Source of the DNA: an uncultured Planctomycetota bacterium
GTDB taxonomy: Bacteria > Planctomycetota > Planctomycetia > Isosphaerales > Isosphaeraceae
DNA: 64,000 nt
Assembly (NCBI GenBank): GCA_963823665.1
Contig: CAWGMQ010000003.1
Location: 1,344,001 to 1,408,000, forward strand
Direction: 5' to 3'
The notes beneath the pieces were generated by a model that saw only the letters and a program-made list of their open reading frames with translations, did no database searches and was not told the origin of the DNA. Positions 1 through 64,000 of the stretch are shown here, piece after piece. The translations under genes were made by a program, and so were the position numbers. The number at the start of each line of letters is the position of its first letter. Position 1 is the stretch's first letter.

Positions 1-1
1 C

Positions 2-3000
2 CATCGCCTGGCCGAGCCGCTCCGACCACAAGAGTCGGGCGGCGCCAACGGCCAGAACGGGACGGACCGAATCGACCCGGATCCCCTGGCGGCTATTCTC
101 GCCGAGTTGGCGACATTCCCACCCGTACCCGAGGGCGATCACGACTTGCGCGATTACGAGGTGCTGGACGAGATCGCGCGTGGCGGGATGGGTGTCGTCT
201 ACCGGGCTCGACAGCGGAGCCTGAACCGCCTGGTTGCACTCAAGGTGATCCGAGACGGTGTGAGTGCGACCGAGGACGACGCGCGGCGGTTCCGCAACGA
301 GGCCGAGGCGGTCGCCAACCTCGACCACCCGCACATCGTGCCGATCTACGAGGTCGGCGACCATCGTGGCTGCCGCTTCTTCAGCATGAAGCTCGTCGAA
401 GGAGGGAACCTGGCGGAACGGCTCTCCGAATTCAGCGCCCAACCCCGCGACGCGGCCCGGTTGATGGTAACCGTCGCCCGAGCGGTCCACCACGCTCACG
501 GACGAGGAATCCTGCACCGGGACCTGAAGCCTTCCAACATCTTGATCGACGGCCAGGGCCATCCTCTCGTGGCCGACTTCGGACTGGCCCGGCGGGTCGG
601 GGCCGACAGTGAGCTTACGCAGACCGGGGCTGTGCTCGGGACGCCGTCCTACATGGCGCCGGAGCAGGCGACGGGCCGAAAGGGGGCCGTGACCACGGCC
701 ACGGACGTCCACGGCCTCGGGGCCGTTCTCTATGCGCTCTTGACGGGTAAGCCGCCGTTCCGGGGAGACTCTCCGCTCGAAACTCTCGAACTCGTCAGAG
801 AACACGTGCCGGAGCCACCCAGCGCCGTCCGGACGGGAACCGAGCGCGACCTGGAGACGATCTGCCTGAAATGCCTGGAGAAAGATCCGCGGCAGCGGTA
901 TGCGTCGGCCGAAGCGGTGGCTGAGGACCTCGAGCGCTGGCTGGACGGCAAGTCGATCCTGGCCCGGCCGCCCGCCCGCGCCGAGCGCCTGGCGCTGGTG
1001 CGGGCGCCACCCGCTACCAACGGCCCTGCTCCTCTTCACGGCCGTTCTCGCGAGCCTGATCGTCGCCGGCCTCGTTCTCGGCGCGCGGGCTCGTCAGACG
1101 ATCCACACTTTGAATGACGACCTGCTCACGAGCGAGCGCGTCCTGTCTCGCCATTACTATGCGGTCGATCTCAGTCAAGCATTCCATCTGATGAGAACGA
1201 ACCAGGTCGCCGAGGCCGTCGAGTTGCTGTCGCGGCATCGACACGAGCCCGGTCGGGCGGACGCGCGCGGATTCGAGTGGTATTTTCTGTGGCGGCTGAG
1301 CCACGTCGGTCGTCCGGCCCTGGCTGGACATCAGGGCGAGGTCTATCACGCCGTATTCTCCCGAGACGGCCAAAGTCTGGCGACCTGCAGCGGAGACAGG
1401 ACCGTTCGTCTCTGGGACGTGCCGACCGGTCATGAGCGATTGGTCATTGCCGGCCACAGCGACGACATCAACTGGGTCTCGTTCTCGCCTGAGGGCCTGA
1501 GCCTGGCAACGGCCAGTGACGATCAGACCGTCCGGCTCTGGGATGTGGATCGCGGCGTACCGAAGCGGACGCTGACGGGGCACAATGATCGCGTGGTAGC
1601 GGTTGTCTTCGCGCCGGACGGCAAGCGCCTGATTTCGTGCGGACGCAACGGGAAGGTGATTGTGTGGGACCCTGCGACATCCGAGCGGCGAGAGTCGTTC
1701 GACGTATCGAACGGGACAATCCAATCCCTGGCGATTTCCCCCGACGGCGCGACCCTGGCAATCGCCGGCGAAAAGGTCGTTCTATGGAACCTGGATGTCC
1801 GGAAGGAGGCCCGCCGGATCGGGGAAGACCACGAGCAGATTAACGGCGTTGTCTTCTCGCACGATGGGAAGGCCCTCGTCACGGGCGGCGACAGGACCGT
1901 GAGACTGTGGGAGGTTGGCACCGGGCGAAACCTGGCTGCATTCCAGGGCCATGGCGCGAGTGTGGAGGGGGTGTCGATCTCTCCCGATGATCAGACCATC
2001 GCATCGGTTGATGATTATGGACTGATTCACTTCTGGGACGTGGCCTCGGGTGCCGCCGGCAAGATCGCATCGCGGCAAGGCCGGCTCTGGTGTGCCGAGT
2101 TCTCCCCGGACGGCCAGACCCTGGCGACCTCGAGCGCCGACGGTTCGGTCAGGCTCTGGGATTCCCTCCTCGACCGTGATCGGATCTCCATCCGCATGCC
2201 ATCGCAGAAAGTCCCGACGATTTCCTTCTCAGCCGATGGAAGAAATCTGCTCGCGACGGCGGGAGAGGCTGGGAGTCTATGGACCTGGGACGCCGCTCGA
2301 GGCATTCCGCTGCCCACCCGGCGATTCGCCACGGAGGAAACAAAGGGAGACTACATGCTCTCACGGGACGGCTCCGTGCTGGCGACCGTCGATTCCAAGG
2401 GCCGCATCAGGCAATGGCAAGTTCAGGATGGCCGTTGCGTTTCGTCCCCGCCACTTGACGGCATTGTGGTCTCGATCATGGCGATCGCCCCCCAAGGAAA
2501 CGCATTCGCCACCACCGATTTCGCGGGCACGGTATCCTGTTGGGCCCAAGGGAGAGGGTTGGCGCGAACCAACTACTCGTTGAGCTGCGAGACATTCTCC
2601 CCGGATGGTCATTCCCTCGCATTTGCTCAGTGGGGTTCTGTGGGCCCATCACTCTGGGACTTGACGATCGACGCGATTCGACCCCAAGGACTGCCCGGTC
2701 ATAAAGGTGCGGTCACCGCGATGGAGTTTTTCCCCGATGGCCGGAGTCTGGCCACGGGAGGGATCGACAAGACGATCAAGATCTGGGACGTCGCGACCCT
2801 GGAAGCCCGGTTGAACCTGGTCGGACACACCGGCGAAGTCAAAGCTCTGGCAATCGCACCCCAGGGAGGAACGATCGCGTCAGCCGCCCTCGATTCCACG
2901 CTCAAACTCTGGCGGGACGGATTGCCAGAAGCCATCCTGACGATCGATGATTACAATGGGTTCATCGAGCGCATCCGTTTCTCATCCGATGGGTCGACCC

Positions 3001-3107
3001 TGGCGACCTGCGCGAAGCTGTCCGCGAAAGAATACCAGGTGTTTCTCTGGCCGTCGGCACCCCGGGATGGCGAGACCGCATCGGAAATCTCGCCGCACCG
3101 GCCTTGA
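2..3107 (+). CDS. Hanks-type Ser/Thr protein kinase with TM segment and C-terminal WD40 repeats (5'-truncated by window; frameshift near 990)
   Basis: Frame is open from nt 2. Kinase motifs [34 protein letters not shown] lie in ORF 107-1117. ORF 900-3107 continues with WRWCGRHP, the hydrophobic stretch LLLFTAVLASLIVAGLVLG and many GH...WD repeats. Confidence 0.9.
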
Positions 3108-3496
3108 TCGGACCGGCCGAAGGGATTGCACGGTGTTCGTACACCCTGGCACCGCGCCAGCCGGCGCGGCGGCCCAAGAGAATGAAGGCTGGAAAGTCCG
3201 AGCTACACCTGCACGGGATGTCATTTCGAAGATACTTCCGGAATCCGCGCTAGACTTTCCCGTCTCGTGCATCTCCACCCTTGAAGGATGTGACGTTGTC
3301 GTCGCCGGCTTGCCGGTTCCGATCGTTGTGCGCGCGTCGAGATGACTTTTGGCCGACGAGGGGGTCGGATCAACCCCATGAAGCTCAACGAGGAGTGCCG
3401 GTTCGGTGTGAGAGAGGATGCCGCGTGTCTGCGATCGCTGCTCCGGCCGGAAGCGCTTACTTTGGTCTATCGTTCGCCATCTTGAGGAATTGACTG

Positions 3497-6400
3497 ATGT
3501 CTTTGCACCCGATTTTCGACGGACGCGAACCAGGCTCCCGTACGCACAGACCGAGGACCGCGCCCCGCCGGGCAGCGAACAAGACCCGGCGGACCTTCCG
3601 ACCGCGCCCTGACTTCCTGGAAGATCGCACGTTGCTGGCGACCGTGACCTGGATGGGCACCACAGGCGGCGACTGGAATGACGGTTCGAACTGGAGCACC
3701 GGGACAGTACCAGCCGCGACCGACGACGCTGTCATCCTGGACAGTGATATCACGGTCACTGTCTCGGGCTCGACGGAGATCAATCAACTCACCAGTCAGG
3801 CCGCCATCGACATCACCGGGTCGTTTACAGTCGACGGTCAATCGACGATTGATAACGCCCTGACGATCGAGCCCGGCGCTACCCTGACCGGCGCGGGCGA
3901 CGTCACGGCCACCGGACTCGTCACCTGGGGGACCGGCAGCACTCTCAGCGGCACCGGCACCCTCGACGCCCAGGGTGGGATGACCATCGAGACTGACCAG
4001 ACCAGCAGGAACAATCTGGACCAGCGGACGTTGATCAATGACGGCACCGCCGTCTGGACCGGCGACGGCGACATCTATGCGTCGCGATCCGCCGTCTTCG
4101 ACAACCTCGGCACGCTCGACCTGACCAGCGACGCGGAGATGTCCGGCGACTTCGGAGGCGACCCCAATTACCCGATCCCTCCGCTGTTCATCAACACCGG
4201 TACGGTGGTCAAGAGCGTCGGCGCGGCGGGCGGGTTAAGCGAACTGAGCATCGACTTCCTAACCACGGGCACGGTCCACGTCGAGCAGGGCAGCCTGAGC
4301 CTCGGAAGCAACTTCGTGGGGACGAGCACCGGGCAGCTCATCGGCGATCCCGGCACGTCGCTCGAATTGGAAGGCCTCGACCTGGACGCCAACTCGTCCG
4401 TCTCCGGCGATACCGTGAGCCTCTACTTCGTCAACGACGCCGGCAGCTACTCGGCCGCCAGCGGCACCTACGCCTACTACGCCTCGCTCACCGGACCGGT
4501 CACCTCGGTGGGCAGCTACCTCGACGAGGCCAGGTACCTCGACTATAGCCCGGCCTCAGGCGTCTCGCCGACATCGATCACCACCGGCACCCTGACCATC
4601 GAGCCCGGCAGCACCCTCACCGGCTCGGGCAACATCACGGCCACCGGGCCCTTCTCCTGGGGCACCGGCGGCACCCTCAGCGGCACCGGCACCCTCGACG
4701 CCCAGGGTGGGATGACCATCGAGACTGACCAGACCAGCAGGAACAATCTGGACCAGCGGACGTTGATCAATGACGGCACCGCCGTCTGGACCGGCGACGG
4801 CGACATCTATGCGTCGCGATCCGCCGTCTTCGACAACCTCGGCACGCTCGACCTGACCAGCGACGCGGAGATGTCCGGCGACTTCGGAGGCGACCCCAAT
4901 TACCCGATCCCTCCGCTGTTCATCAACACCGGTACGGTGGTCAAGAGCGTCGGCGCGGCGGGCGGGTTAAGCGAACTGAGCATCGACTTCCTAACCACGG
5001 GCACGGTCCACGTCGAGCAGGGCAGCCTGAGCCTCGGAAGCAACTTCGTGGGGACGAGCACCGGGCAGCTCATCGGCGATCCCGGCACGTCGCTCGAATT
5101 GGAAGGCCTCGACCTGGACGCCAACTCGTCCGTCTCCGGCGATACCGTGAGCCTCTACTTCGTCAACGACGCCGGCAGCTACTCGGCCGCCAGCGGCACC
5201 TACGCCTACTACGCCTCGCTCACCGGACCGGTCACCTCGGTGGGCAGCTACCTCGACGAGGCCAGGTACCTCGACTATAGCCCGGCCTCAGGCGTCTCGC
5301 CGACATCGATCACCACCGGCACCCTGACCATCGAGCCCGGCAGCACCCTCACCGGCTCGGGCAACATCACGGCCACCGGGCCCTTCTCCTGGGGCACCGG
5401 CGGCACCCTCAGCGGCACCGGCACCCTCGACGCCCAGGGTGGGATGACCATCGAGACTGACCAGACCAGCAGGAACAATCTGGACCAGCGGACGTTGATC
5501 AATGACGGCACCGCCGTCTGGACCGGCGACGGCGACATCTATGCGTCGCGATCCGCCGTCTTCGACAACCTCGGCACGCTCGACCTGACCAGCGACGCGG
5601 AGATGTCCGGCGACTTCGGAGGCGACCCCAATTACCCGATCCCTCCGCTGTTCATCAACACCGGTACGGTGGTCAAGAGCGTCGGCGCGGCGGGCGGGTT
5701 AAGCGAACTGAGCATCGACTTCCTAACCACGGGCACGGTCCACGTCGAGCAGGGCAGCCTGAGCCTCGGAAGCAACTTCGTGGGGACGAGCACCGGGCAG
5801 CTCATCGGCGATCCCGGCACGTCGCTCGAATTGGAAGGCCTCGACCTGGACGCCAACTCGTCCATCTCCGGCGATACCGTGAGCCTTTACTTCGTCAATG
5901 ACGCCGGCAGCTACTCGGCCGCCAGCGGCACCTACGCCTACTACGCCTCGCTCACCGGATCGGTCACCTCGGTGGGCAGCTACCTCGACGATGCCAGATA
6001 CCTCGACTATAGCCCGGCCGCCGGCGTGGTGCCGACGTCCATCACCACCGGCGCACTGACCATCGAGCCCTATGCCACCCTGACCGGCTCGGGCGACGTC
6101 ACGGCCACCGGTCTTTTCATGTGGGGGACCGGCGGCACCCTCAGCGGCACCGGCACCCTCGACGCCCAGGGCGGGATGACCATCGACTGCTCGGGACCTT
6201 ACGACAGCGCGCTCGACCAGCGGACGCTGATCAACGAAGCCACCGCCGTCTGGACCGGCGACGGCACCATCGTCGCCACTCGCGGGTCCGTCTTCGACAA
6301 CCTCGGCTCGCTCGATCTCCAGGGCGATGTGCGGATGTACTGGGACGATGGTTCCTATCCCGACTATCCGACCGCTTCGGAATTCATCAACGCCGGCTCG

Positions 6401-9400
6401 GTCGTCAAGAGTGTCGGCGCCACCACCGGCGAAAGTGACCTGACGATGCCGTTCCTGAATACCGGCACGGTTGATGTCCAGCAAGGCACCCTCAGCGTCG
6501 GCGGCGAGGGCCTGGCCGGAACCAGCACCGGGCAGCTCCTCGGCGATCCCGGCACCTCCCTCGAGCTGCAAGACCTCGACCTGGACGCCAACTCGTCCGT
6601 CTCCGGCGATACCGTGAGCCTCTACTTCGTGAACGACGCCGGCAGCTACTCGGCGACCAGCGGCACCTACGCCTACTACGCCTCGCTCACCGGATCGGTC
6701 ACCTCGGTGGGCAGCTACCTCGACGATGCCAGATACCTCGACTATAGCCCGGCCGCCGGCGTGGTGCCGACGTCCATCACCACCGGCGCACTGACCATCG
6801 AGCCCGGCGCCACCCTGACCGGCTCGGGCGACGTCACGGCCACCGGTCTTTTCATGTGGGGGACCGGCGGCACCCTCAGCGGCATCGGCACCCTCGACGC
6901 CCAGGGCGGGATGACCATCGACTGCTCGGGACCTTACGACAGCGCGCTCGACCAGCGGACGCTGATCAACGAAGCCACCGCCGTCTGGACCGGCGACGGC
7001 ACCATCGTCGCCACTCGCGGGTCCGTCTTCGACAACCTCGGCTCGCTCGATCTCCAGGGCGATGTGCGGATGTACTGGGACGATGGTTCCTATCCCGACT
7101 ATCCGACCGCTTCGGAATTCATCAACGCCGGCTCGGTCGTCAAGAGTGTCGGCGCCACCACCGGCGAAAGTGACCTGACGATGCCGTTCCTGAATACCGG
7201 CACGGTCGATGTCCAGCAAGGCACCCTCAGCGTCGGCGGCGAGGGCCTGGCCGGAACCAGCACCGGGCAGCTCCTCGGCGATCCCGGCACCTCCCTCGAG
7301 CTGCAAGACCTCGACCTGGACGCCAACTCGTCCGTCTCCGGCGATACTGTGAGCCTCTACTTCGTCAACGACGCCGGCAGCTATTCAGCCGCCAGCGGCA
7401 CCTACGCCTACTACGCCTCCCTCACCGGACCAGTCACCTCGGTGGGCAGCTACCTAGACGATGCGAGATACCTCGATTATAGCCCGGCCTCAGGCGTCAT
7501 GCCGACATCGATCACCACCGGCACCCTCGCGATCGAGCCCGGCGGCATCCTGACCGGCTCGGGCGACATCACGGCCACCGGGCCCTTCTCCTGGGGAATC
7601 TACTCGACGCTCGAGGGGATGACGGTCGACGCGATGGGTGGGATCTCGATGCAGGATGACGGGAACCGACAGCTCGTCGACGCGACGGTGAACAACTACG
7701 GCGTGGCTGACTTCGTCGGGCCGACCTTCAGCTACATCTTGATGATCGGGGGATCGTTCCACAACGAGTCCACCGGCACCCTGAACCTCGGCGGCACCGA
7801 ACCGTACTTCGCGATCGGCGGCCCGGGCGCCGACGGGTCGCAGCCGACGTTCATCAACGACGGGACAATGGTCCAAGATGCCACGACCGGGACCTTCTTC
7901 GAAATGCCGGTCGTCAACACCGGATCGATGAACGTCGTGCAGGGCACACTCGGACTGACCGCCTCCAACTCCGGTACCGTGACGGTTGCGGCAGGGGCCG
8001 CACTCAGCTCCGATGACTACACGCAAACGGCAGGCTCGACCATTCTCAACGGCGGGGAATTTGACGGCGGCACATTCACCCTGAGCGGCGGTATCCTCAG
8101 CGGTTATGGGACGGTCAATGCCAACATCGCGAACGCGGAACAGGTCATCGCCGGCGGCACTGGCGCCGCCGGGGTGCTCACGATCAACGGCGATTACACC
8201 CAGACCCCTTCTGGCTCCCTCGACGTCGAGATCGGCGGCACGGCGGCCGGCACTCAGTACGACCAGCTCGAGGTCACCGGGCAGGCGGCCCTCGCCGGCA
8301 CGCTCAGCATCAGCCTGCTGACCGGTTTTTCGCCGACGCTCGGCCAGACGTTCACGATCGCCAGCGCCAATCCTCTGAGCGGCACCTTCACCAACGTAGA
8401 CGAGTCCGCGGTCACCGGGCCCGTGGCCTTCCAGCCCACCTATACGGGTACGAGCGTGGTACTCGTCGCGGAAGAGAGCAGCACGACGACCGTCACCTCC
8501 TCCGCGAATCCGGCCGTATTCGGTCAGTCCGTCACGTTCACCGCCAAGGTCAAAGCCGCCGCGCCCAACAAGGGAGCGCCCACCGGCTCGGTGACGTTCC
8601 TTGATGGCTCGACCACCTTGGGAACCGCCACGCTCATCGGCGGCAAGGCGACCTTCGTAACCAGCTCGCTCCCGGTGGGCGCCGGCGCGATCACCGTGGT
8701 TTACAGCGGCGACACGGCCTTCGCTACCAGCAGCTCGGCACCCCTGACCCAGACCGTCAACCAGGACGCCAGCTCCACGACGGTCACCTCATCAGCCAAC
8801 CCGTCGGTCTATGGCCAGCCGGTGACCTTCACCGCCATGGTCTCAGCGAAAGCCCCCGGCAGCGGGACACCGACGGGAACGGTCGCCTTCTACAACGGCG
8901 CGACGCCCGTTGGCACCGGGACACTCAACGCCGCCGGCATGGCCGCCTACACCACAACCGCCTTCCAGTTGGGCGTGGGCGGCGGCCAGTCGATCACAGT
9001 CGCGTATAGCGGAGACAGCAACTTCATCAGCAGCACCTCCAGCACCTTGAAGCAGACGGTCAACAAGGACAGCACGACGACCAACGTGATGTCCTCGGCC
9101 AACCCGTCGGTGTACGGCCAATCGGTGACGTTCACGGCCACGGTGGCGGCCAACGCGCCGGGCGGCGGGACGCCGACGGGCACGGTTACATTCAAAGACG
9201 GCTCGACGACGCTGGGGACGGGCGCGCTCAGCAACGGCGGCGTGGCCACCTACACGACGGCCGCACTTCAGTTGAAGGTGGGCAATGGCGAATCGATCAC
9301 GGCGTCGTACGCCACTGACGGCAACTACGCCAGCAGCACCGGCACGCTGAGCGGCGGCCAGACGGTCAGCCAGGACAGCACGGCAACGAGCCTGGCGTCA

Positions 9401-10417
9401 TCGGTCAACCCGTCGGTCTATGGTCAGGCGGTGACCTTCACGGCCGCGGTGACGGCCAACGCGCCGGGCAGTGGGATACCCACAGGCACCGTGACCTTCC
9501 TCGACGGCTCGACGACCCTCGGGACGGGCAAGGTCAACGCCAGCGGAGTGGCCACGTACACTTCGACCGCGTTTCAGTTGAGTGTGGGTAGCGGTCAATC
9601 GATCACTGCGGTCTACGGCGGCGACGCCAATTTCGCGACCAGTACTTCGAGTACTCTGCCGCAGACGGTAGACCAGGACGGAACGACAGCGTCTGGCACG
9701 TCCGCGCCGAACCCCTCGGTCTACGGCCAGTCGGTAACCTTCAAGGCCACGTTGACAGCGAGCGCGCCGGGGAGCGGAATGCCGACGGGCACCGTCACCT
9801 TCATGGACGGCTCGATCAACCTGGGCACCGGCACGCTCAGCAGCGGGAAAACGACCGTCACCAGCAATGCGCTGCCGGCGGGCGCCGACACGATTACCGT
9901 CATGTACAGCGGAGACGGCAACTACGCGAGCACCTCGGCCGTGCTCAGTCAGACGGTCAACGCGGACGCCACGAAAAGCGTCGTCGCATCTTCGGCGAAT
10001 CCGTCAGTCTCTGGCCAGTCGGTCACATTCACGGCGACGGTCAATGCCAAGGCCCCGGGAAGCGGCACTCCTACTGGAAGCGTGAACTTCATGGACGGGG
10101 CGAACTCGATCGGGAGCGGGACGCTCGTCATCGTGAACGGCGTCGATTTAGCCACGTTCACCACCACTTCGCTGGCCGTCGGCTCGCACTCGATCACGGC
10201 GGTATACGCCGGCGACGGCAATTTCGTCACCAGCACATCTTCGATCCTGAAACAGGTCGTTCAGGAATCGAGCAGCCCGGCCGTGGTGGTCTTGCCGAAC
10301 GCCGTCGCAGGCGAAGTTCTTGGCGCGTTGCCGACCGACACAACAGCGAGCCCGCTGGTACATGACCTCGCGCTCGAGCAGGTCTCGCCGCTTACAATGA
10401 GGAAGAGCGGACGGTAA
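3497..10417 (+). CDS. Giant extracellular adhesin-like protein (2306 aa): planctomycete N-terminal motif, beta-helix-like tandem repeats, six bacterial Ig-like (group 3) domains
   Basis: RRTFRPRPDFLEDRTLLAT matches the Planc_extracel (PF07595)-type motif. G/T/S-rich 244/245-aa repeats follow. Six 'SS(A/V/P)NP(S/A)V(Y/F/S)GQxVTF..G(T/S)PTG(T/S)VxF' Ig-like units span ~8480-10265. AGGA RBS upstream. Confidence 0.88.
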   Translation: MSLHPIFDGREPGSRTHRPRTAPRRAANKTRRTFRPRPDFLEDRTLLATVTWMGTTGGDWNDGSNWSTGTVPAATDDAVILDSDITVTVSGSTEINQLTSQAAIDITGSFTVDGQSTIDNALTIEPGATLTGAGDVTATGLVTWGTGSTLSGTGTLDAQGGMTIETDQTSRNNLDQRTLINDGTAVWTGDGDIYASRSAVFDNLGTLDLTSDAEMSGDFGGDPNYPIPPLFINTGTVVKSVGAAGGLSELSIDFLTTGTVHVEQGSLSLGSNFVGTSTGQLIGDPGTSLELEGLDLDANSSVSGDTVSLYFVNDAGSYSAASGTYAYYASLTGPVTSVGSYLDEARYLDYSPASGVSPTSITTGTLTIEPGSTLTGSGNITATGPFSWGTGGTLSGTGTLDAQGGMTIETDQTSRNNLDQRTLINDGTAVWTGDGDIYASRSAVFDNLGTLDLTSDAEMSGDFGGDPNYPIPPLFINTGTVVKSVGAAGGLSELSIDFLTTGTVHVEQGSLSLGSNFVGTSTGQLIGDPGTSLELEGLDLDANSSVSGDTVSLYFVNDAGSYSAASGTYAYYASLTGPVTSVGSYLDEARYLDYSPASGVSPTSITTGTLTIEPGSTLTGSGNITATGPFSWGTGGTLSGTGTLDAQGGMTIETDQTSRNNLDQRTLINDGTAVWTGDGDIYASRSAVFDNLGTLDLTSDAEMSGDFGGDPNYPIPPLFINTGTVVKSVGAAGGLSELSIDFLTTGTVHVEQGSLSLGSNFVGTSTGQLIGDPGTSLELEGLDLDANSSISGDTVSLYFVNDAGSYSAASGTYAYYASLTGSVTSVGSYLDDARYLDYSPAAGVVPTSITTGALTIEPYATLTGSGDVTATGLFMWGTGGTLSGTGTLDAQGGMTIDCSGPYDSALDQRTLINEATAVWTGDGTIVATRGSVFDNLGSLDLQGDVRMYWDDGSYPDYPTASEFINAGSVVKSVGATTGESDLTMPFLNTGTVDVQQGTLSVGGEGLAGTSTGQLLGDPGTSLELQDLDLDANSSVSGDTVSLYFVNDAGSYSATSGTYAYYASLTGSVTSVGSYLDDARYLDYSPAAGVVPTSITTGALTIEPGATLTGSGDVTATGLFMWGTGGTLSGIGTLDAQGGMTIDCSGPYDSALDQRTLINEATAVWTGDGTIVATRGSVFDNLGSLDLQGDVRMYWDDGSYPDYPTASEFINAGSVVKSVGATTGESDLTMPFLNTGTVDVQQGTLSVGGEGLAGTSTGQLLGDPGTSLELQDLDLDANSSVSGDTVSLYFVNDAGSYSAASGTYAYYASLTGPVTSVGSYLDDARYLDYSPASGVMPTSITTGTLAIEPGGILTGSGDITATGPFSWGIYSTLEGMTVDAMGGISMQDDGNRQLVDATVNNYGVADFVGPTFSYILMIGGSFHNESTGTLNLGGTEPYFAIGGPGADGSQPTFINDGTMVQDATTGTFFEMPVVNTGSMNVVQGTLGLTASNSGTVTVAAGAALSSDDYTQTAGSTILNGGEFDGGTFTLSGGILSGYGTVNANIANAEQVIAGGTGAAGVLTINGDYTQTPSGSLDVEIGGTAAGTQYDQLEVTGQAALAGTLSISLLTGFSPTLGQTFTIASANPLSGTFTNVDESAVTGPVAFQPTYTGTSVVLVAEESSTTTVTSSANPAVFGQSVTFTAKVKAAAPNKGAPTGSVTFLDGSTTLGTATLIGGKATFVTSSLPVGAGAITVVYSGDTAFATSSSAPLTQTVNQDASSTTVTSSANPSVYGQPVTFTAMVSAKAPGSGTPTGTVAFYNGATPVGTGTLNAAGMAAYTTTAFQLGVGGGQSITVAYSGDSNFISSTSSTLKQTVNKDSTTTNVMSSANPSVYGQSVTFTATVAANAPGGGTPTGTVTFKDGSTTLGTGALSNGGVATYTTAALQLKVGNGESITASYATDGNYASSTGTLSGGQTVSQDSTATSLASSVNPSVYGQAVTFTAAVTANAPGSGIPTGTVTFLDGSTTLGTGKVNASGVATYTSTAFQLSVGSGQSITAVYGGDANFATSTSSTLPQTVDQDGTTASGTSAPNPSVYGQSVTFKATLTASAPGSGMPTGTVTFMDGSINLGTGTLSSGKTTVTSNALPAGADTITVMYSGDGNYASTSAVLSQTVNADATKSVVASSANPSVSGQSVTFTATVNAKAPGSGTPTGSVNFMDGANSIGSGTLVIVNGVDLATFTTTSLAVGSHSITAVYAGDGNFVTSTSSILKQVVQESSSPAVVVLPNAVAGEVLGALPTDTTASPLVHDLALEQVSPLTMRKSGR
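3944..7590 (+). repeat. Intragenic tandem repeat array: three 732-nt units (type A) then two 735-nt units (type B)
   Basis: Anchor CTCAGCGGCA(C/T)CGGCACCCTCGACGCCCAG recurs at 3944, 4676, 5408, 6140 and 6875 (spacing 732, 732, 732, 735). Units within a type are nearly identical at the nucleotide level. Confidence 0.95.
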
Positions 10418-10434
10418 CCGCGGAGTTAACTTAG

Positions 10435-10749
10435 TTACGGATTTCCCGCCGAGCGCCGCTTCAACAGGGCGGCACGCGAAAGTGGTTGCTTCAGTCGTTT
10501 GGCTTCGACTGTCTCCGCGGAAACGCGCATCTCCTCGACAAACTGATCGTGGTGGTCGTAGAAGTAGGTTAGAGCCGCGTAGACCTGCTCCGGTCGAAGG
10601 TCCGGATGCTGGTGCAGGATCTCTTCCGCCGACCATCCAAAGTGATAATGTTCGCCGGCCAGGTGGATCACCTTGTACCTGGTTCGGTCAATCCGCGCGG
10701 TCCCATCGGTGTCGATCGTCAGGTGCGGATAGCGAAGCTCCGTGGTCAT
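10435..10749 (-). CDS. DUF433-family putative antitoxin
   Basis: MTTELRYPHLTIDTDGTARIDRTRYKV...GWSAEEILHQHPDLRPEQVYAALTYFYDH shows the DUF433 pattern (G..RI..TR..V; G.S.EEI...P.L...V.AAL.Y). Confidence 0.85.
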   Translation of the reverse strand: MTTELRYPHLTIDTDGTARIDRTRYKVIHLAGEHYHFGWSAEEILHQHPDLRPEQVYAALTYFYDHHDQFVEEMRVSAETVEAKRLKQPLSRAALLKRRSAGNP

Positions 10750-10941
10750 CCGATTCACGTCGATCGAGCCGGCCCGTGCGCGGCCCTTATATCGGAGGAA
10801 AGGTCGAATTCGAGAATTTCGGATTTTCTTCGTGCGTTTTTGGAAATCACTGCGTCTTCTCTATTAACCCGTGATATAAGCGACGTGATTTGCTGCCAGG
10901 AACGGTCGCGCTGAATGACCTGGTCCGTGGAGGGACCGCCC

Positions 10942-11556
10942 ATGGTCGATGGTGACGCGATCATCGGTCGTTTGATCGACGAGGCGAGGCGCCAGTCGCC
11001 GGGCGTTCTGGACCGGTTGCTGGAGTCGTATCGCAACTACCTGAGGCTTCTTGCTCGCACGGGCATCGACGCATCGCTGCGGGGCAAGGCGGATCCATCC
11101 GACTTGGTCCAGGAAACGCTGCTGAAAGCCCACCAGCACTTCGGGCAGTTCCAGGGCCACACCGAGACGGAGCTGGTCGCATGGCTGCGCCGGATCCTGA
11201 CGCGAAACCTGGCCGACCTGGTCCGTCGTTTCAAAGCGGCCGGCACGCGCACAGTCGCCCGCGAGCAGTCGCTGGACGACGTGATCGGTGCGTCGTCGCG
11301 TGCCTTGCTCGAGCTGGTCGCTCCCAACGGGCATTCGCCCAGCCAGTCGGCTCAGCGGCGCGAGCTGAGCATCATCCTGGCGGATGCCCTGGCCGAGCTG
11401 GCCTCTGACCACCGGGAAGTGGTCGTGCTCCGGACCCTGGAGGGCCGGGATTGGGAGGAAGTCGCCCGCGCGATGGGCCGCAGCCCAGGCGCAGTCCGCC
11501 TGCTGTGGGCGCGGGCACTCAAGAAGTTGCGTCCCCTGATCGAGTCACGGCTATGA
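10942..11556 (+). CDS. ECF RNA polymerase sigma-70 factor, planctomycete kinase-associated type
   Basis: YRNYLRLLAR...KADPSDLVQETLLKAHQHFGQFQG..AWLRRIL (region 2) and EEVARAMGRSPGAVRLLWARAL (region 4). GGAGGG RBS. The stop overlaps the kinase start (ATGA). Confidence 0.92.
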   Translation: MVDGDAIIGRLIDEARRQSPGVLDRLLESYRNYLRLLARTGIDASLRGKADPSDLVQETLLKAHQHFGQFQGHTETELVAWLRRILTRNLADLVRRFKAAGTRTVAREQSLDDVIGASSRALLELVAPNGHSPSQSAQRRELSIILADALAELASDHREVVVLRTLEGRDWEEVARAMGRSPGAVRLLWARALKKLRPLIESRL

Positions 11557-14500
11557 CCGCAAGCAGAGTCACCGAGAGCAAGCCCACGACCGCGAGCGAG
11601 GTCCGGCTGGTCGAGGTCCTGGACGCCTACATGGCCGCCGCCCAGGAGGGGCGTGCGCCGACGAGGGACGAGCTGCTGGCCGAGCATCCCGAGCTGGCCG
11701 AGGATTTGGAGGCGTGCCTGGCGAGCCTTGAGTTTATTGGGCGGGCGTCGCTGGCGGCGCCGCCGGTGGTTTTTGATTCCCCGTCGGCCGAAGCGGGTGA
11801 AGGCGAGCCGGGGATTGGAGACCTGGGCGACTTTCGGCTGGTCGCGGAGATCGGCCGGGGCGGTATGGGCGTGGTGTACGAGGCGGTGCAGCGCTCGCTG
11901 AACCGCCGGGTGGCGCTCAAGGTGCTTCCGTTCGCGGCGGCGATGGACCCGACGCAGCTTCGGCGGTTTCAGACCGAGGCTTTGGCCGCGGCGCAGCTTC
12001 ATCACACGCATATCGTGCCGGTCTATTCGGTGGGCTGCGAGCGAGGCGTGCATTATTACGCCATGCAGTTCATCGAGGGGCAGACGCTGGCGCAGGCGAT
12101 CGCCGAACGCAAGCTGGCACGCGATTCCGAAGCCTGAGCGCCGAACAGTCACGCGAACTGTCGACCGAGACCCAATCCGGACTCTCCGACTCGCGCACCG
12201 CTCGCCCAGCCCGTCCTCGCGCAGCCGAGAGTACTTTCGAAAAGCCGCCGAGCTGGGCATCCAGGCGGCCGAGGCGCTCGACCACGCGCACAAGGTCGGC
12301 ATCGTGCATCGCGACATCAAGCCGGCCAATCTGCTTGCTGGACGTCCAGGGCAACCTCTGGGTCACGGATTTCGGATTGGCCCGACTCCGGGATGACACC
12401 GGCCTGACGATCACGGGCGACTTGCTGGGAACGCTCCGCTACATGAGCCCTGAGCAGGCGCTGGCGAAGCGGATGGTGATTGACCATCGCACCGACATTT
12501 ACTCACTGGGTGCGACGCTCTACGAGCTGGTGACGCTCCATCCGGCGATCGATGGGCAAGACCGGCAGGAGATCCTCCGCAAGATCGCGCAGGATGAGCC
12601 GACGCCCCCACGACGGTTGAACCCGTCGATCCCGCGCGAGCTGGAGACGATCCTGCTCAAGGCGATGAACAAGGAGCCGGAATCGCGGTACGCGACGGCT
12701 CAGGAGCTGGCCGACGATCTGGAGCGGTTCCTCGACGGCAAGCCGATCAAGGCGCGGCGGCCGACGTTCCTGGAGCGCGCGACGAAGTGGACACGCCGCC
12801 ACCGGACTCTGGTCGGCTCCGCCGCGGTTGTACTGATCATTGCGGTGATTGGCCTGTCGATCGCCGCGGCGCTCATCTGGCGTGAACGGGACAGGACCCA
12901 GAGGGCGTACCGGGCAGAAGCCGAGCAGCGCACGCTGCTCGCGACAAACCTGGACCTGGCGCTCAAAGTACTGGATGAGATTTATCTTGACGTGGCCGAG
13001 AAGCGCTTGCCGCGCAAGTCGCAATTCGAGTCAGAGGACCGCGAGCTCTTGCGGAAGGCGCTGGCGTTCTACGAGCTCTTCGCGACCCAGAACGATACGA
13101 GCCGGCATGCTCGATTCGAGGCCGGCAGCGCGTACGATCGGGCCGGGAACATCCGGTATATCTTGGGTGAGCATGTTCGCGCCCAGGAGGATTACGATCG
13201 GGCCATCTCCGTGCTGGAACAATTAACCGCCGAAGCGCCCGCGGAGCCTCGGAACCGAAAGCGCCTGGCCGAGGTTTACGCCAGTGTGTGCAGAGTTCTG
13301 AGAAAAAAGGGGAACCCGCGCGAGGCGGAGCGAGTCGGTCGCCAGGCCCTTGCCATCCGCCAGAAGCTGGTCGACGACTTCCCCCAAGATAGGGCCTACA
13401 GGTTCGATTTGGCCAAGAGCTACCACGGGCTGCTCTTGTCGCTGGCACATGGCGGCTCGCTTCCAGAAGCCGTCGAATCCGGGCAACATTCCATCGAGAT
13501 ACTGGAAGGACTGGTGAGGGAGTTCCCCCAAGAATCTAAATACGCGAGAGAGCTCTCCAACGCCTACAACACGCTGGGCGTTCAGGTTTGGTCCTTCGGG
13601 CGGACTAAGGAGGCAGCGGCCGACTACCGCAAGGCCGTGGAGATTCTGGTGAAGCTGGTTGGGGACAATCCCACTGGCGCCGATGACCGGGTAAGTCTAG
13701 GTTATCTCTGCCAGAACCTGAGCGTCGTGCTCGGCCCCGACGAGATGGCGGCCAGAGAGCGCTACACCCGCCAAGCCGTCCGCCTCTGGGAGCAATTGGC
13801 GAGCGACTTTCCCAATGTCCGCGAGAATCAGAACTGTCTGTCCTCCAACTATGACATTCTTGCCGACCTACTGAGCGACCAAGGCCTCCGGGAGCAAGCC
13901 GACCAGGCTCGCCGCCGGGCCCTCGAAATCCGCGAACGCATGGTGCAACGCGACCCTGACGTGCCGGTCTATCGGTCCGCGCTCGGTGCCACGCTTAACA
14001 ATCTGGCTTTGGACCTAACGGCGAGGGGCGAGGTAGCTGAAGCCCGGCGCCTTCTCGATCGAGCGATCCAGCAGCAGCGCATCGCGCTCGGGACGAATCC
14101 GGCCAACCCCGTCTGCCGCCAGTTTCTGCGGAATCATCACGCCGCACGCACACACGTCCTGATCGGCCTCGGAGCGCACAAGGAGGCGGCTCTGGCCGCC
14201 GCGGAACTGCCGCGCTTCTCGCCCCTACAATGGCAGGACCACATCCTGGCCGCGCAGATCCTCGCAACCTGCTTCTCAGCGACCGATGCCGACGCCAGGA
14301 TTCCGCTGCCGGAGCGCGAGGCCGAGGCACGGTCCTACGCGAACCAGGCTGAGATTCTCCTTCGCGACCTTCCCGGGCTGATTGGCGACGAACCAGAGGG
14401 CCTCAAAAGATTGGCGACCATGCTGGCAAACTGCGAAGTTGTCCGCTTCCGCGACCCGGCGCGGGCGGTGGGCCTGGCGACGAAGGCCACTGAGCTGCTT

Positions 14501-14839
14501 CCGAACGATCCGGCGAGTTGGAGCACGCTGGGCCTGGCGCATCACCGTGCTGGTAACTTGAAAGACGCGATCGATGCTCTGAAGAAGTCGATGCAGCTTG
14601 GCTCTAGTGGCAATGTTTCCGATTCGTTCCTACTGGCGATGGCCTACTGGCGGAATAACGAGAAGGATCAAGCCCGCCAATGGTATGGCAGGGCCATCGA
14701 AACAATGGAGAAGGACCATTCAGAGGACGATGAACTCCGCCGCTTTCATGCCGAGGCCTCAGCCCTGCTGGGCCTGACCGACCATCCGACCCGTTCCGGG
14801 AAGAAGGAGGAAAACACGCCGCCGCAATCGAAGCCGTGA
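11553..14839 (+). CDS. Ser/Thr protein kinase with TM helix and C-terminal TPR repeats (frameshifts near 12130 and 12334)
   Basis: [10 protein letters not shown] and VALK lie in the first frame. [37 protein letters not shown] is read manually in a second frame at ~12220-12333. [13 protein letters not shown], the TM ([20 protein letters not shown]) and TPRs lie in ORF 12335-14839. Confidence 0.88.
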
Positions 14840-15075
14840 ACGCGGGGCTCGCCGTCGAGCCCGACCCATGAACGATCGAGCCGGCACTGCGTTTTGAGGA
14901 AGCGAGGCCGCCGGCGGTCTGTCCCATGCATCGCCTTCTTAAGCAAAGGACTCCGATGAGTCCTGCCGCTCAGGCTGCGCGCCGAGAGCGGTGATCGTGT
15001 TGCCGCCATCGCGATATTCGTCGTGCAGATCTTCTCCCAGAAGTCACGAGTTTCGATCCACAAGGAGCCGCACCC

Positions 15076-18000
15076 ATGCCGCGTCACCTCTCCTCCGTGC
15101 AACGTCTGACCAGTCGAGCTCGCCAACACGCCCGCGTCCGGCGCAGCCGCCGGCTCTGGGTGCCGGAGGGGCTGGAGGGCCGGGTTCTCTTGTCGGGCAA
15201 CCCGACGTATTACACGGTCAACCTGACGAGCGACACCGGGGCGAACTCGGGCACCGACGCCTACCCCACGGCGGGCACTCCGTCGGGCGACCTGCTCTGG
15301 GCCGTCACCCAGGCCAACGCCAATACCAACCCGGCGGGCAGCGTCATCGAGTTTGATCCGACGGTCTTCGCCACAATGCAGACGATCACGCTCTCCAGCA
15401 CACTCGAGCTGAGCGAATCGGCCGGGCCGGAGGTGATCGATGGGCCGAGCGCGGGAGTTTTGATCAGCGGCAACAATGCCGTCGAAGTGTTCCGGGTCGA
15501 TAGCGGTGTGACGGCCATGCTCGCGGGCTTGACGATCTCGGGGGGCTCGGCCCCTGACGGCGGCGGCATCTACAGCTACAGCGATGGCACGCTGACGCTC
15601 AGTGAATGCACCGTCTCCGGCAACACGGCCGGCCTGGGCGCTGGCATTGTCAGCTTTGGTACGCTCACGCTGACCGGCAGCACGGTGGAGGGCAACACGG
15701 GCAGCTATGCCGGCGGCATCTATTCCCAGTCCCCAACTGCGACGATCTCCAGCAGCACGATCGCGAACAATTCGAGCTTCGGCATTACGATCAAGGACGG
15801 TGGGACGCTTACGGTCGACGACGGCAGCACGGTCGAGGGCAACACGGCCGCCGGGATCCTCGTCCAAAACGCCACGGCGACGATCACCGACACGGCCATC
15901 ACGAACAACACGGCTGGCGGCGTCAACATCGGGACAGACAACCCGCAGCAACCCGCGTCGGCGACGATCACCGCCTGCACCATCTCCGGCAACTCGACCA
16001 TCCGCAACGGCGGTGGCATCTACAACCGCGGGACGCTTGCGGTCAGCGACTCGACCATTGCGGCCAACTCAGCCACCGGCGTCGGAAGCGGCGGCGGCGG
16101 CATCTACAACGGCGGCACGCTGATGCTCGCCGACAGCGCGATCGAGGGCAATTCAACCAGCGGGGAGGGTTCCGGCGGCGGGATCTCAATCTCCAACGGT
16201 GGCGCGGCGACAGTGACCGCCTGCACCATCGCCGAGAACTCGGCCGGCTACGGCGGCGGCGGCGCCGGCGTCGGCAACGGCGGCACGCTTTCGATCGTCG
16301 ATTCTAACATCGCGGGAAACGCGGTCGCACCCGGCAGCCCAAGCGGCGGCGGCGGCATCCTCAATTATGGGACGACGACGGTCAGCGACACCACGATCAC
16401 AGACAACTCCGCCGGCGGCGGCGGCGACACCTACCCCTCAGGCGGCGGCGGCATCCTCAACCGTGGCACGTTTACGGTCAGCGACAGCACGATCGCAGGC
16501 AACTTGGCCGGCGCCTACAGCGGCGGCGGCGGCGGCATCGTTAACTTCGCCACACTGACGGCCGTCAACACCACCATCGCCTACAATGACACCGGCGCGC
16601 CATCCGCGATCGGGGGCGGCTTGTACGCTTACAGTGGCACCACGATCTTGTATAACACGATTGTGGCCGCCAATACGGCTGACGATGGGGCCGACGACAT
16701 CGTCGGCGCTATTGCTTCGAGCAGCTCGAACAATCTGGTCGGCGTCGACGAGACCGGCAGCGTGGCCAGCTCAATCAACCCCATCGTGATCGGGACCGCC
16801 AACCCGGGGCTGGGCCTTCTGGCGTACAACGGAGGGCCGACGCAAACCATCGCGCTATTGGCGGGTAGTCCGGCCATTGACGCAGGAAGTAATGCCCTGG
16901 CCAACGACTACTCCCTGACCACCGACCAGCGCGGGCCCGGCTTTCCGCGAATCGTCAATGGTACGGTGGACATCGGGGCTTTCGAGCGGCCCACCGCCGC
17001 GTCCATCCGCGCCGCGACGATCTACACCGTCGACCTCACGAGCAACAATGGCTCCAGTACCAGCGCCCTTGCCGGCGACCTGCCCTATGTTATCGGCCAG
17101 GTTAACTTGAACCCGAACTTGGCCGGCAGCGTGATCGAGTTTGCCGCGACGGTGTTCAGCGCGTCCAACCCGCAGACGATCACTCTCTCGAGCACACTGG
17201 AGCTGGGCGACCCGTCCGGGCCGCTGGTGATCGACGGCCCCGGCGCGGGCGCGGTCACGATCAGCGGGGCTAACACCGTTGGCGTTTTCCAGTCCCGACC
17301 GGGCGCGGTGACCACCCTTTCGAGCCTGACCATCTCGGGGGGCTCGGTTGCCCGCGAGGGGGGCGGCATCTTCGTTTCTGGTGCCAGCACGTTGACGGTT
17401 AGCGGCTGCACGATTACAAATAACGCGGCCGGATCCCAGGGCGGCGGCATCGACGTCGCGAACGGCGGCACGCTGACGCTCAGCGAATGCACCGTCTCCG
17501 GCAACACGGTCGGCGGCGATGGCGGCGGCATCTTCAGCGATGGTACGCTCACGTTGACCGACAGCACGGTCGAGGGCAACACCGCGGGCGGCTATGCCGA
17601 CGGAATCTTTTCCGACGGTTCTGCGACGATTTCCGGCAGCACGATCGCGGACAATTCGGGCACCGGCGTCTGGATCGGTGACGGTGGAACGCTGACCCTC
17701 GACGACGGCAGCACGGTCGATGGCAACGCGGGCGGCGGGATCTTCCTGCTAAGCGCGACCGCGACGGTCACCAGCACCGCGATCACGAACAGCTCGGGGA
17801 GCGGCGTTTCCATCGCGGTCCACAACCCGCAGCAACCCGCGTCGGCGACGATCACCGGCTGTACCATCTCTGGCAACTCGTCCATCCGCAACGGCGGCGG
17901 CATCGATAACGGTGGCGCGCTAACGCTCACCGACTGTACGATCTCGGGCGATTCGGCTGGCGGCATCGATGGCTACTACGGCGGCGGAATCTTCAACACC

Positions 18001-21000
18001 GGCACGGTGACCGTGACTGGCACCACGATCTCGAGCAACCTGGCTGCCGCCGGGGGCGGCATCTGGAACCAGGGTGCGCTGACCCTGTTCAACTCCACCA
18101 TCTCGGGCAACTCGACCGAGGCCAACGGCGGCGGCATCTTCAGTGAAGGTCCGTTCACGGCCGTCAACACCACCATCGCGTATAACGATGGCGGCTTTAA
18201 CTATTTCGGCGGCGCCGGTGATGGCGCCGGCGTGTATGTTTACGTTGATGGTGCCACGACGATCCTCTACAACACGATCATCGCCGCCAACACGGCCGAC
18301 GATGGGCCCGACGACATCGGCGGTGCCGGAGTATCCTCGGCCAGTGCGTACAACCTGGTTGGCGTCGACGAGACCGGCAGCTTCACGAGCGGCAGCAACG
18401 GCAACATCCTGGTCGGGCTCACCAACTCCGGGCTCGGGACGCTGGCGAGCAACGGCGGGCCCACCCAGACCATCGCACTATTGCCCGGCAGCCCGGCCAT
18501 CGGCGCCGGTAAGAACGGGATCAACGGCTTCACCCTCTTCACGGACCAGCGCGGCGATGTCGCGCCCGCCTGGGTCTGGGACATCGGCGCGTATCAGCTC
18601 AATGGCATCGCGCCCGCGGCACCAGCCGCCGCACTGGCCGCGGCCAACGTGACTCCGGGGGACTACGGCCAGACCAGCTATACCTTCAGCATCACCTTCG
18701 CCAGTAACGCCGCCATCGAGGCGTCGACCCTGGCCGGCGCGGTCGTGCAAGTGGTGCCGCCTGCCGGCGCCGGCGGCGCGATCACCACAACCGCCGTAAG
18801 CACAGCGGCCAATGGCCCAACCGATCCCTTGGGCAACGCCCAGTCGTTCACCGTCACCTACCAGATCACGCCGCCGGGCGGCTCATGGTCGGCGGCCGAC
18901 AACGGCACGTACTCGATCACACTCGGCGGTGCACAGGTCACCGACGTCGACGGGACCGCGATTTCTAGCGGAGCCCTCGGATCCTTCGTCGTTCAAGGCG
19001 TCTCCACCGCGACGACCTTGAGCGCTTCGGCCAATCCATCAGTTTATGGCCAGCCGGTGACCTTCATCGCCACGGTGGCCGCCAACAGCTCGGGATCGGG
19101 CACACCGGCCGGCACGATTCAGTTTGAGATCGACGGCAGCGATTTCGGCGGTCCTGTCACTCTGGTCAACGGCGCAGCCACCGGCGCCGCCGTCAGTTCG
19201 CTCGCGGTTGCCGACCACACGATCCAGGCCGTCTACAGCGGAAACTCCATTTTCCTCGCGAGCACCGGCACGCTGACTCAATTGGTCAACAAGGACAGCA
19301 CGACAACCGGAGTCGTCCCATCGGCAAGCACACCGAGCTTCGGCCAGTCCGTGACCCTCGCCGCAACCATCACCGCCAATGCGCCGGGCGCCGGCACACC
19401 CACCGGCAGCGTCGATTTCTTCGACACGACGACTGGGGATGATCTCGGCAGCGTCGCGCTCTCCAGCGGCAAAGCTTCCATGAGTACAGCCAGCCTACCG
19501 GTGGGCGGCAACACGATCAAGGTCACCTATTCCGGGGACGGCAACTTCCTCACGAGCAGTGCCAGCACGGGCACGATCACGATCGGCCAGTCGATCATTG
19601 TTCTCGACCCGACGGCCGGCGGGGCGCTCTCCCTGTCAGGGAATGCGAGCATCAAGCTCACCGCCGGCGTCTTTGTCGATTCCAGCTCGTCGAGTGCCAT
19701 TTCCGCCAGCGGCAACGCCACGGTCAAAGCGTCCGTCATCGACGTGCACGGTGGCGTTTCCAAGAGCGGCAACGCGAGCTTCAGTCCGGCGCCCGTCACC
19801 GGGGCCGCGGTGCTGGCCGATCCGCTGGCCTCGCTGGCGGAGCCGACCACTACCGGACTCACCAACTATGGCTCCGAGAGCCTGAGCGGAAACTCGTCCG
19901 CGACGATCAAGCCCGGCATCTACAGCCAGATCAGCGATTCGGGAAACGGCACGCTCACGATGAACAGCGGTCTCTACATCATCGAAGGAGGGGGCTTCGC
20001 CATCTCCGGCAACGCGAGCGTCGTCGGCTCCGGCGTGACGATCTTCAGCGCCGGAAGCAAGTATCCCGCTACGGGCGGCACCTATGGCAGCATCACGCTC
20101 AGCGGCAACGGCTCGTACAGTTTGAACCCACCGACCACCGGCACCTACGCCGGGATCGTCGGCTTCCAGTCGCGCGACAACGCCAAGGCCATGACCATAA
20201 GCGGCAACGCCTCGGGGATGACGGGCACGATCTACGCTCCGGCAGCGCAACTTGCCGAGAGCGGCAACGCGCAGCTCAATGCGGCGGCGATCGTCGATAC
20301 CATGACGATCAGCGGCAACGGGGTTTCCAATTCCGTCGCGCTGAGCTCACCGGCCGGAACAGTTGCGTACGCGCCCGCCCAGATCCGTAGCGCCTACGGA
20401 ATCAGCTCGCTTGGGCTGGATGGCACCGGCCAAACCATCGCGATCGTCGACGCCTACGATGATCCAGACATCGACCAGGCGCTTGACACATTTGACTCTC
20501 AGTTCGGTCTGACCGCCTCAGGGCCGAGCCTCTACGATCAATATGGGCCGGCATCGTCATTCTTGACGGTGCTCAACCAGTACGGCCAGGCCACGTCCCT
20601 TCCGAGCACGGACCCGAGTGGGCCCGGCACCGACAACTGGGAAGTCGAGGAAGCGCTCGACGTGGAGTGGGCTCACGCGATCGCCCCCGGCGCCCAGATC
20701 ATTCTGGTCGAGGCCAACAGCCAGTCACTATCGGACTTGATAGCGGGCGTGGCCACGGCCGCCGCGCAGCCCGGCGTGTCGGTGGTGTCGATGAGTTGGG
20801 GATTCGCCGAGGGGCAAGCCGTCTTTGCGGCTGATGAGGCCGCGTATGACGACGTTTTCAACGTTCCCGGAGTTACCTTCGTCGCCAGCACGGGCGATTA
20901 CGGGGCGGCCGATCCTGAGTATCCGGCCTATTCGCCGAAAGTCGTCGCGGTCGGCGGGACGAGCCTCACGCTGAATGGGGACGGTTCCTACAACAGCGAG

Positions 21001-21801
21001 ACCGGATGGGGCTATGAATCCGCGTCGCTTGGCACGTTCATCGGATCCGGTGGCGGCATCAGCCTGTACGAGCCCGAGCCGGCATATCAAAGGGGAGTTC
21101 AATCAACGGGCATGCGAACCACGCCCGACGTCTCCCTGGTCGCTGACCCCGCCACCGGCGCGTGGATCGCTGATCCGTACAACCTGGATTCGGGCAATCC
21201 GTTCGAGGTCGTGGGCGGCACGAGCCTGTCGGCGCCGGCCTGGGCGGGCCTGTTGGCGCTGGTCAATCAAGGCCGGGCGGCTGCGGGTCAATCGAGCCTG
21301 AACAGCACGGGCCCGACTGATGCGCAGCAAGCGCTCTACATGCTGCCGCAAAGCAATTACAACGTGCTCGCGGGCGGCAATAATGGCTACGCCGCGGGGG
21401 CAGGGTACAACCTGGTGACCGGGCTCGGGACGCCGGTGGCCAATCTGCTGGTGCCTGATCTCGTGGCGTACAACGGACCCGGCACGAGCTATTCGGGGTC
21501 GACCGTTGCGCCGCTTCTTGATGCAAGCCTGGTCGACACCGGCAGTGGGCCGATCGACGTGTTTAGTGTGTTTAATTCCATCATGGTGACGCATGCCGGA
21601 CAGAGCCAGAAGCGCCCTGCGGCGGGGATTGATTCATCAACTAGACGTGCATCGGCTCCTGCGGTGCAGTCTACGGCGAGGACTGCGATCTCGATGTTCG
21701 ACGGGGTGCTTGAGGTTGCGGCGGACGAGAGCCTGCACGAGATGCTCATTGGCGATCTCGCGTTCGAACAGGTCTCGAATGGGACCCGCAGGAGACCGTG
21801 A
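15076..21801 (+). CDS. Giant extracellular protein (2241 aa): planctomycete N-terminal motif, parallel beta-helix (GGGI.N) repeats with choice-of-anchor-Q-like ends, two Ig-like domains, C-terminal S53 (sedolisin/kumamolisin-like) peptidase
   Basis: Motifs include RRLWVPEGLEGRVLLS, repeated GGGIxNxGTLT, and NGGPTQTIALLxGSPAIxAG...DQRG (twice). S53 motifs: EEALDVEWAHAIAPGA, ASTGD, GSGGG.S, PDVS, GGTSLSAP, GYNLVTGLGTP. AAGGAG RBS. Confidence 0.9.
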   Translation: MPRHLSSVQRLTSRARQHARVRRSRRLWVPEGLEGRVLLSGNPTYYTVNLTSDTGANSGTDAYPTAGTPSGDLLWAVTQANANTNPAGSVIEFDPTVFATMQTITLSSTLELSESAGPEVIDGPSAGVLISGNNAVEVFRVDSGVTAMLAGLTISGGSAPDGGGIYSYSDGTLTLSECTVSGNTAGLGAGIVSFGTLTLTGSTVEGNTGSYAGGIYSQSPTATISSSTIANNSSFGITIKDGGTLTVDDGSTVEGNTAAGILVQNATATITDTAITNNTAGGVNIGTDNPQQPASATITACTISGNSTIRNGGGIYNRGTLAVSDSTIAANSATGVGSGGGGIYNGGTLMLADSAIEGNSTSGEGSGGGISISNGGAATVTACTIAENSAGYGGGGAGVGNGGTLSIVDSNIAGNAVAPGSPSGGGGILNYGTTTVSDTTITDNSAGGGGDTYPSGGGGILNRGTFTVSDSTIAGNLAGAYSGGGGGIVNFATLTAVNTTIAYNDTGAPSAIGGGLYAYSGTTILYNTIVAANTADDGADDIVGAIASSSSNNLVGVDETGSVASSINPIVIGTANPGLGLLAYNGGPTQTIALLAGSPAIDAGSNALANDYSLTTDQRGPGFPRIVNGTVDIGAFERPTAASIRAATIYTVDLTSNNGSSTSALAGDLPYVIGQVNLNPNLAGSVIEFAATVFSASNPQTITLSSTLELGDPSGPLVIDGPGAGAVTISGANTVGVFQSRPGAVTTLSSLTISGGSVAREGGGIFVSGASTLTVSGCTITNNAAGSQGGGIDVANGGTLTLSECTVSGNTVGGDGGGIFSDGTLTLTDSTVEGNTAGGYADGIFSDGSATISGSTIADNSGTGVWIGDGGTLTLDDGSTVDGNAGGGIFLLSATATVTSTAITNSSGSGVSIAVHNPQQPASATITGCTISGNSSIRNGGGIDNGGALTLTDCTISGDSAGGIDGYYGGGIFNTGTVTVTGTTISSNLAAAGGGIWNQGALTLFNSTISGNSTEANGGGIFSEGPFTAVNTTIAYNDGGFNYFGGAGDGAGVYVYVDGATTILYNTIIAANTADDGPDDIGGAGVSSASAYNLVGVDETGSFTSGSNGNILVGLTNSGLGTLASNGGPTQTIALLPGSPAIGAGKNGINGFTLFTDQRGDVAPAWVWDIGAYQLNGIAPAAPAAALAAANVTPGDYGQTSYTFSITFASNAAIEASTLAGAVVQVVPPAGAGGAITTTAVSTAANGPTDPLGNAQSFTVTYQITPPGGSWSAADNGTYSITLGGAQVTDVDGTAISSGALGSFVVQGVSTATTLSASANPSVYGQPVTFIATVAANSSGSGTPAGTIQFEIDGSDFGGPVTLVNGAATGAAVSSLAVADHTIQAVYSGNSIFLASTGTLTQLVNKDSTTTGVVPSASTPSFGQSVTLAATITANAPGAGTPTGSVDFFDTTTGDDLGSVALSSGKASMSTASLPVGGNTIKVTYSGDGNFLTSSASTGTITIGQSIIVLDPTAGGALSLSGNASIKLTAGVFVDSSSSSAISASGNATVKASVIDVHGGVSKSGNASFSPAPVTGAAVLADPLASLAEPTTTGLTNYGSESLSGNSSATIKPGIYSQISDSGNGTLTMNSGLYIIEGGGFAISGNASVVGSGVTIFSAGSKYPATGGTYGSITLSGNGSYSLNPPTTGTYAGIVGFQSRDNAKAMTISGNASGMTGTIYAPAAQLAESGNAQLNAAAIVDTMTISGNGVSNSVALSSPAGTVAYAPAQIRSAYGISSLGLDGTGQTIAIVDAYDDPDIDQALDTFDSQFGLTASGPSLYDQYGPASSFLTVLNQYGQATSLPSTDPSGPGTDNWEVEEALDVEWAHAIAPGAQIILVEANSQSLSDLIAGVATAAAQPGVSVVSMSWGFAEGQAVFAADEAAYDDVFNVPGVTFVASTGDYGAADPEYPAYSPKVVAVGGTSLTLNGDGSYNSETGWGYESASLGTFIGSGGGISLYEPEPAYQRGVQSTGMRTTPDVSLVADPATGAWIADPYNLDSGNPFEVVGGTSLSAPAWAGLLALVNQGRAAAGQSSLNSTGPTDAQQALYMLPQSNYNVLAGGNNGYAAGAGYNLVTGLGTPVANLLVPDLVAYNGPGTSYSGSTVAPLLDASLVDTGSGPIDVFSVFNSIMVTHAGQSQKRPAAGIDSSTRRASAPAVQSTARTAISMFDGVLEVAADESLHEMLIGDLAFEQVSNGTRRRP

Positions 21802-21822
21802 CGAGGAGGTGCGGCGAGCGGA

Positions 21823-21967
21823 GGAGACCTTCGGTCCAGGGGACGGCGGGGTCTGGAGACCCGCGCCGAACACGGAGGTCCCTTCGGAGCGAAGGGTGAC
21901 ACTGGGGCGGGGTCTGGAAACGCGCGCTGAACAAAACCACGCCGGGGTCGGAGACGCACGCCGAACA
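21823..21967. repeat. Cluster of REP-like short repeats
   Basis: Three degenerate copies of G(G/C)CGGGGTC(T)GGA(G/A)AC.C(G/A)CGC(C/T)GAACA at ~21845, ~21906 and ~21941, plus CCTTCGGAGCGAAGGGTGACACT at 21881, which resembles the 62.3 kb repeats. Confidence 0.7.
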
Positions 21968-22081
21968 GAAGCGGCGACTCTTCCGATTCGTCCGTACGCG
22001 AGAAGAACCGTCGAATCGAGAGCCTGCGCGGGGGTATAATTTGCGTACGCGGATTTCTGTACTTCTGCGGAGCGATTGCCC

Positions 22082-22837
22082 ATGCCGATTCACGACTGGA
22101 CCCGCGTCGATGCGGGGTTGTTTCATGCGTTCCACCAAAACTGGATCGGCGTTCTTGAACGCGCGCTGAACGCGGGCGTCTTGCCGCCCGGTTACTTTGC
22201 CCTCCGCGAGCAATCGACCCGCGGACCAGTCCCGGATGTCTTGACCCTGGAGTTGCCGACTGGAGGCGACGAGCCGACCGGCGCTGGACTGGCGGTGGCC
22301 GTCTCCCCCCCTCGGACACGACTGGTCCGCCGCGCCGAAGATACGATCTATGTGCAAAAAGCCGATCGGATCGCGGTCCGACATCGCCATGGGCGGGTTG
22401 TTGCCATGGTCGAAATCGTCTCGCCCGGGAATAAGGCGAGCAAGAACGAGCTCCGAACGTTCGTCGAAAAGTCCTCGAAATTGATCGCGCAGGGCGTTCA
22501 TCTGCTGGTGATCGACTTGTTCCCGCCCAGCAAGCGCGATCCCCAGGGCATTCACAAGGCCATCTGGGACGAGTTCGTCGAAGAGGACTTTGCGCTGCCC
22601 GCCGATCAGCGATTGACTCTTGCAGCCTACGATGCGGGGCCGCCGCCAGCAGCTTATGTCGAATTCGTTACTGTCGGAGACACGCTTCCCGACATGCCAG
22701 TATTCCTGAAGCCGGAGTTCTACGTTCCGGCACCGCTCGAGGAATCCTATCAGATCACGTGGGACGAGTTTTTTCCCGCACCGATGAAGAGGCTGCTCGA
22801 GGCTCCGGAAAGCACCCCCCCTGGCCCCCCCTTCTAA
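22082..22837 (+). CDS. DUF4058 family protein
   Basis: The start MPIHDWTRVDAGLFHAFHQNWI and the motifs VEIVSPGNK, GVHLLVIDLFPP and VGDTLPDMPVFL are typical of this planctomycete-enriched family. Confidence 0.85.
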   Translation: MPIHDWTRVDAGLFHAFHQNWIGVLERALNAGVLPPGYFALREQSTRGPVPDVLTLELPTGGDEPTGAGLAVAVSPPRTRLVRRAEDTIYVQKADRIAVRHRHGRVVAMVEIVSPGNKASKNELRTFVEKSSKLIAQGVHLLVIDLFPPSKRDPQGIHKAIWDEFVEEDFALPADQRLTLAAYDAGPPPAAYVEFVTVGDTLPDMPVFLKPEFYVPAPLEESYQITWDEFFPAPMKRLLEAPESTPPGPPF

Positions 22838-22853
22838 AGGGGGGGAAAGGGAA
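22815..22853. repeat. C-rich/G-rich palindromic REP-like element (CCCCCCCTT-CTA-AAGGGGGGG); related copy at ~35625-35660
   Basis: Perfect hairpin between convergent genes. A similar CCCCCCCTGCCCCTTTTCAAGGGAGGGAAAG lies between convergent genes at 35.6 kb. Confidence 0.6.
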
Positions 22854-22918
22854 TTCGGCCTTCCCACGCCTGGGGCATGCCACGCCATATTGGGATGCGG
22901 TCCTTCGCAAACACGCTC

Positions 22919-23632
22919 TCAGGTCGCCGGCAGCCAGGTCATGAAGTCCTTGCGCTTGAGCGGCTTCGTCATCCAGGAGGTATCCGGCTCGGGAAGTTTC
23001 AAGGCGTCGCGCACGGTTAGCCAGCCTCTTGGCAGCGGCAGATTGCTTTTTGTGCCCTTGCGGGTGATCCACTCGAATCGGCGCCTCTGCTCTGCCGCTT
23101 GCGCGATCTGCATGGCCATGCGCACGTCCTGGGAAACATAGTCGAGCACTTCCTTGTGGCGGCCTTCGGCCCACATCTTCGGGGCCTGGATACCGGACAT
23201 CCCGGCGGGCTTTCCGGGTAAGCCCATGCCTTCTGCTCCCTTGTCCAGAGCAACCGGGTATCCCAGAGCACAAACGATGTGGAACATCATGTCCACATGA
23301 TCAAGAGCGCATCCCTTGCAGACTGCCGGGGCGGCTGACTCTTCGGCGAGAATATCAAAATCGAAGCCGAGGCCGTTCCAGCTCAGGACCGTGAAGCCGT
23401 CTTTTGCCAGCTTGGCCAGGTACTGGACCAATTCCAGTGCGTCGGCCGCGGTCATGCGCGGAGCTGGTGCGCCGGTTTTGGTCTTTCCATGCCACAAGCG
23501 TAGCTCGTTCGAATCACTCGCCAGGGTCGCGGCACACGAGATGCCCAGCGGCCGATGGGGACGCCAGTTGAAATCCTCGCCGGGGACATCCTTGGCGGTT
23601 TCGATGTCAAATGCCAGGAATCGACGTGGCAT
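22919..23632 (-). CDS. RNase H-like fold (DnaQ/YprB-like) 3'-5' exonuclease domain protein
   Basis: FLAFDIET (ExoI), SWNGLGFDF (ExoII), HVDM and YVSQDV (ExoIII) motifs. Confidence 0.75.
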   Translation of the reverse strand: MPRRFLAFDIETAKDVPGEDFNWRPHRPLGISCAATLASDSNELRLWHGKTKTGAPAPRMTAADALELVQYLAKLAKDGFTVLSWNGLGFDFDILAEESAAPAVCKGCALDHVDMMFHIVCALGYPVALDKGAEGMGLPGKPAGMSGIQAPKMWAEGRHKEVLDYVSQDVRMAMQIAQAAEQRRRFEWITRKGTKSNLPLPRGWLTVRDALKLPEPDTSWMTKPLKRKDFMTWLPAT

Positions 23633-23660
23633 GTGTTGGACTCACTCGCGAGGAGCTGAT

Positions 23661-24542
23661 CTAGGCCATCTTACGCCAATCCGGCAGACCGCGGAGCATC
23701 CTTTTCGTTGCTTTTTCTGGATCGAAGTGCTCGGGGTCGAACGAACCGCCGACCCAGATCAGGTTCTCATCGTGCTCCCGATCGCGAGGGTTGGCGATCG
23801 CCTTGAGAAACTGTCGGTAACCCGAAGCGCCGCCCACATCCTCTGGGGGGCAGGCGCGTTCCCCTTCCACGCAGAGCGGATACTTCTGGCCGGGAGTGGC
23901 CCTCAAGCATCCCTCGAAGAGGATGTCGTGTAGCCATTCGTCGCCAAAGTCGTAGCAATACTGGAAATGAAACCGTTCGCCGCTCGTGGGCACCACCTTG
24001 CTCAAGGTCGTGACCCTGGAGTTGTTGTAACCCAACTTCTCGAGGTCCTCCTCCATGAGCCAGGGATCGCCGTAAGGCTTTTTGTTGATCCGAAAATCAT
24101 GCAAGTGCGAGTTGGTCCAGCCCAGGGAGTTCTGGATGCGGTCGTGGAGCTTGTCGAGGGTGCAGTCGCGCGTCTGGATTCGCCGCCAGATCGGGGGCGA
24201 TATGTACTTGAGAGTGATCTTGAACTGATAGAGCCGCTCTTTGGCAGGGATCTTGCCAATTCCCTGGAAGTTCTGGATGCCGCTCTCGGCGAGATAGGCG
24301 ATGTGCCGCAAGGAGTTTCGCGCTGCTCCTGACTCGGTTCGACCCACGGCAAGGCGTGCGTTCTCAAACATCTCACGCATCTCGACGAGGCTGAAGGACA
24401 CCAGCCGCTGGTTTGCCTCATCCAGCTTCAAGCGGGCGGAGAAATCAGGAAAAAGCTCGGCGACGATCTTTCGCTGGGCCGCCGTCAATCGCAGAGGAAA
24501 CCGCTGCTCAAGTTGTTGCCGGTCTGCCACGGTTGTGTGCAC
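23661..24542 (-). CDS. Plasmid pRiA4b ORF-3 family protein
   Basis: YQFKITLKYISPPIWRRIQ, LHDRIQNSLGWTNSHLHDF, YDFGDEWLHDI, GERACPPEDVGG and FDPEHFD. Confidence 0.9.
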   Translation of the reverse strand: MHTTVADRQQLEQRFPLRLTAAQRKIVAELFPDFSARLKLDEANQRLVSFSLVEMREMFENARLAVGRTESGAARNSLRHIAYLAESGIQNFQGIGKIPAKERLYQFKITLKYISPPIWRRIQTRDCTLDKLHDRIQNSLGWTNSHLHDFRINKKPYGDPWLMEEDLEKLGYNNSRVTTLSKVVPTSGERFHFQYCYDFGDEWLHDILFEGCLRATPGQKYPLCVEGERACPPEDVGGASGYRQFLKAIANPRDREHDENLIWVGGSFDPEHFDPEKATKRMLRGLPDWRKMA

Positions 24543-24704
24543 CTCGGGGTGTCCAATTTGTGCCGTACCTTGAAGATAAGTGTGTGTAGTCCACCCGACA
24601 AGGTCCGTTCACGAAAGAAAACTGTCGAGACTGTGTGAGGACTGAGCCATGACGGGCCTTAGTATATTGGACATCATCTGGTCATGAGGTGAGGAGCAGC
24701 ACAC

Positions 24705-27656
24705 ATGGCAGGCGTTCATCTCGGGTCCGCACTCGGTCAGATTCACCGGTTATTTGACGAAGGAACACTGGCGGGGCTGCCCGACGCCCGGCTGCTGGAG
24801 CGGTATGCGTCCGAGCGCGACGAGCTGGCATTTGAAACGCTCGTGAAACGCCACGGCCGCATGGTGATGACGGTGTGCCGCGGGGTCGTCGACGACCCCA
24901 ACGACGCGGACGATGCGTTCCAGGCTGCGTTTCTGTTGCTGGCACGCAAAGCCGGTGCGTTGTGGGTCCATGATTCGCTGGGGGGCTGGCTTCATCGCGT
25001 GGCTTGCCGCATCGCGCTTCGACTGAGATCCGACGCTGCTCGCAGGCGCGAAATGGAACGGCGGGGCAGCGAGCGAACGGGCTGGTGGTATTTCGCGGCA
25101 GAGCCCCGCGCCGACATTCACACCGTGCTGCATCAGGAAATCGACCGCCTGCCGGAGCGGTTCCGCAAACCGATCGTGCTGTGCTATCTGGAGGAGATGA
25201 CCTATCAGCAGGCAGCCATCCATCTTCGTTTGAGCGAGGGGACAACCCGCGGCCGGCTGGCGCAAGCGCGCGACATGTTGCGGGCGCGGTTGAGCGAGAG
25301 GGGCATCCCGTGCGCTGGAGCTGGGTTGCCGGTCCTTTCCGGGGCGGCGCGACTCCTGGCGCCGGAGCTGCTCAGCTCGACCGTTCGCGCGGCGCGTCAT
25401 TTCACGCTCGGCAACATGGTGGCTGCAGGAATCGCGCCTGCCACGGCAACCGTGCTCGCCAGGCAAGCGATGCACACAATGATGCTCACCAAGCTCAAGG
25501 CGGCCGGGGCCGGTGTGATTGCGATTGGGTTGTTGACATGGGTCGCCACCGGATCTGCCGCCGTAGGGCCTATGGAAGCGATCGCGACGGAAGCCGGGAA
25601 GACGCCGATCGAACGCGAGACGCCGCCGACAACGGGGGCTGCACGAGGGGCGCGTGTCGAGCAAGCGGACGCTGCCGGCAAGCAAAATCAGTCTCTCCCA
25701 TTTCAAGGAACGGTTCTTGGGCCGGATGGAAAGCCAGTTTCCGGCGCCGTGATTTACACTTTCATGCCCAAGCGCGGAGAGATTCCCAGGGCGGTCTCGC
25801 GAGCCAAAGGGGGTGACGACGGGACATTCCGGTTCGACGTGAGCAAGGCCGAGTTTGATGCCGTCATTGACATCGCGCCGATGGCGACTGTCATGGTGGT
25901 CGCAGCGGCGCCGGGTTTTGGACCAGACTGGGTTGCCGTGCGCAAGCCGCTCCAGGGAGGGCTGTCGCTGCGTCTCGTTGAAGATTCGGTGCCGATCGAG
26001 GGCCGGATCGTCGACCTACAAGGAAAACCCGTCGCGGGCGCCAAGATCTCGCGGGGTTGGATCAAAGCGGAAGGACCTGGCGGCATCGATCCTTATCTGG
26101 CGCTTGTACGGGACGACCCGATGCAGGCTTCGAACCACAACTTCGCCAAGAATTACTGGGATGGCTTCGAGCTGCCGGGCCAGCCGCTATCTGTCGTGAC
26201 GGACGCCGGCGGCCGATTTCGGCTGATCGGAATCGGACGGGACCGGATCGTGTCGATCGGCATCGAGGGGCCGACGATCCAGAGTGCGACGATCGAGGTC
26301 ATGACCCGTCGAGGCGAGAAGGTGTCGTCGCCGCCGGGCGCATTTGCGGGCGAGACCATTTACCCGGCTACGTTTGAACACTTCGTCCCTCCAGGCCGCG
26401 CGCTTTCCGGAATCGTGCGGGACAGAAAAACCAAGATGCCGATCGCCGGCGTCGAGGTCGGCGGGCGAGAAACGAGCGCGCGAACGAAAACCGATGAACA
26501 CGGGCGCTTCGCGCTCGGGGGATTTCCCAAGGGCAAACAGTACGGCCTGATGGTTCTGGCGGGTGAAAAACCCCCGTACTTCGTAACGTGCATGGCGGTG
26601 CCGGACATGGCGGGGCTCGAGCCGATCGAAGCGAACGTCGAGTGCCTGCCGGGAATTCCGATGCGGCTCAAGCTCATCGACAAGGAAACCGGCATGCCTT
26701 TGCGGAATGCCGACGTCTACTATCAGCCGATTTACCCCAATGCCCACTCTCGCGAAGTCTCTGGATACTCCCCCGTCATGGGTAGCGGCCCTTACAGCTC
26801 GGGAGTTGTTCAGGAAGATGGCTCTTATCTGCTCGGCGTCTTGCCGGGCCCGGGGGCTGTCTTTGTACGCACGCCACCAGGATTGTTTCGGCCGGCTTGC
26901 GTCGACCCGAAGAAGTTCTTCAAGGTACACGATTCGCCGGATCCCAAGAAGGAGCGCTCGCCGCGTTATGGCGACACGGACACGATCAACACAGCCGTCG
27001 GCGAGGGGTGGGCCGGAATACCGCAGTCGCAGTTCAGCGGCATCGCGCTCGTCGACCCGGCAGAGGATTCGGGTCCGATCACGGCGGAGCTTGCTCTCGA
27101 GCGCGATTCGAAGCGCGAAGTGCGCGTGGTTGGTCCGGATGGGGACGTGCTCAGGGACGTTGTGGCGGAAGGGAGCGGTGCCGAATCGAACCCGATTTCA
27201 GGTGTTGTCACCGTGTCGCAGCTCAATCCCCTTCGCCCTCAGCGATTCACATTTCACCAGGATTCCAAGAAACTTGCCGGCTTCTTGATTGCCAGAGGCG
27301 ACGAGCCCGAGCCATACGTCGTCAAGCTCCAGCCGTGGGGAACAATCACGGGCCGACTTGTCGATGCCGAGGGAAAACCACGCCCGAGAGTCGACTTGAT
27401 GACGAGAGATTGGGGAGCCGCGCTGCTCAACCCGGCGCGTGGGGTGATTCATTACGGCCAGAAGACGGACAAAGACGGCCGATTTCGCTATGAGCGACTC
27501 ATGCCCGGCCAGGAGTATTCGGCAGTCGCGGTCGGTGAACAAGCAGCGAAAGGGGGATTCGGCGTGGTGATCGACCGCGTCGTGCTCAAGCCCGGCGAGA
27601 CCAAAGATCTGGGTGCTGTGCAGTCGCGCATGGATAAGCCGGAGATGAAGCCTTGA
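24705..27656 (+). CDS. ECF sigma factor with C-terminal extension (hydrophobic segment plus carboxypeptidase-regulatory-like beta-sandwich repeats)
   Basis: DARLLERY..DELAFETLVKRHGRMV, DDAFQAAFLLLARKA, WLHRVA and LPERFRKPIVLCYLEEMT..GTTRGRLAQAR. Then KLKAAGAGVIAIGLL and repeated GxVxDxxGKPVxGA...TDxxGRF. Confidence 0.9.
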   Translation: MAGVHLGSALGQIHRLFDEGTLAGLPDARLLERYASERDELAFETLVKRHGRMVMTVCRGVVDDPNDADDAFQAAFLLLARKAGALWVHDSLGGWLHRVACRIALRLRSDAARRREMERRGSERTGWWYFAAEPRADIHTVLHQEIDRLPERFRKPIVLCYLEEMTYQQAAIHLRLSEGTTRGRLAQARDMLRARLSERGIPCAGAGLPVLSGAARLLAPELLSSTVRAARHFTLGNMVAAGIAPATATVLARQAMHTMMLTKLKAAGAGVIAIGLLTWVATGSAAVGPMEAIATEAGKTPIERETPPTTGAARGARVEQADAAGKQNQSLPFQGTVLGPDGKPVSGAVIYTFMPKRGEIPRAVSRAKGGDDGTFRFDVSKAEFDAVIDIAPMATVMVVAAAPGFGPDWVAVRKPLQGGLSLRLVEDSVPIEGRIVDLQGKPVAGAKISRGWIKAEGPGGIDPYLALVRDDPMQASNHNFAKNYWDGFELPGQPLSVVTDAGGRFRLIGIGRDRIVSIGIEGPTIQSATIEVMTRRGEKVSSPPGAFAGETIYPATFEHFVPPGRALSGIVRDRKTKMPIAGVEVGGRETSARTKTDEHGRFALGGFPKGKQYGLMVLAGEKPPYFVTCMAVPDMAGLEPIEANVECLPGIPMRLKLIDKETGMPLRNADVYYQPIYPNAHSREVSGYSPVMGSGPYSSGVVQEDGSYLLGVLPGPGAVFVRTPPGLFRPACVDPKKFFKVHDSPDPKKERSPRYGDTDTINTAVGEGWAGIPQSQFSGIALVDPAEDSGPITAELALERDSKREVRVVGPDGDVLRDVVAEGSGAESNPISGVVTVSQLNPLRPQRFTFHQDSKKLAGFLIARGDEPEPYVVKLQPWGTITGRLVDAEGKPRPRVDLMTRDWGAALLNPARGVIHYGQKTDKDGRFRYERLMPGQEYSAVAVGEQAAKGGFGVVIDRVVLKPGETKDLGAVQSRMDKPEMKP

Positions 27657-29027
27657 AACGTCACACAGAGGATCCATGGGCGGTCTACCATCCGACCCCC
27701 GAAGCTCCGTGGAACTGCCGACGGGTTGTGCATCTCCACCGCCGGGCGGGTTTTGCCGCCTCGTGGCCGGAGATTCAGCGTGACCTGAAAGACGGCCCCG
27801 CGGCCAGTATCAGCCGAATTTTCGAAGGAAAGGTGCGGGCACCGTTGGTGGCCGAGCGTTTTGGGGAGGTGAGCGCCGCACTCGCGGACGCGGCGATCAG
27901 TGCGGATGATCCTGAACGCCTGAAGGCCTGGTGGGTTTTTCGCATGCTGTGCGGGCCGGACCCACTCGGTGAACGGCTGACGTTGATGTGGCACGATCAC
28001 TTCGCAACCAGCAACCAGAAGGTCAACGACCTGCCGGCGATGCGGCGCCAGAACGAGATGTTTCGATCGCTGGCCCGAGCGCCGTTCGGCGACCTGCTGG
28101 GCGCCGCGGTCCACGACCCGGCGCTCCTGGCGTGGCTCGATGCTCCGGCCAACCGCAAGGGACATCCCAACGAGAATCTTGCGAGAGAGCTGATGGAGCT
28201 TCTCTGCGCTCGGCATCGGCAATTACACCGAAGTCGACGTGAAGGAGGCTGCCCGCGCCTTGACGGGATGGACCGTCGCCGACGGTGTATTTCAAGAGGC
28301 GAGCGAACTGCACGACGCAGGCGAGAAGACCATATTCGGCCGGAAGGCCCGCTGGACCGGGTCCGACTTGATCAAGGCCCTGGTCGAAATGCCGGCGACC
28401 TCGTTGCGGCTGGCGCGGCGGCTCTGCGGGCTCTTTTTTGGCGAATCGGGACCTGACGAAACCGCGGTGCGATCCCTGGCCGCCTTGCTGCGCGAGCACC
28501 GGCTGGACGTCGGCTGGGGCGTCGCCACGATCTTGAGGTCGGGTGCGTTCTTCGCCGATGTGAACATGGGTACGCGAGTGCTCAGCCCGGTCGAATATAT
28601 GGTCGGCGCCACCATCGCGCTGGGACGCACGAACGAGCCGCCGTCGACGCTGGTGCTGGCCGACTGGATGGCGCGGCTGGGTCAGGACCTCTTCTATCCA
28701 CCCAACGTGGGTGGCTGGCCCGCGGGCCGGTCGTGGCTCTCGTCGCGGTCGCTGATCGGGCGCACCAACTTCGCGTCGGCTCTGGTTGAGGGGTTGCCCG
28801 TCGGGCTCCCCGCGCCGATTGACGCTGGCGAACTGGCCGGGCAGCAAGGCAAGCCGTGCGATTTCGTTCAGGTGATTCAGGCTGCAGCGGCACTGTTTTT
28901 CGGTACCGAGCCTGAGCCAAACTGGCGTGACCGGATCGCACGGGCATGCGAGGCGGACCGCAATTCGGGCGGCTTCCGCCGGGCCGTCGCCCTCGTGCTT
29001 GCATCTCCGGAAGCACAACTGGGATAG
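27653..29027 (+). CDS. DUF1800 family protein (frameshift near 28200)
   Basis: HLHRRAGF, PLGERLTLMWHDHFATS, LD..NRKGHPNENLARELMEL in the first frame; VKEAARALTGW, LGQDLFYPPNVGGW, LVLASPEAQL in the second. Confidence 0.88.
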
Positions 29028-29051
29028 GACTTCTTACAAAGGACGAATCGA

Positions 29052-30263
29052 ATGCACTCACGACGCCGATTCCTGGCGACCGGATTGGGCAGCGTACCGA
29101 TCATTTCGCTCGCGCCGGAGGTTCCCGGATTCCTGGCACAGACGGCGCGGGCCGGCGTTCCGCAGAAGGACGGGCGTGTGCTGGTGGTCGTTCAGCTCGA
29201 CGGCGGGAACGACGGAATCAATACGGTCGTGCCATTTGGAGACGAAGGGTACGCAAAGTACCGCCGGGAATTGAGGCTTCCAACGGACCGGGTCTTGAAG
29301 GTCACGGAAGGCGTCGGGCTGCACCCGGCGATGCGGGGAGCTGCAAAACTCCTGGAGACCGGGCGGCTGGCGGTCGTGCAGGGCGTCGGCTATCCCAACC
29401 CTGACCGTTCGCATTTTGCCAGCATGGCGATCTGGCAGACGGCGCGGCTCGATCGATTGGAGAATGGGGGCCTCGGCTGGCTGGGACGGGGGCTCGATGT
29501 CGATTCGGCCCCGGCCGGTCAATCCGGAGCGGTTTACGTCGGTGCGGGCTCGCCTCCAGTCTCGCTGCGCGGGCGGCGCTCGGCGACAACGGCCCTTGAG
29601 CGACTCGATGACTTGAGACTGGACCCGGTTGTGATGAACCAGGGGAACGCGCAGCAGGAACGCGCGGGAGAAGACGACCTCAAGGCGTTCGTTCGCCGAT
29701 CGGCGCTGGATGCCTACACTACTGCGGATCGGATGGCTGAACTGGCACGGTCGAGCAAACAGGATGGCGTCTATCCAAATACGGCACTGGCGCAGAAGCT
29801 GGCGCTCGTCGCGCAACTTTTGAAGGGCGGGTTTGCTGCGAGAGTCTACTACACGGCACAGTCCGGATATGACACGCATGCGGGACAAGCGCCGACGCAT
29901 GCCTCACTTCTTTCCGAGCTCTCGGGGGCTCTGCTGGCATTTCTCGACGATCTGAGTGCGGCCAGGCTGGCCGATCGAGTGAGCGTTTTGTGCTTCAGCG
30001 AATTCGGCAGGCGGGTGGCGGAGAACGGCTCGGCCGGCACGGATCACGGCACGGCGGCGCCGGTGTTTCTGGCCGGGCCGGCCGTCAAGAGCGGGCTGGT
30101 GGGGGCGACCCCGAGCCTGTCGGATCTGGAGGACGGTGATATCAAGATGGCGATTGATTTTCGCCGTGTGTATGCTTCGGTGCTCGAGGCGTGGCTGGGA
30201 GTGCCTTCGCGGGCTGCGCTGGGTGGTGAGTTTGAGCCGCTCTCGCTCTTTAGTGGGGCATGA
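29052..30263 (+). CDS. DUF1501 family protein with Tat-like N-terminus
   Basis: SRRRFL; VLVVVQLDGGNDGINTVVP, YPNPDRSHF, GYDTHAGQ, SEFGRRVAENGSAGTDHG, IDFRRVYA. Confidence 0.92.
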   Translation: MHSRRRFLATGLGSVPIISLAPEVPGFLAQTARAGVPQKDGRVLVVVQLDGGNDGINTVVPFGDEGYAKYRRELRLPTDRVLKVTEGVGLHPAMRGAAKLLETGRLAVVQGVGYPNPDRSHFASMAIWQTARLDRLENGGLGWLGRGLDVDSAPAGQSGAVYVGAGSPPVSLRGRRSATTALERLDDLRLDPVVMNQGNAQQERAGEDDLKAFVRRSALDAYTTADRMAELARSSKQDGVYPNTALAQKLALVAQLLKGGFAARVYYTAQSGYDTHAGQAPTHASLLSELSGALLAFLDDLSAARLADRVSVLCFSEFGRRVAENGSAGTDHGTAAPVFLAGPAVKSGLVGATPSLSDLEDGDIKMAIDFRRVYASVLEAWLGVPSRAALGGEFEPLSLFSGA

Positions 30264-30304
30264 TTGCGAACCGTCGAATGTTGTCGACAGCGAGTGGACA
30301 GAAC

Positions 30305-30326
30305 GGTCCGCAGTGGCGGACCCTAC
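30305..30326 (-). repeat. GTAG-type REP palindrome
   Basis: Minus strand reads GTAG-GGTCCGC-CACT-GCGGACC, a tetranucleotide foot plus a perfect 7-bp hairpin, just after the DUF1501 stop. Confidence 0.7.
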
Positions 30327-30526
30327 GAGGAGCAGCCGATGCGGGCGGCTCGTGTGGATGGGAGCCGGACGCACTTTGATGTGCGCTTTTCGGCGTCGAG
30401 TCAGAACGGTCCGCGATCGACGACGATCCTGGTGCTGTGCTGGCCCCGGGTCTGGTAGAATGCATGCGCAGCGACGACGACTGATTGGTCAACGAACAAG
30501 CGTCTGGAAGCAGAAGGAGCGCTAAA

Positions 30527-31348
30527 ATGTCGACGGTCCCACGCCAGCGACGAAAGCGCGAAGTCGAATATCCGAGCGGAGATGGAAAGCCCATGGCCGA
30601 GACCGAGCTCCATCTCACGGACATGATCGAAACCATTCAGGGGCTCTGGGATCACTTTGCAGGTCGTCCGACTGTTTATGTCTGCGGCAATCTCTTGCTC
30701 TACTATGAAGAGGGCAACCCCCGGAAGCATGTCTCCCCTGACGTGCTCGTGGCCCTCAACGTGCCCAGAGAGCCGCCTCGCGACTACTACCTCGTTTGGA
30801 AGGAGGGGAAAGCCCCCGACTTCGTGATCGAGATCACATCCAAGTCGACCAAGCGGGAAGACAAGAATAAGAAGTTCGTGATCTATCGCGATATTCTGAA
30901 GGTGTCCGAGCTCTTTTTGTTCGATCCGACGGAAGACTATCTGCATCCCCCGCTCCAAGGATTTCGGCTGGTCAGCGGTGAGTATCTTCCGATCGAGTCA
31001 ATCGCCGGCCGCTTGCCCAGCCAGGTTGTGGGTCTCCATCTGGAGCGTGACGGCGCAAAGCTTCGCCTGTTCGATCCGGCGACGGGAACGCGAATACCAA
31101 CCAGGCTCGAGGCGCGCGAAGCGGCCGAGCATCTCGCTGAAGACGCACGCCGTCTCGCTGAAGACGCACGCCGTCTCGCTGAAGACGCACACCGTCTCGC
31201 CGAATACGAACGACGGCAAGCCGACGCGGAACGACGCCGTGCCGAGGACGAACGCCTGCGAGCCGAGAATGCGGAGGCAGCCCAGCAGCGACTTGTCGAG
31301 GAAAATGAGCGCCTTCGGCGGGAGATCGAGGCCCTGCGCCGCGAGTGA
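30527..31348 (+). CDS. Uma2 family (PD-(D/E)XK) endonuclease with C-terminal coiled coil
   Basis: YPSGDGKPMAET, VSPDVLV, WKEGKAPDFVIEITSKST, LFDPTEDYLHPPLQGFRL. AGGAG RBS. Confidence 0.9.
   Translation: MSTVPRQRRKREVEYPSGDGKPMAETELHLTDMIETIQGLWDHFAGRPTVYVCGNLLLYYEEGNPRKHVSPDVLVALNVPREPPRDYYLVWKEGKAPDFVIEITSKSTKREDKNKKFVIYRDILKVSELFLFDPTEDYLHPPLQGFRLVSGEYLPIESIAGRLPSQVVGLHLERDGAKLRLFDPATGTRIPTRLEAREAAEHLAEDARRLAEDARRLAEDAHRLAEYERRQADAERRRAEDERLRAENAEAAQQRLVEENERLRREIEALRRE
31133..31204 (+). repeat. 21-nt tandem repeat (about 3.4 copies) encoding LAEDA(R/H)R heptads
   Basis: CTCGCTGAAGACGCAC(G/A)CCGT at 31133, 31154 and 31175; partial copy at 31196. Confidence 0.9.
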
Positions 31349-31555
31349 AGGACGCTTTGCGCGGGCATGCCGCAGATGACCTGGCGCTGGTGCAGCGTGC
31401 GTCGCGATCGAGGAACGTGCCGTGCTCGTCTCCTTGACAAAACCCAGCGGGGATGCGACGTTTGATTTACGTTCAACAACGAACGCAACCCGCCTGCTGG
31501 GTCTCCCGCCGCCTTCAAAAAGCCAGGAAAAGGGAACTCATTTCCCGCCCCATCG

Positions 31556-33924
31556 ATGTTCCGAAAACCTAGATTCGCAGCGGTTTGCGCGTTTCTCATC
31601 ACCGGTTTGCTGCTGGGAGCTGGCCGCGACGCACTGGGTGCTCAGCCGCAGATCAACAATGTCAGCCCATCCGGCGTTCGCCGCGGTCATGCAAGCGAGC
31701 TGACCTTCAGCGGCGCTAGTCTCGCGGGGAGCCCACGACTGATCGCTCCGTTTGGTTTCAAGCTCGAGTCGCCGGCTCCCAAAGGCGACGCGTCGAGCTG
31801 GAAGCTGGCGCTCAATGTCGACGCGAGCACACCCGTGGGGATCTATCCGGTCCGAATCCAGACCGATGACGGGATCTCGAATCCGTTCTTGCTCGCAATC
31901 GGCCAACTGCCGCAGATCGTGGAAAAGGAAGACAACAGCACGTTCGAGACTGCCCAGAAGATCCCCGATCCGCCGCTGGTGGTGGAAGGACAGGTGGGGG
32001 GCAATGATGTTGATTTCTTTCGGTTCCATGGCAAGAAGGGACAAGCGATCTTCGTTGATGCCCAATGCGCCCGAATCGGATCGGGCGTAGACCCGAGCAT
32101 CCGATTAACGGCTGGCGGGGCAAACCGGACATACGTCGCCTCAGCCGATGATTCGGCGGGACTGGGAACCGACGCCAGGCTGACCGCCGTGCTCCCTGCC
32201 GACGGCGACTACGTGGTCGAGCTGTCGGATTCGCGATACCAGGGAGGTGGGCGGCCCGTGTATCGCCTGGTGATCGGCACTGTTCCCGAGGCTGACGAGG
32301 TGTTTCCGCTAGGCGGACGTCAGGGCGAGACCGTGGGGCTCGAGCTGCGGGGCGGGATGCTAACCGGCATGCGGACGGCGGCCACCACGCTCAACGCACT
32401 GGCGGGGACGCGGATCATGCCGGCCAGGATCACGAGCTCGGCGCTGGGATCTGGCGCGAGCCCGGCGGCCGATCTCGACCTCGAGTCACTGCCGCCGTTG
32501 GTGATTTCGTCGTATCCCGAGATTCGGGAGCCGGCCGACCCGGGCGCCGCGCCGCCCAGGGCTGTCGCACCCGTGGTATTGAACGGCCGGATCGATCCGG
32601 CGGGTGAAAAAGATCGATTCGTCGTCGCCGTGACGCCGGGCCAGCGGATGCGGATCAGGGTCGAAGCTTCGGAATTTGGGTCGGCGCTCGACGGCGTGCT
32701 GCAGGTGCTGGGGAACAACGGCTCGGTGATCGCGAATGCCGACGACACGAACATCACGCTGCCGGCGCGTAACGGCCAGCAAGCGCAGGTGCTCGTGAAC
32801 CCCGATCCGTCGCTCGATCTGACGATTCCCGGCGGCACGAATGACATCACCGTGGTGATTCGCGACCTGGAAAACCGCGGCGGGATCGGGTATCCGTACC
32901 GGGTTGTCGTCGAGCATCTGACGCCCGATTTCGAGGTGATCGCCAATGAATCGCAGGTCAGCGTTCCCCGCGGCGGTACGGCTAGCCTGGGGGTGACGAT
33001 CGTGCGAAAGGGTTACAGCGGGCCGATCACGTTGACCGTGCAAGACCCTCCCCCAGGGCTTTCGGTGCGGCCGGGCACGATCGCTGCCGGCCAGACCACG
33101 GGGGCACTCACGCTGAGCGCGACGGCCGATGCATCTTTCCCCGCGAGTGCCGCTCAAGCTCGTCGGGCGGGGTCAGGCCACAGAGGGGCTGATCGAGCGG
33201 CTGGCGACGAAGGAGGTGGTGTACGCTGCAGCAGAACAACGTCCCGATGTGCAGCATCGCTCACTACGGACTGGTCGCCGCGCCGGCCCTGGCACAACCC
33301 GTGACGCTTGAAACACCGTCGACTCCGATCGAAGTTCCCCATGGTTTCGGTGCGACGATTCCGGTGAAAGTCGTCCGTACCAAAGGAGCCGACGCGGCCC
33401 TGGCGATCACCGCACTACCGCTTCCGCCAGGCCTGGCTGTGCCCAAGGCAAGTATCGCCGAGAAAGCCGGTGAGGGAAAAGTCACGGTGACCGCCGCGGT
33501 GGCTGCGCCCCTGGGCACGTCGACCATCGTGCTTCAGGCCAAGGCGAAGCTCGGTGGGGCCGACCGTGTTTTCGACCTGCCCGCCATCACGCTCAACGTG
33601 GTGCCGCCGGCGGCCCTCGAGCTCGCGGCCAAATTGCTCGAGATCAAGCCGGGCACGACGGCCGAGCTCAAGGGAAAGATCAACCGCAAGGGGTCGTTCG
33701 ACGCACCCGTTACCGTCAAGATCAACGGGCTGCCGGCCGGACTGAAGGCCGATCCGGTGACCGTCGCCGGCAAGGAATCGAACTTTGTCGTCAAGGTGGT
33801 GGCCGAGCCAAAAGCGCCGGCGGCCACGGCCGACACGCGCGTCGCGCTGGCGTTTCAGGTCGAGAAGAAGGATTATTCGATGACGCCCTCTCCTCTGGCG
33901 GTGAAGGTCGCCGCCGCCAAGTGA
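31556..33924 (+). CDS. Secreted PPC (pre-peptidase C-terminal)-domain protein of planctomycete DUF1501-associated loci (frameshifts near 33140 and 33240)
   Basis: Signal peptide, PQINNVSPSGVRRG, DVDFFRFHGKKGQ, DDSAGLGTDARL..LPADGDYVVELSDSRY, FPLGGRQG, NGRIDPAGEKDRF. Continues in ORFs 33129 and 33247. Confidence 0.8.
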
Positions 33925-33948
33925 ATTTCGGTTGTCGGTTGTCAGGTC

Positions 33949-35543
33949 GTGAAGAGACTAGTGGCTCCCGAGGGTACTCTGTCATGCGCGCTACGGTTGC
34001 GGTTTTGCCTTCTGCTTGCAGTCGGGTTCGGATCGGGTCTGGTGGCGCTCGGGGACGAGGGGCAGGACGGCAAGAAGAGCGATGCGGCCGCTCCGGCGAA
34101 GAAGGAGTCAACCGGGGGCGCAGCGGCTGAGGGTGCCAATCAAACCGTGAAGAAAGCGGATCCGGCGAAGAAGGCCGATTTGACGAAAGGCGAAGAGAAG
34201 AAGGACGCGACCGCCGCGCCGGCAGCGGGGAAGCCTGTGAGCTTCATTCGCGACGTGGCACCGATTCTGGTCGAGAACTGCATCGCCTGCCACAACCCAC
34301 GAAAAGTCAGAGAGCAAGTATGTGATGACGACCTTCACGCAGCTTGCCAAGGGCGGGCAGCAGGGAGAGGGGATCACGCTCGAGCCGGGCAAGCCCGATG
34401 AAAGCAACCTGGTGGAATTGATCAGGCCCGACGGCAAACCGCGGATGCCTTACAAGCTTGATCCGTTGCCGCCGGAGAAGATCGCGACGATCGAGCGCTG
34501 GGTATCCGAGGGAGCGAAGTACGACGGAGCCTCGCCCGGCGAGGATTGGACCGTCGTGCTCGCGCAAGAGTCAAAACGTTACGATTCCGGCCGCGTATCC
34601 CGCGACGGTGCCGATCACGGCGCTGGAGTTCAGCCCCGACGGCACGACGATCGCCGCGTCAGGATATCATGAGATCACGTTCTGGAAGACTGCCGACGGC
34701 ACGCTTGAGAGCCGGCTCTCGGGCCTGGCCGAGCGGGTTTACGACATCGCCTACAGCCCTGACGGCAAGTGGATGGCCACGGCCAGCGGCGATCCGGGCG
34801 TTTACGGCGTCGCCAAGCTGTGGCGGAACGAGCCGGGCGGCTGCAAGCCGGTGCGTGACCTGGCCGAGACGCAGGACGTCGTGTTTTCGGTCGCATTCAG
34901 CCCAGACAACAAGAAGATCGCTACCGCCGGGGCTGACCGCACGATCCGGATCTTCGAGGTCGAGACGGGCAAGCTCCTGTCCCAGATCGAAGACCACGCC
35001 GACTGGATCTTCGGGGTGGCATGGAGCCCCGACGGCAAGCGCCTGGCCAGCGCCAGCCGCGACAAGACCGCGAAGGTGTTCGACGTCGAGAAGAAAGAGT
35101 CTCTGGTCACGTTCCCGGGCCACCAGCAGCCGGTATACACCGTGTCGTTCACACGCGACGGAAAGGGAATTGCCACCGGCGGAGAGGACAACCGCATTCG
35201 TGTCTGGAGCCCGGATAACGACGGCAAGCCGATCCGGGACATGGGCGGCTTCGGCGGAACCGTTTTCAAGCTGCGGTACACGGGCGACGGCAAGAGCCTG
35301 GTTGCTTGCTCCGGTGACAAAGCGATCATCGTCTTCAGCGCCACCGGGTCGCAGGTGCGCAAGCTGCAAGGCCACAACGACTGGGTTTACTCGCTGGCGA
35401 TCTCACCAGATGGCAAGACCATCGCGTCGGGGAGCTGGGACGGCGAGGTGAAGCTCTGGAACGCGGCAGACGGCAAGGTGATCCGAAGCTTCATCGCGGC
35501 GCCGGGGTATAAGCCGCCGGCGGCACAGACAGCGGGGCGTTGA
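33949..35543 (+). CDS. Planctomycete cytochrome c domain plus WD40 repeat protein (frameshifts near 34310 and 34565)
   Basis: VSFIRDVAPILVENCIACH (CxxCH), PGKPDESNLV..RMP..IERWVSEGA, then WD40 repeats (HADWIFGVAWSPDG, GHNDWVYSLAISPDG). Confidence 0.85.
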
Positions 35544-35664
35544 AGCGGGCGCATTGCTGGTGGGCGGGTTGCATTCGCTTGCTCACGGCGAGTCGGTCGG
35601 ATCACTGGCGGGTGACGCCTTTCACCCCCCCTGCCCCTTTTCAAGGGAGGGAAAGAGGGGTTCG

Positions 35665-36924
35665 TCACGCGAAGAGCTCGTGGATCGGCTGGCCGCCTTC
35701 AACGAGTGCGAACGGCTCGCCATTTCGCCGGGCGAGGTACCGGCCAGAATCGATGCCCAGGCTGCGATAGATCGATGCCAGCACGTCCTGCGGCGTAACC
35801 GGTCGGTCGACGGGATAGGCCGCGTGCGAGTCGCTTCTGCCCAGCACCTGGCCGCCTTGAATGCCGGCGCCGGCCATGGCGATGCTCCAGACCCCGGGCC
35901 AGTGGTCACGACCGCCGGAGGAGTTCAGGCGCGGAGTGCGGCCGAACTCGCCGGCGGCGACCACGAGTGTGCTTTGCAGACGACCGCGGCGATCGAGGTC
36001 GTCGATCAAGGCCGAAAAGGCGCGATCGAACTCAGGGAGCAACACGCGAGCGTAGTCATCCAAAGAACTGAAGGGCGCCGCGCCGTGGCAGTCCCAGGTA
36101 ACCCGGTTGAAAACCGTATCGAACATGTTGACCGTGACCACGCGGACGCCCGCTTCGACCAGGCGGCGCGCTAGCAAGCAGCTCTGGCCGAACGAGGTGC
36201 GACCGTACTCATCTCGGAGGCGATCTGGCTCACGAGCGATGTCGAAGGGATTTTCGGACAAGGCCTCCGGACTGGCCTCGTTCAAGCTTGCTCGTGCCCG
36301 CACCCTGGCTGCATGCGCGTCGAAGTCTGGGCAGGCCGGGTCCGCGCCCAGGGAAAACGGATCACAGCGCGCGCCGAGCCAGGCGGAGCTCTGTCCATGC
36401 GGGATGTCGATCCCGGTGGCCTTGATGGGCCCGGGTATAAGGGCGAACGCGGGCATGCCGTTTTTGGCTCCGCAGACATGCGCGGTTAACGAGCCGAAGT
36501 GGGGCGTCTCCTCGCCCGCGCGACACAACCTGCCGGTCTGAAGGAGCTGGCAGCCCGTCTCGTGGATCGGGGCCTCATCGTGATACAACGACCGGACGAT
36601 CGCCAGGCGATCCATCCGCACCGCGAGACGCGGTAAGTGTTCGGAAATGCGAACGCCAGGACAGCGCGTCGCAATCGAACCGAACGGTCCCCGCACGTCC
36701 GAGGGCGCATCGGGCTTGGGATCCCATGTTTCAAGCTGGCTCGGCCCACCGACCAATAGCAGCAGAATCACGGACCGCTCTGCCGGCAAATCGAGCGAGG
36801 ACCCACGGGCCAAAGCGGGCGCCAAAGCTCCCAGCCAGCCGAGGCCCAGGCCACCCAGGCGCAAAACGTCGCGCCGACCCAGGTCGAACCGATCCGCACT
36901 GCTGCCGCGGGCGTGTGCACTCAT
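35665..36924 (-). CDS. DUF1501 family protein (planctomycete type, Tat-like signal)
   Basis: GRRDVLRLG; LLLVGGPSQLETWDPKPDAP, ISEHLPRLA, YGRTSFGQSCLLARRLVEAGVR, WDCH, GEFGRTP, GGRDHWP. Confidence 0.92.
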   Translation of the reverse strand: MSAHARGSSADRFDLGRRDVLRLGGLGLGWLGALAPALARGSSLDLPAERSVILLLLVGGPSQLETWDPKPDAPSDVRGPFGSIATRCPGVRISEHLPRLAVRMDRLAIVRSLYHDEAPIHETGCQLLQTGRLCRAGEETPHFGSLTAHVCGAKNGMPAFALIPGPIKATGIDIPHGQSSAWLGARCDPFSLGADPACPDFDAHAARVRARASLNEASPEALSENPFDIAREPDRLRDEYGRTSFGQSCLLARRLVEAGVRVVTVNMFDTVFNRVTWDCHGAAPFSSLDDYARVLLPEFDRAFSALIDDLDRRGRLQSTLVVAAGEFGRTPRLNSSGGRDHWPGVWSIAMAGAGIQGGQVLGRSDSHAAYPVDRPVTPQDVLASIYRSLGIDSGRYLARRNGEPFALVEGGQPIHELFA

Positions 36925-37307
36925 ATCTCGCTCTCCCGGCACGATCTGCCAATCGGCACATCTTAACGCCAGACAGCGACGAGCGACAGGTGGCGTTGTT
37001 CAACAATTCGAGTGGCGAGAACCGAGCAACGTCATAGACTTATCACATAAGTACGAATCGATCTTGAGCTGCTCGCGGGCTTGTGACTGGGATTGCTGGA
37101 CTGGAGGGCCCGCGCCGGGTTGAGGGATTCACGTGACCCTGCCGGTTCTTCCGATTGTAGCGAATATAGGAAATACGCGTAGACTCGGCAAAATCGGTTT
37201 AACTCGGGTTTTGAGTTGAGCCGATAAAATCGTGAGAAGAGGCGTTGGCGTCGAGCGCATAGCGGCGGAATTGGTCGAGCCGGCGTGGCGAAGAGGGATT
37301 GGAAGGC

Positions 37308-38917
37308 ATGGTGAGCAAATATCACCGACGTGGCATGGCGTTGGTTTTTGTGTTGCTCGTGGTGGGGCTTCCGCGTGCGAGGGGGCAGGCGCCGACGATC
37401 GAGGAGAGCGGATTCCTGCTCAAAGGGGCTGCGGGCCTGCCGACGCCGGGCACGATGACCTCGCTCTTGGGGCCGATGCCGGGCTCGAGCGGGATCACAT
37501 TCGGGATGCAGCCGGGACGAGACGACATGATGCTGGGGCGGGTCGGCCTAGGGGCACCGCGCGTGCCGACGTCGATCACCACTCCGGGAGGTGTGTACCA
37601 GGGCCCGCCAAGGTTACAGGGAATTGCCGCGCCTCAACCGGTTCCGATCCCGCCGCCGCTGCGTTACGGCTCGATGGAACTGCCTGTGCAGGAGGATGAG
37701 GGGCCACCCGACGGATTGACGATTGACCGGGCTATCGAGCTGATGATCGAGAGGAACCTGGATCTGCACTCGAAATTCCTGGAGATTCCGCAGGCACGGG
37801 CCGACGTGCTGACGGCGAGCCTGCGAGCCAATCCGATTTTCTACGCGGACAGCCAGCTTGTGCCGTACGGCTCGGATTCCGTGAAGAGGCCGGATGGGCC
37901 GACGCAGTACGACGTGAATTTCTCGCACCCGCTTGACATTTCGCACAAGCGACAGGCGCGAACGGCTTATGCGTCTCGCGCACTCAAAGTGATGGAAGCG
38001 CAGTACCAGAATGAAGTGCGGCTGGCGATTGGCAATCTTTACGGCGCCTATGTCGACGTCTTGATGGCGAGAGCGGCTGTTCGCTATATGCAAGCGAGCC
38101 TGAAGGGGAACGATGAATACGTTCGAGTTACCCAGGGGCTCACAACAAAAGAACCTGACCAGCGCAGACGTCGATCAGGCCATGTCGGAGCGGGAGGTCG
38201 TGGCGGTGGGGCTTCTCGACGCGGAGGAAGCCTTATTGAAGCGGAAGCGGGTGCTTGGCGAGATATTGAACCTGCTGCCCGACGAGGCCGAGAGGCTTGA
38301 GGTGCGGGGAACGCTGGCCGACACCGCTGCCGCCACCGCCGGGGCTCGCCGAGCTGATCCAGCTCGCCGAAGACGTGCGGCCGGACGTGATTTCGTATCG
38401 CCTGGGAATCGAGGCGGCGCTTGCCAATGTCAAGCTGCAACGGGCGAATCGGTTTTCGGACGCGTACTTACTTTATCAACCTTATACATATCAAAATAAT
38501 GCACCTTACGGCAAGCAGAGCGGCACGTCGTGGGCGCTGGGGATCACGGTGCCGCTGCCGGTATACAATCGGAATCAGGGGAACATCGAGCGGGCGCAGA
38601 TCAACGTCACCCAGACGCAACAGCAACTGGCGTTTTTCGAGCGGAAGGTGGTGACCGAGGTGCAGCAGGCCCTAGGCGAGTACGTGACGAGCGGCCGGAT
38701 CGAGCGGCAGATCCGCGAGCGGGTCTTGCCGGGGCTGAAACGCGCCTACGAGAATCGCCAGGATCTATTCAGGGAAGGGGAGAGCACGAAGTTCGTCTTC
38801 CTGGACACCCAGCGCAAGTACAACGACACCGTCAAGGCGTATCTCGATTCCGCGGCGCGGCACCGCCGGAGCATGCTGGATTTGAACACGGTTGTCGGCC
38901 AACGGATCCTGCCGTGA
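37308..38917 (+). CDS. TolC-family (CzcC-like) outer membrane efflux protein (frameshifts near 38145 and 38330)
   Basis: Signal peptide, NLDL...EIPQARADVLTASLRANP, RPDVISYRLG, GITVPLPVYNRNQGNIERA, FREGE...FLDTQR, LNTVVGQRILP. Confidence 0.85.
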
Positions 38918-39067
38918 CGAGCCGAGTGGGGAAAAAAAGGGAGGCCGGCATGGCCCAGCCGGGCCGTGCGGACCTCCTCATGGCGAGCAGCCGTTAACTG
39001 GGCAGTCCGGCTCTCAACGGCTCTTTATACGAGAGAAATGTGAATTGAATAGAACGATTACGGAGGC

Positions 39068-39418
39068 TCAGGCGATCAGGTTCTTGACGACGGCGGCCAG
39101 GTCGGTGCCGGTGTCGGTCAGGCTATAGAAGTTGTTCTTACCCTGGCGGCGGGGAGCGATGATGCCGCCGTGCCGCAGCAGGGCCAGGTGATGGCTGACC
39201 GCGGGCTGGCTCTGGCTAAGCTGGGAGCACAAGGCGCCGACGTGCCGTTCGCCATCGGCCAGGATCAAGATGACCTGGAGACGGGTGGGGTCGCTAACAT
39301 GCTTGAGCAAGATCGAAGCACGGCGGGCGACGTGATACCGCTGTTCCGCCCCGCGGGCCTTGGGTTTGGCACCAGAAGACTTCGGGGCGCTCTTGACGCT
39401 TGTTTTCGCTGCTGCCAT
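39068..39418 (-). CDS. ArsR/SmtB family transcriptional regulator with Lys/Ala/Ser-rich N-terminal tail
   Basis: LKHVSDPTRLQVILILADGERHVGALCSQLSQSQPAVSHHLALLRHGGII..RRQGKNNFYSL. Confidence 0.92.
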   Translation of the reverse strand: MAAAKTSVKSAPKSSGAKPKARGAEQRYHVARRASILLKHVSDPTRLQVILILADGERHVGALCSQLSQSQPAVSHHLALLRHGGIIAPRRQGKNNFYSLTDTGTDLAAVVKNLIA

Positions 39419-39753
39419 GGTTTTTGCCCTCAAGATCGTTGTGAGTAATGCGCGCTGTAAAACATCCGCTGGCCGGCTTTTTCTGGCACGGATCGCGGGA
39501 GACCCTTCAGTGAGACGAGGGCCATCTTCCCCCTCGAATCACCCACTCTCAAACAATAGCGTGGCGTTGCGGCCGGGGAACCTTGACCGAGATCATGGAG
39601 CGGACGTCCGAGCTGCCCGCAACGCTCCCCAGAAAAGCCCTAAGTCAAGAAGCCGCAAATACCAAGGGCCACGTTGATCAATCCACACGTGACCGGAAGC
39701 AACCCTTCAACGACGCTATCACGATCTTGCGCGAACGTATCTCAACGTGGGTG

Positions 39754-39869
39754 GTTGTCGACATCTTAGAGCTTTTCTAAGAACTGTCAACGGTAATCTG
39801 CAATCTTTTATCGCTTTGATCCGTTACACTTGTTCGAGCGAGCGGCTACACATCTTATTACACTTGTAA
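39754..39869. promoter_or_regulatory. AT-rich putative operator region upstream of arsR
   Basis: Imperfect inverted repeat GTTGTCGACATCTTAGA-GCTTT-TCTAAGAACTGTCAAC (39754-39791). TTACACTTGT direct repeat at 39824 and 39858, the second forming the palindrome TTACA-CT-TGTAA. Confidence 0.45.
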
Positions 39870-39953
39870 GACGATTGTGACGTGCTTCCCCAAAGATTTG
39901 CAGAGACAGGTGTTGCAGCGAGAATGCATACTCGCGGCCGATTCGATCACAAT

Positions 39954-40967
39954 TCACGGTTTTGCTGTTCCAGAGGCCGGTGGGATCAGTGAATAAATGG
40001 TCTTCAACAGGTCGACATTTTCCCACTTGTTACGGGCGGTTCCGAGTTCGATCCGGGCGAGTTTGCCTTTCGGATCGATGATCGCCGTGCAGAGGTTGTG
40101 CGCGATTTCGTTTTCGCGAGGTCCATAAAAAAGGCCCAGCGGTGGTCCGATCTTGTTCAATTCCGGGTGCGTGGCCACGGCGAAAATCCACAATGGCGGC
40201 ATCGCGCCGCGAGCCTGCGCGTGCTTGGCGAGGACTTCGGGAGTGTCGTGTTCGGGGTCGAATGAGAGCGAGATGAGGCGAACGTACCGGGCGCGGTCGG
40301 GGATCGCACCGATCCGCTGGGCCAGCTCGGCGAATTTTCGATCCATGAGCGGGCAGAAATCGGGGAGTGGGCAACGTGTATAAATAAACGTAAGTACGAC
40401 AACAGAACCCCGCAGTTCTGAGAGCTTGAGGGGTTTTCCTTCCTGGGTCGTCATCGCAAAGTCGGGGACGGCCTCGCCGAGCTCGAGCATTCTGGGCGCT
40501 TCGCGGAGGCTCACCTTGCCTTTTGAAACGTCGAGAACCATCTGCCGCGGCGCCGGCCGGGCGACGTTCAAGTCACGCAGATCGTAGCTGCTCACGACGC
40601 CGTCAAGCGTCTCGACGTGGAGCGTGCCCACGACTTCATCGCCGGAAGCCAAGCTCTTGAGAAAGGCTCGATCGTCGTAGAAGAACGGCATGGTCATCGC
40701 TTCCATGAAGCCGGGAATCGCCTCGTGCGCGATCATCACGCTTCCCCTCGCGAGATCGACCTTTCTCACAACGCCCTTCAAGGTATAGTCGGTGACCTGC
40801 GTGCCCTTATCTTGTTTTGGCTTCGGCATGGCGGTCGGCGGTGTGGCGGAAGGGACGGATTCGCCGCTCGGTTTTCCGCCGCTGCCACAGCCGGCACTCG
40901 AGCAGACCATCACCAGACACAAGGAAAACAGGAAGAGGCGAAGCATTGCGCGGAGGCCTGCGTTCAT
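39954..40967 (-). CDS. Lipoprotein: CusF-like copper-binding domain fused to SCO1/SenC domain
   Basis: Lipobox-like SSAGC; HEAIPGFMEAMTMPF (CusF-like His/Met); FIYTRCPLPDFCP, SFDPEHDTPEVL, IAHNL (SCO). Start may be 40946. Confidence 0.85.
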   Translation of the reverse strand: MNAGLRAMLRLFLFSLCLVMVCSSAGCGSGGKPSGESVPSATPPTAMPKPKQDKGTQVTDYTLKGVVRKVDLARGSVMIAHEAIPGFMEAMTMPFFYDDRAFLKSLASGDEVVGTLHVETLDGVVSSYDLRDLNVARPAPRQMVLDVSKGKVSLREAPRMLELGEAVPDFAMTTQEGKPLKLSELRGSVVVLTFIYTRCPLPDFCPLMDRKFAELAQRIGAIPDRARYVRLISLSFDPEHDTPEVLAKHAQARGAMPPLWIFAVATHPELNKIGPPLGLFYGPRENEIAHNLCTAIIDPKGKLARIELGTARNKWENVDLLKTIYSLIPPASGTAKP

Positions 40968-41013
40968 GGCAGAGAGGCTCTCGAATGGACAAGCCGGTGC
41001 TCGGTTAGCCTTT

Positions 41014-41781
41014 TCAGAATGGAAACGCGTCGTCGAGTGGGGTCGTCGCAAGCTCGTGGAGGAAGTGGCCGATCCGTTCGACGACCACGGCGGTAAGCTC
41101 TTCCCCTTTTCTTGCCGTGGCGGCTCGAGGGTCGCCGGCGCCCGAGTTGGTCGTGAGCAGGTGCCAGGGCCGCGTGAGCTCGACCCACCCCCGGTTGACC
41201 GCCTCGAAACGGCTGGGGCGAATAGCACCCGGGTCTGCCGTTTCTAGCGCGACCTTATCCGGAAAATGAGCCAGCCCCATGCTCGTCTCCATCTCGCCGG
41301 CGTGGTCGTCATTCCGCTCGAAGATCGTTGAATAGACGTCAGAAGATACCTTGTACCAATTGCACAGGAACAAATGCACCTTCGTCGACAGATGAAGCTC
41401 GCGCAGCACCCATTTCAGGTCGTTGCCGCCGTGCCCGTTCAAGAGCAGGCACCGGAAGATTCTGTGAAGCTCGAGCGAGGCGACCAGGTCGCCGATCACG
41501 CGGGCAACTGTGCTGGGATTGAGGTTCATCGCCAGCGGGAACTTCATCTGGTTGGTCTCGGTGCCGTAAGGCAGCGCGGGCAGAAGCAGCACGCGGGCAC
41601 CCAGGCCGGTGGCCAAGGCGCATGCCTTCTGGGCAATCACCTCGACCTGGAACGTGTCGGTGCCGTACGGGAGGTGAAGATTGTGGGGCTCGGTCGCGCC
41701 CAAGGGGAGCACGGCAGCCTGGAACGGCGGCCTCGACTTCACCTGTGCGTAATTGATGTCTGCAAGCCGCCAGGGGTCCAT
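41014..41781 (-). CDS. Creatininase family amidohydrolase
   Basis: LPLGATEPHNLHLPYGTD, LNGHGGN, DHAGEMETS, GDPRAATARKG. Confidence 0.92.
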   Translation of the reverse strand: MDPWRLADINYAQVKSRPPFQAAVLPLGATEPHNLHLPYGTDTFQVEVIAQKACALATGLGARVLLLPALPYGTETNQMKFPLAMNLNPSTVARVIGDLVASLELHRIFRCLLLNGHGGNDLKWVLRELHLSTKVHLFLCNWYKVSSDVYSTIFERNDDHAGEMETSMGLAHFPDKVALETADPGAIRPSRFEAVNRGWVELTRPWHLLTTNSGAGDPRAATARKGEELTAVVVERIGHFLHELATTPLDDAFPF

Positions 41782-42032
41782 CAAACACCATCCGTCGTCG
41801 GGCCAGAATAATGGATGCGTGAGTGCATTCTGTGATTAACTCTTCGTCGCGAGTGGAGGGCTGGCCGTCCTGGGTGTGGGCCGGCTGACGTGGTGGGGAG
41901 GGTGATACACGGGTGGCCTCTAGGTCCGATGGCCATTGCGAGTGGCGGGGGTGGTCCGTTACGATCTGTTGCGGCCGGGGAAGGCCGGTCCGCACAGCCA
42001 CGAATCAAGTTTATGCAGGGAACGGCGCTCCG

Positions 42033-43263
42033 ATGCAAGCCTTCGAGGCGACGAACTACTATTTCGAGCAGGCTGCGAACTGTCTCGACCTGTCGGAGAA
42101 CGTTCGCACGCTCATGGTCACGCCCGACCGCGAGGTGCGAGTTGAAGTCGTGATCGAGCTGGATTCGGGGAAGATCGGTAACTTCATCGGCTACCGAGTG
42201 CAGCACGATAATGCGCGCGGCCCGTTCAAAGGGGGGCTGCGGTATCACCCGACGGTTGACGAGGACGAGGCCCGGTCGCTGGCGAGCTTGATGACCTGGA
42301 AGACGGCGCTTGTCGATCTGCCGTTCGGCGGAGCCAAGGGGGGCATCAACTGCGACACCACCAAGCTCTCGCGAGGGGAGCTGGAACGGCTCACCCGCAA
42401 GTTCATCGAGAAGATCCACGACATGATCGGGCCGCACAAGGACATTCCGGCTCCCGATATGGGGACGGACGCGCAGGTGATGGCCTGGATCATGAACGAA
42501 TACTCGAAATACGAAGGATTTCACCCGGCGTGCGTCACCGGCAAGCCGGTGGAATTCCACGGGTCGGCGGGCCGGGAGGCGGCGACGGGATTCGGCGTGG
42601 CGATCGTCACACGCGAGATGCTGGCGCGGCTCAAGCGTACGATCTCGGGCACGACGTTCGCGATCCAGGGTTACGGCAACGTGGGCAGCCACACGGCGCG
42701 ATGCCTGGCCCAGATGGGCGGCAAGATCATCGCGGTTTCCGACGCGTACGGTGCGGTGGTGAACCCGGAGGGGCTGGACATCGCCGAACTGGACAAGCAC
42801 GTCGGCCTCTCGCACAAGATCGTCGGCTTCAAGGGAGGCGACGCAACGAGCAACGAGCAGCTCCTGACCATGCCGGTCGACGTGCTGATCCCCGCGGCGC
42901 TCGGGGGTGTGATCGACGCGCGAGCTGGCCAAGGCCGTCAGCGCGAAGATTGTGGTCGAGGCGGCCAACTCGCCGACATGGCCGGAGGCCGATCACGTGT
43001 TCAACGCCCGCGGCATTCCGGTCGTGCCGGACGTGCTCGCCAACGCCGGCGGCGTGATCGTCAGTTATTTCGAGTGGGTGCAGAACCTCCAGCATTTTCG
43101 CTGGCCGCTTGACCAGATTCAGCGCGAGGAGGAACACAAGCTCGTCGAGGCCTTCCGGGAAGTGTACGACCTGGCGCAGCGCAAAGGCGCGACGCTCCGG
43201 ACGGCCGCCTTCATGAAGGCGATCTCACGCGTGGGCCGGGCGCGGATCCTGGGAGGAATGTGA
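42033..43263 (+). CDS. gdhA: Glu/Leu/Phe/Val dehydrogenase (glutamate dehydrogenase; frameshift near 42920)
   Basis: [60 protein letters not shown]; then [27 protein letters not shown]. Confidence 0.92.
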
Positions 43264-43668
43264 CGGCGAGACGGCGAGCCAAACTCTACAGGCCGCGGCC
43301 GCCTAAGTGCTTACGCTTTCGGGGATTACGCTTGCCGTGAATCTTGGCGCGGCGGCCCTTGGCGACCGGTGAGCTGTCGCACCGCTTCCGCCACTTGTAG
43401 CTTTTCCGATTTCGCGATTTGGCCTTCATAACCCTTGCGGTCTCCTGAGAGAGTGATCGAACGGGCCGATCGCTCCTCACCGGTCTGTTGGGACGAAAAG
43501 TCGTATTATGCCGATTGGATTGCCGCGTGTTCAAGGTGAGGCAGGCGGTGATCGCCGCGTCCTGGCGGTTGAATTACAATGACAAGAACACGGGGAGGAG
43601 AGATTCGTAAGGAATACTGTGGTTGTTGTTTCTGGCGGGCGCGGGATCGGCGATCGAAGGGGATTCTT

Positions 43669-46600
43669 GTGGACGATCTGAAGCGCGATCTGCTGGTGGC
43701 CGTGCTGGCGGTGCTGACGGATGCGATTCCCCGCACGAACCTTGCTGCGGTGCTGAAGACGTGGTCGGAGAAGTGTGAAGAGCCGCTAGCGGAGGCGCTC
43801 AAGGCGGCGACCGGCCTGGATGACGAGCGGTTTCATGCGCTCGAATGTCTGGCGGCGGCCCATTTGAAAACGCATCAAGACGACCTTCGTCTGAGCCTTC
43901 AGGCGCTGGGCGCTCAATCGCTTACTGACGACGTGCTGACGGAGGCGGACGACGGGGACGAGCGCACGCTGGCGAGCCCCTTGTCCGAGGGCGAGTCGAC
44001 AATTCCGATGGACCAGGAGATTCACGGAGAGAAGGACCTGGGTTTCACGCTTGACCCGTTCCTGCGTGCAAAGGCTTCCGCCGGCGCGAAGGACGAGCGG
44101 TTCAAACTGATTCGCCCGCATGCGCAGGGGGGAATCGGGCAGGTCTGGCTGGCGCATGATTCCGAGCTTTCTCGGGACGTCGCCGTCAAGGAGATTCAAC
44201 CGCGATACGCCGGGCGTGAAGACCAGCGAGCGCGGTTCGTGCTGGAGGCGGAGATCACCGGCAGCCTGGAACACCCCGGAATCGTGCCGGTGTATAGCCT
44301 GGGAAGGAACGCCGAAGGCCGGCCCTACTACGCGATGCGATTCATCCGCGGCGAGAGCCTGCTGGTGGGGCTGCGGCGGTTTCACAAGGTCTTTGGCGAA
44401 GAGCCCACCGGCGCTGCCGACGACGACGCGACCGTGAAAGACGTCGAGACAGAGCCCGCGGAAAAGAAAGAGCCAGCGGCGAACGATGCCGACCGGCAAG
44501 CCGCGGTGCGGTCGAAGTGGGGGATCGAGTTCCGGCAGTTGATCGGGCGGTTCCTGGATGTTTGCGACGCCATCGACTATGCGCACAGCCGCGGGGTGCT
44601 GCACCGAGACTTGAAGCCGGCAAACATCATGCTGGGCCCGTATGGCGAGACGCTGGTCGTGGACTGGGGGCTGGCGAAGAAGATCGGCACGGTTGAGCCG
44701 GCGGGGCCAAAGGAGGAAGGCGAATTCGATCCTCCGCCAGCCGAGGAAGCGGGAGCCACGCTTCCGGAGGGAACGCAGCAGGGAACCACGATTGGCACAC
44801 CGGCGTACATGAGCCCGGAACAAGCGCGGGGATTGATCGATCAGCTCGGGCCGGCCAGCGACGTTTACAGCCTGGGAGCCAGCCTGTACGAGGTGATCAC
44901 GGGGAAGGCGCCGTTCCACGAGAAGAAGCTCTCGGTGGTCATTGCCAAGGTGATTGCGGGCGATTTCCTGCCGCCGCGAGCCCTTGACCGCACGATTCCG
45001 GCGCCGCTAGAAGCGATTTGCTTGAAGGCCATGGCGAAGAAGCCGGAAGCCCGCTACGGCTCGGTTCGCGCGCTGGCGCAGGACCTCGAGCACTGGCTGG
45101 CCGATGAACCGACGGCGGCTTATCCCGAGAGCCGGGTCGAAAAGATGACGCGCTGGTTCCGGCAACACCGGGCTTGGACGTTCGCCGGTGCGGCTGCGCT
45201 GGTGCTTGTTTCCACCGTGGCCGTTGTTGCGGCGGTGGTAATCGAGGGGGCCAGGCACCAGGAGGAAATTTCGCGCAAGGAAGCCGAGACCAATTTCGCC
45301 ATGGCCCAGAAGGCCGTTGATGATTATTTGACCAATGTGAGTGAGAACACGCTGCTCAAGGAGCAAGACTCCGTCGACATCCGAAGCCTGCGCCGCGACT
45401 TGCTCAAGAGTGCCCTCACCTTCTACGAGCACTTCGCCGCCGAACGGAAGAACGACCCCCTGCTCCGCCAGCAACTGGCGTGGGCGTATTTCCGCGTCGG
45501 TCAAATCACCCGTGAGATCGACTCGCTCGAGCAAGCGATGGTCGCGTTCCGCTCGGCTGAGGAGATCTGGGAAGCGCTGGTTGCGGCTAGCCCGAGCAAT
45601 CGGGAGCTCGCGGGCAACCTGGCCGAATGCTATCTGGCCATGGGAAAACTGGAGTCCTTCAACAGCAATTTCCCAGCCGCGCTCGCTACCCTGGACCGCT
45701 CAAGTACGATCCTGGAACCTATTTGCCAGAGAATAAACGCCGAGCCGCGTTACCAGGCGAGCCTGGCCGACTGTTATTCGGAAATCGGGATCGCGTACGC
45801 CAGGCTGGACAATCCGGACAAGAGCCTCGACATCCATGAAAAAGCCAGAGCGATCCAGCAAGGCCTGGTCGACCGATTCCCGGATAATCTGGCGTACAAA
45901 AAGGGCCTTGCGGAAAACTTGAATGCGATCGGTTTCGCCTATTACAGGCGGTACCACAATCAGAAAAAGACTGAAGATATCACCGCCGCTCTCAAGGCGT
46001 TTCACGACGTGCAAGAGTTCTGTCAGGGGCTCTTGAAGGAACTTTCGTACGAGACCAAGCCGACCTGGCTGCTGAACCTGCTGGCGCTCTCCCAGTACAA
46101 CATCGGCAGCATCCACAAGGCGAGCGGAGAACTCGAGAAAGCTTTGCCGTTCTTCGAGGAATCGCTCAAGTATCGGTCGGACCTTGCGGAAGAGCACCAG
46201 TCCGTGACCCGGTTCCGGGAGAAACTCGGGGTGAGTTACCGCGACTTTGCCGAGCTGCTGCACAAAGCTGACCAGGACGAGAAGGCCATTCCTACGGTCA
46301 AGAAGTCGATCGACGTGTTCGCACAACTCGTCCATGCTCAGCCCGAGACGGCGAGTTTTCACGGCGGCCTGGCGCTCTCCTGGAACAGCCTGGGGATCAT
46401 GCACGACGAGGCTCGGCAGAACGCCACGGCGATCGGCGATTTCGAGCGCGCGGTCCAGGAGCAACGAACGGCCATCGCGAATTCCAAATCTGCTGACGAC
46501 TACAAGCTGCCTCTGTGCTATTACCTCGACAACCTGGGAGAGCAGTCCATCGACCTGGGGCGCCCTGCGGAGGGCCTTCCCCACTATGAAGAAGCGATTC

Positions 46601-47358
46601 GAATACGCCGCGAACTGAGCCGGAACCACCCCGGAAAACTGGAGGATGTCGCCGAGGTGGTCCAGGCACTCGTTGTGCTGGGAAACATCAAGCGCCGCCT
46701 GGGCGAAGTAGACACGGCGCGGCGATTGTTCGCGGACGCACGAAAGGCTTCGGAGGAAGCGCTCAAGAAGCCACCGGGCGATCCCGCACTCGAGGCCCAG
46801 CTTGCCTTCGCGGTGACGGGCCAAGCGGTGTTACTGGCCGAGGAAGCGCAGCTCGAAAAGGCCAAGCCGTTGCTCGAAGATGCAGCCGACCGGTTTCGAC
46901 GGATTGCGGGCCGTGCGGAGCCCGAGAGCACGCTGGCAACGGAACGTGCGCGGCGCAGCGAGACGCTCTGGAACCTCTCGCGCGTTTTGCGAGACCTCAA
47001 ACTGCTCGAGGACGCAGCACGCTTCGACGTTGAACGAACCGACCTGTGGAAAACCCGGGCGCCTGTCGAACTGGTCGACCTCGCGATCAAGCATCTCGAC
47101 CAGGCCAAGCTGATCGGGTACGGAAAGACGCCGCACTCGACCCGCGCCACCGCCGTTCGCGAGCTCGACCTGAGCCAAGCGGCCGATGAGGTGATACTGG
47201 CGATCTCGAACGGCTTCAAGGATCTCGCAAAGCTCAAGGCCGTTCCCGATTGGCATTTGCTTCTCGAGCGGCCAGATGTCAAATCCGCGATCGAGAAACT
47301 CGAATCGGTCGAGCGAGCGCCGGGAGGGCATCGAGTCAAGAAGACCGACAATCATTGA
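43669..47358 (+). CDS. Transmembrane Hanks-type Ser/Thr kinase with long C-terminal TPR array
   Basis: HAQGGIGQV, VAVK, HRDLKPAN, VVDWGLAK, GTPAYMSPEQ; TM FAGAAALVLVSTVAVVAAVVI; many TPR-like helical repeats. GTG start after GAAGGGG. Confidence 0.92.
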   Translation: MDDLKRDLLVAVLAVLTDAIPRTNLAAVLKTWSEKCEEPLAEALKAATGLDDERFHALECLAAAHLKTHQDDLRLSLQALGAQSLTDDVLTEADDGDERTLASPLSEGESTIPMDQEIHGEKDLGFTLDPFLRAKASAGAKDERFKLIRPHAQGGIGQVWLAHDSELSRDVAVKEIQPRYAGREDQRARFVLEAEITGSLEHPGIVPVYSLGRNAEGRPYYAMRFIRGESLLVGLRRFHKVFGEEPTGAADDDATVKDVETEPAEKKEPAANDADRQAAVRSKWGIEFRQLIGRFLDVCDAIDYAHSRGVLHRDLKPANIMLGPYGETLVVDWGLAKKIGTVEPAGPKEEGEFDPPPAEEAGATLPEGTQQGTTIGTPAYMSPEQARGLIDQLGPASDVYSLGASLYEVITGKAPFHEKKLSVVIAKVIAGDFLPPRALDRTIPAPLEAICLKAMAKKPEARYGSVRALAQDLEHWLADEPTAAYPESRVEKMTRWFRQHRAWTFAGAAALVLVSTVAVVAAVVIEGARHQEEISRKEAETNFAMAQKAVDDYLTNVSENTLLKEQDSVDIRSLRRDLLKSALTFYEHFAAERKNDPLLRQQLAWAYFRVGQITREIDSLEQAMVAFRSAEEIWEALVAASPSNRELAGNLAECYLAMGKLESFNSNFPAALATLDRSSTILEPICQRINAEPRYQASLADCYSEIGIAYARLDNPDKSLDIHEKARAIQQGLVDRFPDNLAYKKGLAENLNAIGFAYYRRYHNQKKTEDITAALKAFHDVQEFCQGLLKELSYETKPTWLLNLLALSQYNIGSIHKASGELEKALPFFEESLKYRSDLAEEHQSVTRFREKLGVSYRDFAELLHKADQDEKAIPTVKKSIDVFAQLVHAQPETASFHGGLALSWNSLGIMHDEARQNATAIGDFERAVQEQRTAIANSKSADDYKLPLCYYLDNLGEQSIDLGRPAEGLPHYEEAIRIRRELSRNHPGKLEDVAEVVQALVVLGNIKRRLGEVDTARRLFADARKASEEALKKPPGDPALEAQLAFAVTGQAVLLAEEAQLEKAKPLLEDAADRFRRIAGRAEPESTLATERARRSETLWNLSRVLRDLKLLEDAARFDVERTDLWKTRAPVELVDLAIKHLDQAKLIGYGKTPHSTRATAVRELDLSQAADEVILAISNGFKDLAKLKAVPDWHLLLERPDVKSAIEKLESVERAPGGHRVKKTDNH

Positions 47359-47678
47359 CACCCGGGGCGCCTCGCGTTGCCGGTCGCTCTCTGATCAGGC
47401 GTATAGAACTTCTCATTTATTTTTGGAAAATCGCCAAAAAGCCAGTAAGGTGGGAGTGAGGGCATACGTATCATAGGGTGAAGTGACACGGCGGGGCTGG
47501 CCGGCACGAAGGATCGCTGGAAAGAGTGATCGGGTGCGAGGGATGGACTGGAATCGCCCTTGCTACGATGGACTCGATTCGGAGATGCCGCAGTGCATGG
47601 CTGATCCGTGCCGGACGAGGATGTCGTGGAGATACGGAGTTCGGAGTCATGGGCAACCCTTTCGCGTGGAGCAAGAAA

Positions 47679-47849
47679 ATGTCGACGCAACCGTCTCAGC
47701 CGACCAAACCAGCAACCAAGCCCGAAAAGCCAACCGACGCCACGGCGCTGCTTTCGCCTGAAGAGCTTCGCGCGATCTCCGGCGGGGCATCGCAGCCTCC
47801 GCCGACGACGGGTGGCGGCGGTAGTGGTGGTGTGCAGCCGAATACTTAA
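47679..47849 (+). CDS. Small peptide (56 aa) with double-glycine leader; putative secreted signal or RiPP precursor
   Basis: GGAG RBS 7 nt before the ATG. MSTQPSQPTKPATKPEKPTDATALLSPEELRAISGG|ASQPPPTTGGGGSGGVQPNT. LSPEELRAISGG matches the LSxxELxxIxGG consensus. An NHLP-type HlyD gene is adjacent. Confidence 0.8.
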   Translation: MSTQPSQPTKPATKPEKPTDATALLSPEELRAISGGASQPPPTTGGGGSGGVQPNT

Positions 47850-47868
47850 CAGACCATTGAGGTCATTG

Positions 47869-47905
47869 GCCCATTCGTTGCCCCGAAAGGGTTACGAACT
47901 TGGGC
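47869..47905 (+). other. Stem-loop with GAAA tetraloop downstream of the peptide gene
   Basis: GCCCA-TTCGT-TGC-CCC-GAAA-GGG-TT-ACGAA-CT-TGGGC. No U-tract, so more likely an mRNA stabiliser or attenuator than an intrinsic terminator. Confidence 0.5.
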
Positions 47906-48006
47906 GTCGACGAAATGCGAGAATCGCCGCACGATTCGCCCCTGTCGCGTAAACTCGCGCAGGGGCCTTTTCTTTCGCCAAGAGCACTTTCGATCGGAGC
48001 TGCGTG

Positions 48007-49362
48007 ATGAGCGACGCGGTGGTTTCGACGCCGAGCCCAGCGCCGAGCGTCCCAAGCCCAGGGTTTGAACGCCTGGATACCCTGGTGCGGGTTACCACCA
48101 TCCAATCTTGGGTGTATCTGGGCCTTTTGTTTGCCGTTGGGACGGCGGCGGTTGCGTTTGCGATTCTGTATCGCGTACCGACCAAGGTGATGGGCGAGGG
48201 GATTCTGCTGATCGAGCAGGACACGATTGCCCAGGTGCGCGCGCAGGCGACTGGCCGGCTGGTGAGCCTGCACGTGAAGCTTGGCGATCGGGTCGAGCCG
48301 GGAAAGGTGATCGGGGAGATTTCTCAAGAAGAGTTGAACGATTCGATACTCGAGGCAGAGGCGAAGCTCGCGGATCTTGTTGAGGAGGACCTCGAGCTCA
48401 CGCGGTTTGAGCGGCTCGAGAGGGTGACGCATGGAAAGGCGATGGACGGAGTGAAGCTTGCGACCGGGCAGGAGCAGAAGAGCTCGCGAGAGAAGTTAAT
48501 GATCGCCGACCACATGGTCAAGGGGACCAACCGGCTTCGAATGCAGTATTCGATGAGCGATCAGGAACTACTTGAGGCACGCGAAAAGAAGTTCAGTATC
48601 GAGAATGACGTGAACAAAGGCGACACCCGATTAGCCGAGTTGGACCTGGAAGGGACCAAGGCAGAGACCGCCCGGCGCGCGCGCGGATCGAACGGAAGCA
48701 CAAGATCAATCAGCTCGAGCGAAAGCTGGAGCTCGACCGCGGGAAGATGGTGCGGATGTCGAAAGTCGTGAGCCGCTTCAGCGGCGTCGTGGCGCAGGTC
48801 TTTTGTGCGCGTGACGAACTGGTGAAAGAGGGGGGGCCGGTCGTTTTGCTGCACTCCCCCAAGTCTGAGCACGGACTTGACGATGCCGGCGTGCCATATG
48901 ACTCAATCGTGTTCGTGCCGGCCGGCGATGGGAAGAAGATCGATACCGGGGACGTGGTGGAAGTGAGCCCGACGACGGTGAAGCGAGAGGAGCACGGTTT
49001 CATTCGCGGCGAGGTGGTGGCCGTCTCGGAGCTGCCCGCGACCAAGCTGGCGATGGAGTCCGCGCTTCAGCATCCGGAGCTGGTCGAGAGCTTCGTGAAA
49101 CGACACGCGCCCGGGGTTTTGCTGCGGGTCCACGTCAAACTCAACCCGGCGAGGGAAACTGACCTCAAGCGTGCGCGAATCGGGCTGCACCGATCCTAAC
49201 CACTACGATTGGTCATCGTCGTCGGGGCTTACTCAACGGCTCAAGACGGGAACCATGTGCCAGGCGGCGATCGTGGTGGAGCGGAGGAGGCTGATCAGCC
49301 TGGTGCTGCCGTGGACGAAGAAGATCATGAGCGGGACGGAGGCGGGGTCGAAGATCGATTGA
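48007..49362 (+). CDS. NHLP/NHLM bacteriocin-system-type secretion protein (HlyD membrane fusion protein; frameshifts near 48680 and 49170)
   Basis: FERLDTLVRVTTIQSWVYL..TM..VPTKVMGEGILL, VKLGDRVEPG (lipoyl half), coiled coil, VVSRFSGVV, FVPAGDGKKI..GDVVEVSPTTVKREEHGFIRGEVVAVSELPAT, YDWSSSSG..LKTGTMC..IVVERRRLISLVLP. This is the TIGR03794-like pattern. Confidence 0.85.
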
Positions 49363-49410
49363 GCGAGGGCACGGGCAAGGCTCGCCGGGGGGTGCCTCAG
49401 GCCAAAAAAG

Positions 49411-50952
49411 TCAGTTCGAGCCGATGGCGGCGGGATAACCGAGCTGGTTGATGAGTTGCGAACCGATCTGGTGATCGAGCTCATCGGCGCGGCGGTAGTC
49501 GGCCATGGCCTTCTTCCGATCGCCTTTCTTATCCCAAGCAAGTGCCCGGTTCGCGTACGCCTCGGCATTTCGAGGCTGGATGCGGATCGATTCGTTGAGG
49601 TCGGCGATGGCCTTGTCGTATTCGTTCCTGGCCAACAGGGCTGCGCCCCGATTCAGGTACGAACCGAAATCACGAGGGTCGAGACGGATAGCCGCATTGC
49701 AGTCGGCCACAGCTTTGTCGAACTGTCCTTTCAGGAGCCAGGCGCCAGCGCGGTTGTTGTAAGCCAACGTGAATTGAGGATTGAGCCGAATCGCTTCGGT
49801 GAAGTCGGCGATGGCCTGGTCGTACTGCTGCATCCACCGCCAGGCGAAGCCGCGTTTGTTGAACGCTACGGCGAGACCAGGCTCGAGGCGGATGGCTTGG
49901 TTGAGGTCTGCGATGGCCTTGTCGAACTCTTTCAATTCGGATCGGCAGTGGGCTCGATCGACGTAGAACGAAGCCTGGCGCGGCTCGAGCGCGATGGCGT
50001 GGTCGAAGTCGCCAATGGCGCTGTCGTAAAGCTTTTTCTGGATGAAGGCGGACGCGCGAAAGGCGTAGACCAATGAGGAGCGGCTGTGGAGCCGAGTGGC
50101 TTGATCGAAATCGGCGATCGCCTTGTCGTAGTCGCGAGTTACAAGCCAGCAATGCCCCCGGACGGCGTAAACCCACGCGTCTTGCGGGTCGATCTGGATG
50201 GCTTGGTCGAAGTCCGCCATCGCCTTGCCGCGGTCGTTTTTGAACCACCATGCTTCGCCCCGCGCGGTGTAAGCTTTGGCCCGACCTGGGCTGAGTCGAA
50301 TCGCCGCGTCGAAGTCGGCCATGGCCATTTCGCGCTCGCGCGTTTGCTCCAAGGCTTTGCCTCGTCGGACGAGGACGTCGTAGTTTCGAGGATTCAGCCG
50401 GATAGCCTGGTTGAAATCGGCGATGGCTGCTACGTCCTGTTTCTTCTCGAAATAAGCGATTGCTCGAAACGCATAGCCGCTTGCTTGATTGGGCGCCAGT
50501 GAGATCGCCAGATTGGAGTCTGCGAACGCGCGGTCGAAGTCGTTCTGGTCGAGCCAGACAACAGTCCTCAGGATGAGCGGCACTGCGTCGCGAGGGTGGG
50601 CACGGATTTGCTCGGTGAAGTACGCGACGGCCTGTTCCACGGGAACGCACTCGGTGGCGAGGACGCGCCCGCTCAATCCGACACCGTCGGCTTTGAGCCA
50701 AAGGTAAGGACCATCGGCCCGTATGACGGTGTAGGTATAAATTTCCGTACTGCTCTGCAGGTCGCGCTCTTCCTCAGCGCGGAGCGCGAAGTTGCGGTGC
50801 TTCTGCACAACGCGCCTGCCGACCCAGTCGCCGGCCGAAGCTTGCTGGGCGTGAGCGTCTCTCGTCGGGGCGATCATCACGGCGAGGGAAGTACAGAGAA
50901 TCGACAGCCAGAATCGAGTGGTCCCGAAGGTGCGCGGGTTTCTGAGTTCCAT
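49411..50952 (-). CDS. Secreted TPR-repeat protein
   Basis: AAGGAG RBS; signal peptide ending AHA; about ten canonical TPRs (AYNNRAGAW..FDKAVADCNAAIRLDP). Confidence 0.9.
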   Translation of the reverse strand: MELRNPRTFGTTRFWLSILCTSLAVMIAPTRDAHAQQASAGDWVGRRVVQKHRNFALRAEEERDLQSSTEIYTYTVIRADGPYLWLKADGVGLSGRVLATECVPVEQAVAYFTEQIRAHPRDAVPLILRTVVWLDQNDFDRAFADSNLAISLAPNQASGYAFRAIAYFEKKQDVAAIADFNQAIRLNPRNYDVLVRRGKALEQTREREMAMADFDAAIRLSPGRAKAYTARGEAWWFKNDRGKAMADFDQAIQIDPQDAWVYAVRGHCWLVTRDYDKAIADFDQATRLHSRSSLVYAFRASAFIQKKLYDSAIGDFDHAIALEPRQASFYVDRAHCRSELKEFDKAIADLNQAIRLEPGLAVAFNKRGFAWRWMQQYDQAIADFTEAIRLNPQFTLAYNNRAGAWLLKGQFDKAVADCNAAIRLDPRDFGSYLNRGAALLARNEYDKAIADLNESIRIQPRNAEAYANRALAWDKKGDRKKAMADYRRADELDHQIGSQLINQLGYPAAIGSN

Positions 50953-50977
50953 AGTCCGGCTCCTTGTTTGGATCGGC

Positions 50978-53900
50978 TCACTCCGGCTGCGAGTCTGTGC
51001 GGGCTCGGTTGATGGCTCGGAGGGCATCGCCGACGGGGGGGAGAGGCTCGACGGATGTTTTGAAGTTGGACGGCGTGCCTCGGACGTGGGCGATGAAGAA
51101 CTGACTGCTGGTGCGGCGGGCGAATTCGCTCACCAGCGGGATGTGCAGGCGATCGCGACCCCACAAGAGGTTGAGCCGGAGGTCCATGTAACCCTGGGGA
51201 TCAAGCGTGCCGCGGCCCATCAAACTGAAGGCATTGCCTGTGAACTTGATGGGATCGAACGTGGTGATGCCGTTGGCGATGCTGAAGTTGACGTCTGCGG
51301 AGTCAAACACCGTTCTTCCCTGGCCGCGGTTCTTGTCGAGCGAGGCGACGCTGATGCTGGGCACCGGGTTGATCACGGAGGCGACCCTCAGGACCGGCGG
51401 CAGCTCGCCCAGGTCGCCCTCGCGGATGTGGGCGTCGCCGCGGCCGTGGATGCTGTGCACGTCGCTGCCCAACCCGTCGAATGCGATCGTCGCGTCGATC
51501 AGGCCGCGGTAGGACTGGCGGCCGGAGATCGTGCGCGCGTATTCCTCGAGCCGCGCTTCCTTGAGCGAGAGCGCGGCATGGTACCGCGGGGTTGCGTCCA
51601 GACTGATCCAGCAGGCGTCGTCGGCGAAAACCTCGCCGCCCAGGTAGTGACCGCGGATGCTGTCGAGGGTTGCGCGGCCTTCTCTGACGTGGAACGGCGA
51701 CTCGAGCTGAGTGAACTGCTGGCCCATGAAGCTGACGCTTTCCAGCTTCATGATTCCCTCAACCGAGAGAGCCATGCCGTTGGACCAGCCGCTGACATTC
51801 TCGAGCTGGCCCTGGATGTGCTCGACGGGGATGGCCGTCCTGATTGCGTTGTCGTTGAAGATCACCTTGGTGTTCTTCCACCGGCACCAGGCAAGATCGG
51901 TTTCGCGACCTGACCAGCCAATTTCCAGATCTCCTCGAGCACGAAACGGCCCGCCGCCATCCAGGCGGAGAGCAAACTGGGCCATCAAGGGGGGCATCTT
52001 GATGCGGAGATCTCTGTCGAACCGGATTTCCTCCAGCCAGGCCTCCTGCACGCTGAGATCGAACTGACCGCTTTTGAGGAGGCGAAACTTTCCGCTCGAG
52101 AACTTGACGGGAGCCCCTCGGAAGCTGAAGTTCACGCGGGTCATCGTGACCTCGCCGTTATCGAAATCGAACTGGCCATGAACGTCGTCCATGGGCAACT
52201 CGATGGTGGCGCCGGGATCGATACCCGGCTGCGGCGAGCGTGTGACCATCAAGTGCACCGTCGACTCGTCACGAGGGATGATCCTGATCTGGGTGCGGTT
52301 CGGGCCGCCGGGGGCGACATGCACCCGGGCCAGGACGTTGCAGGAACCCGAGGGATTGATCGTGGGCCAGACGTTCCGCCACTCGTTGGGAAGGGCGATC
52401 TTGAGCTCCTCGCTGAATGGGAGCTTCTGCGCGTCGAGGGCAATGTCGATCTTGAGCGGCTCTTCGCGTCCAGGCCCCCTGCCCCGCGCCAGCCTTTCCA
52501 CCTTTTCGACGCTGCCGCTGGCCTTGATTTTCGCTTGCCCGTTGCTGCCGGTGACGTCTTTGAATGTCCATTTATCCGGATGAATTTCGAGGCGGCCTTT
52601 CAGGTTGCGAACCGGATAAGGGAGCCGATTCCACGTGATCTCGCAGCCCTCGGTGAGATCGATGTTGGCGTCGAAGGTGATGCGGCCTTGCGGAGGAGCG
52701 TCCGGTCCCTCCATCGGCTCGCGCTGGACCCTGGCATTCACGTTCACCAATCCACTGGCCTTGAACCCATCGACGACCTTGCGTACGTCCGGGGGCATGG
52801 CGTTCTTGATCGCGTCGTCGATCGGGAGAGATTCGCGCCTTCAAGTCGAGCTTGACGACGGCGTCCGGGCCCGGCTTCCAGATCGTTCCGGAAATCTGCA
52901 AGGGGCGGCCGCTCAGCGAATTCAAGTCGACGGAGAGCGTATTCTTCTCGAAGATCAAGTCACCGGTGAGATGGTCGAGCGGATAAGGAAAATGCCGATA
53001 AATCGCCGCGACATCGCGACAACGGACCCTGGCCGTCCAATCGTAGGGCGCACGCGAGTCGTGACGAGTCACGTGGACCGTGAGGTTCACTCTTCCCTGT
53101 GGCTTGAAGAGGTTCCAGAGGTCACCGTACTCAGCCGGCGTTCTCCTGCGCAGGCGGTCGTCGTCGAGCTCCAAGTCGTCGAGCTCGACGCGGAGATCCA
53201 CGGCGCCCTTCTTGTTTCCTTCGAGGACGATCACGCCAGCGGCGCTCAAGGTGGTGTTGCCGTTGGAGCCGTTGGCGTGCTTGATGGTGATGACCTGGTC
53301 TTCGACGCTGACGACGGCCGAGAGGTCGTTGACCGGGAAAGGGAGCAACGGGCAATCCCATACTCCCTCGCGCAGCCGGGCCACCATGTTGCACCGCAGG
53401 CAGCTTTCCGGTGGCGCGGCAGGGTCATACCGGAGCCGGCTCACCTCCAGGTCGAGCACGCCGCCGTTGAGCGCCATCGCCTGCACGCTGCGCCTCAAGC
53501 CGGGCGGGAGCTTGCGGCGGAGGCTTTCCGAGAGGACCAAGCCAGCGAGCTCACCACTGGCCTCGATGATGCCGGTTTTGAGATCGATTGATCCGGTGAG
53601 TGTGAGCCGCTCGAAACCATCTCCGCTGGCCGAGCCTTCGAACTTGAGCTCGCGGTCGGGCCTCGAGCCGGGATCGATTTTGAGGCTGACGTCGCGGAGG
53701 ATTGCCGGGCTGTGCTCGGCGACGGCGCGGGCCACCGCGGACGAGCCCTCAACCGTGGGTGAAGGGAGTGACCCGGCGCCGGGCGGCGAAGGCTCTCCAG
53801 GCGCTGCGCTCGGGTCGTCGCAAGGATAGAGCTCGACGGTGCCGTTGCGAATCTGGATCGGCGGTGTTTCGATCCAGGGTCCGGGCCAGGGATCCGCGAG

Positions 53901-54305
53901 CAACCCCTGGAGGTTCCAGCTTCCATCGTTTCGCGCTTTCAGCCGCAAGGTCGGGTGACCGACGATGATCCTGCCGGATGCGAAGTGTCCCCGGAGGAGC
54001 TCGCGCGGGTTGACTTGAAGCTGAAGGAATGCGATCCGCAGAGTTTCGAACAGTGTGCCGTCGATCGGCTGCTTGAGTTTGAGGTCATGAAGAACCAGCT
54101 CGCCGGTGCGGAATGCGGCCCGAACGCGGCCGGGCTCGAGGATGGTGTTGGGCAGATAGCGGACAGAATGTTCGCGAAGGACTCTCGAAATTGTCTCGCT
54201 GTCGGTGATGTACCAGTAAGCGAACCAGAGGCCGCCGGCCAATGAGGAGAAGCAGAGCACCAGTCCCCAGAAGAGGAATCTCGCGACGCGTCTGCCCAAG
54301 CGCAT
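50978..54305 (-). CDS. AsmA-like/DUF3971 beta-taco envelope protein (frameshift near 52830)
   Basis: N-terminal TM (FLFWGLVLCFSSLAGGLWFAYW), RNDGSWNL, repeated FPYPL..L.G.L motifs, and AsmA-like C-terminus (FDSADVNFSIANG..FTGNAFSLMGRGTLD..VRGTPSN). Confidence 0.75.
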
Positions 54306-54662
54306 CCGGATAAGGCCCTCCTTCCGTGGAGAAAGCTTGAGCGAGCTCGGTCTCAGATCGCTTCGAATTGCGCGCTGAAACGGTTTTCCGCTGCTGTCTG
54401 AAATGCGGGGAGATCGTATGCCAAAGCAGGCGGAACGTCAACGCCAAGCGATAGGGGATGTGCGTTCAGCATTAGCGGCAGCGTGCACATGCGGATGCCC
54501 GTGCCGGTGCGACCCATCCCTGACAGCAGCTCAGGCGCGAATGGTTTACGATTCGGATGTGACGTCAGTTGATATCATGAAAAGATTTCTTGAGGAAGTT
54601 TTGGTGAGGAGGTCGGTCTGAATGCGCCTTGATTGACAGATAATGGGAAGTGCAAGGAAGAA

Positions 54663-54691
54663 TTGACAGATTGGAGCCATCGGCTTAGTAT
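54663..54691 (+). promoter_or_regulatory. Putative sigma70 promoter of the PEP-CTERM gene
   Basis: TTGACA (54663-68), 17-nt spacer, TAGTAT (54686-91). A second ATTGACAGAT copy lies 30 nt upstream. Confidence 0.6.
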
Positions 54692-54766
54692 TTCGACCTC
54701 TCGGAGTGAATCTGATCTTGCGTACACATAGCGTCTCAATGACCAGGTCCAAGAGGGCCGACAGTC

Positions 54767-55721
54767 GTGCGAAATCTATGGACGAGCCGCCCGAGCTGCA
54801 TCTTCGCAGGCGTCATGCTTCTCGGCTCGGTTCTTTCAACGGCGAAGGCCGATCCGATCTCGCCATCGTATACGGTTACTGACCTCGGCTCGGGAAACGC
54901 CGCACTCACGACCAGCACGGGCGCGTCCATCCCGTTCGATTTCTCCGGCCTGGGAAGCTGCGCTCCCGAGCGGAGGTAGCGGTGCACAGATCACGTCGGT
55001 TTCGGTCGGCCAGACAAGTTATCCGTTCCTGTCTACGCCGGCCACGGTACTCACCACGAATCAGGGGATCATGACCAATTTTCCCCTGGCGGTCGCTGCA
55101 CCGGTGGGCGACCCAAATACCTACGGCAATCCCATCAACGCGTACAGCGTTGTTTCCAGCCCGCTGATGAACGGGAACGGAGTCGTTGTCGCAATCGACT
55201 CCGCGGGAGTATCGGGCCACGAAGGATCATCGGTTGTGTATTTCGCGCAACGAAACGCCGACGGCTCATGGGGATCGCCGACCATGGCGTGGGGCGGAAC
55301 CGAGCAATCGGGTCAGGGCCCGGTTGGCGGCGTTACACTCGCTGGAATCAACAACATGGGCCAGATCATCGGAACGATGAGCTATGACATCAACCACCCC
55401 TGGCTTACCAACGCGGTCGTCTATGACATCGCGGCGCACACGTTGACGAATTTGTCCTTATTGCCGGAGCTAGCAAGCTTTACCAACATCGTTCCGATTG
55501 CGATTGACGATTCGGGGCGGATCTTGGTCGAGGCGTCGCCGGTGGAACTTCTTTCGAACTTGCAAGGCGAGCAGACGCTTCTCTTGACCCCGGACGGCGG
55601 GCCAGGGAATCAGGTCGGAGTGCCCGAGCCGAGCTCGTTCGCGGTGATGGTGCTGGCGATGGGCGCATTCGCGGTCCGCTGCCTGGGCATCCGAATTCGC
55701 AGTCGGAACAACGAACGCTGA
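54767..55721 (+). CDS. PEP-CTERM exosortase-target protein (frameshift near 54958)
   Basis: Signal peptide ..VLSTAKA-DPISPSYTVTDLG; GINNMGQIIG; C-terminal VPEPSSFAVMVLAMGAFAVR plus basic tail. Confidence 0.85.
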
Positions 55722-55769
55722 TTTGTTGCACCGTGGCGAGGCGGCTGGCGACGAACAAGCTGAAAATGC

Positions 55770-55791
55770 GTCAGGCTGAAGCCTGATCTAC
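55770..55791 (-). repeat. GTAG-type REP palindrome
   Basis: Minus strand reads GTAG-ATCAGGC-TTCA-GCCTGAC. Confidence 0.65.
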
Positions 55792-55920
55792 GGAAATCGA
55801 ATCGCTTGACGCCTTTTTTTGCCCGGGCCAACGACATTTGTGGTACCATCGCCGGGGGTGGTTGCTGATTGGTTCGCGGTGTAAAGCGAAGGACAGGTGC
55901 CTCGGGATCGGGAGGTATCG

Positions 55921-58578
55921 ATGATCGTTACTGCACTTGTGATGGTGGCGCTCGTGCGAGCGCAGGCTCCTTCCGCCGCGGCGACGGTGTCGGGGCGAGT
56001 GCTCGACGCGGAGGGCCGGCCGGCGGTTGGGGTGGAGGTGTTGCTTTCGGGGCTGGAAGCGGGGTCGCCGGGGCGGCCGGTGCTTTCGCGGGCGAAGTCG
56101 GACAACTATGGGCGGTTCAAGATCGACGTTCCTGACGAGAAAGACCCGAGCAGGGCGAATTCTCCCCTGGCGCTCTGGGCTTATCGCGCGAAGTCGGGTC
56201 TGGCCGGGCAGGCGTTCACCCGGCGAGCGTTGCCGGCGACGGGCTCGGTGCGGTTGAAGTTGAGCGGGCCTGTGCAGACTGCACTGCGCGTGGTTGGGCC
56301 TGACGCGAAACCGGTCGCCGGTGCGCGGGTGGCGCCGGTGTCGGTGCACGTGCCCGGCGGAATGCGGCCGAGGTCTACGTATCCACTGCCTGACTCGCTC
56401 ACCAGGTTGCTCACGACCGAGACCGACGCTGGAGGCAAGGGGCAGATCGACGGATGTCGACCCGAGGATATCGATGCGGTTTGGGTCGAAGCGGCCGGGT
56501 TCGGACGACAAGGAACCGAGCTGGCCGCGGGTGCCGGCGCCACGCGGTCGATCACGCTCGAGCCAGCCGGTCGCTTGACCGGGCGCGTGCAGACGGACGA
56601 TCCATCCGATGCGCGTGGGTTGGCGATCAGCGCCATCACATTTCCGGGTGTTGAATCACGGGGTAGCCCACACACAGTGGGCGAGGGCCGAACGACGCCC
56701 GATGCCGGAGGCCGGTTCGAGATTGCGGCGCTGGCCGCGGGCAAGCTTGCGCTCAACGTCGTGCCGGCGGAGGGCTCCAAGCTCCGTCCCAAGCTTCCCG
56801 CGGATCTGGTGATCGAGCCGGGCAAGACGACCGAGGTCACGATTGCGATGGAAGGCCCTGCGCAGGCGCGAACAGTTGTGGGCCGTGTGGTCGACCGCGA
56901 AGGGCGGGCGGTCGAGGGTGCGGTTGTCTTTCAGTCGGGCGACTCTCCGGCGCGAACGGAGGCCGAGACCGGCGCGGATGGACGGTTCAAATTGCCTGGG
57001 GTTGTCACCCGGCCGACGTACGTGTTCGTGAGGAAACCGGGTTATTGCTTCGGCGGGCTGGTGATAGCGCCCGAATCAGAAGAGGTGACGCTGGCGATTC
57101 GTAAGGTGAGCGAGCCGCCGGTGCTCATGCGGAAGACGCTTCCGCCGGCGCTACCGCGTCAGGAAGAAATCGCTCTGGCGCGCCGCCTGATCGATCCCTA
57201 TGCGGAGCGAGTGTTCAAGCAAGGAGACGAGGGCGAGAAGGTGCGCACGCTTGAGGCGCTGGCACGAATCGAGCCCGAGCGCGTGCTCGAGTTGATCGAG
57301 CAGAAGAAAGTCTTCAGTGCCCCTTTTTTCAACGGCATGATCGGGCTGCAAGTCGCGCTGGGCATGATGGACGAAAGCGTCGACGAAGCCCTGGCGGTGC
57401 TGGAGGGGGTGGAGGATCCTGGGGCGAAGGCGATCGGCTGTATCATCGCGAGCCGCAAGATCGGCCTTCAGAAGCGAGCCCAGGCGATCGACGTGCTGGA
57501 ACGGGCGCTCTTGAACGCGAAGGCCGCGCGGGAGCCGGACGGCATCCGGCTGTTGCTCATGGGGCAGGTTGCCGAGGGGTTTCTTGACGTCGGTCAGGCA
57601 GAGCGCGGCCGCGCTTTGCTGCGTGAAGGGGAGACCGTGGCGAAACAGTTTCCAAAGGGAGGCTGGGCTGGCTACGCTCGCGGCGCTTTTGCCGAAGAGT
57701 TGGTGCAGATTGACGTCGAGGCGGCGCTGGGTCTGACGAAAGATCTGGACGATCCTCGGGAATTCGACCGGCATCACGGCAACATTGCTCATGAGCTGGG
57801 GAGCCGAGACCCGGCGCGCGCCGAGGCAGTGCTGATGATGGTCAGGGATCGGTTGCAGCGTGACCTGTACACGGTGCGGGTCGTCTATCGCATGGCACCT
57901 GTCGACCTTGCCAGGGCGCGTCGACTGGCCGAAGCGATCGGCGACGATGGTCTCAAGGGGTTTGGCCTGGGAATGATGGCCCTGCGCCTGAGCGAGGCCC
58001 GGAAGGAGGCCGCGCGCGAGGTGCTGGCGAGTGCGTACGAATCGCTCGAGCGTTCATCCCATATCATCCAGCCGAAACCGAACAGCCTCTACTACTTCTG
58101 CTCCGTCGCGGCCGCACTGCTGCCGGTTGCGGAGCAAGTCGACCCCGGCCTCGTCGATGAGTATCTATGGCGCAGCCTCGCGATGCGACGGCCACACCCG
58201 TGGGAGGCCGACCTTAACGGTCGTATGCCCGGACAGGCCGACGCGCCGCTGGCGATGATGCTGGCGCGGTACGACCGGGCTATCGCCCATTCGCTCGTCG
58301 AGCCGCTCGCGCGGGACACCGGGCCGGCCCACGCCTATTTCTCGAACCGGGGTGAGCTGCATGCAGCGGCGGCAGCGATCGACCCGAAATGGGCCGTTGC
58401 ACTGGTTGAAGCGATGGCGGATGATCCCGACTTGAAGCTCCAGAGTCCGAAGAATTCTGCACGGCTTGCCGTCGCGAACGTGCTGGGGCGCGCGGGCGAA
58501 CAGCGGTTCAGGAAGCTTCTGTCGTCGTTCCTCTTCCTCTGGGTGCCGGATGTTGAGGATGTTGATCCGTATGAATGA
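55921..58578 (+). CDS. Secreted protein with carboxypeptidase-regulatory-like repeats and helical C-terminal region
   Basis: GGAGG RBS; signal peptide; VSGRVLDAEGRPAVGVEV, VGPDAKPVAGARV, VGRVVDREGRAVEGAVV, TGADGRF. Confidence 0.8.
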   Translation: MIVTALVMVALVRAQAPSAAATVSGRVLDAEGRPAVGVEVLLSGLEAGSPGRPVLSRAKSDNYGRFKIDVPDEKDPSRANSPLALWAYRAKSGLAGQAFTRRALPATGSVRLKLSGPVQTALRVVGPDAKPVAGARVAPVSVHVPGGMRPRSTYPLPDSLTRLLTTETDAGGKGQIDGCRPEDIDAVWVEAAGFGRQGTELAAGAGATRSITLEPAGRLTGRVQTDDPSDARGLAISAITFPGVESRGSPHTVGEGRTTPDAGGRFEIAALAAGKLALNVVPAEGSKLRPKLPADLVIEPGKTTEVTIAMEGPAQARTVVGRVVDREGRAVEGAVVFQSGDSPARTEAETGADGRFKLPGVVTRPTYVFVRKPGYCFGGLVIAPESEEVTLAIRKVSEPPVLMRKTLPPALPRQEEIALARRLIDPYAERVFKQGDEGEKVRTLEALARIEPERVLELIEQKKVFSAPFFNGMIGLQVALGMMDESVDEALAVLEGVEDPGAKAIGCIIASRKIGLQKRAQAIDVLERALLNAKAAREPDGIRLLLMGQVAEGFLDVGQAERGRALLREGETVAKQFPKGGWAGYARGAFAEELVQIDVEAALGLTKDLDDPREFDRHHGNIAHELGSRDPARAEAVLMMVRDRLQRDLYTVRVVYRMAPVDLARARRLAEAIGDDGLKGFGLGMMALRLSEARKEAAREVLASAYESLERSSHIIQPKPNSLYYFCSVAAALLPVAEQVDPGLVDEYLWRSLAMRRPHPWEADLNGRMPGQADAPLAMMLARYDRAIAHSLVEPLARDTGPAHAYFSNRGELHAAAAAIDPKWAVALVEAMADDPDLKLQSPKNSARLAVANVLGRAGEQRFRKLLSSFLFLWVPDVEDVDPYE

Positions 58579-58610
58579 AACCACCCAGGGCGATGCCTAA
58601 GGGTGGCCCA

Positions 58611-59876
58611 TCACGGGTCCGGAAGTTCCGGCTCTTTTTCCGACTTCACAAACCCCTCCAGCAACCCCGCCAGCTCCGTGGCGCTCGGGATTTCTTTGAA
58701 CCGAAGCACCGGCACCTTGAAGTCTTGAAATGCCTCTTCGTCGACTTTGAGGCGATCGGAGATTGCCAGCACCACGCGCGGTGGGCCGTGCAGCGGCAGG
58801 AGCCGCATCAGGCGCTCCACGCTGGATTTTTTCCAGTAGCCGAGCACCTCGATGAAGACGTCGATTCCGCTCGCGGTGTGCACGGCCCGGTAGTCGGGCA
58901 CCCACACGCCTTCGCGGCCGAGCTCGATCAAGCTAGTCGCCTCGGAGATTTCCCAGGCGGGGGCGACCTGGCGAAACCGCTCGACGAATGCGGCCAGCTC
59001 GGCGGGCACGTAGGTTCCCGAGTCTTGCCCGTGCCAGACCAGGCCATCGCGTGAGTCGAGATAGAAGCTGCGCACCTCGCGGCGAGGGCCCCATCGCAGC
59101 TCGGCTTCGAGGCGGAAATTCGAGCAGGACAAGAGCGCGGGCAGGAAGAGCGCGACTTGCATCCCGTACCTGGTGGTCGCGCTGAAGAGCGAGAGCGGCC
59201 CGTCGATGTGGAACACATAGCCGTCGGTCATGTTGCCTTCAACGCGGTGGAGCAGCCGGTGGAATTTCAACCGCCGGAAGAGCTGGCGATAACGTGGCGG
59301 GCGCTCGTGCTTGACTTCGGCGCGCAAGTACACCGAGCGGAGCAAGACCGCCTGCGCTAGCGCGACGTTGTAGCGATCGATCAATCGCTGTGCGGTCAAG
59401 TCGTCGAAGCGCAGCAGGCGGTTCTCGTCGCGCAGGTCGGCAAACAGCGCGTTCATCACGGCATCAGGGCTCAGGTCAAGCACATCGGCGACGGCCTTGA
59501 TGATCTCATCGCGCTGGAACGCATTCCGGTGGCCGGCGCTGGTCCGCGCGGCCCGCATCTGAAGGCGATAGTCGGCAGCGGCCGTGAAGACCTTTTCGCG
59601 CAGCTCTTCCGGAGGGACGTCGGAGACGACCTCGAATTCCGCGCGATCCTCGAGCACCTTGGCGAGCCCGCGATAGACCTGGGTCGCCCTGCCCCCCGCG
59701 CCGAAGAGCTCGTCGACCTCGCTTTCGATCTGGCCGCGCGTCATTCCGATCCCCTCGCGGAACAAGAGGAGCAGGCTCTCGGCCGTTTCGAGCCAGGGCT
59801 CGGCCGTGCGGTCGAGATAAATCGGAATCACGCGCTGCTTGGTGGTCCTGACTCGAACCAGATTTCCGGTGAGCAT
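58611..59876 (-). CDS. DUF790 family (Bax1-like) nuclease
   Basis: MLTGNLVR start, LFADL..E, LIDRYNVALAQAVL, IDGPLSLF..TTRYG..VALFLPAL, VWVPDY...FIEVLGYW. Confidence 0.88.
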   Translation of the reverse strand: MLTGNLVRVRTTKQRVIPIYLDRTAEPWLETAESLLLLFREGIGMTRGQIESEVDELFGAGGRATQVYRGLAKVLEDRAEFEVVSDVPPEELREKVFTAAADYRLQMRAARTSAGHRNAFQRDEIIKAVADVLDLSPDAVMNALFADLRDENRLLRFDDLTAQRLIDRYNVALAQAVLLRSVYLRAEVKHERPPRYRQLFRRLKFHRLLHRVEGNMTDGYVFHIDGPLSLFSATTRYGMQVALFLPALLSCSNFRLEAELRWGPRREVRSFYLDSRDGLVWHGQDSGTYVPAELAAFVERFRQVAPAWEISEATSLIELGREGVWVPDYRAVHTASGIDVFIEVLGYWKKSSVERLMRLLPLHGPPRVVLAISDRLKVDEEAFQDFKVPVLRFKEIPSATELAGLLEGFVKSEKEPELPDP

Positions 59877-59879
59877 GGG

Positions 59880-61310
59880 TCAAGACGTCCCCTGGTCGTC
59901 GGGGTTCCCATCATACGCATCGTGCTTGCGGCGGCGGCTCGATGTGAATTCCTCGGCGGTTCCCCGGGTGATCACTTCGTAGAGCAAGGCATCCTTGTTG
60001 CCGGACTTGCGTAAGATCCGTCCCAGGCGCTGGACGTGCTCGCGGACCGAGCCGGAGCCAGACAGGACGATCGCCACGTTGGCCTCGGGAACGTTCACGC
60101 CCTCGTTCAAGACCCGCGACGTGGCGACGATGGGATAAGTCCCCGCGTTGAACCGCAGCAGGATTTCCCGGCGCTCCTTGGTCTTGGTCTGGTGCGTGAT
60201 CACGGGCACCAGGAACTGGCGGGCGATCGTGTAGACGGTTGCATTGTCGTGGGTGAAGATCAGGACACGGTCGCCGTTGTGGCGTTCGAGCAGATGAGCC
60301 AGTAGACTGAGTTTTGCCGGCGCGGCCAGCGCCAGCTCGCGCTGCTCGCGATAGGCGTGAAATGCCTGACGGCCCTCGGGCGAGCGGTGCGCCAGAAAGA
60401 GGAACTGCCCCCAGCCGTTGGGCTGGCTCATGTTGATGCCCGAGCTGTGCACGAACGCGCGATAGACCTCGCGCGCCTGGTCGTATCGGATGCGGTCTTC
60501 GTCGCTGAGGGAAACGTACAATCGCTCGACGCGATACTCTGCCAGATAGTTGCCGCGAAGCTGTGTGATCTCGCGGCGGTAGCTTTCCGGTCCGATCAAC
60601 TGGTCGAGGTGCGTGTGGGCATTGTCGGCACGTTCCGGCGTGGCGGTAAGTCCCAGCCGGAATGGAGCAATCGCGCAGGTGGCTGCCAGGCCGTAGGTCG
60701 GCCCGGGCAGATGGTGGCATTCGTCGAACACGATGAATCCAAAGCGATTGCCCAGGCGTTCCATGTTCAGGTAGGCCGAATCATAGGTGGTCACGGTGAT
60801 CGGCTTGATGTCGTACGACCCGCCGCCCATGAGCCCGATCTCGACGCCGAAGCTCAGGCAGAGCTCGTCGTACCACTGGTTCAAAAGGTCGATTGTCGGG
60901 GTGACGATCAGGGTCGGCCGCGCGGCGCGCTCGATCGCCATGTTGGCCAGGTGCGTCTTGCCGGTTCCGGTAGGCAGCACGACCACGCCTCGGCCGCCTT
61001 GATCCCACCACGCCTTGAGTGCTTCGACCTGGTGCGGGAATGGTTCCTTGGCGACCTGGAGCCGCCAGTTGGCGGGCTCGTAAGCCCGGGCCGTGTCGGT
61101 GTACGCCCTCTTTTCGCGGCGAAGCTGCTCGACGATCAAGCGATAGCACATCGCTGGGGCGCGGAACTGCTGCGTGCGCGGGTCGAACTTCACGCCCGGC
61201 AAGTTCGGTTCGTCGCCCTGGGAGGGGCCCTCGACGACCAGTGTTCCCGCGTTGAAGAGCAGGCGTAGCGGCGCGGCCTGCCCGTTGGGAGCGGCGGCGG
61301 CCGCGGTCAT
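59880..61310 (-). CDS. XPB/Rad25-like superfamily 2 DNA helicase
   Basis: PFPHQVEAL, GVVVLPTGTGKT, VTTYDSA, VFDECHHL, RLGLTATPER, VLNEGVNVPEA, GSGSVREHVQRLGRILR. Confidence 0.92.
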   Translation of the reverse strand: MTAAAAAPNGQAAPLRLLFNAGTLVVEGPSQGDEPNLPGVKFDPRTQQFRAPAMCYRLIVEQLRREKRAYTDTARAYEPANWRLQVAKEPFPHQVEALKAWWDQGGRGVVVLPTGTGKTHLANMAIERAARPTLIVTPTIDLLNQWYDELCLSFGVEIGLMGGGSYDIKPITVTTYDSAYLNMERLGNRFGFIVFDECHHLPGPTYGLAATCAIAPFRLGLTATPERADNAHTHLDQLIGPESYRREITQLRGNYLAEYRVERLYVSLSDEDRIRYDQAREVYRAFVHSSGINMSQPNGWGQFLFLAHRSPEGRQAFHAYREQRELALAAPAKLSLLAHLLERHNGDRVLIFTHDNATVYTIARQFLVPVITHQTKTKERREILLRFNAGTYPIVATSRVLNEGVNVPEANVAIVLSGSGSVREHVQRLGRILRKSGNKDALLYEVITRGTAEEFTSSRRRKHDAYDGNPDDQGTS

Positions 61311-61471
61311 GGACGCGGTCCTCGTGATGAAGTCGAACTCACTTGCACAAAGAAACGTGTCACGGCAATTGCTTGATGAACCGAACCGAGCCGAACCGAA
61401 ACAGAGCAGCGGAGGAAGCCAGGCATCCCGCCGGCGCCGACAACGCATCTTCAGTGTACCCGAGTTGATGA

Positions 61472-62070
61472 TCAAGCGAGAGGAAACTTGCGCCTGAGCT
61501 TTTCGAGCGCGGCGCGCTCGAGCGCGCTGACGTCGCGCCACTGCCCGGGTGCCAGATCCCCGAGCGCGACCGGACCGACCGCAACGCGAACCAGGCGGAG
61601 CGTAGGGTGCCCAACCGCGGCGGTCATCCGTCGCACCTGGCGATTTCGGCCTTCGGTGATCGAGAGTTTGAGCCAGGCGGTCGGAACGTTCTTGCGAAAG
61701 CGAATCGGAACCGGCCGATCGGGCAGGGCGGGCTCGGACTCGAGCAGCTCGGCGTGGGCGCGGCGCGCTGTCCGTCGCGCAGGAGCACGCCGTCCCGAAG
61801 CATTTGAACCGCAGCGGGGTCAGGCACGCGCTCGACCTGGACCAGATAGGTCTTGGGGTGCTCAAACCGCGGGTCTGTCAAGCGATGTGCCAGGCCGCCA
61901 TCCTCGGTCAAGAGCAGCAGTCCCTCGCTGTCGAAGTCGAGACGCCCCGCTGGATAGATTCCGGGAATCGGCACGAGCGGCGCGAGCGTGGGCCTTGCCG
62001 ATGAGTCGCGGAACTGGCAGAGCACGCCGTATGGCTTGTAGAGCGCGATGGTGCGGAAGCGTTGGGACAT
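61472..62070 (-). CDS. RsuA/RluE-family rRNA pseudouridine synthase (frameshift near 61765)
   Basis: YKPYGVLCQF, YPAGRLDFDSEGLLLLT, HPKTYLVQVE. The second frame, read manually, gives PIRFRKNVPTAWLKLSITEGRNRQVRRMTAAVGHPTLRLVR...KLRRKFPLA*. Confidence 0.88.
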
Positions 62071-62204
62071 GGTTGCGGGCTGCGTCGGGGTTCGCGGGTC
62101 GAGTTCGAATTTGTGATCATGGGCTATTCGAACCATGCGGGGTCTTCCATGTCCACACCGACTGTTTCACCGCCGGATCTTCTGACGGCCGAGGAATAAA
62201 TGGC

Positions 62205-62409
62205 GGGCCGCTCGCATCGCGACTTGCGAGTCGGCCCATCAACGGGCGCGGTGGCGCCCCGCCCTACCGCTGGCCCATTTCGTACGCGACGAAATCGGCT
62301 GAGCGGTTCGACTGCGGAGTACGAAGGACGTACTTTCGCAGAGCGAAAGGCGACACTGGATTGCCGATGGGGCATGAAAGACGTACTTTCGCGGAGCGAA
62401 AGGCGACAA
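62205..62409. repeat. Cluster of REP-like palindromes
   Basis: Two copies of GACGTACTTTCGC(A/G)GAGCGAAAGGCGACA 53 nt apart (62328, 62381). GTAG-footed hairpin on the minus strand at 62244-62267. Hairpin GGGCCG..CGGCCC at 62205-62238. Confidence 0.75.
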
Positions 62410-62416
62410 TGGCGTC

Positions 62417-63007
62417 TCAGGCGCTCGCCGCTCGTCTTCGCTTGAATCCCGCATAAGCGCACGTGGCGGCCAGGCCGATGCCTCCCAGGACCAGCGTGGA
62501 AGGCTCGGGGACGGATTGGAACTGCACCAGAAAGGTTTCGGTTGCACCCTGGAACGGACCACCCTGATAGACAACCGCCGTCAAGATGGGAATCTGATAC
62601 GGCGCCGAGATACCCATGAGCGTGGTTGGCGAGTCGGGGCTGGTGAATGAGAATCCAGAGAGCGAGCTTCCGGGTGCTAGAGCATTTGTCACCGGGCTCG
62701 CCTCCCACCGGATTGCGTAGCCGTCGGGAGCCGCGCCATGGGTGATCGCATTCACATCCCAGCCGGCTGGAGCCTGAGCATTAGTGGGCATGTCGGGCAT
62801 GAAATCCTTGCCTGGAACCCAGGCAAACCAGAATGTGCCAATCGGGTCGGTGCTCGCGCTCGAGTTGGTGAGCGTGATCGCGTAATCCCAATCGCTGCCG
62901 TCGGCTTTGGCGGTGATCACCGCGCTGGCGCTGATCCCGGCAGCACGAGCAGGGCTTGTTGCCAAACCGATGGCAAGCAAGGCGCAGAATAGACAGAACC
63001 GTCTCAT
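62417..63007 (-). CDS. PEP-CTERM exosortase-target protein
   Basis: Signal peptide MRRFCLFCALLAIGLATSPARA; C-terminal VPEPSTLVLGGIGLAATCAYAGFKRRR. Confidence 0.9.
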   Translation of the reverse strand: MRRFCLFCALLAIGLATSPARAAGISASAVITAKADGSDWDYAITLTNSSASTDPIGTFWFAWVPGKDFMPDMPTNAQAPAGWDVNAITHGAAPDGYAIRWEASPVTNALAPGSSLSGFSFTSPDSPTTLMGISAPYQIPILTAVVYQGGPFQGATETFLVQFQSVPEPSTLVLGGIGLAATCAYAGFKRRRAASA

Positions 63008-63500
63008 ATCATCTCCTCTGGAAACTTTGAAGCGCATTGGTACACAACGCCGCTCCGCCCGTTCCCGCGCCATGGGTGCGCAGGAGCGTGCGGCGTCCGG
63101 CGCAGCTCGTGCTAGCGGTTGAAGACCAACACCAGATTGAAGTCCGCTGCTCGGACGAGCGATTAACCGAGCACCGAGCCCGCTAGCGGACCCCGGCGCG
63201 TCTCGTGTCGAGCGCCTTGCTGCTTGCGCGGCGAAAGCTCTCGCCGCGAAGGCCGAAGGGATCTCTTTGCAAGACTAGCAAAGAACATCCCGTTCCATGA
63301 TTCTCTGTCAATCAATGCCGCGTTTGGTTGCGGACAGTAAAGAAGTGCTTCGGTCCCGACGCGAGGTTACAGTTTTTCGGATCAGTCCTGCGGTGAAACC
63401 TGATCTCGCCAGCAATAGTGTTCTTTGGTATAGTATTGTTGTCTCGGATTGAGTGGCAGCTCAGAGGGTGAAGAGGTGGTTCAAGCGAGGTGAGGAAGCG

Positions 63501-64000
63501 ATGAGCGAGCCGGAGATTCCACTACGTCGCGGGCGTGGGGCGCGGATCAACCCGCCCAACCGGTTCGAGGCGACTCATCGCGAGCTTGATCTCGAGCAGG
63601 TCGAGGGGGACGACGAATACCTGGAGAGCCTGGGCCGGCCGCCGACTGAGTATCTGCCAGATACCTCCCGGAGCATCATCGCTAAAAACGATAGCCCTGA
63701 TGTCGGGTTCGAGGTGAGCTTCAACCCGTATCGTGGGTGTGAACACGGCTGCATTTACTGTTACGCGCGGCCGACGCATGAGTATCTCGGTTTCTCATCG
63801 GGTCTCGACTTCGAGACCAAGATCATGGTCAAGCACGATGCGCCCGAGCTCTTGCGACAGACGCTTTCATCGCCGCGGTGGCAGCCGCGGGTTCTGGGGC
63901 TCTCGGGAGTGACGGATGCCTATCAGCCCGTGGAGCGGCGGCTGGAGCTTACGCGGCGCTGTCTCGAGGTTCTCGCCGAGTTTCGCCAGGCCGTTGCGAT
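63501..64000 (+). CDS. PA0069-family radical SAM protein (3'-truncated by window; absent from ORF track)
   Basis: Manual translation: MSEPEIPLRRGRGARINPPNRFE...SRSIIAKNDSPDVGFEVSFNPYRGCEHGCIYCYARPTHEYLG..GLDFETKI..SGVTDAYQPVERRLELTR (CxxxCxxC). Confidence 0.92.
   Translation, partial: MSEPEIPLRRGRGARINPPNRFEATHRELDLEQVEGDDEYLESLGRPPTEYLPDTSRSIIAKNDSPDVGFEVSFNPYRGCEHGCIYCYARPTHEYLGFSSGLDFETKIMVKHDAPELLRQTLSSPRWQPRVLGLSGVTDAYQPVERRLELTRRCLEVLAEFRQAVA

Follow-up and report, generated by a model that had tools for sequence, protein, structure and literature searches.

We report that a 56-codon gene for a double-glycine (GG) peptide lies between the gene for a receptor-type Ser/Thr kinase and that for an HlyD-family membrane-fusion protein in a 64,000-nucleotide stretch of soil planctomycete DNA, i.e. 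the whole stretch that was analysed and that is hereafter called the window. The genes and features at the locus are:

43579..47358, + strand: receptor-type Hanks Ser/Thr kinase, 1259 aa, with Pkinase and TPR Pfam matches
47416..47477, + strand: conserved spacer block, a candidate promoter or operator, approximately 200 nt before the start codon of the peptide gene
47668..47671, + strand: GGAG, Shine-Dalgarno-like, 7 nt 5' of the ATG, kept in the congener
47679..47849, + strand: peptide ORF, 56 aa, with ATG at 47679 and TAA at 47847-47849
47679..47786, + strand: leader, 36 codons, MSTQPSQPTKPATKPEKPTDATALLSPEELRAISGG, with a K/P/T-rich N-terminal part, ending in Gly-Gly
47787..47849, + strand: core (20 codons, ASQPPPTTGGGGSGGVQPNT) and stop codon
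47938..47975, + strand: GC-rich hairpin (47938-47966) and then CUUUUCUUU, located between the genes for peptide and HlyD, a candidate leaky terminator
48004..49362, + strand: HlyD-family membrane-fusion protein of the NHLP-export type (TIGR03794), starting 155 nt past the peptide stop
48004-48673, 48675-49172 and 49174-49362, + strand: the pieces into which the HlyD frame is divided in the assembly

The program-made ORF list for the window gives only a longer 107-aa GTG frame (47526-47849) that conceals the peptide ORF, as an earlier reading of the sequence only had pointed out. The ATG at 47679 is kept in the congener, the upstream ATG at 47650 is not (spacer alignment), and most database gene calls for homologues begin at MS.QP. 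The motif L-x3-E-L-x2-[IVLM]-x-G-G near the end of an ORF occurs once in the window, compared with a single occurrence over all 200 windows simulated with a first-order Markov model (the motif was taken from the published consensus and a Met was required upstream). Using a word-indexed search of 5.8 billion proteins we found 25 close homologues (53-70 aa, E 9e-26 to 4e-5) in which leader and core are both conserved, and those among them that are named are annotated as hypothetical; homologues that conserve the leader, which the earlier reading had proposed to look for, are thus at hand. A profile search of 1.84 billion representatives gave 160 proteins at E ≤0.001 and 32 at E ≤1e-10, nearly all of them 48-80 aa long; all 160 representatives are unnamed and the family has no Pfam or NCBIfam model. 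Relative to the copy in the congener, 28 of 55 codons of the peptide gene differ, 18 of these silently, with 4, 5 and 23 differences at the three codon positions, a dN/dS of 0.16 and two residue changes over the 19 core codons compared. Taken together, the homologues, the dN/dS of 0.16 and the conserved Shine-Dalgarno site demonstrate that the peptide ORF is a genuine gene under purifying selection. At E up to 1 the window peptide is without a match among the Pfam and NCBIfam families, and none of 18 aligned family members reaches one, the best being faint leader-only matches to other GG peptides (E 0.0017 or worse); that annotation could easily overlook such a gene was a correct anticipation, in that the family is missed or mis-started by ORF callers.

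The leader carries the motif L(-12)xxxE(-8)L(-7)xxI(-4)xG(-2)G(-1), corresponding to L25, E29, L30, I33, G35 and G36, and fills every position of the double-glycine consensus for C39 cleavage as described in the accessible text of PMC6363468. Residues T22, L25, E29, A32, G35 and G36 are invariant in 27 alignment rows. It had been suggested that the leader is neither of the Nif11 nor of the nitrile-hydratase-like (NHLP) kind, which agrees with our data: the leader matches no NCBIfam or Pfam family and comprises 36 aa vs approximately 70-80 aa for the domains of these families (TIGR03793, NHLP; TIGR03798, Nif11), and one of the 18 family members touches TIGR03793, at E 0.15 only. Translation of 47787..47849 confirmed that the core is free of Cys, aromatic and charged residues. 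Five of its 20 residues are Ser or Thr, a single Val is the sole strongly hydrophobic residue, and there is no hydrophobic or amphipathic stretch. The Cys that would be looked for in the core of a lanthipeptide, sactipeptide or thiazole/oxazole precursor is therefore lacking, and the structural reading of the core as unlike a lanthipeptide, sactipeptide or lasso precursor was upheld. Nor does the window resemble a class II microcin or bacteriocin locus, the core being uncharged and the 320-nt kinase-peptide spacer (non-coding, as seen from its indels) and the 155-nt peptide-HlyD spacer being without a conserved ORF, so that there is no space for an immunity gene.

To describe the family we parsed 127 of the best 150 representatives into leader and core, the other 23 (long proteins, proteins without the motif, and those with cores outside 5-32 aa) being dropped. 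The 127 cores have a median length of 19 aa (range 7-31) and consist of 21% Pro, 12% Gly, 10% Thr and 9% Lys. Pro is present in 124 of them and PP in 78, while Cys is present in four; 112 have a net charge of +1 to +3, and ten have, like the window core, a net charge of 0. Neither Ser nor Thr is present in 13 of the 127 cores, which argues against Ser/Thr modification as a family-wide rule; modification of the window's own core at these residues is possible. Within genera the last 20 leader residues are 83% identical compared with 33% for the cores (25 pairs), and over all pairs of 22 genomic peptides the values are 68% and 27%, respectively (231 pairs). The window core type is an exception to these hypervariable cores and is widely conserved: the type ASQPPPTxG..GxGGVQPN is kept across close homologues and recurs behind more divergent leaders in two members of the family (P0093 and P0116). 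Hits outside Planctomycetota (L039-L041, in Nitrosospira, Coriobacteriales and a MAG) were rejected as chance motif matches in unrelated frames.

In most relatives the gene order is receptor kinase, peptide, NHLP-type HlyD and a fused C39 ABC1-ABC2 gene. Of 121 genomes of the family to which the host belongs, 30 are matched by a profile built from 18 peptides; they represent 14 of 53 genera and are mostly at least 9 Mb in size. Inspection of 1.5-kb flanks showed both partners, the kinase TPR domain upstream and HlyD downstream, at 21 of these 30 loci. Of the nine incomplete loci, six show HlyD without the kinase, one shows the kinase without HlyD and two show no partner; two of the nine are situated at contig ends. 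Among 19 longer stretches, the kinase is present in 18, HlyD in 18 and the fused ABC gene within reach in 13, the exceptions for the latter being the window genome, its congener and four others. The adjacency of peptide and kinase is thus found across genera, with orthologous kinases, these genera being related to one another. On metagenome contigs, which are mostly 1-2 kb long and most of which extend too short a distance upstream, the kinase lies upstream in eight of 15 cases and HlyD downstream in 12 of 15. Known modifying-enzyme families are not represented among the genes of the conserved cassette.

The HlyD gene of the window matches positions 6-179, 253-373 and 378-419 of the TIGR03794 profile (NCBIfam); its pieces score below the cut-off, and the intact paralogue and the relatives score above it. 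The protein is 81-86% identical to the intact 460-aa protein of the congener, and 44-81% identical to the HlyDs of the cassettes vs 31% to the HlyD of the genome's other ABC copy (see below). Relative to the congener one base is missing near 48673-48690 and 11 bases are missing near 49172-49190. Contigs from two soil DNA runs, which elsewhere agree with the window letter for letter, have an additional G behind 48673 (263 nt) and an additional GC behind 49172 (236 nt), at a low short-read depth of 2-2.5 at these sites, and together the extra letters restore a single HlyD frame of approximately 455 codons (frame arithmetic and stop-free translations); a third soil contig reaches just 5 nt beyond the second site and has 7 unaligned letters at its end. 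Similar splits occur elsewhere in the window (DUF1800) and in many genes of related assemblies. Both frameshifts are probably assembly errors, since soil contigs restore the frame and other genes are split likewise; a strain difference is a possible alternative.

No C39 domain is encoded within the 64-kb window. In the genome (16.46 Mb in 12 contigs; completeness 91.87%) there are two full C39 matches. Both lie on contig 3, and each belongs to an ABC gene that is a single frame of approximately 1800-1900 aa in which TIGR03796 (peptidase/permease/ATPase) is fused to TIGR03797. The copy at contig 3:1458070, 66 kb downstream of the peptide gene, is 59-67% identical to the cassette ABC genes of the relatives, the other copy 45-46%, and on the basis of these identities the former is the orthologue of the cassette ABC genes. 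The system thus has a C39 transporter, encoded by an unlinked gene, and an unlinked ABC gene is common to five other stretches as well, three of them from genomes that are 96-99% complete. The best match of its C39 domain is LahT150 (6mpz, E 3e-36), and the Gln, Cys, His and Asp named in the accessible text of PMC6363468 are all kept. The second ABC copy heads a cluster of its own with two GG peptides (leader subtype ELTDEEIAxVAGG), an HlyD gene and no kinase gene. According to the accessible text of PMC2887384, it was the association with NHLP/Nif11 precursors that served to define the exporter family, whose cargo is usually a modified peptide. We found no such precursors in this 91.87% complete genome, a weak negative given that the NHLP control search was positive in no control genome, and the GG peptides are therefore candidate cargo. 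In several genomes a conserved 373-aa protein is encoded 3' of the ABC gene; it has no Pfam or NCBIfam match, its protein atlas scores are below 0.9, and it could be a modifying enzyme. SPFH-domain and uncharacterised proteins are encoded 3' of the ABC gene in some genomes. Judging from leader, gene order and transporter sequence, the peptide is very probably exported by the HlyD/C39-ABC system.

The kinase upstream of the peptide gene consists of an N-terminal helical domain, a kinase domain (approximately 178-505), a membrane helix (approximately 533-556) and a C-terminal TPR ectodomain of approximately 700 aa. There is one hydrophobic peak (KD 2.65) with the sequence RWFRQHRAW just before it, and a single helix behind a basic stretch was seen in all ten kinases compared; the basic stretch before the sole helix places the kinase domain in the cytoplasm and approximately 700 residues outside. 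K204, H342-R343-D344, N349 and D362, i.e. the catalytic Lys, the HRD motif, the Asn and the Asp of DxG, are invariant in the ten aligned kinases. The ectodomain model (pLDDT 86.8, pTM 0.81) is an all-helical, continuous TPR superhelix for which Foldseek returned generic TPR superhelices (Ctr9, Ski3, OGT, LGN), with the highest target-normalised TM-scores (0.73-0.79) for LGN TPR-peptide complexes. The modelled fold is consistent with peptide binding and is not specific for it. Neither of the nearest kinase paralogues (62% and 45% identity), one of which is the sister of the window kinase in the tree, has a peptide gene beside it. Between the two congeners the ectodomain diverges more (52-69% identity) than HlyD (81-86%), and the core is nearly unchanged. 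Among the neighbours scanned there is no histidine kinase or response regulator, as would be seen in a ComC/BlpC-type circuit, and no ECF sigma gene adjoins the window kinase. According to the accessible text of PMC11032199, most planctomycete Ser/Thr kinases cross the membrane once and bear TPR or WD40 arrays in the periplasm, their function being "mostly unknown". In Xanthomonas, an ECF sigma factor is phosphorylated directly by the TPR receptor kinase PknS, as stated in the accessible text of PMC13147305.

With respect to expression, the 60-nt spacer block 47416-47477 is near-identical between window and congener, while the remaining kinase-peptide spacer is full of substitutions and indels, suggesting that the block is a candidate promoter or operator. 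A consensus scan of 47300-48100 for sigma-70 promoters and terminators gave 0 sites of either kind, and hence did not flag the hairpin at 47938-47966, which came to light through alignment and folding, has a centroid of -22.6 kcal/mol (z -2.27) and in the congener keeps its stem with an altered loop. A similar hairpin with a T-run is present 34-89 nt past the stop of eight of 19 peptide genes (18 loci). The hairpin may give rise to a short abundant peptide transcript with some read-through into the exporter genes. Moreover, three contigs from a soil metatranscriptome, 90-99% identical to the window, cover only 47576-47785 of the 2 kb compared and end at the leader/core junction; they hint at expression of related copies of the peptide gene in soil.

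How might these genes act together? The 56-aa precursor would be cut after Gly36 by the C39 domain of the unlinked ABC gene product, and the ABC pump, HlyD and an outer-membrane partner would export the released 20-mer. This Pro/Gly-rich peptide of 20 aa would probably remain unmodified and, being flexible, might sit in the groove of the TPR superhelix and switch the adjacent kinase. The kinase would then phosphorylate its targets, among which a sigma factor is conceivable by analogy with PknS/EcfK. Cleavage, export by the ABC transporter encoded 66 kb away, the absence of modification, TPR binding and kinase activation are all steps that we infer, and for the chain as a whole, i.e. an exported and probably unmodified peptide that is the signal for the TPR receptor kinase encoded upstream, our confidence falls a little short of even. 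The sequence-only reading had left two options, a signalling peptide or a substrate for Ser/Thr modification. The former fits the evidence better because of the conserved upstream kinase, the conserved leaders with hypervariable cores, the lack of a known modifying enzyme and the lack of space for an immunity gene; the latter does not stand as a rule for the family.

Several observations count against a pairing of peptide and kinase. The genome has more than 100 TPR-kinase-like matches to the ectodomain, so that adjacency in one genome is weak and the case rests on the conservation across genera. Six loci have HlyD and no detectable kinase, and the genome encodes other peptides with the same kind of leader that have no adjoining kinase. 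The nearest kinase paralogues lacking a peptide gene, and an ectodomain that diverges more between congeners than HlyD, likewise speak against a signal. Type I systems normally release their cargo beyond the outer membrane, and this counts against sensing by a periplasmic TPR domain. The net charge of +1 to +3 of most cores would also suit an antimicrobial peptide.

Such a peptide, namely a proline-rich, bacteriocin- or microcin-like weapon exported through the peptidase-containing ABC transporter (PCAT), with a kinase that regulates its production or senses attack, would draw support from the mild positive charge of the 112 cores, from the hypervariability of the cores, which is typical of weapons too, and from the fact that GG-leader peptides of Gram-negative HlyD/PCAT systems are often class II microcins in the literature accessible to us. 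Proline-rich antimicrobial peptides of similar length exist. We nevertheless consider a weapon unlikely, as the window core is uncharged and without a hydrophobic or amphipathic stretch, the cores are merely 7-31 aa long (median 19), the surroundings of the peptide gene neither leave space for a conserved immunity gene nor show signs of one, and the conserved neighbour is a receptor kinase rather than an immunity protein. The peptide could instead be a RiPP that is active once modified, through phosphorylation by the adjoining kinase or through glycosylation or hydroxylation by enzymes encoded elsewhere. That the conserved cassette is without a known modifying-enzyme family, that the kinase, with its large extracytoplasmic domain, is built as a sensor and not as a RiPP enzyme, and that Ser/Thr- or Cys-based chemistry cannot be general in a family where 13 of 127 cores are without Ser and Thr and 123 without Cys, makes a modified product quite unlikely in our view, even with the five Ser/Thr residues of the window core, a kinase domain located in the cytoplasm where the precursor is made, the conserved 373-aa protein behind the ABC gene in several genomes and exporters that, in the accessible text of PMC2887384, usually serve modified peptides when they are of the NHLP type.

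The two readings that dispense with a signal as well as a weapon have less in their favour. An exported peptide could modulate, for example, the exporter or the envelope from the periplasm or the surface, its linkage to the kinase reflecting co-regulation. Peptide and kinase are tied by gene order and not physically, planctomycetes have an unusual envelope and periplasm, and in some genomes SPFH-domain and uncharacterised proteins are encoded behind the ABC gene; against this, the diversification of the cores next to conserved leaders points to a specific partner, and we know of no modulator role for GG peptides, which together make a modulator very unlikely. Finally, the peptide gene could be the relic of a decaying locus, as might be suggested by the 1-base and 11-base deficits of HlyD relative to the congener and by an ABC gene 66 kb away. 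This we find hardly credible: independent soil contigs supply the missing G and GC and so rejoin the pieces in one frame, other window genes and many genes of related assemblies are split likewise, the peptide gene is intact with a dN/dS of 0.16, and the ABC gene is unlinked in five other stretches also, including three from genomes of 96-99% completeness.

An exported signal perceived by the upstream kinase, the reading that we prefer, can be compared with known systems. In common with the ComC-ComAB-ComDE and BlpC-BlpAB-BlpHR circuits, the window has a leader with L-12, E-8, L-7 and GG, predicted export by a C39 ABC transporter and an adjoining gene for a membrane kinase, and the leader is conserved while the mature peptide diversifies. 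In place of a polytopic histidine kinase and its response regulator, however, there is a Ser/Thr kinase of the Hanks type whose TPR ectodomain comprises 700 aa; the planctomycete host has an outer membrane, an HlyD adaptor and a fused ABC1-ABC2; and the cores are proline-rich and not hydrophobic or cationic helices. The export genes, i.e. HlyD and both ABC halves, correspond to those of the NHLP/Nif11 cassette TIGR03794-TIGR03796-TIGR03797 as presented in the accessible text of Haft et al. 2010 (PMC2887384), and the C39 domain is closest to LahT150 with its catalytic residues kept (LahT, accessible text of PMC6363468), but the leader of the cargo is of neither the NHLP nor the Nif11 type, the cargo offers no Cys from which lanthionines or azoles could be made, the ABC genes are fused (approximately 1800 aa) and no modifying enzyme is linked. 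With class II microcins and bacteriocins the system shares the GG leader, predicted export by PCAT and HlyD and, in the host, two membranes; it differs in its uncharged 20-residue core without a hydrophobic segment, in having no immunity gene and in its partner, which is a receptor kinase.

The kinase itself resembles PknS (PMC13147305) and the planctomycete TPR/WD40 kinases (PMC11032199) in being a cytoplasmic Hanks kinase with one helix, a periplasmic TPR domain and an N-terminal extension, and differs from them, which are not known to have a ligand, in that one orthologous group is here linked genetically with a secreted peptide and with the machinery that exports it. Binding of a short secreted peptide by a TPR domain would recall the RRNPP receptors (Rap, Rgg, NprR, PlcR, PrgX); these are, however, cytoplasmic receptors of re-imported peptides, whereas the TPR array here is extracytoplasmic and fused to a kinase. 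Neither planctomycete GG peptides nor a peptide ligand of a TPR Ser/Thr kinase turned up in the literature accessible to us, which lies mostly outside the subscription journals.

The membrane Ser/Thr kinases of planctomycetes that carry TPR or WD40 domains in the periplasm number approximately 100 or more, and the signals they sense are mostly unknown according to the accessible text of PMC11032199. If the pairing is true, the peptide would be the first candidate ligand for these many orphan receptor kinases and would offer a way to de-orphanise the remaining TPR/WD40 kinases, peptide quorum signalling would reach beyond the histidine-kinase circuits of Gram-positive bacteria, and the pattern of conserved leaders and variable cores would represent pherotypes. 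We are somewhat more doubtful, while regarding it as quite possible, that the locus represents the first ligand-receptor pair for the expanded TPR kinases of Planctomycetota, in which a GG-leader peptide, a type I/PCAT exporter and a eukaryote-like receptor kinase would make up a hormone-like, pherotype-diversifying system of signalling between cells in a two-membrane bacterium, a counterpart of plant peptide/receptor-kinase signalling. The plant CLE, CEP and IDA peptides are short, Cys-free and proline-rich, and their LRR receptor kinases combine a repeat ectodomain, one helix and a Ser/Thr kinase. The plant pairs share no homology with the planctomycete genes and differ from them in having LRR instead of TPR repeats and in using the secretory pathway instead of a GG leader and an ABC exporter; some members of the planctomycete family nonetheless resemble the plant peptides in that they end in ...GH or ...HH.

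Two further stretches of contig 3 of the genome to which the window belongs carry export genes.

L017 (contig 3:1450001-1468000), 8070-17280: fused C39 ABC1-ABC2 gene (1782 aa) and the genes that follow it
L016 (contig 3:1090001-1108000), 6714-14313: second export cluster of the genome, lacking a kinase

The fused gene at L017, which neither HlyD nor a peptide accompanies, is the orthologue of the cassette ABC genes in the relatives. Behind it lie the genes for a protein of 373 aa that belongs to no known family and for an SPFH/Band-7 protein of 892 aa. Among the relatives examined, four have a homologue of the 373-aa protein after the ABC gene, and one has a homologue of the SPFH protein there. 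The L016 cluster begins with two tandem GG peptides (cores VTISPGFPLQPGG and LSHKPNPPPMMPLGGG), followed by an intact TIGR03794 HlyD and then a fused ABC1-ABC2 of 1934 aa; the leaders of these peptides are of another subtype than that of the window peptide, i.e. RELTD(D/E)EIAxxAGG.

The leader type of the window peptide itself recurs at two other places in the genome.

L108 (contig 6:1566000-1580000), about 7140, minus strand: GG-leader peptide
L109 (contig 4:1347000-1362000), about 7388, minus strand: GG-leader peptide

Their cores differ from that of the window peptide, one being His-rich (HGVFLNMIVEKDKSNHAEHKPHHHHPHPG) and the other TVSGTGTVHIGKPQ, and no kinase or HlyD was detectable next to either peptide. 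Moreover, four proteins (P0101, P0124, P0103 and P0044) are long and consist of many leader-plus-core units in tandem, e.g. VLSEETLTRTSGG with QAQQPPPPTMVPNHKSNHP repeated, and elsewhere nine ELSEEDLEAIVGG units having cores with Cys. Such proteins may represent precursors with several cores; alternatively, each may be a series of peptide genes that is read as a single continuous frame.

Apart from the cassette kinase, three Ser/Thr kinases of the genome are considered here.

Window 107-3107: Ser/Thr kinase
Window 10915-14839: Ser/Thr kinase
L106 (contig 4:489000-503000), 4505-8161: recent paralogue of the cassette kinase

For one of the two window kinases a WD40 propeller frame comes next. 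The second is of the TPR type; its frame begins within the kinase domain, and it adjoins an ECF sigma gene (10915-11556). The L106 kinase and the cassette kinase share 61-62% identity in the ectodomain and are sisters in the tree; no peptide or HlyD adjoins the former, which may be an orphan receptor.

The gene order at the HlyD position was also compared.

Window 49411-51027, minus strand: TPR protein (538 aa), convergent on the HlyD gene

The congener has a TPR protein resembling this one in the same position (L037 12034-13254), and none was found in that place in the other genera examined. In one relative, G069, a protein with an alpha/beta-hydrolase fold replaces HlyD as the gene after the peptide (L038 10696-12018). 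Finally, the DUF1800 gene at 27653-29027 of the window reads as two frames that overlap, one at 27653-28456 and one at 28239-29027; the split is probably due to another indel of the assembly.
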